Positions 1-64,000 of a stretch of 64,000 nucleotides of DNA are shown one piece after another. The notes under the pieces were generated by a model. It was not told the origin of the DNA. It saw nothing but the letters and a program-made list of their open reading frames with translations, and made no database searches. The stretch is from NCBI GenBank assembly GCA_002269645.1, contig NIVC01000739.1, positions 62,001 through 126,000 of the forward strand. Direction: 5' to 3'. The DNA comes from Macrostomum lignano. Its lineage: Eukaryota. The stretch's first letter is position 1; each line of letters opens with the position of its first letter. The position numbers and the translations under genes were made by a program.

Positions 1-748
1 CATAGACGCAGTCAAGAATCTTGGCGGTCATTGAGAAATTCGGATCGCCCCTGTACACAAAGAAGGTGACCAAGCAGGACAGTCCGAACAGGAACACCAC
101 CAGGCTAAAACCGAACAGCAAGCCGCTGCACATGGTGAAGTCGTAGCGAGTCTGCACAGCGAACAGGGTGACGCCAAGGCACACGGCGGCGGTGACGCCA
201 AGGCACACGGCCACCGTGTTAGTCTGATAGCACGAAGCAATAACTCCAGTCATGAAGGACAAGCTAGCCGTGAAGATGGCCAAAGAAATAAAATTGCCAG
301 GAAATTTACGACGCAGCGGTGTAATGCAGACCAGAGCAAAGTACATGATAATAAAGATTCCGTAGGACACGTGGAACAGCCACAGATTGGATCTGGCAAA
401 TTGTTTCACAGGTTTCACAGCCGAGAAAATGATCACAACAGTGAAGGTGACCAACAGTTGGGCAAACAGTATCAGATAGACTTTGCGTATGAAGCCCCGG
501 CGGATCTCTTTATTGTCGAGGCCGCGGATAGCGAATTCGCCAACTTCATTGGTGGCGCCAGATTCCACATCGCCAGTAGATCCAGGCTGGTTACTAAAGC
601 CTTCATTTTTTATGCCCCCTGTACCCGAGCCCTGAGCCTGAGCAGCGCCAGCCTTTTGCGGACAGTCAGTGTAAGCTTCTGCCGGATATGGAGGCGGCTG
701 CACCTCAACTTCATTAGGATAATTTTTCAAAGGCTGATCAGCAGACAT
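1..748 (-). CDS. Lifeguard / TMBIM (Bax inhibitor-1 family, GRINA/FAIM2-like) membrane protein, 5' part; runs off the window start
   Basis: Open frame from ATG at 748 to the window edge: MSADQPLKNYPNEVEVQPPPYP...EIRRGFIRKVYLILFAQLLVTF...RRKFPGNFISLAIFT...QTRYDFT. Pro-rich N-terminus, the RxxFIRKVYxIL signature and several hydrophobic helices match Lifeguard proteins. Missing from the ORF track because no stop falls in the window. Confidence 0.92.
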   Translation of the reverse strand, partial: MSADQPLKNYPNEVEVQPPPYPAEAYTDCPQKAGAAQAQGSGTGGIKNEGFSNQPGSTGDVESGATNEVGEFAIRGLDNKEIRRGFIRKVYLILFAQLLVTFTVVIIFSAVKPVKQFARSNLWLFHVSYGIFIIMYFALVCITPLRRKFPGNFISLAIFTASLSFMTGVIASCYQTNTVAVCLGVTAAVCLGVTLFAVQTRYDFTMCSGLLFGFSLVVFLFGLSCLVTFFVYRGDPNFSMTAKILDCVY

Positions 749-3173
749 GGTTACAATTGGTTTCAGTGTTTTTATTATAACTTTAATCTGTTAGCAATAA
801 GCTGAAGGATAGAATTGGTAAAAAAATGGCATTTTAGGTTAGCATGATTAGCAATGCTACTTACTACAATTCCTTTTTTAAGTAGCCTAGCAAAATTGAC
901 ACAAAGCAACCTCTAAAATTACACTGGCTATTCAATTTAGTTTTGACTAGAACAGAAATGTTAGTTCTGCAGCTGACCCAAAAGCTAAGAAAAAAAGATT
1001 TTTGTTGCCACAGTTTAGCAAAAAGTCAAAAATCCTTTACAACAGGTTGCTTGATGGCCTGACTAGGGTTGGGGGGGGGGGCTGGCTTGACTAAGTATTT
1101 TTCTGGTCCCTTGTGTGTGGCCCCTACTCCCATTGCATTGTCGCCCCTCAGATTAGCCAGAAGGTGACATGTAGACACAGGGAGAAGTGGGCTAATGAAT
1201 GCCTCAACTGATAGCAATCCTAGGCAGTTGTCCTCTATCCTTTATTTGCCTATCACAGCACTATACTTGGACTCAACCTCAAGGACATCAGGATGGTAGC
1301 CATGACCATCTTGGGCATTTCTACCACTAAGAAAAATACCCATTCTTTTAGTGATGATCCATCTTTGCTTACCTAGATTACCTAGATGTTTGCTTTAAAG
1401 AATTCTACCAGTTAAAGGCTACTAGACAAGCAACTATTTACCTCCACAACTCTTGCATAGGGGACCAAGTAGCAGACACTACTACTGTCAGATGCCCCTG
1501 GAGAAAAAAACAATAACTACCTATGGTTGCCTAGGCTTAATAGAATAGGTAGCAACATTTTCCTATTATATCCAGATGCCTAGGGTATATTGTATCTAAG
1601 CCAATGCAAAAGAAAATTAACTTATTTAAATTTATTTTCTTATTTGGTTTTCAACTAGACTAATTGCAATGTTAGAAAAAGCTGGTTTACCATTATAGAA
1701 ATTAGAAATCTGTTTCATAATATATAATATAATATAATGTCATTTATTTTAAATTTTATATTTACATGTATCTATAAAAATAATAACTGTTTCTGTATGT
1801 TAGTGTTTAAATTACTTTGCTATATATAGACTTCCAAACAACTTTATTTTATTACAACAAATTTTGTATCTACCCTAAACTATCTTTAGGTTACCTTAGA
1901 ATTTCCTAAGTTTAAGACTTCCATATACTAAAAATTGTCTTCTTACCTAAAAGTGCAAAAAAACTGACAAAAAGTGCTATTTTTCACTAAATCCTTCATA
2001 GTGCTATTTCACTAATACCAATTATCTTTAAATTTGACACAAATAGTCTTCAACTAGTTAGACACAATTTTGTAAAATTCAAGTATAAAAGTTAATTCTG
2101 ATTGATGTTATGTACTTTTGAAGCTAGTTTGCTTTTTGTCATAAACGCCAACTTAAACTTTGCTCACATTTTCCTTCCTAATCTTGGCCTAGATGTGTAG
2201 GAGGTTTTAAAATTGGCTTAAATTTAGCTGCCATAAGTTTGCTCCACATAAAGACTTCAAACTTGATATAAAATGGGAGAAAAAAGAGGAAAAGGAAAGA
2301 GAAAGGAGGAAAGGGTCTAGGATTCTAAGAGATTTTTTGCCTAGCTTACTTTGTTATTATTGATCAATAACTCTTCTTTAATCATGGCTAGACACCCTGC
2401 TGCAACCACTACCACTACTTTAATCCCTATTGCAGATGCAACTTTAAGCTAACAATGTGCAATTTGATTATAATAATAGCCACCAACAAAGTGATAATTT
2501 ATTAGTTGGCTATGTACCACCTACTGGCCAACCAACAATGCTGTGCCACCTATCCTAGGCAGCGCACTTGTGCTTTTGCCATTGATGCACGAGTTGGCAT
2601 GTTGGAATCCCACTGTCAATTGACTATTAAGTTGTATTATAAATTTGAATGAGTGCTCAGAGAGGGGTCAAGGGGCAGAGCCCCCATATACTAACATTAA
2701 GAAGTTTTATCAAAATGCTGCACTTATCAAAATAATTGACTATATAAAAGGTCTCCCTCTCTCTCTGGTATGAATCTGACCAGAGCTGCAGCAGTCAATT
2801 GTATAAGGTCTAGGTAGACAAATTAACTTATTTTTTCGGGCTAGCTGTGCACAGAAAGGGGTGTCAGACAGAGAGGTGCAGCTAAAGGTAGAAAATATTT
2901 TATGGCAGATGCAGTAAGGGTCTAGGTGGGTCTAGGGAATGATTGATAATTGATGGCTATAAAATGTACCATAAGTGAGACAGCCTGAAGAAGTTTATTA
3001 AATTCCACGATAGTATACTGTCTAATTTATCTATCAGTCTTCAGTTCTTATCTCACAATCAGTTCTCTTATCTCCACAATGCAATGCCAGTTTTATGAGT
3101 GTAAAAGGAGCCCCCACCTCTCTAACTTGGAAATTTAAATATACTGCACATTGTTGTTGAGCTTCTATTTTTA

Positions 3174-4504
3174 CGAGGGGTGCACAAAAAGTCTTGGCAA
3201 CTGGCTCATAACTTTTTAAATAAACGTTTAAACGTAACCATTTTTTAATCTCATAAATATGACCATATTTTGCGTTTGTTCATAAATTTTCAGCTCATTG
3301 CATTGATTTTTTCGCTTCCTAGAGCATTTTTATTAATGTACAGTCTCGTTTTCAGCCTTCAAATGGAAAATATCACTGCTGATCAGTGGAGATTTTATGT
3401 TTTCATGCGATCGCAGCTCGGAGAAAATGCCACCAAAATTCATGCCGAGCTAGTCCAAGTTGTAGCAGATCAAGCCCCTTTGTACTGCACTGTCGCCCGT
3501 TGGATTGAACAGGTCAGTGCTGGTTGACGCTTCATGACCGACAGCCCTCGTTCTGGGAGGCCAATGACATCCGTGACCGAGCAGAACATTGTTGCTGTGC
3601 GACAGCTGGTGGACGAAGATTGCAATATCACTGTTGCACTACTTAGCCAGACAATCGGCATTTCTGATGGCAGTGTCCGAACCATCTTGTATGACCATCT
3701 TGGCCTCTGCAAGGTCACGGCCTGTTGGGTACCTCATGCACTGACAGCAGAGCAGAAGCAGGAGAGGGTTCGATGCAGCCAAGAATTTCTGCGATGCTTC
3801 GGCGAAGGTGGAACTAAACGACTTACTGATGTCGTGACTGGTGATGAGAAGTGGTTCTACTACTTCCAAGTGCCTCACAAGAACCAAAACAAGGTTTGGA
3901 TTGGTTCCGATGAAGACCGTCCAACTGTTCTGCACCTAGGGTTTCACTCAAGGAAGCAGATGTTTGTCGTCTTTTTCAGCATCAATGGGCCAGAGACAGT
4001 TGTTATGGTGCAAAATGGACAGAACGTCAATGCCACGTTCTATCCTGGCGAGGTTTTGCCTAAAGTCGTGGCTTCAGTCATGGAAAAGCAGCCAACCCGC
4101 CTCCAAAGTGGCAGAATTCACTTGCACCACGACAATGCCTCCAGCCATTCTGCGGCCATGACAACGAGCTTTTTGGCGGATAACAAGCTCAAAGTGATAC
4201 CGCACCCTCCGTACAGTCCTGATTTGGCACCCTGCGACTTCTGGGCATTCCCGAAGCTGACCGAACACATGGCTGGATGCCATTTTCAGCGGCCCCAAGA
4301 CCTGGCTCGCCGCATTAATTCAGAGCTGAACACCATGCCAGCTTCAGAGTACCGCGCTGCCTTCGAGGCATGGATCCGCCATCACCAGAAATGCATAGAA
4401 CGTGGCGGAGATTACATTGAAGGACTTTAATAATGTTTTAAGATTTACTAACAATTTATCTGCAATTGGGAACCCAGTTGCCAAAACTTTTTGCGCACCC
4501 CTTG
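3174..4504 (+). mobile_element. Mariner (Tc1/mariner, DD34D) DNA transposon, full length, 1331 bp
   Basis: 31-bp TIRs at 3174-3204 (CGAGGGGTGCACAAAAAGTCTTGGCAACTGG) and 4474-4504, 3 mismatches; TA on both sides (3172-3173, 4505-4506). Confidence 0.95.
3363..4430 (+). pseudogene. Mariner transposase with one in-frame TGA
   Basis: MENITADQWRFY... from 3363, TGA at 3525-3527, same frame resumes (RFMTDSPRSGRP). Motifs WVPHAL, VTGDEKW, HDNASSH, YSPDLAPCDF; 34 residues between second and third Asp. Confidence 0.92.
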
Positions 4505-5040
4505 TACATGTCGCTTTAATTGTCTATTCTTTGTCATCCAAGATAAATGGCTGCCCTCGTGAATTATGATCTTTTGCCACCACTGATTGATATGCAGTTT
4601 GCAGAAATAGCTAGTACCAGTATGTCCAGTGACGAGATATATATCACTTCTGTAGTGAGCAATCTGGAGAGAGAAATGCAAAGATTGGAAATCAAGAGTC
4701 CCATTTTGGATGTGGCTTATAGAAATGGCTTGCAAGAACTGATAGACGCAGACCCGGAGAAGCTATGCAACTTAGATGAGCTAGAAAGTGTAGCTATACA
4801 ATTGCAGAAGGACAACTAGTGCAAGTCCAGCATTGCAAAAGAGATGGCTGCTATCCAGCACTACAATGCTTGGCTACTGGAAAAGAAACTCCAAATGAAT
4901 TTCAAGACAGCACCCATACAAGCACAACCTCCAAAATTTGGTTGGCCATGCAACTTAGTTTTAACAAAAATGAGACGTAGTTTTTGGCCAAAAATGCAAC
5001 TTACATGTAAAAAACCCTAAGGCAAAATTAATGCAACTTT

Positions 5041-5104
5041 GGGTAAATGGCAGGCGTAACTATGACTGTCTTATTAAGTCAAAATGCCTCATCAGCTACT
5101 TAGT
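5041..5104 (+). other. Isolated degenerate 28S rRNA-like fragment (R2 / I-PpoI target region); not an rRNA gene
   Basis: By-eye ungapped comparison to the conserved LSU sequence recalled from memory (GGGTAAACGGCGGGAGTAACTATGACTCTCTTAAGGTAGCCAAATGCCTCGTCATCTAATTAGT): 50/64 identical. Confidence 0.65.
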
Positions 5105-5107
5105 ACT

Positions 5108-5893
5108 GGCTCATTCCATATAAGATGGACATATTTGGAAAATAGAAAAAAGTCAATATTTTTGCTTGCCATTGCCTAATTAGCCTATTTTTTTACCAAA
5201 TGTTTATATTGTGCAATATATACAATCTAAGAATAAAGGAATGGTAAAATATTGGATTAGTATGTTATCAATTGGCAAAAAGTCATTTTTGTAAAAATTT
5301 GGACATTTTTCGAAGCAAAAGACATCATTAAGATTTTGTACCTTTTAAAAACAAATAGAAAGCTTTTGAAGGTTGAAACAAACTATAGATAAAAGTATAG
5401 TACTTGCATCATCAGATAAAAGCATTGGTGACCAAATAATCTATTATATTTTTAATGTATTAGTACCTCAAAGTTACTGAATTGACAGAAAAAAATATGT
5501 TACGACCATAATGTTACGACCATAAGGCTGCCTTTTCTTTTGTATCTTTGTTGCCTTTTGAGTTTATATATTCTAATAAAAGAGTATGATTTCTAAAGAT
5601 GTTCTTAGTCAAATTTTAAAAATGTATTGCAAAATATCAAAAATGAAAAATGTTATAAGACTTTTACCTTTTAGTTTCTATATGTCGAAAATCCTGTCGT
5701 TACGACCATAAGTGTCATTTAAGGTTTAATAGCATCTATACTAATGATGATATCTATATGAAACTCTATAAATATATTCTAGACAAAATAATCTTTCATT
5801 TAAAATATTGGTTTAGTATATTCTATTATTAGATTTCATTTTATAAGTAAAAATAACCTGTCATGTTACGACCATGCTTATATGGAATGAGCC
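5108..5893. mobile_element. Non-autonomous TIR element (MITE-like)
   Basis: Perfect 17-bp TIRs GGCTCATTCCATATAAG (5108-5124) and CTTATATGGAATGAGCC (5877-5893); TACT on both flanks (5104-5107, 5894-5897); internal repeated TTACGACCAT motif. Confidence 0.75.
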
Positions 5894-8800
5894 TACTACT
5901 ACTTTGGTATTTTTTGGGTGGGCATTTTTGCAACTTTCTTGGTTGGCCACCAAATCAGTCGGCCAGATCGGCTGACTTGGCCAACTGTTGCGCATGTATG
6001 ACAGCACCTATGTAAAGATTACAAAAATCCTTTGCTATTTTTATGCATCACTGAAAAGTGAAGAAGCCAAATGGAAGCTACTATTTGCCGAATATACTAG
6101 TGGGTCTACAGGCCAGGCTGTTTTGTCATTTTATGAAGCTTTGAGGGTTGAACATCATTGCTAAGCCATAATTCCACAATGCTAATTATTTGAACTTGAA
6201 GCATGTCCGTAGCACCTTTATTTGTAATAGGGGTTGAATTCAACATGTTAGTGATTTACTCATAGAAGCTGAAAATCTATGTAAACTCACTGACTACTTT
6301 CTGAGGTAAGATCTTATTCAGCTTCAGAATGAGGTTTACTTTAATATGCTTTACTACTTTGGGAATTGTGGTCATAAGTGGATCAGAGGCCTAACCATGG
6401 ACTCATTCAAAGAAGTTTGTCTAGCAAATGGTACCACAGTGGTACTCATTAAGACTAGTGCTAGCAAGAATGTTTGTGGCTCACTCGCCATCAAAGAGAG
6501 CAATGACAACAGAGGCTTTAATGGTGGCAATTCCAGGTTCTTCATGCTGTCTTGTTGAGGCATTCCGACTATATTGCACCAAGATTTGCAAGGTTCCTGG
6601 GTGGAATGGTAAAGATTATTTTCTGAGACCAAAAGCTGTCATCAGATAGGGTGGACTCTGGTACACCAAGCAGCCAGTTGGTGTGAACAGCCTTAGTCCA
6701 ATGCTGAAGCAAATTTTGGCCAGTGCTAGACTTTCCAAGACTTACACTGCTTATTGTGTCCCTGTAACTGTGGTCACCAAACTGCATGAAGCTGGCATTG
6801 CTGTTGAGACAATCGCAAAGGCAATGGGGCACAAGGTAAGTCAAACTAAATAAAATGAGTTTATGCATATTTTTTTTTAAATTAAAATCATATGCAATAT
6901 ATGAGTGTACATGTGTATTGTGTACATTACTTCACTATTTCTTTATAAAAATGCTTCCTTCCGCAGGTCAGCACTTCAGTTGAGCGCCACATCCATTAGG
7001 GGAAAAAGAGAGAGAGCAAAATGGCACAGATCAGCACCTGCCTAATGGAGTCACTTGCCAGTCAAATGACTGGCTTCTCAAGCCCTTTATCCATGCCATT
7101 GGTGGCCACCAGAGAAGCTGGTGACACAGAAAAGATTCAAATCCAAGCTGATGGTCACAAGACAATGAAAATAGTTGCTCATGAGTCATGATGACACCAA
7201 TGTAGTTGAGATTCACTTTAACTAGCAGGACTGCATCTATATTTTCTTATGAAATCCATTTGTTAATTTTCAGTTTCAATGCTGGGAAAACCTGGAAAAT
7301 GAAATTTAACTTAGCACAGACACCCTGTAATGGCATTTGTTTATTTTTTAATTTGGTTTTATAAAACATTAAAATAAACTGTTTCTGAAAAGCTTTTGAC
7401 ATGTTACTGCTGAACATCTTGAATAAATCGCATGAATAAAGCTTGTGCAGGAATGACATCCTGCATGCATAAGTGTGCAAGAATGAAATCTTGCATGCAT
7501 GGTCAACCGACAATGTAGCTACCAAAATAGGAAAATGGTCATTTCACTGATAGCTGCTACTAGGCATGCTTTCAATGCTAGACATAAGCATTAATCCAAA
7601 AGGGATCCTTCTTTGAGGCCAGTCATTTGCCTATGACCTAGCTAATCAACCTTATTTACTAGTGGGCTATGTATGCCAAGTAGGAAAATACTTGGCAGCG
7701 TTGCAAAAACATTTCTATTTAGACAATTGTGGACTAGCAAAACTTCATCCAGGATATCTGCAGTTAGTACAAGACTACAATACTATCTACTACAGCTAAA
7801 AGAGCCTACTGTTGATATTAGAATTAATAAAAGCTATTTCTTTCACTACAGGAACTACCAAGACTAGTATTTACCATGTTAATAGGTTTCAGGGATAATT
7901 GAAAGGGGCTCTAACCATTGTATATATGATGATGGCTATATTGGATCATAGTGCAACCAATATCCTGCCACTTGTGCAATAGTATATTTTATCTAGGTTG
8001 CACATCATCACAGACAAGTGGTAGGCTTATAACTAGCTACCCAACCACTTGACTATAAATCATTGACTAAACTTCAAATTGATCTTACCAACCTAGATGT
8101 CATACAAACAACATAGAGAGCAAATAGGCCCATACTAAGGCTTGCTTCAAGGCCATGCATGGAACTTCAAGGCCCTTTTCAATATGGATGCTGACCAATT
8201 TGGCAACAAATAAATTTGGTAACAGAAATTCAAAATGGACCAATTCAGTCAAAGCAAATTTGGCAAAAATCTAGGCAAATTTAGTGATAATTAATGAAAG
8301 AAAAAATGGTATATAATTTGGATAATTCCTTTAATACAATTGTATTCTTAAATGCATATTAGCTTTCCCTTGTCATTAAGTTTTTTATAGATTATTTATC
8401 CTTGTGAGTTTTAAAAGTCCTTTCCAAAAATGTTTGCTAATTTAAGGTTGGATGACATTGTAAGCAAAAATGTTTGGGACTTGAAAAACAATTTTCTTGT
8501 ATGCCTAATAAGGTCTTTCCATTGGTTACAATGTTGGAAAAAGGGATTTGCAAAAATATGCCATGCAGAGAAAAATGACAAAATTAAAAAATGTCAAATG
8601 TCTCTTATTGTATGTACCACTATATTCTTGATGTGAAATGTCCAATTTAACAATACTTTTTTTGGTTAAACTTTATAAACTTTCATGAGCATTTTAAGAA
8701 AGCCTTTATTTCATATAATTTGTTTTAACTTGTCTTTAACTATTGTAAAAGGCCCCTCTTGTTTTATGTACAAAATCATCTATCTATACTTATTTCAAAC

Positions 8801-11043
8801 TTGCATAAAACAAAAAAAAAATTTTGTTTTAATATTTGTATTTTTAGAAATATTTTTCCATTTTTTTGTTTTAAACAACAATGAAAGCTAGTACAAATAG
8901 ACAAGTTTTGGAGCCAGAAGAGGCAACTTGGTTTGCAGACTCAAGTCTCAAAGCAAGCATTAATAATAGTGAACATATAACAGTGAGTTTTCAAGAAATA
9001 TTTAAGAAGTGTTTTTCAAGTTAATTATTTGCAGAGTAGAGTAAAATAGACCAAAGCATCTATAGTATATACTACTGAGAGGTAAAGTAGTAGAAGGAAA
9101 CAAAGTAGATCCTAAATCAATATAGATAAAAATAACTAGAGGCTATGACCCTCTGATCTCAATAATGCCTAGGATTAGAAATACATGCAATACATATACC
9201 AATAGACCAATATACCACACAGGCCAAATTACTAGTAGAATGCTACCAGAATAATAGTAATTGCTACCAGAATAATAAAGAAAAATACTTGAAAGGGCTA
9301 TATAGTATTCTAAGAATAATTTATAAACCAAATACTCACACTAATACTTAGATAAATACCTAGACAAATACTTAGAGATATACTTAGACTAATTCTAAGA
9401 AAAATTTCTTAGACTTATTCTAAGATTGATAAACTTATCATTTATTCATAGAATAGTCTTTGTGATTGGTGAAAGCTTGGTGAAAGCTACCAACATTAAG
9501 ACATTTTATATAGAACAAAGAATAGCCTTAGTACAACTCAGTAATAGCTTTAGGACAATTCATAAAGACAAAGGAATAACCCCTAGCATGTGTGGGTTCC
9601 CCAACAGATATTTTTTTCTTTGAATTAATAATTCAAACAAAAAATGAATTCATGTTACGGGATACATTCCTTACTCTGACGCCATATTCAGCTTTAAAAA
9701 TTTGTAAGCAGAAGTTTTATGTCCCAAAGGAAAAAACATTGGCACAAAAGCAAAGTATGTCAAAAGACAAATTTATTTGGCATCCCTTACAAACACATTT
9801 TTGAAGCAAATATCTTAGGAAATACAATATGAAAGGCAATGTGTCTAAGATGTCATTGCAAAGCTGAGACATGCATCAAGAATTGATAAAAGTTTTAGAG
9901 CAAATGATTGAACCATTGTGATGCAGCGATAAATCAAAGTTTTGGTTGATCTTGGTTGAAGATCCTTGATCAACAAAAAGTAAATTATACTAATAATAGT
10001 AATATTATGTGGTAACTTAAGTTAGACTTGGTTTTACTCTGCTTTATACCTAGACTAGGGCATAGACCTAGACTTAAACCTAAGTTTTATTTTGGTCAAA
10101 GTAGGCCTGGGCCCTACTGATTGCTTAGGCCCTATGCTTATTGGCTTGCCTAAATTCATAAATTGCTATAAACTAATGTAGTATAACTCTTAAGACGGCT
10201 ATCCTGTAGTTTTGCACATTAAATTATTACCCCCACCCCCACCACCCTTGAATAGAGGGCGAAATAATTCCGTAAAATAATTTAACGTGCGAAACTACAG
10301 GATAGCCCTTAAGACTAAGTATATTGTAAGTGTAGCCTTGGCCTACTTCTTGGCCTTGCCAAACAAAGTCTAAACAGTCAAATAGGGCCTAGGCCTAGAC
10401 CTATGCCAATAGACCTAGACTTAGCCTAGCTATAGGCTAGGCAGTTGTCAGTTGATCATTAGTTAGATCAAATTGTACTTTGTAGGCCTAGGACTTATAA
10501 GGAGTAGCTAGCCTGACTAGACTTAAATAAGAGTTTTTCTTAGTTAAGGCCTACCATACCAGTCTATCAATAATAAAACGGTGTGTCCTAGCCAAGGTCC
10601 AAGTCCAACATTGCCTAGGCAGCCTAGTATTACCTACAAATACGATGTCTGATGATACACACTACACAGAATTAGAACTATAATTTTGCATAGGAGTTGT
10701 ATAACTAACAACGTTATAGGCATAAACGTTAAAATTTAGGTCCTTTAAACATGTGAGTTATTTTGTGACTCAAGTATTCTTCAAATATTTAAAGATCCTG
10801 GTCGGCCTGGCTTGGGTCAATTATTAACTTTGGATAATTATTTTTACCTAAATTAAATTGAGCTTCAAGCTGCATTTTTTGTTCTTTGAAAGCTCATATT
10901 TTATTTCTATTTTTAAGTTGTCGTTCATGAATATAAAACATTATAACGTCTGTTTTTTTTAATTTTTGCAGTTTCTGTTATAATTTGTATACTTTCTTAG
11001 AAAGTTTGAAGTTCTTTCTTAGAAAGAAACCTTGAAAATTGGC

Positions 11044-14000
11044 CACCGGATCCGATGTTGACTTTCGTCACCTCTCTCACCTCATTATAGTAAGGGTAGG
11101 GGCCTAGGGTAGACACAAATATTTTAATCTGTAAAATGTTGGAAAGATTAACTTTTGCTGACACAGTTCGACTAGTGTTTTTGACTCAAATTGTCTGAAA
11201 GGGTATCTTTTTTCAAACAGATGACCATGTGTATAATAATTTGTCCATTTTTGCAAATTAATAGACATGATTGCTTAGACTAGGCAAGAGACAGAGACTG
11301 AGACTACTTGCAATTGCAGTGTGTCAGTGTATAGGCGAGTAGCTACAGTTGTGTTGCACATCGTTTGCTTTAATTGATATTGATGTTAGCTGGCATTTTG
11401 TTTTGTCTAATCATGCCCTAGTCTTTGATTTTATATTGATTTGTCTAGGCCTACCATAAGCCTAGTTTGAAGGGAAAATGTATGCCTGGATTTCCCAGCA
11501 TACGATACAACAAGGGTCTTACCATTTTCAATATATATCAGGGTATATCCCGATGTACATGACAGCGGACACATTGTGTCAAATGACACATTTTTGTATT
11601 GGCATATCAACCTGGTATAGGCCTACAAATCAAATGAGGTTTTGTTATGTTTTCCAGCATTAAACCCAGTTTCATTCTATATTCAATTCAAAGTGACAAA
11701 ATGAAAGAACATACAAAAGCAATAAATATAATCTAATAGCTAAAGCATAGGCAGGAATCTAATTTATTATACTTTTAGGACTTAATATAATTTTACTTCA
11801 TTTGAAGTCTATAGCAGTTTTTTTAGGTGTTTTGTAGTCCATTGTGGTCCATTGCATCCATTGCAGTGTTTACATGGACTATAAGACAATGGCTAGCCAG
11901 ATTTCTAGTATTGAAACCTATTTTCTAATGCTAATAGCTATGGATCTAGCACTAGAAATGGTAGGCCTATTCTAGCAGTGCAATTTATATATAATAAAGT
12001 AAAAACTTGTCAAGCTAAGAACACTCGCGTGCGTCAAGAGAAAAATAAAGTTTCGTAGCTCTGCGTTGAGTAGAAGTGTCTGTCAGCGAATGTCAAGCTG
12101 GACCCCCAAAATACACTACGGAGATAGGAACACCGTTTGCAGGTGAATAACTCGTACAGGCTTTAAGCTAGGGTGCTGATTTTTGACTTGCCAACGCATC
12201 TTGCGTGCGTCAAGAGAAAAATAAAGTTTTGTAGCTCTGCGTTGAGTAGAAGTGTCTGTCAGCGAATGTCAAGCTGGACCCCCAAAATACACTACGGAGA
12301 TAGGAACACAGTTTGCAGGTGAATAACTCGTACAGGCTTTAAGCTAGGGTGCTGATTTTTGACTTGCCAATGCATCTCGCGTGCGTCAAGAGAAAAATAA
12401 AGTTTCGTAGCTCTGCGTTGAGTAGAAGTGTCTGTCAGCGAATGTCAAGCTGGACCCCCAAAATACACTACGGAGATAGGAACACAGTTTGCAGGTGAAT
12501 AACTCGTACAGGCTTTAAGCTAGGGTGCTGATTTTTGACTTACCAACGCATCTCGCGTGCGTCAAGAGAAAAATAAAGTTTCACAGCTCTGCGTTGAGTA
12601 GAAGTGTCTGTCAGCGAATGTCAAGCTGGACCCCCAAAATACACTACGGAGATAGGAACACAGTTTGCAGGTGAATAACTCGTACAGGCTTTAAGCTAGG
12701 GTGCTGATTTTTGACTTGCCAACGCATCTCGCGTGCGTCAAGAGAAAAATAAAGTTTCGTAGCTCTGCGTTGAGTAGAAGTGTCTGTCAGCGAATGTCAA
12801 GCTGGACCCCCAAAATACACTACGGAGATAGGAACACAGTTTGCAGGTGAATAACTCGTACAGGCTTTAAGCTAGGGTGCTGATTTTTGACTTGCCAACG
12901 CATCTCGCGTGCGTCAAGAGAAAAATAAAGTTTCACAGCTCTGCGTTGAGTAGAAGTGTCTGTCAGCGAATGTCAAGCTGGACCCCCAAAATACACTACG
13001 GAGATAGGAACACAGTTTGCAGGTGAATAACTCGTACAGGCTTTAAGCTAGGGTGCTGATTTTTGACTTGCCAACGCATCTCGCGTGCGTCAAGAGAAAA
13101 ATAAAGTTTCGTAGCTCTGCGTTGAGTAGAAGTGTCTGTCAGCGAATGTCAAGCTGGACCCCCAAAATACACTACGGAGATAGGAACACAGTTTGCAGGT
13201 GAATAACTCGTACAGGCTTTAAGCTAGGGTGTTGATTTTTTACTTGCCAACGCATCTCGCGTGCGTCAAGAGAAAAATAAAGTTTTGTAGCTCTGCGTTG
13301 AGTAGAAGTGTCTGTCAGCGAATGTCAAGCTGGACCCCCAAAATACACTACGGAGATAGGAACACAGTTTGCAGGTGAATAACTCGTACAGGCTTTAAGC
13401 TAGGGTGCTGATTTTTGACTTGCCAATGCATCTCGCGTGCGTCAAGAGAAAAATAAAGTTTCGTAGCTCTGCGTGTATTTTAAGCCGTTTTGTTGAGTTG
13501 CATAATAATACACTAAGGAGATAGGAACAAACTTTATATGTGAATAATTTGTACAGTCTATTTTTAAATGCCGAGATATTTTACGTAGTTTTTTTCTTGA
13601 TTGCGTCAAAGTTTTTGTAAAATTTTAAAGCGTTTCGTTAAAGTAAAGAAAAGTTACAGCGGCTTTGTTAAAATTTGAATGTGAATCTGAATGTCAATCG
13701 GGAAATGAATACGTCACCGGATCCGATGTTGACTTTCGTCACCTCTCTCACCTCATTATAGTAAGGGTAGGGGCCTAGGGTAGACACAAATATTTTAATC
13801 TGTAAAATGTTGGAAAGATTAACTTTTGCTGACACAGTTCGACTAGTGTTTTTGACTCAAATTGTCTGAAAGGGTATCTTTTTTCAAACAGATGACCATG
13901 TGTATAATAATTTGTCCATTTTTGCAAATTAATAGACATGATTGCTTAGACTAGGCAAGAGACAGAGACTGAGACTACTTGCAATTGCAGTGTGTCAGTG

Positions 14001-14678
14001 TATAGGCGAGTAGCTACAGTTGTGTTGCACATCGTTTGCTTTAATTGATATTGATGTTAGCTGGCATTTTGTTTTGTCTAATCATGCCCTAGTCTTTGAT
14101 TTTATATTGATTTGTCTAGGCCTACCATAAGCCTAGTTTGAAGGGAAAATGTATGCCTGGATTTCCCAGCATACGATACAACAAGGGTCTTACCATTTTC
14201 AATATATATCAGGGTATATCCCGATGTACATGACAGCGGACACATTGTGTCAAATGACACATTTTTGTATTGGCATATCAACCTGGTATAGGCCTACAAA
14301 TCAAATGAGGTTTTGTTATGTTTTCCAGCATTAAACCCAGTTTCATTCTATATTCAATTCAAAGTGACAAAATGAAAGAACATACAAAAGCAATAAATAT
14401 AATCTAATAGCTAAAGCATAGGCAGGAATCTAATTTATTATACTTTTAGGACTTAATATATTTAAACTTCATTTGAAGTCTATAGCAGTTTTTTAGGTGT
14501 TTTGTAGTCCATTGTGGTCCATTGCATCCATTGCAGTGTTTACATGGACTATAAGACAATGGCTAGCCAGATTTCTAGTATTGAAACCTATTTTCTAATG
14601 CTAATAACTATGGATCTAGCACTAGAAATGGTAGGCCTATTCTAGCAGTGCAATTTATATATAATAAAGTAAAAACTT
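11044..14678 (+). repeat. 965-bp near-identical direct duplication (11044-12008 and 13715-14678) flanking a 1.7-kb satellite-bearing segment
   Basis: Both copies start CACCGGATCCGATGTTGAC and end ATAATAAAGTAAAAACTT; only a few differences seen; identical 61-aa ORFs at 11478 and 14149. Confidence 0.95.
12026..13474 (+). repeat. 176-bp tandem satellite, 8 full copies plus a partial
   Basis: GCGTGCGTCAAGAG recurs at 12027, 12203, 12379, 12555, 12731, 12907, 13083, 13259, 13435; a more diverged unit follows at ~13490-13600. Confidence 0.97.
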
Positions 14679-17661
14679 AATAATGGCTAATAGATATTAA
14701 ACCCAAGATTTTTAGGGGTTGCAAAATATTGAGATAGAGCAGGGGCCAAGAAAATAAATTTTTGGCAAATCAAAGTCAGTTGGTTGGTTGCTGTTGCTGT
14801 CACCAATAAAGTGGGACGGTTTTAAACTTTGAATTTCTACCAACATTGAGATTGAGTTTGCACAAATAATTCTAAATAATTGTTTAGACAAATCATAGAC
14901 CTAACAAAATTTTCTCCTGTTTACTCTAGCTACCAGGGTTTTCAATTCTGGGAAGAAGGTAGTCATAATCACAATTGAGTAATCATCAATGGGCACAGTT
15001 GTTTAGATAGTAGACACCAAGGTCTTGATATCATAAGTTAATGTATGTCAATTTGCTTCGTCTATTTCTTTTAGTAGAGTAGTACTGCTACCATAATTTT
15101 ATATTATAAAATGTTGAAATCTTTTAGCTCACTTGGAGTTGAGATTAATTTGGTTGTTTAATACCCTATTGACAAATGACTTAAGATAAGCTATAATGCT
15201 TTGACTAACTAATGAAAATAAATATTGGTTATTGCTGATTATTAATGGCTAAATAAGAATTGCTCATATAGCAGTTTAATAAAAAGGCTATTAGTTGTTG
15301 TTAAAACTGACAAAAGATAGATTTCAGGCAATGCCAAGGGTGCAAATTAATGAGCTATCAAACTATTAAAACAAAACTAGAAACATAAAAAATGAGGGAC
15401 AAGGAAAATGAGCATAGAAAAAAAAACATGACAGATAAGTTTGGTTAATAAATATGGTACGTAGAATAAAATAATAGAATGGGGCAGGAGATGGCTCAGC
15501 TAGTAAGGCAGGCAATGGGGCAACTAAAAGGAAAACAAGGCCAATGGAACCAGCAAGAAAAGCAAGGGCCAAACAAAGGCAAGGAGGGGCCAAAAGAGGG
15601 AACATAAGAGGTCAATAGAGGGGGAAACAAATGGTTATGACAGATTTGAGTCCAGAAGCCAGAAACTTTCCCAAATGGTAGTCCTCGCTACCACAACATC
15701 ATATTTTTGAAATAATATCTATGCTTTTAAGATAATAGATAAAATTGAGAATCAAAATTAAGTCTAGTTAAGATCTAAAAGTGCTTATTTCATAATTTTT
15801 TAATGTGTAAAATGATAATAAGTTTCTAATAAAAGGAAAAACAAATATTATATTTTATAGGCCCTAATATTAAACTTGTTAGGCATTAGTCACTTGTTTT
15901 GATGTTTATCTAATATAGATATAATAATATTATAGTAAACAATAGTCACAGTTACTAATCTTGACTTTTTAGATCTAAAACTAAGATCAGCATAGAAAAA
16001 GTGCCAAGACTCTATTAAAAGCCATAGTTTGGAAGGCAACTTATTTGCTAGGATTTTTCAGCAAATAACAACTAACAAGGCAGGGTAGAGGGCCTACTTG
16101 CCTCTTTCAATGTATGTTATGTAAGTATATCTTAGCATATAGATACATGACACAGCAGAAACATTGTGTTAATAATATATTTTTTAGTTCTAGTATACAA
16201 ACAAGGTCTTGTAATTTTTGCCATTAGACCCAGTATATAATAATATATAATCCAAACTATAAAGTAGATTCTATTACATGGAAGATAACTAACTGCCTTC
16301 AGTAGGAAGCATTGCCAAATCTATAGCCATTAGAAAATAGGTTCTAGTTCTAGAACTTTAGCTATTACTCCTTAATAGAGCTAATGCAACATTTTAATAG
16401 GCCTAGCTATTGTTAAGTTAAGTATCCTGCATTTTTAAATTTTTGTTTTATTTAGAAAATAGTTTATTTAAACTTAACAACTTTTTTACTTTTATTTTGT
16501 ACTTTAGAGTAGATTAGGCTATTTCAAAGTATTAAAGTAGATTTAAGTTAAAATTTAAGGGTATTACCTGGCATTTATTGGGACCAAAAGTTTTTTGTCT
16601 TAAATATATTTTGGGATATGCATGCCATGATCTTAATTTATAGGCCTAATAAAAAAATTTAAAGTTGAACTTCAAATGTAGTTAAACTGAATATATAATA
16701 GTGCATCATAAAAAATAAGAAAAAAATCTTATAATTTTTATTACCTACCCAATCTTAAAAAAAATTATTTTTATAGACAAGTAAGATTATCAAGTAAAAT
16801 AACAAATTTACTAAAATGTCTTTCAAAATCTTTTTAGAGTCCTAAAATATAGTATATGGCATCATATTTATTTATAATTATTTTACATTTTTGTTTCTTT
16901 TAAAGTATGTATTTCAACAGTCTACTAAATAACTAAAAGTTAATAAACAAGTTTTTAAAGGAGCAAACTAATTTGCATAAAGAATTAAGGGAAAGTTAAT
17001 TTGCATTGGTCAAAACTAGGTTGCATAGACAATATTATTTAACATGCTTGGGCGCAACCTAGGGTTCACATCATCACATGTAAGTTGCTATTATACAGAA
17101 TAGTAGTCACATGACTGCTCTCAGCCAATAGCGACTTACATATGTGTGTTGCCAATAGAAATGGCTGGGTGAATCCCAAGGTTGTGCATGTATGTTATTT
17201 AAGTAAATTGTTACTCATATTAACACTGAAATTGAGGCTAAATTTAATGTAAAGTATTAAAACTGTCGTATTTTTCTTAGAACTTCTTATCAAAGAATAG
17301 CTCTAGGTTTCTGCCATTTGTGGCATTGTGGATGTATTCATTTTTCCATGAAATGACAAATCCTTCTAATAACCTTACATATTAACATTAACTTGCATTT
17401 CTGTTCCTTAACCTTAAAATAATATGATCTATGATGTATAAAACATTTCCCTTGCTCATTTTGTGTCTTGTCCTAAATATTAGACTCCTATACTAGATAT
17501 ATAAAACAACAATAAAAAAAGTTCTTTGTAGCACCAATCTATACTTTTTTATTTAATTTATTCAGGTGTTAGACCAATTCAAGGACTTGTTTAAATTTTC
17601 TATCTGCTTGTTTCATTGATGCACATTTGAAGAAAAGATTTTTGACAAGACTTTAATCATC

Positions 17662-20246
17662 ATGTCTTTACTGGAGACTTATGAGCAGCAGTTTGGCATA
17701 ACTATTGCCGAAATTACTAGTAAAATTAATCAGATATCTCGAATTTCCGATCCAGGTATATATTTCCTATTGGCTAATCTATTGTATAAAAACTAATTGA
17801 CCCTAAAGTCCCTGATTTGCACTTGACAGTACACCTTAGAGATTAGATGACATATTAGAATATATCAGCATAACACCTGGCATCACCCCTGGATGATATC
17901 AAATAGCCCTGACATCACCCCTAGATAACATCAAAAGCACCTGACATCACCCCTAGATAACATCAAAAGCACCTGACATCACCCCTAGATAACATTAGAA
18001 GCACCTGACATCACCCCTAGATAACATCAAAAGCACCTGACATCACCCCTAGATAACATCAGAAGCACCTGACATCACCCCTAGATAACATCAGAAGCAC
18101 CTGACATCACCCCTAGATAACATCAAAAGCACCTGACATCACCCCTAGATAACATCAAAAGCACCTGACATCACCCCTAGATAACATTACAAGCACCTGA
18201 CATCACCCCTAGATAACATCAGAAGCACCTGACATCACCCCTAGATAACATCAGAAGCACCTGACATCACCCCTAGATAACATCAGAAGCACCTGACATC
18301 ACCCCTAGATAACACCAGAAGCACCTGATATCACCTCTAGATAACATCAGAAGCACCTGACATCACCCCTAGATAACATCAGAAGCACCTGACATCACCC
18401 CTAGATAACATCAGAAGCACCTGACATCACCCCTAGATAACATCAAAAGCACCTGACATCACCCCTAGATAACATCAGAAGCACCTGACATCACCCCTAG
18501 ATAACATCAGAAGCACCTGACATCACCCCTAGACCACATCAGAAGCACCTGACATCACCCCTAGACCACATCAGAAGCAACTGACATCACCCCTAAATAA
18601 CATCAAAAGCACCTGACACCCCGCAGACGAACGCCAGTCAGCGGAGTCCCAAGCCGAGCGCCTGTTTGCAGAAGCTCGCGAAACTCTGGAACAATTGGAA
18701 TTGGAGACTCGCTCGCAGCCGCCCTCAATCAGGCAGAAGTACTCCACTAGATTGCAGAGTTACACCGCTGAGCAGAAAAAGTTGGAGAATGATTTTAAAC
18801 AGGCTAAAGACTTCGCGCAGAGGCAGCAGCAACGAGATGAATTATTCTCTTCAGGTAAGGTTTTAATATCAGTTTTTTTGTGTCTCATCCATTAGGTAGG
18901 TTGACGCCCTCATGTCCTTCACGGCTTCACGGAGGGTAATGCACTGGGTTCCTTCAGGGAGGGTGACACCCAGATCCTTCAGGGAGTGTGATGCCCTCAG
19001 ATCCTTCAGGGAGGGTGACACCCAGATCCTTCAGGGAAGGTGATGCCCTTAGATACTTCAGGGAGGGTGACACCCAGATCCTTCAGGGAGTGGGATGTCC
19101 TTAGATACTTCAGGGAGGGTGACACCCAGATCCTTCAGGGAAGGTGGTGCCCTTAGATACTTCAGGGAGGGTGACACCCAGATCCTTCAGGGAGTGTGAT
19201 GCCCTTAGATACTTCAGGGAGGGTGATGCCCTTAGATACTTCAGGGAGGGTGATGCCCTTAGATACTTCAAGGAGGGTGATGCCCTTAGCTACTTCAGGG
19301 AGGGTGATGCCCTTAGATACTACAGGGAGGGTGATGCCCTTAGATACTTCATGGAGTGTGATGCCCTTAGATACTTCAGGGAGGGTGACACCCAGATCCT
19401 TCAGGGAAGGTGATGCCCTTAGATACTTCAGGGAGGGTGACACCCAGATTCTCAGGGATTGAGATTTCCTCAGATTCTTCAGGGAGGGTGGCACCCAGGT
19501 CCTTCAGGGAGTGTGATGCCCTTAGATACTTCAGGGAGGGTGACACCCAGATTTTCAGGGATTGAGATTTCCTCAGATTCTTCAGGGAGGGTGGCACCCA
19601 GGTCCTTCAGGGAGTGTGATGCCCTTAGATACTTCAGGGAGGGTGACACCCAGATCCTCAGGGATTGAGATTTCCTCAGATCCTTCAGGGAGGGTGGCAC
19701 CCAAGTCCTTCAGGGAGTGTGATGCCCTCAGTTGTTACTTATTAAGTAGCATAATAATTGTTTTATTGCAACCACTCATACTGACAACAAAGTTAAATAA
19801 ACTCATCAATAAAAACCGCAGGCGCCGACGATAACAATTATCACGCGGCCTCTGAGTACCGGGCGCGCCTGCTTGACAACACGGAACGGTTAGAACGAAC
19901 CGGCCGGCGCATGGAAGAAGGCCTCGGCAGTGTGTATGAGACCGAGCGAGTTGGCAGGGACATTCTGGCTGACTTGGCTAGCCAACGAGAGACCCTGACC
20001 CGCAGTAGGGACAAGCTTAAATCCACTAATCAAGACCTGGGCTCAAGCAGTCGCATACTGGGCGGTATGATGCGCCGAGTGGTGCAGAATCGAGCTCTGC
20101 TGCTGCTCATTCTCGGCGTCATGCTGCTGGTGATCGGGGCCGTGCTGTATGTGGCATTGAAGCCGCGCACTCTTCATATTGGCGCCGATTCGGCAACTCC
20201 GACAACTCCGACTAAACTGCCCGTGGCTCCGGCACCTGTGCCGTGA
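17662..20246 (+). CDS. VTI1A: Vesicle transport Qb-SNARE VTI1A
   Basis: Exons 17662-17755 (MSLLETYEQQFGITIAEITSKI), 18627-18854 (DERQ...EARETLEQLELETRSQPPSIRQKY), 19822-20246 (RARLLDNTERLER...ETERVG...SSRILGGMMRRVVQNR plus TM helix). Both introns GT-AG, phase 1, frame consistent. Confidence 0.93.
17876..18620 (+). repeat. 32-bp minisatellite, ~23 copies, VTI1A intron 1
   Basis: Unit CACCTGACATCACCCCTAGATAACATCAGAAG. Confidence 0.95.
18945..19730 (+). repeat. Compound ~25-27-bp minisatellite, VTI1A intron 2
   Basis: Interleaved variants CTTCAGGGAGGGTGACACCCAGATC and CTTCAGGGAGGGTGATGCCCTTAGATA, with a higher-order ~103-bp repeat near 19420-19730. Confidence 0.93.
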
Positions 20247-20460
20247 TTAGCGGTTGAATAACCTACCGTATTTATTATTTATCGTGATCAGCCACTTGAA
20301 TTGCTTGCGCACTGCAGGAGGTATGGATTATTGATTTTTGTCTGTCTGCAAACTTTTCGTATTGAAGTCGAGATTTTTTAATTCATTGTCAAATCTTTTT
20401 ATTTATGTGTCCGATTGAAGTTATCATCTGCTGCTTAAAATAACAATCTAAAGCCACCAA

Positions 20461-20908
20461 TGAGAATCGCCCCTTATCTACCATATGAGAATCGCTCCTT
20501 ATCTACTATATGAGCATCGCCCCTTATCTACTATATGAGAATCGCCCCTTATCTACTATATGAGAATCGCCCCTTATCTACCATATGAGAATCGCCCCTT
20601 ATCTACTATATGAGAATCGCCCCTTATCTACTATATGAGAATCGCCCCTTATCTACTATATGAGAATCGCCCCTTATCTACTATATGAGAATCGCCCCTT
20701 ATCTACCATCTGAGAATCGCCCCTTATCTACCATCTGAGAATCGCCCCTTATCTACCATCTGAGAATCGCCCCTTATCTACCATCTGAGAATCGCCCCTT
20801 ATCTACCATCTGAGAATCGCCCCTTATCTACCATCTGAGAATCGCCCTTTATCTACCATCTGAGAATCGCCCCTTATCTACCATATGAGAATCGCCCCTT
20901 ATCTACCA
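20461..20908 (+). repeat. 25-bp minisatellite, ~18 copies, downstream of VTI1A stop
   Basis: Unit TGAGAATCGCCCCTTATCTAC(C/T)AT(A/C). Confidence 0.95.
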
Positions 20909-21989
20909 CAAAAACTGCTGTTTAAACCATCGAATCTCATTTCGGTGTCAGATGAAACTGTTTCTGATTGCGTCTTTTGCTGACTTCTTCATAATCCCAA
21001 CTATGAAGTGACTCTAAATTTTAAGTAAATTATTGATCTTGATTCTTCGCTTACTAGAAGTAGTATTGTGAACTTATTTTTGTGTCGGATTTAATTAGTT
21101 CAGTGTCTTTAGTCGGCAAAACTCTATAGCATGTGTACATAGGTAACAGTATATATAAATCAAATTTGTTTTAATATAAAATTACACTTTACCTTATCTA
21201 TACTTACAGTCTGTTTATTTTATACATATAGATAGTTCTCTGTGTTGTGCGAGACACTCTACTCAAGTGCACAAATATCTTATTGGCGTAATGATAACTA
21301 TTATATTCTGCTTGTTTGCCTCAGTTAATTCTACCTGTATCTGTATCTGTAACAAGTTTCCACACCGAATCCAAGTCTAGCCATAGCGCTACTCCACTAC
21401 CTCCTCACCAGCCTAAGTTGGGGCCTCCTTGTGACGCAAATTGCATCCTTCACAGTTTAAGACGAGAACCGCTAGCGTATTGTGTGAATTGCGTCATTTG
21501 AGATCTGAGAAGGCACTGGTTTCGGTTTGGAAACTTTACTCATATTGCTGAGTGTACTTTTGTGTCACGTGTCTGTCTGTACCCTGTGTTTGCCATTTTG
21601 TCTACACATGCATTAGAAATATAATTAAGCATATAGAATGATCAAAAACCAAAATAATTGGTTGAATTCTCTGTGTACTTGCAATTGCAATAAATCAATG
21701 CGATGCTACTGAGACACTGGTTTGTGCTTTATTTGCCATCACTATTATTCATTCGTAATCGCTAAAGAGAACGCAAATCTGCTCTTGCGCTACTGTTAGT
21801 AGTTTATAGGTTTGTTAAGGCTCTACGGGGTTTGCTATAATTACCCAGAGCAGTTGAGTTCTCAAGGAAGCATAATTGTGTTTGTTAATTTCATCTGCGT
21901 TATTCAGGATGTTCGTGTTTAACTTAGAAACTTAGGTAGGTTAAGGAGAAATTAATTAGTGTAATAATTATTTTGGTTGCTCAAGAGGC

Positions 21990-22320
21990 GAGGAGGTCTG
22001 CCTTAACAACGGGGAGTCAAGTCCAAGCACATCATAAGAAATAGTAGCGACAGGGGCCATTCTGCCGACTCCCCTGAGCAGGCACACAAGCGCGCGGATA
22101 CGTACGCAGTCATACGCACAGGCACAAACTCACACACAGGAGTGTACAGCTGCCCTAACTTTATTTATCGTTAGGCATGTGCATGCACATTAATGTATAT
22201 GCCTTGGGGGTTGAGGAGATTTCAATTTAGCCCCAAATTAATGTGACTGCACTTGGAATCGAGCCTGGGCCGCTGGCACATCAAAGCACCGCGCCTAGAC
22301 CACTAGAGCCTGTTAAACTA
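21990..22320 (-). mobile_element. tRNA-derived SINE copy
   Basis: Minus strand begins GGCTCTAGTGGTCTAGG (A box-like)...GGCTCGATTCC (B box-like); body (GCTGTACACTC...GTGCGTA...) shared with copies at ~48620-48790 and ~60530-60830. Confidence 0.7.
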
Positions 22321-22345
22321 TCTTTTTTGCAATGGATAAAACCAC

Positions 22346-22748
22346 TATTGGTTTTGTCAGCCTAACTGAGAGTGGGGCCATCCAAAGTGAGAATCCTGCC
22401 TACGCTGACTGCGAGGGGCCTGGCTGCGTCCAGCCTAGTCTATGAGCCATATGAGTCTAGGATTTTAACTCTTTACTTTACTGTACTGTATCATCCAGTG
22501 TGTTCCTGTTTCCGTTATTCCGTTCAAGCTATTGGCTAGTCATATGGCTCAGAAGGTATAAAAATAAAAGAATACGACGCATAGACCAATCGATTCTCAC
22601 ATTGGATGGCTTTTTATCACTTTGCTTGTCCTTTATTGTCTATGGCCCATAGACTAAGGCTGGACGCAGCCAGGCCCTTCGCAGTCAGCGTAGGCAGGAT
22701 TCTCACTTTGGATGGCTTTAATTCTCAGTTAGGCTGACAAAACCAATA
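22346..22748. mobile_element. Foldback/MITE with ~100-bp inverted arms
   Basis: TATTGGTTTTGTCAGCCTAACTGAG...CAGCCTAGTCTATG at 22346-22445 is the reverse complement of ~22645-22748. Confidence 0.8.
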
Positions 22749-22753
22749 CTATT

Positions 22754-23304
22754 CCTTTTTACGTTCTGCTATTTGATAAAAACTGCAACCAATTTGGCCA
22801 CGGCTCAGCCTGACGCAGCCGCAGCAATTTTCCATAGACAGCCACCGCTAGCGGCAACCAATTTGGTAAAAACTGCGAGCTATTTTGCCAGCTTGAAGAT
22901 AGCAGCTAAATAGCATAACAATAACGATAAAGAATGTTAACAATACATGCACGAAGTCAGAACATTATGTCCTCAGCATTCAAGCACCGATTGAAGTACG
23001 TCTGGGAATGGTTGATCCAGCGCAGGCACTTGAGAGGCGTGATGCCAAGCTGCCAAGCTCTCACCAGTCGCCGCCACTCCTGTACGCTCTCACGATTCGC
23101 TCTCGATCCAGCTGACTTATCTTTTGGTACGGCCCACGATTCGCCATCAGAGCAGCTGCTATCTTCAAGCTGGCGGAATGGCTCGCAGTTTTTACCAGAT
23201 TGGTTGCCGCTGGCGGTGGCTGTCTATGGAAAATTCTATGTCTATGGTCAGGCTGAGCCGTGGCCAAATTGGTTGCAGTTTTTATCAAATAGAACGTAAA
23301 AAGG
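22754..23304. mobile_element. Second foldback element with ~150-bp inverted arms
   Basis: CCTTTTTACGTTCT...CTTGAAGATAGCAGCT (22754-22908) is inverted at ~23152-23304; CCATAGAC/GTCTATGG subterminal motifs. Confidence 0.8.
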
Positions 23305-24531
23305 TATATTATAAGTTTTGCGTATTGAGGCATAGCTTAGTTTTAAAGCTAGCTGACAGAACGAAGGTTGCGCCACAGACAGTTTCATGTACTCGTATAA
23401 AAAGTTAATAGGTTAGGTTCAATTCGTCTTTGGAAAATCATTTTCTTTCTGCTTGGCATTGGTTTTCGCATTCTAACTTAGCTTACAACAAGCAACGTAC
23501 CAATCTCAGCCAACCCATAGCGCGTAATGTTAGCTAGAGCTGGGTTTTGACCATAGACAGTAGGACCCAGTGGCTAACTTCGGGCTACCATATAGGCTCT
23601 TACAAGCTTCGATCTGACCAAGAAAAAACTTGTCTATGGCCTCAAGCAACCGAAATTTCTCGTCTTTTTAGCGTTGAACAATCAGATTCGCTTTATCGTT
23701 GAACAATTATGGATTGTTCAACGCCGATCAAAAGCGTACATCTATGAGACAATGTTGATGCGTATGTGGTTTGATCATAGACAATGATTAAGTTTCACGA
23801 GTGGCGAAGCAAACATGATGCGAAGCATCTCTCAAACCACATACGCAACTATACATTGTCCATATTCCCTGGACCTCATGATTTTTCCATAATAAATACG
23901 ATCATAGGCCCTATCTATAATACACAGTGACTAATCTATCATGGCTAAAATGTCCTAACATGGTTAACGGCTACCCTCGTACACGCACGCCGTCATGACG
24001 AAGCCTGTACTCTAGATTTTGTACACACAAGGACGGTTAAAAATCAGAGCGTCACTTTCTAAAATTAGCAACGGCCAAACGGCCCAAGCAGGGAGAAGGG
24101 GGAGAATTTTTGAGTACTTATTTGAGCGTGCTCAAGCGGACCAAAAGGAGAGTCGACGGGTGGGTAGAGGGTAGCAAAGGGTGAGGGACGGCGAACAAAT
24201 ACTCGTACATATACACATGTAGATTGGACTGGTCTGAGAGGGGAAGGGCTGTGTGGGGAGACGGGTAGGGAGTTGACAACGGGCGGGCTCTTCACTCTTC
24301 CCCCTCTCTACCCCGCCCCGGCGAGGGAGGAGCGGAGGGTTGCTGGGGACTTGACTCGCATTTGGCATATTAATGCACTGCTCTATATTAGACTGTGTAG
24401 ACACTCAGCGAGATAGAAGTCTATCATACTAAACTGTCTTTACTTTAACAGGCCTGAGAGGCCACAAGAGAAACTGTAAGACATTCAACTTAAAAAAACT
24501 ATTTAATAACAAACTATTTTATTGTTCACCA

Positions 24532-27158
24532 ATGCAGTCAATCAAGTGCGTGGTAGTTGGCGACGGAGCCGTGGGCAAGACCTGCCTGTTAATCTCGTAC
24601 GCTACAAACCAGTTTCCGGAGGAGTACATACCCACAGTGTTCGACACCTACAGTGCCAACGTGATGGTGCAGCAAAAGTCCATCAACCTGTGCCTGTGGG
24701 ATACTGCCGGTAAGATACATGTAGTTTTATGTATTAGCTACACTTCCAAACTCAAATTATGAAGACACCCTCTATCTCTTGAGGTCACATCTCTGTCTCA
24801 ATTGAGGTCACATCTCTGTCCGAGCTGAGGACATATCTCTGTCTGAGCTTAGGACACTGTCTCAACTGAGGACACATCTCTGTCTGATCTGAGGACACAT
24901 CTCTGTCTGATCTGAGGACACATCTCTGTCTAAGCTGAGGACACATCTCTGTCTGATCTGAGGACACATCTCTGTCTGAGCTGAGGACACATCTCTGTCT
25001 GAGCTGAGGACACATCTCTGTCTGATCTGAGGACACATCTCTGTCTGAGCTGAGGACACATCTCTGTCTGAGCTGAGGACACATCTCTGTCTGATCTGAG
25101 GACACATCTCTGTCTGATCTGAGGACACATCTCTGTCCGAGCTGAAGACACTGTCTCCACTGAGGACACACTTTTGTCTTATCTGAGGACACCCGTATCT
25201 CATTCATGCTCTCCATTTGAATCTGTAGAGGAAAATCACCTGTAATTATCTAGCCAACTTACTTTTTTATCCATCTCTTCCAGTCAGCCCAGCAAAAGTC
25301 TACCACCACAGCCTATAGCTAAAGCTCTGAGCAAATATGGCTAAAACACACACAAAATAAACTGATGCTGTACTCCCAGTTGCTTCTAGAGGGAAAGCAG
25401 TTCCCTCCCCTCCTCTTTCATTCTTAATCCTATGTCCATCTATAAAGCCCCTCCCCCAGCTCTTGTTTCACATCCCTTCTATATTTCTGGCAGCATGCCA
25501 AGCCATCTGCCATTGGCTGTCAGACCGAACTGTAGCAGCTCAGGCCAGGGAATTCCCTCAAGGCGATGAGGTTCGCTTCTTCTCAAATGTGTGCTTTGCC
25601 TCCGGCGTTTCAACCTGAACTTTGCATATCCCACCTCCCCCGCCTCTGCATTGGCCTAGATGATATCGATGACTAGCAGTGTTGGCAACGTGCCAAAAAT
25701 TGAACTGACTACTGAATAGCTGTCGCAATAATAACCTCAGCCACAACCGCTCCCAACCCCATCCCCTGCTGTTTGAAATCCCACTATATATTATTATCCC
25801 TTGAGAATAATCCGCTCCCATCTCACTACGTCTCTGAATTAGTAGCTATAATCCTCTTATGAAGCATTCACTCAGAATATTGATTTCATTTGCCTAGCTT
25901 GCATGGAGCGCCTTTCTGTCCATGAAATTGTATGCCAATATCATCAATATGCACGCATATATCATGGCTTTTGTCACTTTTCTGTCTTGATGTGGGCGCT
26001 TCTGTCTTGACTAGGGCGCCTTTCTGTCTTGACTAGGGCGCCTTTCTGTCTTGACTAGGGCGCCTTTCTGTCTTGACTAGGGCGCCTTTTTGTCTTGACT
26101 AGGGCGCCTTTGTGTCTTGACTAGGGCGCCTTTCTGTCTTGACTAGGGCGCCTTTGTGTCTTGGCTAGGGCGCCTTTCTGTCTTGACTAGGGCGCCTTTG
26201 TGTCTTGACTAGGGCGCCTTTTTGTCTTGACTAGGGCGCCTTATTCTGTCTTGACTAGGGCGCCTTGTTCTGTCTTGAATCGAGCGGCTTCTATCTTGAT
26301 GTGGGCGCCTTCTGTCCTGAATAAATTGTTTGTCTGCCAGTGAAAAATAGAGTTTTAGAAACCATGCAAATTTTCAGCAATTTTCAGCAAATTTTCCACT
26401 AGTGGTTTATTACTCAACGCCCCAAATACACTCGCCCACAGGTCAAGAAGAGTACGACCAGCTCAGGATACTCAGCTATCCGCAGACAGACGTAATGATT
26501 GTATGCTTTGCATTGGACAATCCCATCAGTTGCGACAATGTCCGCTCAAAATGGGTGCCTGAAGTCAGGCACTATGCTCCAAATACGCCAATATTACTTG
26601 TTGGCACTAAGAAGGATCTAAGAGACGATCCGGAGACTATTGAACGGCTTAAGGCTAAGAATCGGGCTCCAGTGTCAACAATTAAGGTAAGGAGTCAAAA
26701 TTTGTGAATTTACGCTCGTAGTGAGTTGTTTGGCAAAGTGAGGTGGCTGGCGGAGTGAGGTGGTTGCACTGGCGGAGTGAGGTGGCTGGCGGAGTGAGGT
26801 GGTTGGCGGAGTGAGGTTGTTGGCGGAGTGAGGTGTTTGGCGGAGTGAGGTGTTTGGCGGAGTGAGGTGGTTGGCGGAATGAGGTGGTTGGCGGAGTATA
26901 CGGTAAGGTGGTTGGAGTGAGAAGAGGCCGTTTATAGTGAGGTGGTTGCGGAGTTTTTTTAACAAAGATATTCTTTATTTTCCTCTCGCTCAGGGACAGG
27001 CCCTGGCCAAGGAGATACAGGCAGTGAGGTACTTAGAGTGCTCGTCCAAGCTGCAATCCGAGGTTAAGACGGTATTTGACGAGGCAATTCGGCTAGTGCT
27101 GAGCCCCAGGCCTACAACACTGAAAAAGCGTTCGAAACGGGAGTGTCTGATTCTTTAA
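24532..27158 (+). CDS. Rac-like Rho-family GTPase, 195 aa, divergent
   Basis: Exons 24532-24709, 26442-26686, 26994-27158 (GT-AG, phases 1 and 0). [33 protein letters not shown]...KTVFDEAIR, polybasic tail and CAAX box CLIL. Confidence 0.95.
24783..25190 (+). repeat. 23-bp minisatellite, Rac intron 1
   Basis: Unit CTGAGGACACATCTCTGTCTGA(T/G). Confidence 0.93.
25975..26315 (+). repeat. 22-bp minisatellite, Rac intron 1
   Basis: Unit TGACTAGGGCGCCTTTCTGTCT. Confidence 0.93.
26737..26950 (+). repeat. ~17-bp G-rich minisatellite, Rac intron 2
   Basis: Unit GGCGGAGTGAGGTGGTT. Confidence 0.9.
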
Positions 27159-28824
27159 TCAGCAAGCAGCTGGGGAAAGGGTGCCACTCATTCAGCTTGG
27201 CTTCTGAAGACTGCAGATCTTCAATAGAATAATGAATTGAATATATGGATATTTTTATCGATTTATATCATTTAACTTCTCGTTTGTTGTACCGGTCTTT
27301 AATAAATATCACACTTCAACTGTCTGCTTTCGCACATCGCAACGGTTTCTTTGCCGCAGATGGAGTAAATTATATAGCACAATATGCTACTTAATGTAAA
27401 AGATCTATCTATTGTAAATAACTAGATGTATACGTAAAATGGAAATATTTGTTTTATAGATATATACGTAGATTACATGTAAATATAGAGTGCACAAATG
27501 ATTTTTCGATTTTGAATAATTCTCCCAGTTATTAGAAATTCCCTACATGTATAGCCAGCTATAGCTCACGTGGCCTCACTCAGCATTGAAATAATCAATA
27601 TATTTGGCGACATTCAGCTGTCCCTTGAGCCCATGGTGCTCACAGGTTATTTGAACATCGCCGATTATATTGCTGATTAACAATTCTGTGCCGTGTGACA
27701 GTGTCGAAGTCTAGCGACTCCTTATACAATATTACATAATATAAAACGCGCATCAATCATATTCTTGTGCATGTCACAGTGTACATGTTATAAACTTCAT
27801 TTATGCATCAGCGATTGGATTGTTAATTTGTTAATATTTTTTCTGTGGTTTCGATCATGTTTGCACACATAGTCTTAGAATGTTAGTATAGCCTGGTTTA
27901 CCATTGTACAGATGTAGCTAGCTACTCGTAGATGTATTTTTAATGACAGGATCTGAAGTTAATTAATATGATATATATAGATGCAATTAATCCCAAGATT
28001 ACGTTTATCCGCGTGTCATAACGTTTCGGTGTCATGTTTGCATAACTATATACTTATTCATTCATATCGTTGTATTCAAAGTATCGATGCATATATCGTT
28101 TTAATACTTTTCAATCGTGTTGGTACGCAGTGTTTTACCTTCAAGTGCATGTATCGATCAGTATCCTAAAACATTACGAAGTATCAGGGTACTCGTCTAG
28201 ATTTCCAGTCTAACGATTCATCTGATTCTGATAATACCTCGTATTTCTACGAATCTGTACTTCACGAGTCCGAATAACAACACCATTTTTATCTGCATAA
28301 TACGAACTTACGTACTTTTCCTTGTATTACGTTACTTGCATGTACATTATAATTAATTAATAATTGAAAACTGTTGTGTTCAAATAAATTACGAGTAGGT
28401 AACCTTTCCATTGGTTCACAGTTAAACTACATGTAATTCTTATGATGATTTTTTTGTTATAGCTATATCTACATAATATTTGCTTCTTAATTACATCCAT
28501 TCGCCACAACAATAGCTTGCAGACATTGGATCAATTAATAGCATAGTTGAACTTATTTTTTCTGGCTTATATTAGCAATATAATTGGCTAGGTTTTTGTG
28601 AAAAATATAAAAATCAACTGACAGTGAAAACAGACTTTTGCTGAATCTTTTAACTCGTGAATGCAAACGGATTGGAATCTTTATTAGATATTTAATAGTT
28701 GTTATGTGTTACACTAGCTGTTGGCTGCAGTAAGTTTAAAACAACTGAAATAAATTAAATAATAAAACACTGATTAATAAATATTAATATCTTCTCAGAA
28801 ATATCTGTATTCAATTAATTAGAG

Positions 28825-28975
28825 CAGGGTCGGCAAACTCCGGCTCACGGGCCACATGGGGCCCGCAAAGCCTCTATCCGGCCCTCGGTTCCTTTCACAA
28901 GTTTCAAAAACCTCACAAGAGCAAACTGGTCTGCTTAAGGTTTGATTGTGTCTCTTCTCTCTTCTGTCTGATCTC

Positions 28976-29014
<39 letters not shown>

Positions 29015-29349
29015 ACTCCTTTCCCCTCTCCTCGCCTTTCTCTCCTCACTCCTCACCACTCTCTCCTCTCTCTTCTCCTATCTCTCCTCTTCTCTCCTTC
29101 CTCCTTTCCCTCCTCTCTCCTCTCTCCTTCCTTCTCGTTTCTCTCATCTCTCCTCTCTCCTCTACTATCTCTCCTCTCTCTTCTCCTATTTCGTTTCTCC
29201 TCTCTTCTCTTTTATTCCCTCTCCTCCTTTCTCTCCTATTACTCTTCTCTCTTCCCTAGTCCCTCTCCTCTCTCTTCCCTTCTCTGGCTCGCAGTCATCC
29301 GCTAAGGGTTCTCCATCTGGCCCTTGAGGTAAAAGTTTACCAGGCCTTG
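28825..29349 (+). mobile_element. hAT-like MITE with internal CT low-complexity tract
   Basis: Starts CAGGGTCGGCAAACT, ends AGTTTACCAGGCCTTG (imperfect TIR); a related 5' end occurs at 37995. Flanking 8-mers match only 5/8. Confidence 0.55.
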
Positions 29350-29766
29350 ATTTGGACAAAAGTTACCGTCGAAGGATAACGTTTAACGAAGTCAAATAAC
29401 CTAACCAAACCAAACAGGCAAATACCATAGCATTTGTTGGTTGGAAAATCGCAGTTATCGGCACTAAATATCAATAGCTAAACATGCCAAAAAGAATAAA
29501 ATTAGCCATCAGATAAAACGCGCATGCCTAATACAAATCTATAAACATTGTTCTGTTTCTATGCTGAGATTATAATTCTTTCTGTTTAGCATAAGATAAA
29601 ATATAAGCAACAAGTTTTTTATTCGCGAAGCGATTGATCTAGAGGCATCTTTTGGTATTACGCTAGTAAATTATTATCTCAATGGCTACAACCATACTAT
29701 ACTGGGTTCCAAGGTGATGGTTTTCAATGTTGCTGAGTATAGCTAGCTATAGGCCATTAGCTTGAG

Positions 29767-32700
29767 TTAACCCAAAAACAGCGCAGATCTGACTTCAAAC
29801 TTCACCAGATACCTGGGAGTGGCCTGCTCAGGTCGGTACACAATATACTCGTCGTTTAACACGCCTCCGGTTCCCCTCGAGTTCCGTTGGGCGAACACCG
29901 AGTCGAAACCGGCGGCAACAACATTCTGCAAGTTCAGGTCGTTCCTGGGTGAGTTGCACACCATGTACTTGCCGAGCACAACGTTGCACAAGAGCAGGGT
30001 CTTGACGCCGCTGTCTCTAGCGTACTGTGCACTCTTGCTAGTGTCCGTAGCAAAGTAGATCCCTGCTCCGTACATGCCTCTGTTGCCAACCTTAATTGTA
30101 TATAGCGGTTTAGAGATTGTCATTTAAAAATACACGTAGATTCAATTTATCGAAAATTTTATATCATTTAGCACAGTGTAAATACCATTGAAAACGGTAC
30201 AATGACTACCTGTCATATGTACAATGATACTCTAGCTCGTAGTAGCCAACGTCGCTAAAAGCGAAGTTTCTGGCTTGGCTGTAATCATACAGTTTTAATG
30301 GGAAAACGATACACAATCCGGCAAGAGTGGTTATATTGCAGTAGTTTCCTCTAATTTTTAACTGACTTTTAGGTTAACTTCTAACTGATGCTAAAAATAC
30401 CTGCAGTTTAAGAGAATTACGTGCGCTTGACTGACTTGCGTAGTTTCTCATACTGTAATGGAAAAAAAGGACCACCAGGAGCACATTGTTTTAGACTAGT
30501 AGTCTTTGATGGGAAAGCCATCGAGTCGAATGGTCAGAAGAATCGCCCACCCTGCCCAGGGCACCCGCAGCCCTGGATTACAAAGTATATTCAGTGCTAA
30601 CTTTAGATACCTGAAAGCCTTCCTGGATGATCTTCTCGGCTGCGTCTCCAGTCGTGCCGTGGATGAGCAGAAGTGGCTCGCTGTTTTTCTTAATCAGCTG
30701 GTCGTACACGTGATAGACCCGCCGGTCCAACACGGGGTTTTCGATCTTCTCGATGCTTCGAATTCTCACTCGGATATTGTGCTCCGGCTTGACGTATCTG
30801 GTCACCCTGTCCAACACCTGAATGTATTCCAGAGCGGTTTCAGGGTCAGTGTCCGACAGCATTGTGCGCTTGACCTGGTCGTCGTCTCTCGGTCGACTAA
30901 ACAGGCCGTTCCGCTGCATCTGGGCGGTGAGCGGCCAGCATTTGGAGCAGAAGTCATTGCTGACTAGCCGAGATGAGGCTTCACGATCCAGTTTCTCCCA
31001 GTGTCCGCAGTTAAAATGCCGAACTTTCTGCTGTAGATGTGATTAGGTTGAGATTCTATGTCGAAGCTGGATCAAACAGTCATAATGTAATAATGGTCTT
31101 GTCGTAGTCTTGAGAAACGGCGTTTTAGAACGTCATTCCGAAGATTTGCCGTGTCTCACATTAATCCCGAATGTGTCTCTCATAGTAGACTGAATGTGTC
31201 TCTCATAGTAGACGAAATGTGTCTCTCATAGTAGACTGAATGTGTCTCTCACGCGGAAGACTTGATGTGCTGGAAGACTAGATGTCTACTAGATTAATTA
31301 AGTGCTTTGAAAATATCAGACTCACCTGCTCTCTATAGTGCCCGCGGCGTCTATGATATTCTCTCCGATGGTTGCGCCTTTCTCTATCGAAACGGCCATT
31401 TCGATTTCTGTCACTGTCTTTACTGTCGGTCTCCGCCCAGCTTCTCAGATCATGTTGGCTGTTGGAGAATTCACGACTTCGATCTCTCCAAGGACTTTCG
31501 CGGTTGTTCTAAAAGCGTTTTTACAACTACGAGCTATTTTTACATAATCCGTTTGAGTAAAACAACAATACAGTTTTGATGACTCACATCTCTCCTCGTA
31601 TCGTGGAGTCCTCTTCCTCCATCGCGCCGCCCTCTATCGCTCTCGCTCAACTCGTCTAGATCTCTGTCATCCGATCGATCTCGCAAGTCGGTCTCGCTTT
31701 GCCATCTTCCGCGGGACTGCAGACCACTAAAGTCACACGCGTCAAACTGATTCTGATCGCAGTGGCGTTCCCATTTTGAATGAGGGTTTCGGCGATAGCG
31801 ATTCTGTGGGAAATGAAATTTCCATCTGGTGTAGCTCTGCCAGCCCGTAAATTTCTGTCTCTGCTTTGTTTTTTAGTCTATCTCGCCGGCATTATACTCG
31901 TAGTCTACGCACCTAAGCTTTTTTACTTTCAACTGAGCATTTGGACAAGTCGTGGTCTGTCGGTTTAGGCTACTGTTTTTATCTACTTACTATTTTAGTG
32001 CATTACTCGTATTTGGGTAGGTTGGTAGATTCGCTGCCACCAGGTCCCTGATTTCCCTAATTCTAGTATTTACGCTCGTAGATATTAAAGAAGTAAGTCA
32101 GGACACCGATTGAAATATTTTAAGTTTGACACAAAATTTAATAGAAAATGTTAACATTCAAAAGGTTGTTTTTAAATTAATATTATGTTTCCTAAGTGCT
32201 CGGGCGAGACTCCCGTTTTAGAGGCAAGACTCCTCTTGTGCAACACTATTCCTGTTCCTAGTTCCCTATTTCCCTGTTCCCTTCTTTCACCTTAAATTCC
32301 TTGATTAGTCTTTAAGTTAAAAGCGACGCAAACGGATGCCTTTCTAGGTTCGTTCGTTATTAAGTATGCCAAGGGAGTGCCAAGCCGACAACTTTCTGGC
32401 CGCGCGTCAGCCGTTTTAAAATTTGGCTCTGTCGCCTGTATATTTGTAAGTGGTAGGTTTGTAAAGTGTACAGAGACTTAATTCTTAGGTTAGACTGTAT
32501 AAGTACTACAGGGTAAGAGTAAAACAGGTGCAAGAGAATACAATAAGAGAAATAAATAAATTAAAAGTGCTCTAAAATGTAAAACCGGTAGCAACAGAGT
32601 TATCATAAGAATAAACTATAGAGATGCAGACGGCGATGTCGACGTAGCTGCCGGGCCAGTAGCCGCCTTGGATGCCGCAGCCTCTGTCGTCGCCGTCGCC

Positions 32701-34589
32701 AGCGTCGTTAATTCGAAACACTTATTTGTCTATTTTGTCTATCCATAATTTTGATTGCTGCAGGCCGAGGGATCTCGAGACAAGTCTTGACAAGATTTGG
32801 CCACAGTCAACATGGCAACATCCATATTTAATGAGTACTAGAGCATCATATATTCGAAAACCTAATGCATATTTGAATCTTTTTGCTGCCCATGATTTAA
32901 ACACTTGATTTATTATTGCTCCTGTCCTTTCGGAGTGCTTCAGAATTGCCTGAGGACTACCTCAAGTAAATCTTTTAAAAACTTTTGACTGCAAAGTTTT
33001 GCCCACTCCTCCGCAAATTTCAGTCACTCATCCTCCAAAAAATAAATGAAAGTGAAACTGGACGAATGACACGAGCTCAACTTTTGCCACCTCTTCGATA
33101 AAGCATCCACCAAATAGGCAGAATCGCCCACCAATAGTAGCTCTGAGTCAAATATTGCTGTGACGATGTCGTTATGCTATAATATTTTTAGTTTCTATCC
33201 GTTTTTTATTGTACCTAAATAGATTTTTTGTAATTAATATGGGGTTAGGGGGAAAGCCTTTTTACGTTTAGTTCTAGGAAAAATTCTGTCCATTATTTTA
33301 TGTACTGTTCTATTATTTTGGTTACCATTTTTTGTAGTAGGTTTGGAGGTTTTAGTGGGTCAGTTTTGGTGCGGTTTTGAGTGCGAGAGTTTCATGTTTT
33401 TTGGTGTAGGCTTTTCCTCTCCCTCCTCGCGCTCGTCGTGCCTCGTTGCCGTGTTCCAGTGATACTAGCCAAGACTATTTCCCCACATACCCCACAGACA
33501 AGGCTATAGAGCCAACCCAAACCGAATTAAACATTGGATTATATTTAGCATATTGAACATAGTGTTATGCCTTATGATTCGTTAATGCAGCCAATACGTA
33601 TTAACTTAATAAGGAGTTATTAAGTTGTCCTTGGTATGTGCTTAAACTGTGTCTATGTCCAAACTTTGTTAATCCTTCGAGTTGTAAGCTAGTATATCAA
33701 TACCATCTTTCAGTGTGTATGCCTTCCCTGGAGACTGACAATGCAAATTAAATGAGATTATAATATATTATATTTTTTGCAGAATAATGCATTTTGAATA
33801 CATTATGCTGTTTATAATGGATTATAAATGCTTTAAAATGCATTACAACCATATAATGCAGTAAAAGCGCATTTTTCTGCAAAAAATATAATATATTATA
33901 ATCTCGTTTAATTTGCATTGTCTGTCTCTAGGGTTCTTTCAAGTCCGAAATACAAGCGCTCTATTTGGCTTGGCCGCAAGCACGACCATGCCCCTAAACT
34001 CTCATTGACTGACAACTAAATATCCTTGTGCTCCATATAAGTAGCCATCATGACACATAGTAACTCAACTGCCGCCAAGACTGTACCCTAGTAACTTTAA
34101 TATAAGTTATATTATTATTTGTCAAGTACTACAATAAAAAAATAACCTGGAATAATTTATATTAAATTTAATAGTGAAATTAAGTTACAATTATTTTCTT
34201 TTATTATTTGAACTGCACTGAGTGCTCCGCTACAATTGCTCAATTTGTCAAGAGGCTTCAGAACCCATTCTAAATTTGATTAGAAAATATTAAACTGGAC
34301 AGCCATTGAACCTGAAAAGTCCTGCTATGCCGACCGTTCACTCCGTCTGCTGCGTCGTCTCTCTCTGATCCATATTTTTTCTCAAATTTTGCAAATTCAT
34401 TGAAAACTTTCCGAACTCACTTTCACAGAACAGTTTTTCCAATTTATTTAAATCAAACTAAAGGAAAACTTACTAACTGATGGTACAATATGAACTTACA
34501 TAAGTTGGAACTATTGCAATCACGGGTGGAGGTGGTTCAGACTGCGGAAGATACCGACTTTCTTGTTGCCTTGGCAGTACATTCTCCAT
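29767..34589 (-). CDS. PARP cluster gene P1: RD/RS-rich region, Cys/His knuckle, tankyrase-like ART domain (proximal model ~433 aa)
   Basis: Phase-0 exons 34589-34500 (MENVLP...), 34380-34312, 31803-31588, 31508-31326, 31030-30611, 30090-29767. Motifs LIHGT, GMYGAGIYFATDTSKSAQY, LLLCNVVLGK, NDEYIVYRPEQATPRYL. The two PARP exons are firm; 5' connectivity is inferred. Confidence 0.8.
33726..33933. mobile_element. Small palindromic MITE
   Basis: CCCT(G)GAGAC...ATGCAAATTAAATGAGATTATAATATATT at the left end is inverted at ~33870-33933, ending GTCTCTAGGG. Confidence 0.65.
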
Positions 34590-34967
34590 CGGATGCGCTG
34601 CTATCTGTAGTATGATTATGTGAAATCGGCAGAAAGTTCCATTGTTTACTGCATTGTAGTTGGTATATACCGCAGCTTATTACATAAACTTTATAGTTGG
34701 TAATAAATATGGGTACCAACACAATGGTTCTAAAGTAAAAAAGAAAAATATGTCACTCAGATGGTCGTAGAATTAATATACAAAGATACAAATTGGAGCC
34801 TCGTTATTTCAACATTAGTTTAGCAAGAGTATCCAGCTTTTAGGTAAAAAAACATTCAATTTCTACTCTTAGTAGACTGCAGAGGCAATATCAGTAAAAT
34901 ATCTTTTTTTTACTGTCTAGCTTCACGTCATTATAGTCTACACACTTTAGTCACCTCTAAACCACCT

Positions 34968-37662
34968 CTAGCCACCTCTTGGATGTAGCATCCACCCGCC
35001 CAGGAGATAGGGACAGAGGCGCTCATCGAGAGACATGGGCATCCACCAAAAAGGATTCCTTAATACTTCGATGCTTAAAATTTTCATTCTTAATCCAGAT
35101 TGTAACTTCCTTGCAAAGTTCGCGGTTGAGTACATCGGCGCATTGTATGGGTTTCCGCTTTTTTGACTACGCCGCACAGCCTGAGCATTTGCTTTGACCT
35201 GCACAAAACTGTTTAACAAATGGATTGCATAAAAGTAAGCCAGAAAATGGTGATCATGCTGAGGGTTTATAGTGAATGGTATTTACTAGATACCGGCTAT
35301 CTCCGTTATTGATAAGAGGTTTCGTTCACAAAAGTCAATCAAACCTGGTTAACAGTAGAGTTGAGCACGTCCCATTGGTCTATAAGCTCGTTTAACTGCC
35401 TTTGGATAGTTTCCGGGTGAGGTTCGACTCCCGAAGTGGATTGCAGCTGGGAAGGAATTCTGGTGCCAGCTTCCAGGGCTGCGTGGAACCGCTCCTCTCC
35501 GTCTGACATGCTGTGCTGGATCGCCTTGAATTTTTTATTTACACGTGTACATTAAAATGGGCGTAAAAATGATTTGGGTTATTACGAATGCAGCTGCTGA
35601 GATACTCACATTGAGGCGCCAATCCTCAATCTGATACCTGAGATCGCTGATATTCGATAGCGTGCTTTCTATCCATTCAGAAACGCACCGCCGTCGGCTT
35701 TCAAACTTTCCACACGCCGCAGCATATTTCTGGCTAAAGTGTTGCTTCCCGTTTGCCTGATTGGGATCGAGAAAAATAGCATGTGACGATAAGGTTTATG
35801 CGAAAAATGATGCAGGTTTTTGCGTAGGTTTCTTGAATTTCCGCAATCTTATACGTTTAAGTACAAAAATTATTCTTTTCTAACCTCTTTCAGTGACTCT
35901 TTTCAAACTGCTTTTATTTCTTTTTTCAAATATTAATTCAACCTGTTTTCACTGACGCTTATTATTACATTGCCAAAAGTGTCACAGCTTAAAATGAACC
36001 TCAAAAAGTGTCTCACCAGATTTTTAGCCGCCTCTGCTTTCAGAGAGTCGTAGCGGATGGCTAACAACGTCAACGATTCCTCGACATTCTGTTGGCTTTC
36101 TGTCCTGACTGCTTCTAGCTGGCTCGACTGCACCATGAGATCTCCGCCAAGTTGCTTGACCTTTTCTACAGTGCTCTGCCACTGATTGATTTCGTAGCAC
36201 AGGTCAGCCAGGCATTTCACCTGCTGATCAATGATGCTGAGGTCTTCGGAGTCCGAGATTGCTGATTGAATTCGCGGCAAGGATTCGGCCTTTTCGGAAA
36301 TCCAATTTAAGCAAAGCGAGAGTTCCCTTTCGAACTGTTGCTTCTTCACTTCTGTGACGGTTGTCTGCAAACACGTGTTTCAAAGTCGATTGAACAAATT
36401 GTGAGAGGTACAAATTCGTGTGATGATTAATTAAGGAAAATATCAAGTATAAATGCTTCTGCTTCTCGAAAAACTAAATGAAAATTTACTGAAACCAAAC
36501 GGAATGAGAGGAATGAGAGGAGCTCACTGGTGCAACCTCTTGGATGTAGCATCCACCCGCCCGGAGAGACATCAAGAGACTGGGGCGCCCAACAAAGGTG
36601 ATAGCAGTATAAGGATGGCGATCGACTGTCATTTAGGAATTATTAAGAATGAAACTTAGGTTTTAGGTTAGGGAATTAGGGAATTGCACTGCTATCAGAG
36701 CGTGGTGGAGTGTAGTTGTGGACAGCTGCACTCTTACAAAAAGCCACAAGCGCTCGAAGACGGTATTGCAAAGAGCGAGTGCAGGCCGCCCTAAAAGTCT
36801 GATCCACTGTAAAGGGTTGTATGCCTTTATGTGGAGGGGATTCAATTACATTCTGAACACTGAGACATTTCAGAAGTCACACGAGAGAGGGAGATCGTGG
36901 GAATCTGCCGGAATTGCGACGATGTCTGAAAGACGTGAGAAGCTGATAACGCAGACAGTTTCACAGGGACTGCATCGGGAAAATTCACTATAAATAAGCG
37001 AGGGTTAAATGCCTATTCTTTACTCTCTTTACTAACTTCTGACTTGCTTAAACAACTCGTCTCCAAATCGTTACTCCAAATCGTTCTAAGCGTGCCGATT
37101 GCTTTTGCAGACACCTGTGAACGGTGGGTAAGACTGAGCACTGCCATGACTATAGATTTATGAATATTAGCGTATTGGTCTCAGACCAAGTAGATAGGGC
37201 TTAAGCTATATACAATGGATTAATAAGAGCATTGTAGTAGCTTAGTTACACGGTAGTGTCCCTGTCTCAGGCGTGTTCTCCTTGCTTGTAGCTCGCTTAT
37301 TTGCTTAATTACCTACTTATTCGAACATTTAAACTAAAGTGATCAAATATAATGATATGGCTAACCGGAAACTACCGTCTAATTGTATTCTACCTTGTTG
37401 TCTTAGCGGAGTTATCGAACAATAAGAAGCTTTCGAACACATTTTCACAGAACTGTTTTCCAATTTTGCTAAATCAGTCAAAAAGTAAAATACACTGATT
37501 GATGATGCAATATGAACTCACATTTGGCGATATGTGAGACTGCGGTGGATACAGACTCTGCCCTTGCTCTGGCAGTACATACTCGTAATTGCTGGGGTGA
37601 GCCACGCTCGCTCTGCTCCCGGCGAGTTTGGCAGTTGATTTTTTGCTCTTCTGGTTGCCCAT
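34968..37662 (-). CDS. Myristoylation-motif first exon plus spectrin-repeat exons (short gene, distal 5' part of P1, or pseudogene)
   Basis: Phase-0 open exons 37662-37522 (MGNQKSKK...SPN), 36364-36017 (FERELSLCLNWISEKAESL...QWQSTVEKVKQLGGDL), 35756-35610 (KFESRRRCVSEWIE), 35524-35345 (QRQLNELIDQWDVLN). A fifth exon from 35198 looks frameshifted relative to a spectrin-like reading and runs into a repeat, stop at 34968. Confidence 0.6.
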
Positions 37663-37773
37663 TCCGTCTACAATTGAGCAGCTACCGAGGAAAAGTTCTT
37701 AAGGATGTTTAGAAACTTAAAACTGCTAGCTGTAGCAACTATACGGCTCTCTTTTAATGGGTAGCATCATAGC

Positions 37774-37781
37774 TATTTATA
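37774..37781 (-). promoter_or_regulatory. Putative TATA box of the MGNQKS exon
   Basis: TATAAATA on the minus strand ~110 bp upstream of ATG 37662, conserved with 58423-58430 in the homologous promoter. Confidence 0.5.
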
Positions 37782-38109
37782 GCCAAAGTGTACTGGTAAC
37801 AGATATGAATAATTGGATAGACAGAACGTACACCAGAGGGCCAACAGTGTAGTGCGCTTTTGCTGCTGGGCCTCCTGTATAGACGGCCGAATTGAGACAA
37901 TTGAACGAATTGTTGAGACAGAAAATATTGAGAGGCTGCAATCCGGTCAAGATTAAGCCAACTTGAATAGATGTACATTCTACATTGTACCGGTCAGGGG
38001 TTGGCAGACTCTGGCCTGCGGCCCGGGAAGCCTCTCTCTATCCGACCTTTGGGTCCTTTGAAAATTCACAACAGCTATTCTAAATGAAAATGAAATTAAA
38101 TTAAATTAA

Positions 38110-38285
<176 letters not shown>

Positions 38286-38964
38286 GTACAGACGGGTTTC
38301 ACTCATATGAGTGTGTCTAAGTTAAATTAAGTTTATCGAAATTGAATGTGAATTTGCCCCAGAACTTGAATTTAGACCAAGGAAAAATCGCTCTCAACGA
38401 GGAACTGTTTTATACTGAATATCCGCTGTCTAAAACGAATGTCTGGTGTCTAAATTGAAGTTCACTTTGTCTAATTTGAAGGTTAAGCTAAAAGTATAAA
38501 AATTAATGTGGAATTGTCTTAATTGTATTGCAGATTTGTTGAAATTGAACGGGAAAGGTGTAGTCTAGTCAAGCAAGCCAACCCTAACTTAAAATCCATA
38601 AGCCCCTTGTAACAGAATCTATTCTGAGTTTCGTTGTATTCGAAAAACTCTTCTCTATTTACTGCAGCCGCCGCAAGATCCTTGACACATGACCAAATTG
38701 TGTTTTTGAGGTCCTTTCCAAATCTTCTGGGTAAACTATAGTATTCTCCGAGTAGAATGGAATAGTCTGGCGATTAACCTGTCATATCAAAGAAAGCGTT
38801 GTCCAAAGCCTGTCGGTCGGTTAAGTGAAGGCGGCAGTCTCGGCATTTAATACGAACTCAGTAAATGCAGGTAGATCATCATAAGACTTGAAGCCGACCA
38901 CCAGTTTAAACACCTTGGGAAAGTTTTCCTGGAATTTGATATTGATGTTCTTGAACGGAGGGAG

Positions 38965-40758
38965 CACTGCAGAGCTTCTCGCCACTTGACGTTACCGGTA
39001 AGAGTATCATTTTCCATTCGGACAGGCAAGCTGCCTTGCACGCCATCAGTGGCTGCACCACCCACTCTGCTACAGTCCTCGACCGTATCAAAAAATTAAA
39101 CTCCTTAACTATTGGGTTCCACCAAAAAAATCACCCTTAAGTGGGTTCCGTGGCACGTGGGGATCCGAAAGAACGAGCTGGTCGACACCCTTGCAAAAGT
39201 TGGCACCTCCAGCTCCTCTCTCGGGCCCGAACCCTTTGTCCCGATTCCTGGCTGTGTCATCGATTCGCGCATCAAAGCGTGGATCAGAACCCAGCACCGC
39301 TCAACCTGGGCGAACTGCACTACTCGTACTTGCAGGTGTAGTGCATGCGCCCTTGTCAGTTGGCAGGGCGCGTTGCACTCTGGGTCTGGTTGGGGGGTTT
39401 GCGGGCGTGGCAGGGTCTGGCCGCCGTCCGGGCTTTGCGCGTGCCCCTCCCCAGCCGTGCCCCTGCCCCGTGCTCAGGGCTGGTTGGCTGCGGCCGGGCC
39501 AGCTTTGGCGCGGGTGCAGCCCCCCCCCCCCTAGGCGGGGTTTTGATTGGTTGGCCGGCGCGGCCAGTCTCTATTTTGTTGGGGTAGCTTGTTTGGGTGG
39601 GCTTAGCCGGTGGGGCCATCGGCCCCAGGGTTTGGTTATTATTTAATGCGGCTCTGGGCCTTGCTCACGCCCTTCGCGCTGTTTGTTCTGTTTTGTTCTG
39701 TTCGTACTGTTTCGTGTTTTTTGAATTGGTGTGCTCGCCGAGTACAAGTGCGAGACTAGACGGTTAAACAGCAACTCCAGCTATAAAATACGAGAAAAGA
39801 AACACAAGAGCCTTAAGAAGAATCTTGGAAGTTAGAACCTGCACTGTACAACGAGCGAATCAATAAACGTAACGGCGATTTGGCCACTGGTAAGCCGCCT
39901 GCTGCTTGAGTTCGTTCTTTTCTGGGAGCTTGTTAGGCTGAGTTCTTGCCAGAGCGTCATAACGCCGGGAGATCATATTGCTTTTTGTAGTATTGTACCG
40001 TCTACTCTATATAGTGTGTACAACCTACAGTATCGAGACTAGAAGCACTCGAGAGTGGCACCACACCTCGAGCCGCAGCGTGAACTCTGAGTGCCACAAC
40101 ACCAGAGGGATCAAACTATTATCGCAGAGCGTCGTCACGCCTGCTCGTATCCATAAAAGTACAGACAGAGCGTCACAACGCCTGTTATATCACGTATAAT
40201 ATATATTGTACTCGCGACTGGGCACCCAAACCGGCCCGGGTTACAACACAGGCAATCCAGAGGCGCTGTCCCTCAGCCTCTCACCAGCTCTGGAAGCTCC
40301 TCTTGCGTCTCTCGCAAAGAGACATCCGAGCTGCCAACATGACCCTCTCAGGTCACGGCTGCTTTTCTAGGCACCAGCACCTGCAGGGCAATGCCACCAA
40401 CGCAATCTGCAGTTTTTACAACTCAGGTGACGAAACTGCTGAGCATTTCGTCAGCATCTGTCCCGCCTTCACGAGGGCCAGACTCACTTACCTCGGGCCA
40501 CACACATCTATTACTGAAGCGTGCAAACCCGAAAACTTTAATCAGCTCATGCGCTACCTTCGGGCCACCCGCAGGGCTGAACTCTCCTTTCCAGAGAGCA
40601 CCATAGCTGCTGGCGACACTGGGGGACCTCCCTGGGCGGCGCCAACCCTCCGTCCATAGCGACGCGTCGGCCGTTCAGGGACTAGCGGAATGGGCGCCCG
40701 CGCCTTCCCGCTGTGTCCCCTCCGGGACAGCCCTGCAGCTAAGTCAAAGTAAGTCAAG
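38965..40758 (+). mobile_element. 5'-truncated RNase H-bearing non-LTR retrotransposon (I/R1/Tad-like), split by a solo LTR
   Basis: IIFHSDRQAAL...LKWVPWHVGIRKNELVDTLAK (RNase H), then TCR|QSR across the insertion, then GHG...H...C..(Y)...ETAEHFVSICPAF (CCHC finger) and an AAGTC(A) repeat tail at ~40740-40758. Confidence 0.82.
39337..40248 (+). mobile_element. Solo LTR, 912 bp
   Basis: TGTAG...ACAACA termini; 4-bp TSD CAGG (39333-39336, 40249-40252); TATAAA near 39782 and AATAAA near 39862; removing it restores the LINE frame. Confidence 0.85.
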
Positions 40759-41613
40759 ATGTTGGAGTGCGAAATATTAACGTAGTTGGAGGCGTATTTA
40801 AAAAGACAATTTTTTTATCCCAGGTAGTGCATCTGAGACCACTTAAAAAATTGGAATATCCTACTCGGGGGTTTTCAAATCGGCTGAGAGAAGTTAAGCA
40901 AGCGAGTTGAGCAAGTTGAGCAATTATTAAAATCAATCAGTCAAATTGTCGAAATATTGTATAAATATAGTCCAATTGCTACTAGGAAAATAGCGAAGAC
41001 AGAACTTAAATGACTAACACTTATCAGAAGCTCAAATTAGCAACAGTTGAATAATATAGTGTATCCAGTCAGAAGATTGATTCACCGAACGGCGAGAGCA
41101 AGGCTATATTCAGAACAAAAAACTGACTTCTTTGTGCATCACGCTTGCGAAAAGTGCTAATAAATTATTGATATTTCAACTTTTTACGAAAGGGTTCTAA
41201 ATACGCACAAACAAGCACAAAAGATAAAACGGTTCAATTAAGGGCCACAACATCCAAAAATTACACTGTACATAATAGGAGATAGAAAAAAGACGATTGT
41301 TGTCAGTTTATATGCTATCTGACGAATATTAAGGTACACGTACCGATTTCTGTCGAACTACCGATTCATCTGATTCTAATTATTTTTATATGAATTCGCG
41401 TGTTTAAAAGTCCAAATAATAACTGTAATATACTAATAGTCAATACGAGCTGTATAATACCAATAGCTAGTTGCACTAGTCATGCATTGTTAAACTAATT
41501 TGTATGATGATTTTTATTGTACATGTATACACATGTAGTATCTATCTAGCTTTCTTACATCTATAGCCACGTAATATTTATAGTTTACAGTTAAACCTCA
41601 ATAATATTTGTAT

Positions 41614-41968
41614 CAAGGACGACTTAAGTAGAAGGACGGGAAACCTCGTTTCTTAGAAAATTACTGAAGGCACTTTTTCCTGAAAAAATACACTACGGAG
41701 ATGGGAATTTTTCATTTTTCAGCACAAAAATTGCTATTACTTTTGATAGGAGGCAGATCCAGTGTTCATCTTTTGATATGTTGTGCCTTTTTTATTGCTC
41801 TATCGATATTCATAAAGCTTTTCGTTTAGAAAATTAGGATTCTATGTTATCAATTTTTGTGCTGAAAAAATGAAAAATTCCCATCTCCGTAGTGTATTTT
41901 TTCAGGAAAAAGTGCCTTAAAAATACTAAGAAACGAGGTTTCCCGTCCTTCTACTTAAGTCGTCCTTG
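41614..41968. mobile_element. Palindromic MITE with 8-bp TSD (P- or hAT-superfamily-like, CAAGG termini)
   Basis: Long TIRs CAAGGACGACTTAAGTAGAAGGACGGGAAACCTCGTTTCTTAG; ATTTGTAT at 41606-41613 and 41969-41976; absent from the paralogous segment near 28.4 kb. Confidence 0.9.
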
Positions 41969-42486
41969 ATTTGTATTTAAAAATTAGTCAAAAATTACCA
42001 TCAAAGGAATTTACGTCAATATGATGGTTAAACCAATTCGGAAAATACTGCATGTATATATATATATATACTTTTCATATTGATATAACCACATTTATAT
42101 CGGAATAAGCATGTCAAAAGGTAAAAACTAGCCTTCAGATATAAGTTGCAAATAAACGGTAGATTTTCTTCCTTTTTGAAAAGGAATTGCAATTCCTTTA
42201 AATAAAGTAATATTTTATTATTGCGCTAATGAACTGCTAAACTGATCGAATGGCTCCAGATACACTGAGCAACACAGAAAACCGCAATCCTAGAGCACTG
42301 TAAGCTGAGTGATTGACTCCAGCTCAGGACACTGAAAATGAAGCAAAGATAGCCAACTATCGCTCAAGGTCTAAGGTGGCGGTTTTCAGTGATTCTGAGT
42401 TAACACAATATTAACTTGATATTATATATGCTCGTATACAATATATCTATATATATTCGTTTGAATAAACCCATCAACAGCGCAGC

Positions 42487-45400
42487 TCAGACATCAAACT
42501 TCACCAGATACCTGGGAGTCGCTTGCTCAGGCCGGTACACAATGTACTCGTCGTTAAACACACCGCCGGTTCCCCTCGAGTTCCGTTTGGCGAACACCGA
42601 GTCGAAACCGGCGGCAACAACATTCTGCAAGTTCAGATCATTCCTGGGCGCGTCGCACACCATGTACTTGCCGAGCACAACGTTGCACAGGAGCAGGGTC
42701 TTGACGCCGCTGTCTCTAGCGTACTGTGCACTCTTGCTAGTGTCCGTAGCAAAGTAGATCCCTGCTCCATACATGCCTCTGTTGCCGACCTTAATTGTGT
42801 ACAGCGGTTTAGAAATTGTCATTTGAAAATACATGTAGATTCGAATTATCGAAAATTATAGCGTTTAGCATACTGCATATACACTGAAAGATTTTTATCA
42901 TGTAACCAAAGATCATAATTGACCAAAGTTTTAGTTGTCCCTGGATGTAACTTAATTGAATAAAAGCCGGAGAAATGTACAATAACTACTGTCATAGCTG
43001 GATACAATGACAATATAACTAACTTCTCTAACGAGGCAAAATTTCTGATGTGGCGGCTGTAATCAAACAGTTTTAATGAATAATGATGGATATTGATAAG
43101 CTGCATCTGCCCACGGCACCCGCAGTTCTGGCATACACTGTATGTTACGAGCTAGCAGGTGCCAACTTTAGATACCTGAAAGCCTTCCTGGATGATCTTC
43201 TCGGCTGCGTCTCCAGTCGTGCCGTGGATGAGCAGGAGTGGCTCGCTATTTTTCTTAATCAGCTGGTCGTACACGTGATAGACCCGCCTGTCCAACACGG
43301 GGTTTTCGATCTTCTCGATGCTTCGAATTCTCACTGTGATATTGTGCTCCGGCTTGACGTATCTGACGACCCTGTCCAGCACCTGAATATATTCCAGAGA
43401 GTTTTCAGGGTCAGTGTCCGACAGCATTGTGCGCTTGACCTGGTCGTCGTCTCTCGGTCGACTAAACAGGCCGTTCCGCTGCATCTGGGCGGTGAGCGGC
43501 CAGCATTTGGAGCAGAAGTCATTGCTGACTAGCCGAGATGAGGCTTCACGATCCAGTTTCTCCCAGTGGCCGCAGTTAAAATGCCGAACTTTCTGCTGCA
43601 GATGGGATTGGAGAGGAGATCCTGCATCAAAGCTGGATCAAAAAGTCATCATGTAATAATGGTCTGGTCGTAGTCTTGAGAAACGGTATTTTAAATCGTC
43701 CCTTCGAAGATTTTGCGTTTCTCATGAAAGACTGAATGTGTCTCTCATGGAAGCCTGAAAGTGTCTCATTGAAGATTAATGCGTCTCGAATATGGAGGAC
43801 TGTGTGTGCTTCTAGTGAACAACAGTTGTCTATATCCCATGCACCTATAGACTACTAAATTGAGTGTTTTGAAAAATCCTAGACAAGATCAGACTCACCT
43901 GGTCTCTATAGTTCCCGCGGCGTCTATGGTATCTTCTCCGATGTTTGCGCCTTCCTCCATCGACGCGGCCGTTTCGATTCCCATCGCTGCCTTCGTTTTC
44001 GGTCTCCCCCCAGCTTCTCAGATCATGTTGGCTGTTGGAGAATTCATGACTTTGATCTCTCCAAGGACTTCGACTTTCGCGACCGTTCTGAAATCGTGTT
44101 TACGGCTCGTCATACAACTACTATACATAAACTGAAAAATGCAGTTTTGACGACTCACATCTATCCCCGCTTCGCGGCGTCGCCTTCCACGTCTTCTGTC
44201 GCTCACGCCCCAATCGTCTCTGCCGTCCGATCTATCTCGCAAGTCGGTCTCACTTTGCCATCCTCCGTCGAACTGCCGACCACCAAAGCCAGACGAATCA
44301 AACTGGTTCTGTTCGCAGTGCCGTTCCCATTTTGAACGATGGTTTCGGCGATAGCGATTCTTTGGGAAAGGAAAGTTTTATCTGGTGCAACACTGCCAGC
44401 CGGTATATAAGAAACTGAATGCTTACTTTAGCTTCATAACTTACAGTAGGTAACAGAACTTCAGTAAGTATCGCTTCCCTCTCCAAACCATTTAGATATT
44501 CAGTCGCTACCTTCTGCTCTCCAGAACGAATTTGAACAATAAGGCAACACTTACTTCGCCGTCTCGGCGCCTCCTTCCATCCTGGCCGCTATCATCTGTG
44601 TAGAATTCCCTCTGCAGTCGCTCAAACAAGCTGATCATCATAGACCAGGACTGGACAAGCTGAAGATGTTGACGACCAACTCGAAATGGACAGGTGGTTC
44701 GCTGCAACATTTGCTCGGCCGTTACAGTAGCATCTGATAGTAGATCTTCGCCTTCGTTTAGAGTGTCTTCGATGGCCTTGAAGGAAGTATTTTCAAGAGC
44801 CTTTAGAATTAAAAATTATCAGTTTATCAATTTCAGAGAGAATAAGTCAGGTTCTCATGGAATCATCGGAGACTAACTAGATTCTAAAAGATCATTGAAG
44901 AAAAGGAAATCACTTTAATTTCTATTGAATCAAGAAGAAAATTCATACGATCATAAAGAGTTCATATGATAATTCTGAAACCAATTGAAATCCTCGATGG
45001 TCATTGAATCGATGATAATTATACTCCGGTAAGTCATAGAATCGCAGATAAATCACTCAGATGGCCGTACCAGCCTTGTATAGAAGATAAATCAGTCAGA
45101 ATGTCGTAGAATCAATTTATCTAAAGATACGAACCCGAAGCTGTCGAGCCTTCTCCGAGTTCGGCCCTCTGTCAGCGTCCAAATCCATCAGCTCGACGTG
45201 CTTCTTCTTGATCCAATCGGTAGCGGACTGCCGTTGACGATCAAATTTGTAAGTGTTGTCCAGTTTGATTCTTGGCGGATCCTTAGTTAAATTTTTGGTT
45301 CAAAACGTGTATTCTTTTCTTAGTAGAGTGTAAAGACAATATCAGTAAATCTTATTATTTCTTACTGTCTACGCACTTTAGTTTGAGAATTGAGAATTGA

Positions 45401-48072
45401 GAACTGAGAACTGAGAATTTCATGATACAAGTAAAAATACAGAGTTCGTGGTGATAAATGTTTGTGATAAATATATATATATTTTTTACTTTTCCTCCGA
45501 AAGCTAAATGATAAATGTGACCAAACTCGACGAATTTCGGGAGCTGTTTCCTTCTTTTGAACGTGAACCGGGCCAGGAGATAGGCAGGTGCCACCAAGGA
45601 ACAGGGACGCCCACTAAGAGACAGGGGTCACCAAGAGACAGGGGTCCACCAAGAGACAGGGGTCACCAAGAGACAAGAGTCACCAAGAGACAGGGGTCAC
45701 AAAGAGACAGGGTCACTTCAATCAAACCAATCTGCATTTGATTCAGACCCATTTAAGTTGATTAAAAAGCCTATTAGAAAATAATAAACAGAACAGCCAT
45801 TAAACCTGCGCAGTCCTTCTATGTCGACCATTCATTCCGTCTGACGCGTCGCCTCTCCGTCCGTATCCGTAGCCAGTTGCCTTTGACAAATTGGTTGCGT
45901 TAAATATAAGTTAATACACTATGGCTCTAAAGACACAGAATGAAATAAATATGTGCACCAGTCAGATAGCTATAGAATCAAATATACAAGCTAGTTAAAT
46001 CATTTAGATGGCCATAGAATCGAAGATAAATCACTCTCATAGCCATGGAGTCGAAGATAAATCACTCGGATGGCCATAGAATCGAAGATAAATCACTCGG
46101 ATGGCCATAGAATCGAAGATAAATCACTCGGATGGCCATAGAATCGAAGATAAATCACTCGGATGGCCATAGAATCGAAGATAAATCACTCGGATGGCCA
46201 TAGAATCGAAGATAAATCACTCGGATGGCCATAGAATCGAAGATAAATCACTCATATGGCCATAGAGTCGAAGATAAATCACTCATATGGCCATAGAGTC
46301 GAAGATAAATCACTCATATGGCCATAGAATCGAAGATAAATCACTCATATGGCCATAGAGTCGAAGATAAATCACTCTCATAGCCATAGAGTCGAAGATA
46401 AATCACTCATATGGCCATAGAATCGAAGATAAATCACTCGGATGGCCATAGAATCGAAGATAAATCACTCATATGGCCATAGAATCGGAGATAAATCACT
46501 CATATGGCTATAGAATCGAAGATAAATCGCTCAAATGGCCATAGAATCGGAGATAAATCACTCATATGGCCATAGAATCGAAGATAAATCACTCATATGG
46601 CCATAGAATCGAAGATAAATCACTCATATGGCCATAGAATCAAAGATAAACCACACAGTTGGCCATAGAATCAAAGATAAATCACACAGTTGGCCATAGA
46701 ATCAAAGATAAATCACTCAGATGGTCGTAGAGTCAACGATCAAATTGAAGAGAATCAAATCCGAAGCGTCAAGTCCTCCGAAGTGTAAAATTTGAGTCAG
46801 TGTAAAGTATTATTTAAGATTTTCGCTATCAGCACATGCGTTTCCACTCTTAGTTGAGTGTGGTGGCAATATCAGTAGAATTTTTAAAAAAGCATTTTCT
46901 TATTTTCTTGATGGCATTGTAGTCTACGCACTTTTATTTGATACCTTGTATCTGCGCCTTCATGATACAAGTGCTAAATATAGCATCGCAGTTTTTTACT
47001 TTTTAGTAACCTGGAAATAAAGGCCGTTCCATAATTAGAAACACTTACGAGCGTATTACTTTCCTCAGGGCAGTTTTGTTATCCATAACTGCACCAGACC
47101 GAGGGATCTTGATACAAGTCGGGACAAGTTTTAGCTAGAGTCAGCATTCTTTTTTGTTTTTGTTTCCTGCCACTCTGAACTGCTTCAGAAGCTGGAGGAA
47201 TACCAACCTGTCAGATAGATCTTTTGAAAACATCTGACTTGAAAGTTCTGTCCAGACTTGTCCAGACGGGATTAGCTTCCCGATCTACGTATCGCACTTT
47301 TTGACACCACTATTCGAGATGGGCTTCTGTCTGAGCACTGTCCTCTTCATTTGTTCTTTTTTAACTTCTTAACTATTTCTCTTGAAAAGTTGTGTTTCTA
47401 TAATTGTTTCAGGCACAAAATCAATGGCAAACACTGAGGGGAGGCAGGGGGCCACATCGCTACCCCCCCCCCCAAAAAAAACTGCGCTGGTCCAAAACCT
47501 AAATCAAGTCACCAAGAGACAGGGATAACCAAGAGACAGGGGTCACAAAGAGACAGGGTTCATCAAGAGACAGGGGTCACCAAGAGACAGGGGTCACCAA
47601 GAGACAGGGTTCACCAAGAGAGAGGGTTCACCAAAAGACAGGGGTCACCAAGAGACAGGGTTCACCAAAAGACAGGGGTCACCAAGAGATAGGGGTCACC
47701 AAGAGACAAGGGTCACAAAGAGACATGGGTCACCAAGAGACAGGGGTCACCAAGAGACAGGGGTCACTAAGAGACAGGGGTCACTAAGAGACAGGGCCGC
47801 CCACCAAGGTGATAGTAGTTTGATGAGTTAAAATTTGTGCAAATAAATCGACTCATTATCAGACCTATTCTGAAGTTGATTAAAAGACTATTAGAAAATA
47901 ATAAGCAGAACAGCCATTTTCCCGTGACAAATATTCAAAGTACGAGCATAAAATTCACCTACTAATGGTAACAACATAAACTCACATTAGTTGAATATTG
48001 TGTGGGTCTAATCTCGGTTTGAGACTGCGGTGGATACCGACTCTCTCGTTTCTTTGCCAGTACATTTCCCAT
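42487..48072 (-). CDS. PARP cluster gene P2: myristoylation motif, spectrin repeat, RD/RS-rich region, Cys/His knuckle, tankyrase-like ART domain (~555 aa model)
   Basis: Phase-0 GT-AG exons, all open and multiples of 3: 48072-47986 (MGNVLAKKR...), 45880-45806, 45281-45135 (KFDRQRQSATDWIKKK), 44800-44555 (TTCPFRVGRQHLQLVQSW), 44359-44159, 44087-43899, 43595-43176, 42789-42487. HGT, GAGIYFA and NDEYIVY present. Confidence 0.8.
45600..45720 (+). repeat. ~17-bp minisatellite CACCAAGAGACAGGGGT (longer array at 47510-47800)
   Basis: Same unit at both sites, inside duplicated P2 introns. Confidence 0.9.
46010..46725 (+). repeat. 31-bp minisatellite, ~23 copies, P2 intron 1
   Basis: Unit GGCCATAGAATCGAAGATAAATCACTC(GG/AT)AT. 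Confidence 0.95.
47510..47800 (+). repeat. ~17-bp minisatellite CACCAAGAGACAGGGGT
   Basis: Direct reading. Confidence 0.9.
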
Positions 48073-48431
48073 CTGATGCGCCGTTCTTTGCAGTATGAAG
48101 AGACAGACTGGTAAGCTTGTTTGCAGGAATCCCTCAGGTTGCGTTAAAATAGGTACTGACACAATGCTTCTAAAGTTCACCCGTTGTCTGCACTCACATT
48201 AAAACGGCGTACGTACACTCTGGGCATGCTACGAGATAAATATGCTATAACTCCACCTTATTGGTCAGGAGTGGTCTCTATCATAGTGTACAGTGTATAT
48301 CAATTTTGCAATTGTTTTGTTCTACTTTTAAAGCAGTTGTTAATGTGAAAAGAGTAAAGCATGTAGATCATTTTTTTATCATAAGTCATCAGTAAAATCG
48401 GTAAGATTTACTTTAGTTAGCAGTCGATTCC

Positions 48432-50087
48432 ATGCTGCAGATTAATTTTGCCGCAAATGCCTACGAGGTACCGCAGAACATTTCCGTAAGTTTCGGAGTT
48501 CCGTTTTATTGAATCATTAGTGATTTTTATGAACGATGGGCATCTAACATGCAAGTGCAAGAAAACTAAGCAAGCCTGCGTTTTAATTAAAGTTGTATTA
48601 CGAGTTTATGAAGTTAAAGAACCCCCGGTTCGATTCCCTGCATGGCCACATTAATTTGGAGGCTTGTACACGAAAGTTGGCCCTTGAGAGTGCACATGCC
48701 TGAGATGATTAGAAGTTAGGGCCGCTGTACACTCTGTGTAAGCGTGTGTATGAGTGCGTACCTGCGTACATGATGCGTTGCCTACAATTCTCCCGCAGAT
48801 ACTCGTATTGTTAACTCAATAAAAAATTTCAGCTACCCGCTACACGATTGGCCGCCTACGAGGACTTTCAACTCCTGACGAAAGAGGATCGAAAACTGAT
48901 GCGCAAGACGCAATGCGAGCTGGAAAATTCAAAGGAATGTTTCAAACCCGGAAAACAGGATCCGGCTGATGAAGAGAAAATTTTAATGGTAATTTTCTTT
49001 CTCAGAGAGACTATAGTACCAGTGTAAAACTTCTGCTCTTCTTAAAATAAAAATTATGAATCCACTTCGCCACGACCAGCTGCTGTACGAGTCCGTGCGC
49101 AACACTCAGCACCGACTGGCGAAAGCGGCCGAGGCGGCGGACACCCTAATGCTGGAGGCCGACTGTCCCAAAGGGGTGCACAAGCAGCTGCAGAGGCTGA
49201 GGAACGCTTGGGGCCCGCTTTACTCTGTGATGCAGCACATCCGCCGAGTGTTGGAGTCTGGTAGCGCTGGAAACCGATCTTCGGTACGCTTTTGAATCAG
49301 AAAAAAAGCTTCATAATTGTCCTATGACTTCAAGTTTTGATATTCCAATTATGGAATCCTAGACCTTTACTATATGGGTATTAGAAGTCTCTTTATTAGT
49401 CTCCAACATGGAAAACTGAAGCAGAAGGACTCTTTGCACTTATCACATGTAACATGTAATTGCATTTATCTATTCTTCCAGATCAGCAGCTGCAGCATTT
49501 TGGATTCAACGGAAGTTGTCCGAACTATGCTATCAAAGAGCCAGTCGGAAACTTCGGCCGAGTATTTGAAAATTGAAGATCGCGTTATTCGCTATACCAG
49601 ACCTGAGCACGGAATTGTCATCAAGGAGATCTGCAGCATCGAGCGTATTGAGAATCCCGTGCTGGATAGGCGGATGCGGGACTTTCGCCGCCAGCTGCAC
49701 AACCGCAACTGTCCACCGGAGCAGCTGTTCCACGGAACGAGGCAGATCAATGCCGAGAAAATCATTACCGATGGCTTCATTTTAGGCAATCGTGGAATGT
49801 TCGGCGCAGGGATCTACTTCGCCACGGACAGCACCAAGAGCGCGCAGTACTGCCAAGACACCGGCGTCAAGGCGTTGCTGCTGTGCGATGTGCTTCTTGG
49901 AAAGCACCAAGTGTGTCGAACTGCTCGAAATGATCTTAATTTTGAAACGCTAAGAGCTGAAGGCTTTGATTCCGTGTTCGCTCAGAGGGACTCCAGGGAG
50001 ACTCGAGGCGTGCTTAACGATGAGTTTGTCGTGTACGACCCGAGGCAGGCCGCCCCGAGGTACCTCATCAAGTTCAAGACAGCCTGA
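48432..50087 (+). CDS. PARP cluster gene P3: spectrin repeat plus tankyrase-like ART domain (~339 aa model)
   Basis: Phase-0 exons 48432-48485 (start uncertain), 48833-48988, 49080-49283 (ADCPKGVHKQLQRLRNAW), 49482-50087 (LFHGT, GMFGAGIYFATDSTKSAQY, NDEFVVYDPRQAAPRYL). Confidence 0.8.
48620..48790 (+). mobile_element. tRNA-SINE fragment in P3 intron 1
   Basis: GGTTCGATTCC B box followed by body shared with the 22.0-22.3 kb and 60.5-60.8 kb copies. Confidence 0.6.
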
Positions 50088-51022
50088 CTGGCTCTGGCTT
50101 TGAGATTTATAAAACTTAACAAGAATGATAGTCTTTGTTCTTGTCAAATATACGCTCGTAGATACAGTTTTATGTTTATTTTACAATTTTAAAACGATTT
50201 ATTATAAACATATACACGCATACGATGATATTTCTAGCTAGCTTTTACGTTAAAAAGTTCTTTACGACTCATACTAAGAAAATTTCATCATCAGAATAAG
50301 GTACTGACGTATGGTCTGATGTCACGCTTTTCTCATACCCTAAAATAACTCTCTGAGGAATGTTCCTTCTAAATGTACTCCTGACTTCACTCTAACTGCA
50401 CGGATTCTGTCAGTTGCATGGTTTCTTTTATTTCTTAGCTCGCATTGAATAGGTCCTTTAAAGATTTTAAATCCTTTTATTCTCAATTATGATTTATCAA
50501 ATCAATACATACATACATTTTATACTCGTACAATTGTGAAATTCACTTAAATTCAAGATCTGGGTGAGAAATGACTTGAGTAACTATTTTGGCTATGTTT
50601 ACGAGAATGGAAAACAGCTTAAAGCAATCGCAGAGAGTTGAAATCGCAAATTGCAATAAAAAAGTATTTTTCAACTTCTGATCAGCTCTCACCCGAAGGA
50701 AAAGTGATCAAATCGACAAATAACAGCAAAATGACCAAGCAACTAAATATCGAAATTTAGCACTCTAGCCATTGTTCTTTTCACTGTACAGTGGTGGAAT
50801 GTGCAGGAAATTGAGCATCGTACACAGTGAGTGTACTTGTACCTCGGAGGGATGCTTGAGAAGGGTTGTAATTTCCAACTCTGCTATTTTATAAGTTTTA
50901 AATCGTTTTTTTACTCGAGACATGACACCCCGTGTCTTGAAGCAACCCTAATTGTGTGACAAAGGAACTCAAATCAAGTGTCTTCAGTGTCATTAGAACC
51001 AATTAGAAAACTACGAGTAAGA

Positions 51023-51807
51023 ATGGGAAATTGTTTCAGCAAGCGGCGTTCGACGGTGAAAACAACTTTTTGACAGCTTTACTTTTCTTTGAAATTTTAT
51101 TTTGTAATTTTTATTAATTTATCATTTTTCTTGTGTCCTACTCACTTTAGCCGAGGTCACTTTACGAGGTACAATCCGAGTCTGTAGCTACCGAGCTCCA
51201 TCTTGCGCACCTATTGCATTCTGGATCAACGACACGAGTAAAGCGCGTCCCCATCACAGCGACAAGAAAGTGGACCGTCGCTGAGTTCCATCGCATTCGC
51301 GACAGGGTCCTACGATATGTGAAACCCGAGTACAACACAAGCGTCAACATCCTGAGCATTGAGAGAATCTGCAACCCAGCACTAGACCAGCGTCTTTACA
51401 ATGCCTTTTTCCAGCTGCATAAAAAGGACTGCGTTCCAGAGCTGCTCATTCACGGGACGTACAGCAACTCCGCTGAGAACATCATTAGCAACGGCTTCAA
51501 TGTTGGTACCCAAGGAATGTTTGGCGCAGGGATCTACTTTGCCACGGACACCTCAAAGAGTGTCCAATATGCTAGAGATAATAACGTCAAGACGCTGCTT
51601 CTCTGCGAGGTGCTTCTAGGAAAGACACTGATCTGCACATCTGCCCAAACAAACCTCAACCTGCAGACTGTGCAGAATCAGGGTTATGACTCGGTGTTCG
51701 CCAGGCGAGGGACGAAATCAACTCAAGGAGTGCTCAATGATGAGTACATTGTCTACCGGCCTGAGCAAGCTACACCACGATATTTAGTCAAGTTTACAAC
51801 TTCGTGA
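51023..51807 (+). CDS. PARP cluster gene P4: MGNCFS acylation motif plus ART domain (229 aa)
   Basis: Exon 51023-51055 (MGNCFSKRRST), 95-nt phase-0 intron, exon 51151-51807 with LIHGT, GMFGAGIYFATDTSKSVQY, NDEYIVY. Confidence 0.87.
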
Positions 51808-52371
51808 ACTATTTGAAACTTCCATTTGAGAAAGAGATTATTTTTATCATCTTAATTATTATGGAAGTAGCCGCTTTAAACTCGTTTTTAAACGTATTAG
51901 CATATTTGCTGTTTAAACTTTATTATGTTAAAATGCTAAACTTATATGTTGTGTTTGCTAAATAAATAATGTATCCTTGACATCAATTTAAAATTTGCTA
52001 AGAATTGTTTTCCTAACAACTTAGAATTCTCAAACGTCATTTTCGAATTATAAGGTACCAGGTACTTACTGTGTACGCATACCGCCCAGAAAGACGAATT
52101 TTTTTGGATATGAAACATTAACTGTACTATACTGTAAACTGCATTCAAGCCCTCACCTACTCATGCACTAAAATGGAAGTTCAGTGGAAGAGCAAATTAA
52201 ATTTTGTCCGATAAACAATAGGAATTACCCAGTCTAACGCAGAGCTGAGGACTCTCAGGATGATGTGGACAGAAAATATGCAAAGCGATATATAAACGTA
52301 GCCTCTCTTGGAAGAATTAGATATATTTTTTAACAACCCTATTTTGAGCCTCGAAATTAACAGTCTACAGA

Positions 52372-53413
52372 ATGGGAAGCTCAGCTTCAAGCCTTAGGAA
52401 AAAGAAGGCAAACCAAAATTCAACAGCAACACGTAGACAGGTAAATTTTAATAGGTGAGTTTTAAAACCATACGTTTTTCTACATGAGCTAGGTTCTATA
52501 TTTGCATGTGAAAACAATGGTTTGATCCCTAATGCAGGACAGTGCATGGTAGAAACGAACTAAAGCGCACAGAAATTAAAGAGAACGACGGGAACACTGC
52601 TCAAGAGTACTTCAAAGTGCTGGACAGAGTAGGAAGATACATCCGAGACGAGCACAATGTCAGCGTACAAATACTGAGCATTGAGAAGATTGAGAACCCA
52701 ATACTTGATATGCGCTTGCGGGATATTTCCCAGCGAATGCACGGCAGAAAACGTAGACCGGAGCTGCTCATTCACGGCACGAGAAGCAGATTTGTCGAGC
52801 AAATGATCAGAGACGGTTTCAGCTATCAGAGAAAGGGTCTGTTTGGTCAGGGCTTTTACTTCTACACTGACAGCACCAAAGCTGCTCGAGGTTGCGGTAG
52901 AGACGCTACAAAGTGCCTCCTACTGTGCGACGTGCAGTTGGGCAAGACCATGGCGATGGAGTCTGCTGACAGGAGTCTCAATTTGAGCAGTATTGAGTCA
53001 GCCGGATTCGACTCGGTTTACGGCGTTCGAGATACCAAGGAAAATGGAGGCGTCTTTAACGACGAGTACGTCGTGTTCCGATCCGAACAGATTGCACCAA
53101 GGTACCTCGTCTGGTTTACAAGTAAGCTTCTTGAAATTTTGCTTACTAGTTGGAAGTCAGTTTACCCACCCAATAGAAGTACTTCACGGAGTCAAAAAAA
53201 AGAATACAAAACATGCCTTAGAGTTAGTGCAAGAGTTATTAGACTCGTTTTAGTGCATTTCCTTGATCAGTACGAAACTTTTAAAAGTTAAAGACTTTCA
53301 AATTCGGGTTACGGAATGTATATCGGTATTTAAATTTGATGCAAAATAGAGTCCAACTGCATCTAAATTCCGCTTTTATATATACTTCGTATTTCTTGCC
53401 CACAGCTCAATAG
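52372..53413 (+). CDS. PARP cluster gene P5: MGSSAS motif plus ART domain with altered nicotinamide site (~224 aa)
   Basis: Exons 52372-52454 (MGSSASSLRKKK..., phase-2 GTGAGT donor), 52538-53121, 53406-53413 (ends WFTTQ*, like paralog ends FTTS*/FTT*). HGT, GLFGQGFYFYTDSTKAARG, NDEYVVF. Confidence 0.8.
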
Positions 53414-54466
53414 AAGTGTTTGCAACGCAAGCATCGATTCAAGGTGGCTTGCAACCTGTCATAAACTCTACAATTTTCAAATTCTGCACCAAATTGTGAT
53501 AATTTGTATTTCAATCGGCCGAGTCGGTAACAGAAGTTCAAATTTAAAGCACTGATTGCAAGTGACTGGAATTAAAACTGTTAGAAACTGCTGACTGTCT
53601 ATTAACTTTAGCTTTTCTGGTGACTTTAACCCTCGCTCCGAGTTTTACATGCTTTTAATATTAAATAAACTACCTCTGGGTCAATTCGTTTTCAGGAAAC
53701 GTCAAAAATCAACCATGTAGGTTGATACGACGTGTTTTGCACACCAAGGTGCATCGTTCTCAGGTGGTATATTGTTTGGAACGAGAGAAAGCCGTGAATA
53801 AAGCGAATTTATAAAATATTGTCAATGTAACTTGTAACGTAGCTATTGAACAAGTATTTCGTACGTAAGAAGTAGTTGGAGGTTGATAGTCCGTACGTAG
53901 GCCAGGGCGAAGACCAAACAAAATACAATTACGTGTAAATGTGCACTGGTTTCAAAATGATCAGTGCTCTGTCACTCAGAATATCAGAGCATATGATCTG
54001 CGCCACTTGCTAGAGTTGGGTATTAAGGGTGGGTGACGGGCTTTTAAACTACAAGGCTTCTTAGATCTTGAGTTTTTAATCAAAGTTCGGCTTTCTCTTC
54101 ATTTTACTTGCTAAATGAGTAACCTTACCTAAAAGCGTTTTCAAATAGCTCTACGTCTCAGTTGCAGTGGGCCTCCTTGATTTGTGTCGTTTTTAAAGTC
54201 TTAAAAAATCTGCTTTATGAATTAGCAGCGTGCAGAAGATAAGAGCTGATATATACATGTAAATCTGCTGACTTACCAACGCAGCAAAGCACAGAGAAGA
54301 AATTTTTGCGTTACTCGTACGAAAACTGTGTACATTGCAGTTGCATGTAAACTCAGAAAATGGAATTTTACATTGACTTCACTTCGAGCTGTTTTAACTA
54401 AAATTGTTTGTTTAGCTAAGACACGGGCCATCTGATTTAAAAAAACATTTCTTATTTTACAAAACA

Positions 54467-55205
54467 ATGGTAAGTACATGTATGTCAAATAAGAATTGTT
54501 CTAGTTATCATATACTGCAGGCGCTTATCACCTAAGTCACCTTGGGTACTTTGAATTCTTCAGACATCGAGTAAATACCAATCTGCAATGGTGGAGCTGC
54601 ACCTGGTGCCGTTGAAACCTCCAAAGGGTGACACGGAGGTCCAGCGAATTCCACTCACGGCATCGAACCTGTCAACTGTTGCCGAATACTACAGGATCTA
54701 CGACCGGGTCATGCGATACGTGAATCCTGTGCACAACACCACGGTGGAAATTCAAAGCATAGAAAGAATAGCAAACCCTGTACTGGACAGAAAACTGTAC
54801 GAAGTGCACAGCAGAATGCACAGGAAAGACTGCATACCGGAGCTTCTCATCCATGGAACAAAAGGCGAAAATGCTGAGAGCATAATTGGAAACGGTTTCA
54901 ATATTGGCAAGATTGGCATGTTTGGAGCGGGAATCTACTTTGCAACTGACAGTACTAAGAGTGCTTTATATGCTCGGGATAACTCTGTAAAAACTTTGCT
55001 ACTGTGCGACGTCCTCTTGGGTAAAACCATGATTTGCAAGGCTAGCAACAGTGAGCTGAACTTGGAATCAGTTGAGGCTAAAGGATATGACTCGGTGTTT
55101 GCGAAGCGAGGCACGAAACAAAGCAAAGGCGTGTTGAACGATGAGTACATCGTATACAGATCTGAGCAAGCCGCCCCAAGGTATCTCGTGAAGTTTACAA
55201 CTTAA
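54467..55205 (+). CDS. PARP cluster gene P6: stand-alone ART domain (~214 aa), paralog of P4
   Basis: ATG|GTAAGT at 54467-54469, 94-nt intron, exon 54564-55205 (or start at ATG 54588). HGT, GMFGAGIYFATDSTKSALY, NDEYIVY. Confidence 0.85.
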
Positions 55206-55888
55206 GGATAACACGCACATCGTATACATGTACATATATTCAGTGCATAGAAAACCAAAGTATAGAAACTTCACTCGCCAACCTTGCAAACTTCGTTGGA
55301 GGTCGGATTTTGCTGGAAATACCCTTAGCAAGTTGAGTAATTTTTCAATTTTTAGCACTTTTTCTCGACTCATTTGCTTGATTTATAATTCTGAACTCCA
55401 GTAGGTTATTGATTTAAATAATTGAAAGCTTGATTTTGCTCTTAATTGGCATTATCACAATAATTTTATACACAACGTGTAACCAAAAATATTAAGATAT
55501 AACTTTTTATTTGAAACAAATAAAGTTTTACTTATTAAAAGCCCCGATAGCTACTTTTTACCTCATACAGTTTCCTAATAAATTAAAATTATGTACTTCG
55601 AAATCGTCTGCACAGTTTCTTTTCTCACCATGTCGGCTAGAGTGCCAGATACAGCGATCGATATGATTCGCGCTCAAGCAATCTGAGACTTTTTTTGTCA
55701 ATTTTGAGTCTTTTTAACTGAGATATAAACAGATAAGATTTTATTTGCTTCAGGATATTATAGCTCGTAGGCTAAAGTCGCGTATACTTGTAGTGCAAAA
55801 ACTCAACTCTGCAAAAGTTGCAGCCAGGCTAACGAAGCAGCGAACTCAACTTAAATGTAATCCCTATTCATTTAACCTTTGAAAACGC

Positions 55889-56736
55889 ATGGGAAACTCA
55901 AAGTCTAAGAGCCGCGAATCAGGAGCCGCAGCTCGCGACAGACCGACAACTGCGACGATTAGATTTTTGATTTCACGAAGCTCAACGGCTTTGAGTCACG
56001 AACCTGAAAGTGCTGCCATAGACAACATCAAAAGAACAGTATTGAAAGAAGATGACGAGGACACCGCGCAGGAATACTTCAAAGTGCTAGACAGAGTAAA
56101 GCGCTATACAAAAGAGCATTATTATCCAATAATTAATTCGATCGAAAGCATCGAGAAGATTGAAAACCCTTTTCTAGACAGACGTCTCGTTGAAATTTCC
56201 AAGAAATTGCATGCAGTTCGAAGTCGACCGGAGCTGCTTATTCACGGCACGAGAAGCAGATTCGTCGAGCAAATGATCAGAGACGGTTTCAGCTATCAGA
56301 GAAAAGGTCTGTTTGGTCAGGGCTTCTACTTCTACACCGACAGCAGCAAAGCTGCTCGAGGCTGCGGTAGAGACACTATAAAGTGCCTCCTCTTGTGTGA
56401 TGTGCTCTTGGGCGAGACCATGGCGATGAAATCTGCTGACAGGAGTCTCAATTTGAGCAGAATTGAGTCAGCCGGATTCGACTCGGTTTACGGCGTTCGG
56501 GGTACCAAGGAATCCGGCGGCGTCTTCAACGACGAGTATGTTGTATTCCGGACCGAACAGATTGCACCAAGGTACCTTGTCAGGTTTCGAGAGGTGAGCA
56601 AATGCACAGTGCATATTTTTGTCTGCTCAACTTATGCACGGAGTTAATTCTTTGTTTTACTTATATTTACATTTTTGTTTCTTTCGACAATTTACAGAAC
56701 GCTTTTGAGGATTCGGAGAATCTTGGATCGAAATGA
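55889..56736 (+). CDS. PARP cluster gene P7: MGNSKS motif plus ART domain with altered nicotinamide site, paralog of P5
   Basis: Exon 55889-56593 plus probable last exon 56698-56736 (or unspliced stop at 56647). HGT, GLFGQGFYFYTDSSKAARG, NDEYVVF. Confidence 0.85.
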
Positions 56737-57578
56737 GCGACTCGTCTGTCGATTCCTATTGCTAATAGCAGATTGTACTTTACATTAGCCAATTAAACAC
56801 TACGAGAGTAGAACCTATTGTCTGTAACTTTTCTACGCTGACAATATTTTGTAAGAAGTCAATGAATCCGAAATTACGCATCAATTTTTTTTAAAATCCA
56901 CGGCTGTATGATCCATAGGCAATAGGCAACTATACACCTAGCAGTATTCAGTTTGATGATGGAGGGGTTTATTTACAATTTGATAAAAGCAAACGGTTAA
57001 GTACATTAACGTGCTATTGCAAAACAAGAAAATCAAATTGCCAGTTTAGAAGTTTAGTTGAACTGTCAGTTTCACTCCTAATATCTGCTGTTTACCTATA
57101 CCAAATTCAAGGGTTTATTGAATGTGCATGGTTTTGAAACGTTTCATTGAAACTCACCACGATAGTTGGCGTTATAGATGTTCCCCAATGTAAAACTCAT
57201 TAGAGATGGTCTCCCGAATTGATACTTCACCGTCTTTAACAACGCGTCGCACTCAATGTTCTGATGAAGACATTGCACAGAAGTCGGCGTGGGCATCGCG
57301 TCTTTCTCGAGTGTAGTGCTCTAACGCTCTCCCTGTCATTTATGGCTAGTTAGCGATTAGCGATTTTTCCTTAGTTGACGCGTAGTACAAATACCAGTCA
57401 TCAGAAACATTCTTGCACTGCTTCGGAAAGAGATTATCAATGCTCAGTTCATCCGGACACTGTAGATACGCGCGCAGAGCTGACGAGTCCCGACGGCTTA
57501 CGTGCGCTTGAGGCGTCCTCGAACGAGAAACGAAGCCTTAGCATTCTTGATAATAATGCCATGATTCAAGACAACAAA

Positions 57579-58142
<564 letters not shown>

Positions 58143-58422
58143 TAGGTAGATAGGTAGACAAAGAGAGGGGAGAGAGGGAAAGGGAGGGTAAGAGAGAGGG
58201 AGCAAAATTCCATGAAGGTACATTGGACACGATACAGTATAGAATGCACATCTATTCAAGTTTGGTTTTATTCTAACCGGATTGCAGTATCTCAGTATTT
58301 TCTATCTCAACAATTCGCTGCAATTGTCTCAACTCAGCCAGTGTATAGGAAGGCCACTAGCAAAAGCGCATTACACCGTTGGCTCTCTATAAAGTGTACG
58401 TTCTATCTGTTGGCGTCTCAAT

Positions 58423-58430
58423 TATAAATA
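58423..58430 (+). promoter_or_regulatory. Putative TATA box of the spectrin-repeat gene
   Basis: TATAAATA ~110 bp upstream of the CTG at 58541; conserved in the inverted copy at 37774-37781. Confidence 0.5.
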
Positions 58431-58540
58431 GCTTTGATGCACCCATGAAAGAGAGCCGTTGCTACAGCTAAGCATTTTTTGGGCTTCTAAATATCCTTGA
58501 GAATTTAAATTTTCTCGGTAGCTGCTTAAGGGCAGACAAA

Positions 58541-61500
58541 CTGGGCAATCAGGCGAGCCGAAGATCGGCTGCCAAGCTTGCCAGGAGCAGAGCGAGCATG
58601 GCTGAGTCAGTGAACTCCACCAGCATTCAGTTAGACTACACTGTTCCTGAGAATTTTCAGAAAGGCATTGCTCATTCAGCAGTTTTTGTTAAATTCTGTC
58701 GAACAGCCAAAGAGCATAGAAAAACGTATGCGATCTACAGAGCAGAAATTGATTATGAATTGCTCAGATTACCGACCGAACAGACTCTGCCATTGACGGA
58801 GAGGAGAGATGCTGGCTTGGTAAGAACGCTTGTATAATTCATTTACACTACTCGATCGTTAGCTCGTAATTGAGTGAGCTAGTCTGAAAAATGAATTATA
58901 CAGAGAGTTAGTGAAATCTAGTGTAATAAAGTATTCTGATTTATACAGTACTTGTCCACGATACTCACCACTGAATCGATAGTGACAAATTTCGCTGCTG
59001 AGATGAACAAAGGAGTCGTAGACAGTGAAGATTCCAAGATTAAAGGCCTAGCTATTTCTAAATATGCTAATAATATTCAAAAAATCTTTCTGTTATCTGC
59101 TCAGCTGCCTCATCTCATTGGTATGCTAGAAGTTTCGCACTTTATTTTCAGAAACTGCAGCAGCTCTTAGAATCCGAGCAATGCAGTCTGGCAGACGCCC
59201 AAGTGGCGTTTGAGAAGCTGCGGTCAGCCAAGAACTGTCCAGGCAAAGTGCATCGCCAGTTCAAGAAGCTTCAGCAGACTTCAGACGAGTACGTTGAGCA
59301 GCTGCAGCAAGCTCTGAACAGAAGGGAGATCTCTGAAGCAATGGACAAGTGGGCTCATTGCCACAGAGAATTCAGCCGGATGCAATCCTGGGTATCTGGT
59401 AAAGAGAACAGCTTGAGGACGCTGCAAAGCTCACAAAAGACTTCACTCATTGACAGAAAAAGCCAACTTACTGAACTTGAGGTAATTTACAAAAATCTGT
59501 GCAAATTGTTGTTGTTATTCACTTCAAGTAAGGAAAAATGTAAAATTTTGTTTAAAAAAGTAACCATACGTGCGTATGATCGTGCTGGTAGTAACAATAA
59601 AAACAATACTACGTGAAAATCACTGTACTTTCTAACTATAGAAGCTGCTTGATTCGATTAATGCTTTGGAATCGAACTTTAACGGGTGGCAGAAGCTGAA
59701 AGAGGAGTTTTCAGCTTTTCTCTATGACGACAACTTGACTTCCAGGTACAAGAGTCTGCAAGATACTGCACAGGTGATTTTAATATATAAAAAACAATTG
59801 AGCATTTTATATGTAGCTGTTCCATGTCTTTTTTGCAATTGCAATATCTATGCATATAATATATAATAACTACAGCAGGTCGTGGGAGACATGAGGCGCT
59901 CCGTATCTCTGCAAAATGTATTCGACTCCCACGTCGCGGAGTTCCAGTCGTGGCTCGATCAGCAGGAACTTCGAATAGGAGCTGTACTCAATAAACCCGA
60001 CAATGAAATATGCTTAAGGCCATTTGCTGATGATCCTGACATTGAAGAAGCAGAAGAGAAGCTGAAGGATCTGAAACATATCGAGAAATTTTTTAATCAA
60101 ACGGAAACATATTGGCTCATGAACACGCATTCCAATGGAAGGGCTCTCATTGACAGCTGCAGGCAAAATGCCAATCTTCAGCGAGAGACGGAAAGTCGAA
60201 TCTCAGCAATGGATTCGCTATGCAAACAAGTGAAGGTAAGAGGAATCATAATCTTCTTTAGCCTATGAGGCTATATGTAATTCTTGGAATACTACAATAA
60301 GAATATCCTGCAATACTCCAACTATGTAGGACCGACTACAAGAAGAGATTTGGACCAGCAGTTGTGCTTCAGCGATGGCAATACTTGAATCAGTTCGGAC
60401 TTGGATTGAAAGCAAAAGTTTTAAACTGGCTCAGCGAACTTCCTTCGAGAAAAAGGAGCTAGCCGTGGCAAGTTTATTATTTGTTTAAATTGACTCCTAA
60501 AGCTCCTAAAGCATGGTTGTACCCTAAAACAAAACAGTGGTCAGTGCGGCGCTCTGATGTGCCGCGATTCCAAGGCTCGATTACAAGTGCAATTACAATT
60601 ATTTCGGCGCTCAATTGGAATCTCGGCTTTGCTCTGCTCGTGCAATTATCGCTCTTGAGGCCCAACCCCCCAAGCCACAGTGAAGTGTACATGCCTAAAG
60701 ATAAATAAATTTAGGGTGGCTGTACACTCCTGTGTGAGTGTGTGCCTGTGCGTATGACTGCGTACGTATCCGCGCGCTTGTGTGCCTGTTTAGGGGAGTC
60801 AGCGGAATGGGCAGAAATTATGCCTCTTGCCGGTAAAAATGCGTGACCAGCATCCTGTGGTTGTTGATATTAGAGAACATGAACGCATTCCGATTCTACT
60901 AGTTAAAATTTAAAATAATGAAGGGTTAATCAAGACAAAGACTGATTTACGACACTTTTGATGACACAAAAACTCTAATAAGTGTCATTAGACTCCTCCT
61001 AAAAACTCTATTATTATTTTTAGAGGCAGGAGGCTGAGTGCACCCAGGCGAACTTTAGGCGACATTGTCAAAACAAAAATAGACTAGCTAGCTACTAGGA
61101 TTTAAAAAATGCACCAAAAACGATGGATTCTGCATAATTTCAGGAAATAGAGTCAACAAGAGAAACTGTCCAAGTCAGAGTGGATGAAGTGCAGAATCTC
61201 CGTAAGAGCCAGCAGGATGCTGGGCTATTTTTCTATGAGGCTAAACTGGCGCAACTTGAGCAAGCGTGGGCTCGAACTGACAAGCTGTTAAACGATACAT
61301 GCATCAAGGTTGAAGATGCTTTCAAGAACTGGTCGGCACTCCAGGATCAGAAAGTCGTGCTGACTGACTGGTTAGATACATCAGATAGTCGGCTCAAAAG
61401 TTTGAGCAAACACAGGGTTCGGCTCATGGATAGGACTCAGCAACTGAGAGAACTCAAGGTAGGTCACACAAGCCTTGAGTGAAAAACTCTTACAAAGTTC

Positions 61501-64000
61501 TTACAAACTTTTTACATCCTTACAAGTTTCCCACACATATCGAAATGACCAATTTTGGTGCTTCAGAGCTTAACGGAAGAAACTGATGCACGAAAAGGCG
61601 ACTTCGAGCTTCTGCTGCAGTTAGGTGAGGAGTTTTCAGATGCAAATTTTGACAGAGAAGAAGCTACGAGTAATTTGACAGAAATCGCGCGAACCAGCTG
61701 GAACAGATTCGAGGAGTTAAGGAAGAGAGCTTTAGTAAGTACGCTTGCGCAAACCTCAATTTCTGTTTTATTGCTGCTCTAACAATTCACTGCAAATCCT
61801 GCTTTTTTGTTTGATGCTGTTCAGAAACTGCGGGAGAGTCTATCGGCTTCAGTGGAGATCCAAAAGCGCTTTGAAGAGGAGCTGAAAAGCTTTCGGAATT
61901 GGTCCACCGAGGCTCGAGCTAGTGAAGCCAATCTACTTATCAACACAAGCCTTGAACCCGTTAATGCCGCAGCAGCGTCCGCGCAGCTAAGCGAAGTGAA
62001 GTATTTACAATGTGAAGTTGAACATCATTCCTCATCGCTGACCAGAATTGCAGAAATTGGCCAGAGACTGGCTCAAAGTGACGAGTTAAACGCCGGTCTT
62101 CGTGAGCGCATTTTACAGCAGAAGAAAGGAATTGAAAAACTATACGGCAAATTGAAGGTTCAGCTGGAGTCTAAGAAGGTGAGTCCGTGACGTTAATGGG
62201 TATACCATTTTGAACTTACTGTGGAGTTCTTCAATAAACGACATCGCCCTCTCCATCTCACAGAAAATAGCTGACAGACATAATCGGATGTGCAAGAAGT
62301 TAGCCGAATTTAATTATTTGACTGACAAAGCGAAATCTTGGATGAAGAAGTGCCATCAGAAACTTGACAGGATACGCAGTAGTCTGAATATGGTCCCTGT
62401 TGAAGAACGTGACGTTATGGTGAGAGCAGATCTTGTTGATGCACTTGTAAATAAGCTTGCAAATGCCGAACACTGATGCCATAAACCTGCGCAACCCAAT
62501 TAGCTCATTAAATCGGAAATTAGCAACGGAAAATTACACAACCTGACGCGCGCAATCGAGGCTGGCGAGGGTCTCAAGCAGAAATCGAACTGTCCTCCCT
62601 ATGTCGCTGCATATGTCAAAGAGGTCGAGGGTCTGTGGTGCTCGCTGGACTACAAGTTAACCAGAGTGCAGAAGGAGGTTAAGGATTCGATTAGAAAGCG
62701 GCTCGAAGTGCGGCAGCAACTGCAGGAAGCCGACAGCAGGCTGAAAGATTTGGAGACGCTTTTCAATGATCTGTCACGGCAGAAAAAAGTTCTTCTAAAT
62801 GAGCAAGTTCAACAGGTTAATGAGCTTAAGGTAAGCTGAATCAGAGAGAGTCAGATAAAATAATATATTTTCAAGAATTAGAAAGCCTTGTTCTTCTAGC
62901 TTTTGTTCTAACTTTCGTGCTGTAACCATCAAGCATTCCTTCAAAATCGAATTCGGCACATTTTTCAAGGTATTCAGCTTCTAATTGTTCTATTTTCAGA
63001 CACTAAAAGAAGATGGTCATAAATTGAAGACATCACTAGAGCAACTAAACCGAAGCGCGTCAATGCAGAGGTATGGCGTCAGAGAACAACATGACTCATT
63101 ATTAAATCGTTGTCAAACGCTTCAGAAAACGGTTCAGGTAAGTTTAAACAATTTTAATCTGTGAGGGGTGTCCCAGAAGTAATGTCACTTTTTCTTGTAA
63201 AGCTTATTCTAATGGAACACTTAACTGGGAAACACATGATAAAGCGGCACAGTCTAGCTAAATTTTGACGTTGAAATTTGGAAAAAATTACACACTTTCT
63301 AGTTGTGGCAGAAAGTAAAAATGAATCTACTTCTGGGAAACCTAGTGGCGTCGCAGCTAGGACGACAGGGGGGGGGGGGTACGATCCCTCCAAGAAAAAT
63401 CTATGGGGGGGCTACCAATGCTTTGCCTTCCACCCTATCTTGTGACCAAGAGGACCAAAAAGATGGAAATAAAAAATTTTGCTTCAAGGCGTCATGATGA
63501 GTGCCTGCGGTGCCTAAATGACAATAATGGTGCAACACTGATTCCCAAAATAATACAGGAATTTAGTCATGCCAAAATCTTGGCTTTGTCCCCCCACCAT
63601 AAAATCCATAACGACGCCCCAGGGGAAACCCCGTAGTTGCAGAAGCAACAATAGTGATTCCAATCAATTGCAGACATTGCTTGACGAGCTGTCCAGCTCT
63701 GTGAAAGAGCAGCAGACTTGGACTGCTTCCGTTGAAAAGTTCAAAAGGGATGTCCAAGAATGGATGAAGCTTTGCAGTGACTGCACGGTTCAAGAAAACG
63801 ACGCAACTGAACATTCGGGAAAATGGCAGAGCCTAGCAGAACAGCTGGCCAAAACGGGCGAAGAGATGCAAGTAAACTTTGATGCAATGCAACAGAAGTA
63901 CCTAAGACTTGCAGACAGTCACCACAGCAGTCTTGATCTTCATGAACAAATGCACGAAATAAATCGTTCTTTTTGTAAAGCTAAGGACGGTGCAGCTGCA
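58541..64000 (+). CDS. Large spectrin-repeat protein (nesprin/dystrophin-like rod), 5' part; continues beyond the window
   Basis: Frame-consistent phase-0 exons 58541(CTG)/58598(ATG)-58819, 59152-59481, 59642-59773, 59876-60235, 60330-60467 (GC donor), 61144-61458, 61567-61734, 61825-62178, 62264-62419, 62504-62830, 63000-63137, 63674->64000. Recurrent spectrin helix-A Trp motifs (MQSWVSGKE, FQSWLDQQE, LTDWLDTSD, FRNWSTEA, AKSWMKKC). Confidence 0.88.
60530..60830 (+). mobile_element. tRNA-SINE copy in spectrin-gene intron
   Basis: CAGTGGTCAGTGCGGCGCTCTGATGTGCC...GGCTCGATT head; body matches the reverse complement of 22.0-22.3 kb. Confidence 0.7.

What the first reader, a model, noticed from the sequence alone, without database searches (positions are those of the whole stretch)
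58240..58620. Spectrin-gene promoter and exon 1 are invertedly duplicated at 37.6-38.0 kb; the original has CTG where the copy has ATG-Gly
Seen: 58240-58600 aligns by eye with the reverse complement of ~37600-37980, including the TATAAATA. The copy reads ggaATGGGCAACCAGAAGAGC (MGNQKSKKSTAKLAGSRAS). The spectrin gene reads aaaCTGGGCAATCAGGCGAGC (xGNQASRRSAAKLARSRAS), open and in frame for 19 codons to ATG 58598, with A at -3 and G at +4. Known: CUG in strong context can initiate translation and is decoded as Met. Inference: either non-AUG initiation makes a myristoylated long isoform, or an ancestral ATG was lost. The duplication also shows how PARP genes could acquire this promoter and anchor.
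Basis: partly seen in the sequence, partly recalled or inferred. Interest (0 to 1): 0.75.

Follow-up and report, generated by a model that had tools for sequence, protein, structure and literature searches.

The report
Start codon moved in duplicated flatworm PARP gene
Two neighbouring, oppositely oriented PARP-family genes of the flatworm Macrostomum lignano share a duplicated promoter and first 21 codons, and one of them has lost the original ATG and gained a new ATG 19 codons downstream, which probably removes a predicted lipid anchor; this is an ordinary kind of gene-family evolution.

Summary
Window 58230-58603 (+) and 37992-37600 (-) are an inverted duplicate (blastn E 1e-64). It covers a TATAAATA box, the 5' leader and 21 codons. 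The 58-kb gene reads CTG...ATG where the 37-kb copy reads ATG...GTG.

The window is Macrostomum lignano contig NIVC01000739.1. The "spectrin gene" is a long helical-repeat PARP-family gene, intact for 989 codons to the window's end.

Two other loci bear on the question. The annotated paralog P0001 (BOX15_Mlig034564g1) starts MGNQASRRSTAKLARNRASV, that is ATG...GTG like the 37-kb copy. A near-identical twin of the 58-kb gene on another contig (L003) carries the same CTG...ATG, so CTG is not an assembly error.

Best reading: the ancestral ATG-Gly start, a predicted N-myristoylation and polybasic anchor, was lost. A GTG-to-ATG change at codon 20 made the new first AUG of the leader, in strong context. 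The main product then lacks the anchor.

Low-level CUG initiation giving a myristoylated long isoform, as in HCK p61/p59, is not excluded and was not tested. Decay of the gene is not excluded either.

The 37-kb first exon is a chimera of this module and a PARP-type first exon. Interest is modest.

The parts
58230..58603 (+). Duplicated module, 58-kb type: promoter, 5' leader and first 21 ancestral codons
   Evidence: blastn E 1e-64 against 37992-37600. 83.6% identical to L001. 98.4% identical to the twin L003.
58423..58430 (+). TATAAATA box, conserved in all four copies
   Evidence: Alignments.
58541..58543 (+). CTG at the position of the ATG start codon of the paralogs (aaaCTGg against ggaATGg)
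   Evidence: The same CTG is in L003 at 12557-12559.
58541..58597 (+). 19 codons (L)GNQASRRSAAKLARSRAS, homologous to the coding N-terminus of P0001. Now a 5' leader, or a CUG-initiated extension.
58598..58600 (+). ATG where the paralogs have GTG. First ATG after 58445, context gcgagcATGg.
58598..58819 (+). Exon 1 coding part of gene 1, donor gtaaga
59152..64000 (+). Exons 2-12 of gene 1 (59152-59481, 59642-59773, 59876-60235, 60330-60467, 61144-61458, 61567-61734, 61825-62178, 62264-62419, 62504-62830, 63000-63137, 63674-64000+). All are phase 0, with no stop codon. The gene runs off the window.
   Evidence: Projection of the P0001 exons and the refined model.
37600..37992 (-). Duplicated module, 37-kb copy
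   Evidence: Homology to L001 runs further upstream, to 38080.
37774..37781 (-). TATAAATA of the 37-kb copy
37522..37662 (-). Chimeric first exon of gene B, 47 codons (MGNQKSKKSTAKLAGSRASVAHPSNYEYVLPEQGQSLYPPQSHISPN), donor gtgagt. Codons 1-21 come from the module. 37580-37535 and the intron start 37523-37427 are homologous to the first exon and intron of the PARP genes at 48 kb and 34.5 kb.
35342..36364 (-). Next exons of gene B, including a Pfam Spectrin repeat. They are homologous to late exons of gene 1 that lie beyond the window's end.
57427..58143 (.). (GATA)n array upstream of the 58-kb module
38111..38290 (.). (GATA)n array upstream of the 37-kb module

Best explanation
An old duplication left two types of one gene head (TATA promoter, leader, first 21 codons) in a cluster of Macrostomum lignano PARP-family genes. 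The ancestral head began ATG-GGC (MGNQxS followed by basic residues), a predicted N-myristoylation plus polybasic membrane anchor. In the lineage of the 58-kb gene that ATG became CTG and codon 20 changed from GTG to ATG. If the TSS lies at the usual distance from the TATA box, ATG 58598 is the first AUG of the mRNA and sits in strong context. Scanning ribosomes should then start mainly there and make a protein without the anchor. Shown: the duplication, the two reciprocal codon differences, their presence in two loci each, and an intact ORF of 989 codons. Inferred: the polarity of the changes, the TSS, use of ATG 58598, and myristoylation of the ATG-type proteins.
For: The duplication and the codon states are. 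P0001 (M. lignano BOX15_Mlig034564g1) starts MGNQASRRSTAKLARNRASVAESV, and so does P0002, which comes from a different source database (UniRef/MetaClust rather than NCBI). The twin locus L003, on another contig, has the same CTG...ATG, with a 98.4% identical promoter and dS 0.028. CTG is therefore real and older than that split. Both contigs hold one ATG...GTG head and one CTG...ATG head. Other PARP genes of the cluster also start MGN: 55889 MGNSKSK, which is 100% identical to the annotated P0007, and about 48072 MGNVLAKK. No ATG lies between 58445 and 58598, and there is no in-frame ATG in the open frame upstream of the CTG. The 19 codons differ from the 37-kb copy largely at synonymous or K/R positions, with omega about 0.36 on very few sites. 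Gene 1 keeps 12 phase-0 exons, every acceptor (AG) and every donor (GT, with one GC donor shared with the paralog), and only in-frame indels relative to P0001.
Against: With two clades of two sequences the root is ambiguous by parsimony. Polarity rests on functional logic and on the MGN starts of more distant paralogs. No transcript, TSS, ribosome or protein data were available. NCBI annotates no gene over gene 1. The twin has a 4-nt frameshift in exon 8. omega is 0.67 and does not differ significantly from neutral for the recent branch (p=0.16). CUG in the context A(-3)/G(+4) can initiate, and the extension carries no stop or indel.
Confidence: 0.55

Rival explanations
1. Dual initiation. Some ribosomes start at CUG 58541, decoded as Met. 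The Met is removed and Gly2 is myristoylated, giving a minor membrane-bound long isoform beside the major AUG-initiated soluble one, as in HCK p61 (CTG) and p59 (ATG).
For: The CUG has A at -3 and G at +4. It is in frame, with no stop for 19 codons, and G-N-Q-A-S-R fits the N-myristoylation pattern. The extension has no indel in four copies, and 17 of 19 residues match P0001. A predicted 6-bp hairpin (AGCCGA-AGA-UCGGCU) begins 13 nt after the CUG, and a substitution specific to the 58-kb type removes the mismatch seen in L001. The HCK precedent is described in PMC7097926.
Against: The gain of a strong AUG 19 codons downstream is unnecessary if the CUG sufficed. The fold is not unusual (z -1.43). 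Conservation of 57 nt over a short branch carries no weight. Nothing is known about near-cognate initiation in this animal.
Confidence: 0.2
2. Gene 1 is a silent or decaying duplicate. The CTG is then one lesion among others, and the ATG at codon 20 is a coincidental V-to-M change.
For: No gene is annotated over it in the NCBI record. The twin L003 has a frameshift in exon 8, and its annotated CDS starts only in exon 9. omega is 0.67, and for the recent branch it cannot be told from 1. The family shows other decay: MEN instead of MGN at 34.6 kb, and a truncated PARP exon in gene B.
Against: 989 codons are open, all 11 introns keep their splice sites, and the indels of 3, 6 and 12 nt are in frame. 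Against L001, synonymous changes are in excess (p=0.03). A G-to-A change at exactly the first base of codon 20 has roughly a 5% chance on this branch, a rough estimate from the 35 unique changes in about 350 sites.
Confidence: 0.22
3. The CTG is an assembly or sequencing error, and the true sequence is ATG.
For: The assembly was built from long reads, and the paralog shows ATG.
Against: An independent locus on contig NIVC01000621.1 has the same aaaCTGggc and the same downstream ATG. Three adjacent bases differ from the paralogs (GGAA to AAAC), which is not a typical error.
Confidence: 0.02

Closest known systems
Start-codon turnover (loss of an ancestral ATG and use of a downstream in-frame ATG) between paralogs or orthologs
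   Same: The reciprocal pattern ATG...GTG against CTG...ATG, with the frame kept open. The new ATG is the first AUG of the leader and has a strong context.
   Different: Here it would remove a predicted lipid anchor. It sits in a duplicated promoter and exon-1 module of a rapidly rearranging gene cluster. Polarity is inferred, not rooted by an outgroup.
HCK p61/p59: two isoforms from one mRNA, by CTG initiation upstream of the ATG (PMC7097926; Robbins et al. 1995, cited there)
   Same: A CTG about 20 codons upstream of, and in frame with, a strong ATG. The codon after the CTG is Gly, in a myristoylation-type motif.
   Different: For HCK the initiation and the lipidation are shown by experiment. 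Here there are no data. In HCK both isoforms begin Met-Gly, whereas here the short form begins MAES and cannot be myristoylated.
Src-type N-terminal anchor: myristoyl-Gly2 plus a basic cluster
   Same: MGNQ(A/K)S(R/K)(R/K)..K....R in P0001 and in the 37-kb copy. MGNSKSK and MGNVLAKK in neighbouring PARP genes.
   Different: This is a motif match only, with no test of modification. The cargo is a helical-repeat PARP protein, not a kinase.
PARP superfamily, with a catalytic domain closest to tankyrase by sequence
   Same: P0001 residues 1526-1698 match Pfam PARP at 5.6e-22. The best PDB matches are tankyrase-1/2 at E about 3e-8.
   Different: There are no ankyrin or SAM domains. Instead about 1500 aa of helical repeats are encoded by alternating exons of about 110 and about 50 codons. 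The catalytic part of gene 1 lies outside the window.

Membership tests
N-myristoylated proteins (NMT substrates) | Initiator Met immediately followed by Gly2 | tested here: not met
   The 58-kb gene has CTG-GGC, and its twin L003 has the same. The feature is met in the 37-kb copy (ATG-GGC) and in P0001.
N-myristoylated proteins (NMT substrates) | G-{EDRKHPFYW}-x-x-[STAGCN]-{P} after the Met (PROSITE-type pattern, quoted from memory) | tested here: met
   G-N-Q-A-S-R in the 58-kb gene and P0001; G-N-Q-K-S-K in the 37-kb copy.
N-myristoylated proteins (NMT substrates) | Covalent myristate on Gly2 | not testable with these tools
   Needs metabolic labelling or mass spectrometry.
Alternative non-AUG (CUG) initiation, HCK type | Near-cognate codon in strong context, in frame with the AUG and with no stop between them | tested here: met
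   aaaCUGg, then 19 open codons to gcgagcAUGg.
Alternative non-AUG (CUG) initiation, HCK type | Stable structure about 14 nt downstream that pauses the scanning subunit | tested here: inconclusive
   A 6-bp hairpin is predicted 13 nt after the CUG. The whole-segment z-score is -1.43, and 16 of 200 shuffles fold as well.
Alternative non-AUG (CUG) initiation, HCK type | Constraint on the extension after loss of the AUG | tested here: inconclusive
   There are 2 synonymous and 2 non-synonymous differences from L001 in 18 codons, and 1 synonymous difference from the twin. That is too few sites.
Alternative non-AUG (CUG) initiation, HCK type | Ribosomes or protein shown to start at the CUG | not testable with these tools
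   No Ribo-seq or proteome data were at hand.
PARP catalytic domain proteins (PF00644) | Match to the catalytic domain profile | tested here: inconclusive
   Gene 1 leaves the window after 989 aa. Its paralog P0001 matches at 5.6e-22. The annotated gene of the twin locus has PF00644 on record.
Spectrin repeat proteins (PF00435) | Profile match to spectrin repeats | tested here: not met
   Gene 1's 989 aa give no Spectrin hit at E<=1. P0001 gives Spectrin_Anc-1 at 0.011, below the cut-off. Gene B exon 2 does match PF00435 at 4.3e-9. An AlphaFold model of exons 8-10 is all-helical but of low confidence (pLDDT 59.8).

The most novel reading that the evidence does not exclude
The 58-kb gene uses the retained CUG and the new AUG together. 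That would split one PARP-family protein into a minor myristoylated, membrane-bound form and a major soluble form, a flatworm counterpart of HCK p61/p59. The lineage-specific substitution that completes a hairpin 13 nt after the CUG would then be an adaptation for it.
Probability: 0.15. Interest if true: 0.5.

Novelty: new member of a known kind. Interest (0 to 1): 0.3.

Why it matters
This is a clean, datable example of how paralogs in a fast-evolving gene cluster change protein targeting. One point change removes a predicted lipid anchor and another supplies a new start codon. Recombination between first exons moves the same promoter and anchor onto another gene body. It also corrects the local annotation: an intact gene of at least 989 codons is not annotated in the public record. 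It offers a simple test case for near-cognate initiation in a flatworm that can be made transgenic. It does not open a new class of mechanism.

Tried and rejected
1. A word-indexed homolog search with the 93-aa exon-1 peptide found nothing, although P0001 shares long exact stretches with it. Short queries are lost by that index. The 979-aa query found P0001.
2. Exact-product look-ups of the exon-1 ORFs and of the PARP ORF read through to its stop found nothing.
3. An exhaustive HMMER search with exon 1 found only one related 50% cluster (P0002, which has the same N-terminus as P0001). The other hits were weak matches to FN3-like repeats. No further head sequences were available to root the tree.
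4. I considered whether the spliced leader of M. lignano, which ends in ATG (PMC8629364), could replace the lost start codon. I rejected this. The only AG nearby (58534-58535) would put the leader's ATG 8 nt before GGC, out of frame, opening a 26-codon overlapping ORF (read directly from the sequence).
5. I considered whether the 'copy' is a simple duplicate of exon 1. I rejected this: it is chimeric.
6. Structure prediction of exons 8-10 gave low confidence, so no fold search was run.
7. No paper mentions these gene identifiers or this PARP family in Macrostomum.
8. Locus L003 never reached the script folder, so I copied part of it by hand into.

Full report
**Observation.** Window 58230-58603 on the + strand matches 37992-37600 on the - strand: blastn E 1.3e-64, 74% identity including gaps, 78.5% over ungapped columns. 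The window holds no other copy. The shared unit contains a TATAAATA box (58423-58430 and 37781-37774), about 110 bases of leader, and 21 codons. The 58-kb side reads gacAAACTGGGC...GCGAGCATGGCT. The 37-kb side reads gacGGAATGGGC...GCGAGCGTGGCT. A (GATA)n array lies about 100 bp upstream of each unit.

**Source and gene identity.** A search with a crude spliced model of the 58-kb gene returned one protein, P0001. This is Macrostomum lignano BOX15_Mlig034564g1, 1699 aa, with a C-terminal PARP catalytic domain. A PARP ORF of the window (55889-) is 100% identical to M. lignano BOX15_Mlig020831g1. The contig fetched for it, NIVC01000739.1, is identical to window 45889-64000. The window is therefore positions 62001-126000 of that contig in assembly GCA_002269645.1.

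I projected the 20 exons of P0001 onto the window. This gives 12 phase-0 exons from 58598 to the window's end: 989 codons without a stop, every acceptor AG, every donor GT except one GC donor that the paralog shares, and only in-frame indels. Pfam finds no spectrin repeat in these 989 residues even at E<=1. A structure model of exons 8-10 is all-helical but of low confidence. By homology the gene is a long helical-repeat protein with a PARP domain beyond the window. 'Spectrin gene' is not an accurate label. The NCBI record annotates no gene there.

**Comparison with other heads.** The genomic locus of P0001 (L001, contig NIVC01000621.1) has ggaATGGGC...GCGAGCGTGGCT, as the 37-kb copy does. The same N-terminus, MGNQASRRSTAKLARNRASV, appears in P0002, which comes from a different source database.

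L001 is collinear with the window's minus strand: a gene A homolog, then the head, then the gene body, then PARP exons, then the Rho-type GTPase region at 93-94% identity. By position it therefore corresponds to the 37-kb copy. However, its exon 1 remainder and exons 2-12 are homologous to the 58-kb gene at 83-89%.

A third locus is L003, about 100 kb away on the same contig as L001. It lies 1.6 kb downstream of the 90%-identical homolog of the window's last PARP gene. It carries a near-identical twin of the 58-kb head and gene: promoter 98.4% identical, dS 0.028. It has the same CTG (L003 12557) and the same ATG (12614).

Two conclusions follow. First, CTG is not an assembly error. Second, both contigs hold one head of each type, so the split into an ATG...GTG type and a CTG...ATG type is older than the duplication that produced the two contigs. 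M. lignano is a recent hidden polyploid (PMC10468722).

**Polarity.** The four heads form two pairs, so parsimony alone cannot root the two sites. I infer that ATG-Gly is ancestral for three reasons.
- The 19 codons upstream of ATG 58598 are homologous to sequence that is coding in P0001. They differ from the other heads largely at third positions or by K/R exchanges (omega 0.3-0.36, on very few sites).
- The motif G-N-Q-x-S-basic fits the N-myristoylation pattern.
- More distant PARP genes in the same cluster also begin MGN: MGNSKSKSRES at 55889 and MGNVLAKKRES at about 48072.

The lineage of the 58-kb head has 35 unique substitutions in about 350 sites. On that basis I estimate roughly a 5% chance for a G-to-A change at exactly the first base of codon 20. 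This makes a compensatory or permissive link between the two changes plausible but not proven.

**Mechanism.** With a TSS at the usual distance downstream of the TATA box, about 58450-58460 (inferred), the leader contains no AUG before 58598. The open frame upstream of the CTG has no in-frame ATG. ATG 58598 has A at -3 and G at +4. The most likely product therefore starts MAESVNS and lacks the Gly2 and polybasic N-terminus kept by P0001 and by the 37-kb gene. The CUG has an equally good context, so some initiation there is possible. If it occurs, Met removal would expose Gly2, as in HCK p61, which starts at a CTG upstream of the p59 ATG (PMC7097926). A predicted 6-bp hairpin begins 13 nt after the CUG, and a substitution specific to the 58-kb type removes the mismatch seen in L001. 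The fold as a whole is not exceptional (z -1.43).

I also considered whether the M. lignano spliced leader, which ends in ATG (PMC8629364), could supply the start. The nearby AG would place it out of frame, so I rejected this.

**Is the gene alive?** In favour: the long intact ORF and the preserved splice sites, and an excess of synonymous change against L001 (omega 0.67, p=0.03). Against: there is no annotation. The twin has a 4-nt insertion in exon 8 that breaks the frame, which explains why its annotated CDS starts in exon 9. The recent branch cannot be told from neutral (p=0.16). I put about 0.2 on the decaying-gene reading.

**The 37-kb 'copy'.** Its first exon (37662-37522, 47 codons) is a chimera. 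Codons 1-21 and everything upstream come from the module. From about 37580 the exon and the start of its intron are homologous to the first exon and intron of the PARP genes at 48.0 kb and 34.5 kb (85% and 77-78% identity). The PARP-type start (ATG GGA) is replaced by in-frame codons there. The following exons (36364-35342) are intact and include a Pfam Spectrin repeat. They correspond to late exons of the 58-kb gene, so about 15 internal exons are missing. The gene's own PARP exon breaks off after 'RNPF' at about 35.03 kb.

**Verdict.** The best-supported reading is a start-codon relocation that removes a predicted lipid anchor in one paralog lineage. CUG initiation remains an untested possibility. 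This is a new example of a known kind of event, of modest interest.

Noticed in passing
window 29756-34700 and 42455-48200 (- strand): A direct segmental duplication of about 12.6 kb covers a whole PARP gene (85-96% identity). The first exon of the 48-kb copy reads MGNVLAKKRESRYPPQS. The 34.6-kb copy reads MENVLPRQQESRYLPQS, so Gly2 is replaced by Glu. That would be a second, independent loss of the predicted myristoylation site.
   Followed up: partly
window 48800-56650 (+ strand): Five tandem short PARP-domain genes, sharing a repeated catalytic motif at 49716, 51436, 52758, 54837 and 56228. The last begins MGNSKSKSRES and equals the annotated BOX15_Mlig020831g1. All keep the motifs HGT...G.G.YFA...DEY/F.V.
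   Followed up: partly
L003 15850-16207 (contig NIVC01000621.1): The twin of the 58-kb gene has a 4-nt insertion (CTGT) early in exon 8 that breaks the reading frame. The public CDS there starts at an internal Met of exon 9. This is either a real pseudogene lesion or an assembly error.
   Followed up: partly
window 34971-35282 and 36430-36639 (- strand): Gene B's PARP exon stops being homologous after 'RNPF' and runs into sequence encoding GGWMLHPRG. The same sequence is also present in the intron at 36.5 kb, so it is probably a short repeated element.
   Followed up: partly
L001 9975-10003; window 58516-58543: Five bases before the start codon, L001 has cccaaTTTCAG|acgga. This fits the M. lignano trans-splice acceptor motif YTNCAG (PMC8629364). 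The 58-kb type has taagGGCAG and the 37-kb copy has TTGTAG. Whether any of these mRNAs is SL trans-spliced is unknown.
   Followed up: partly
window 58445-58471: The 58-kb type and its twin have an ATG (cccATGaaa) where the other heads read ATA or TTA. It is 22 nt after the start of the TATA box, and it is in frame with the CTG but closed by TAA after 8 codons. It would be a short uORF if the TSS lies further upstream than expected.
   Followed up: no
window 58556-58570: Predicted hairpin AGCCGA-AGA-UCGGCU 13 nt after the CUG. The ACT-to-GCT change specific to the 58-kb type turns a C-A mismatch into a C-G pair. A second hairpin that pairs the U and G of codon 20 (AUG or GUG) is predicted in all three heads.
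   Followed up: partly
window 58620-58690 (exon 1): The peptide STSIQLDYTVPENFQKGIAHSAVFV gives weak HMMER matches (E 1.7e-10 to 2e-4) to repeated units of large proteins. The one match inspected (P0005) has fibronectin-III-like repeats (NSIQLDWTKPEQGAHNITSYTVFY).
   Followed up: no
window 12024-13555, 17746-18749, 19153-19731, 20335-21006, 24724-25201, 25956-26286, 26697-26931, 45869-46850, 47457-47847: The window is unusually rich in minisatellite arrays, with units of 176, 32, 27/52, 25, 23, 22, 17, 31 and 17 nt. Several lie inside or beside genes. A 2.67-kb direct repeat (11037-12008 and 13708-14678) flanks the 176-nt array.
   Followed up: no
window 3528-4427 (+); 39000-39650 (+); 18600-20250 (+); 24433-27155 (+): By eye only: a mariner-type transposase ORF, an RNase H-like retroelement fragment, exons resembling a Vti1-type SNARE, and exons of a Rac/Cdc42-type small GTPase. 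The GTPase region is 93-94% identical to the region downstream of P0001 in L001.
   Followed up: no
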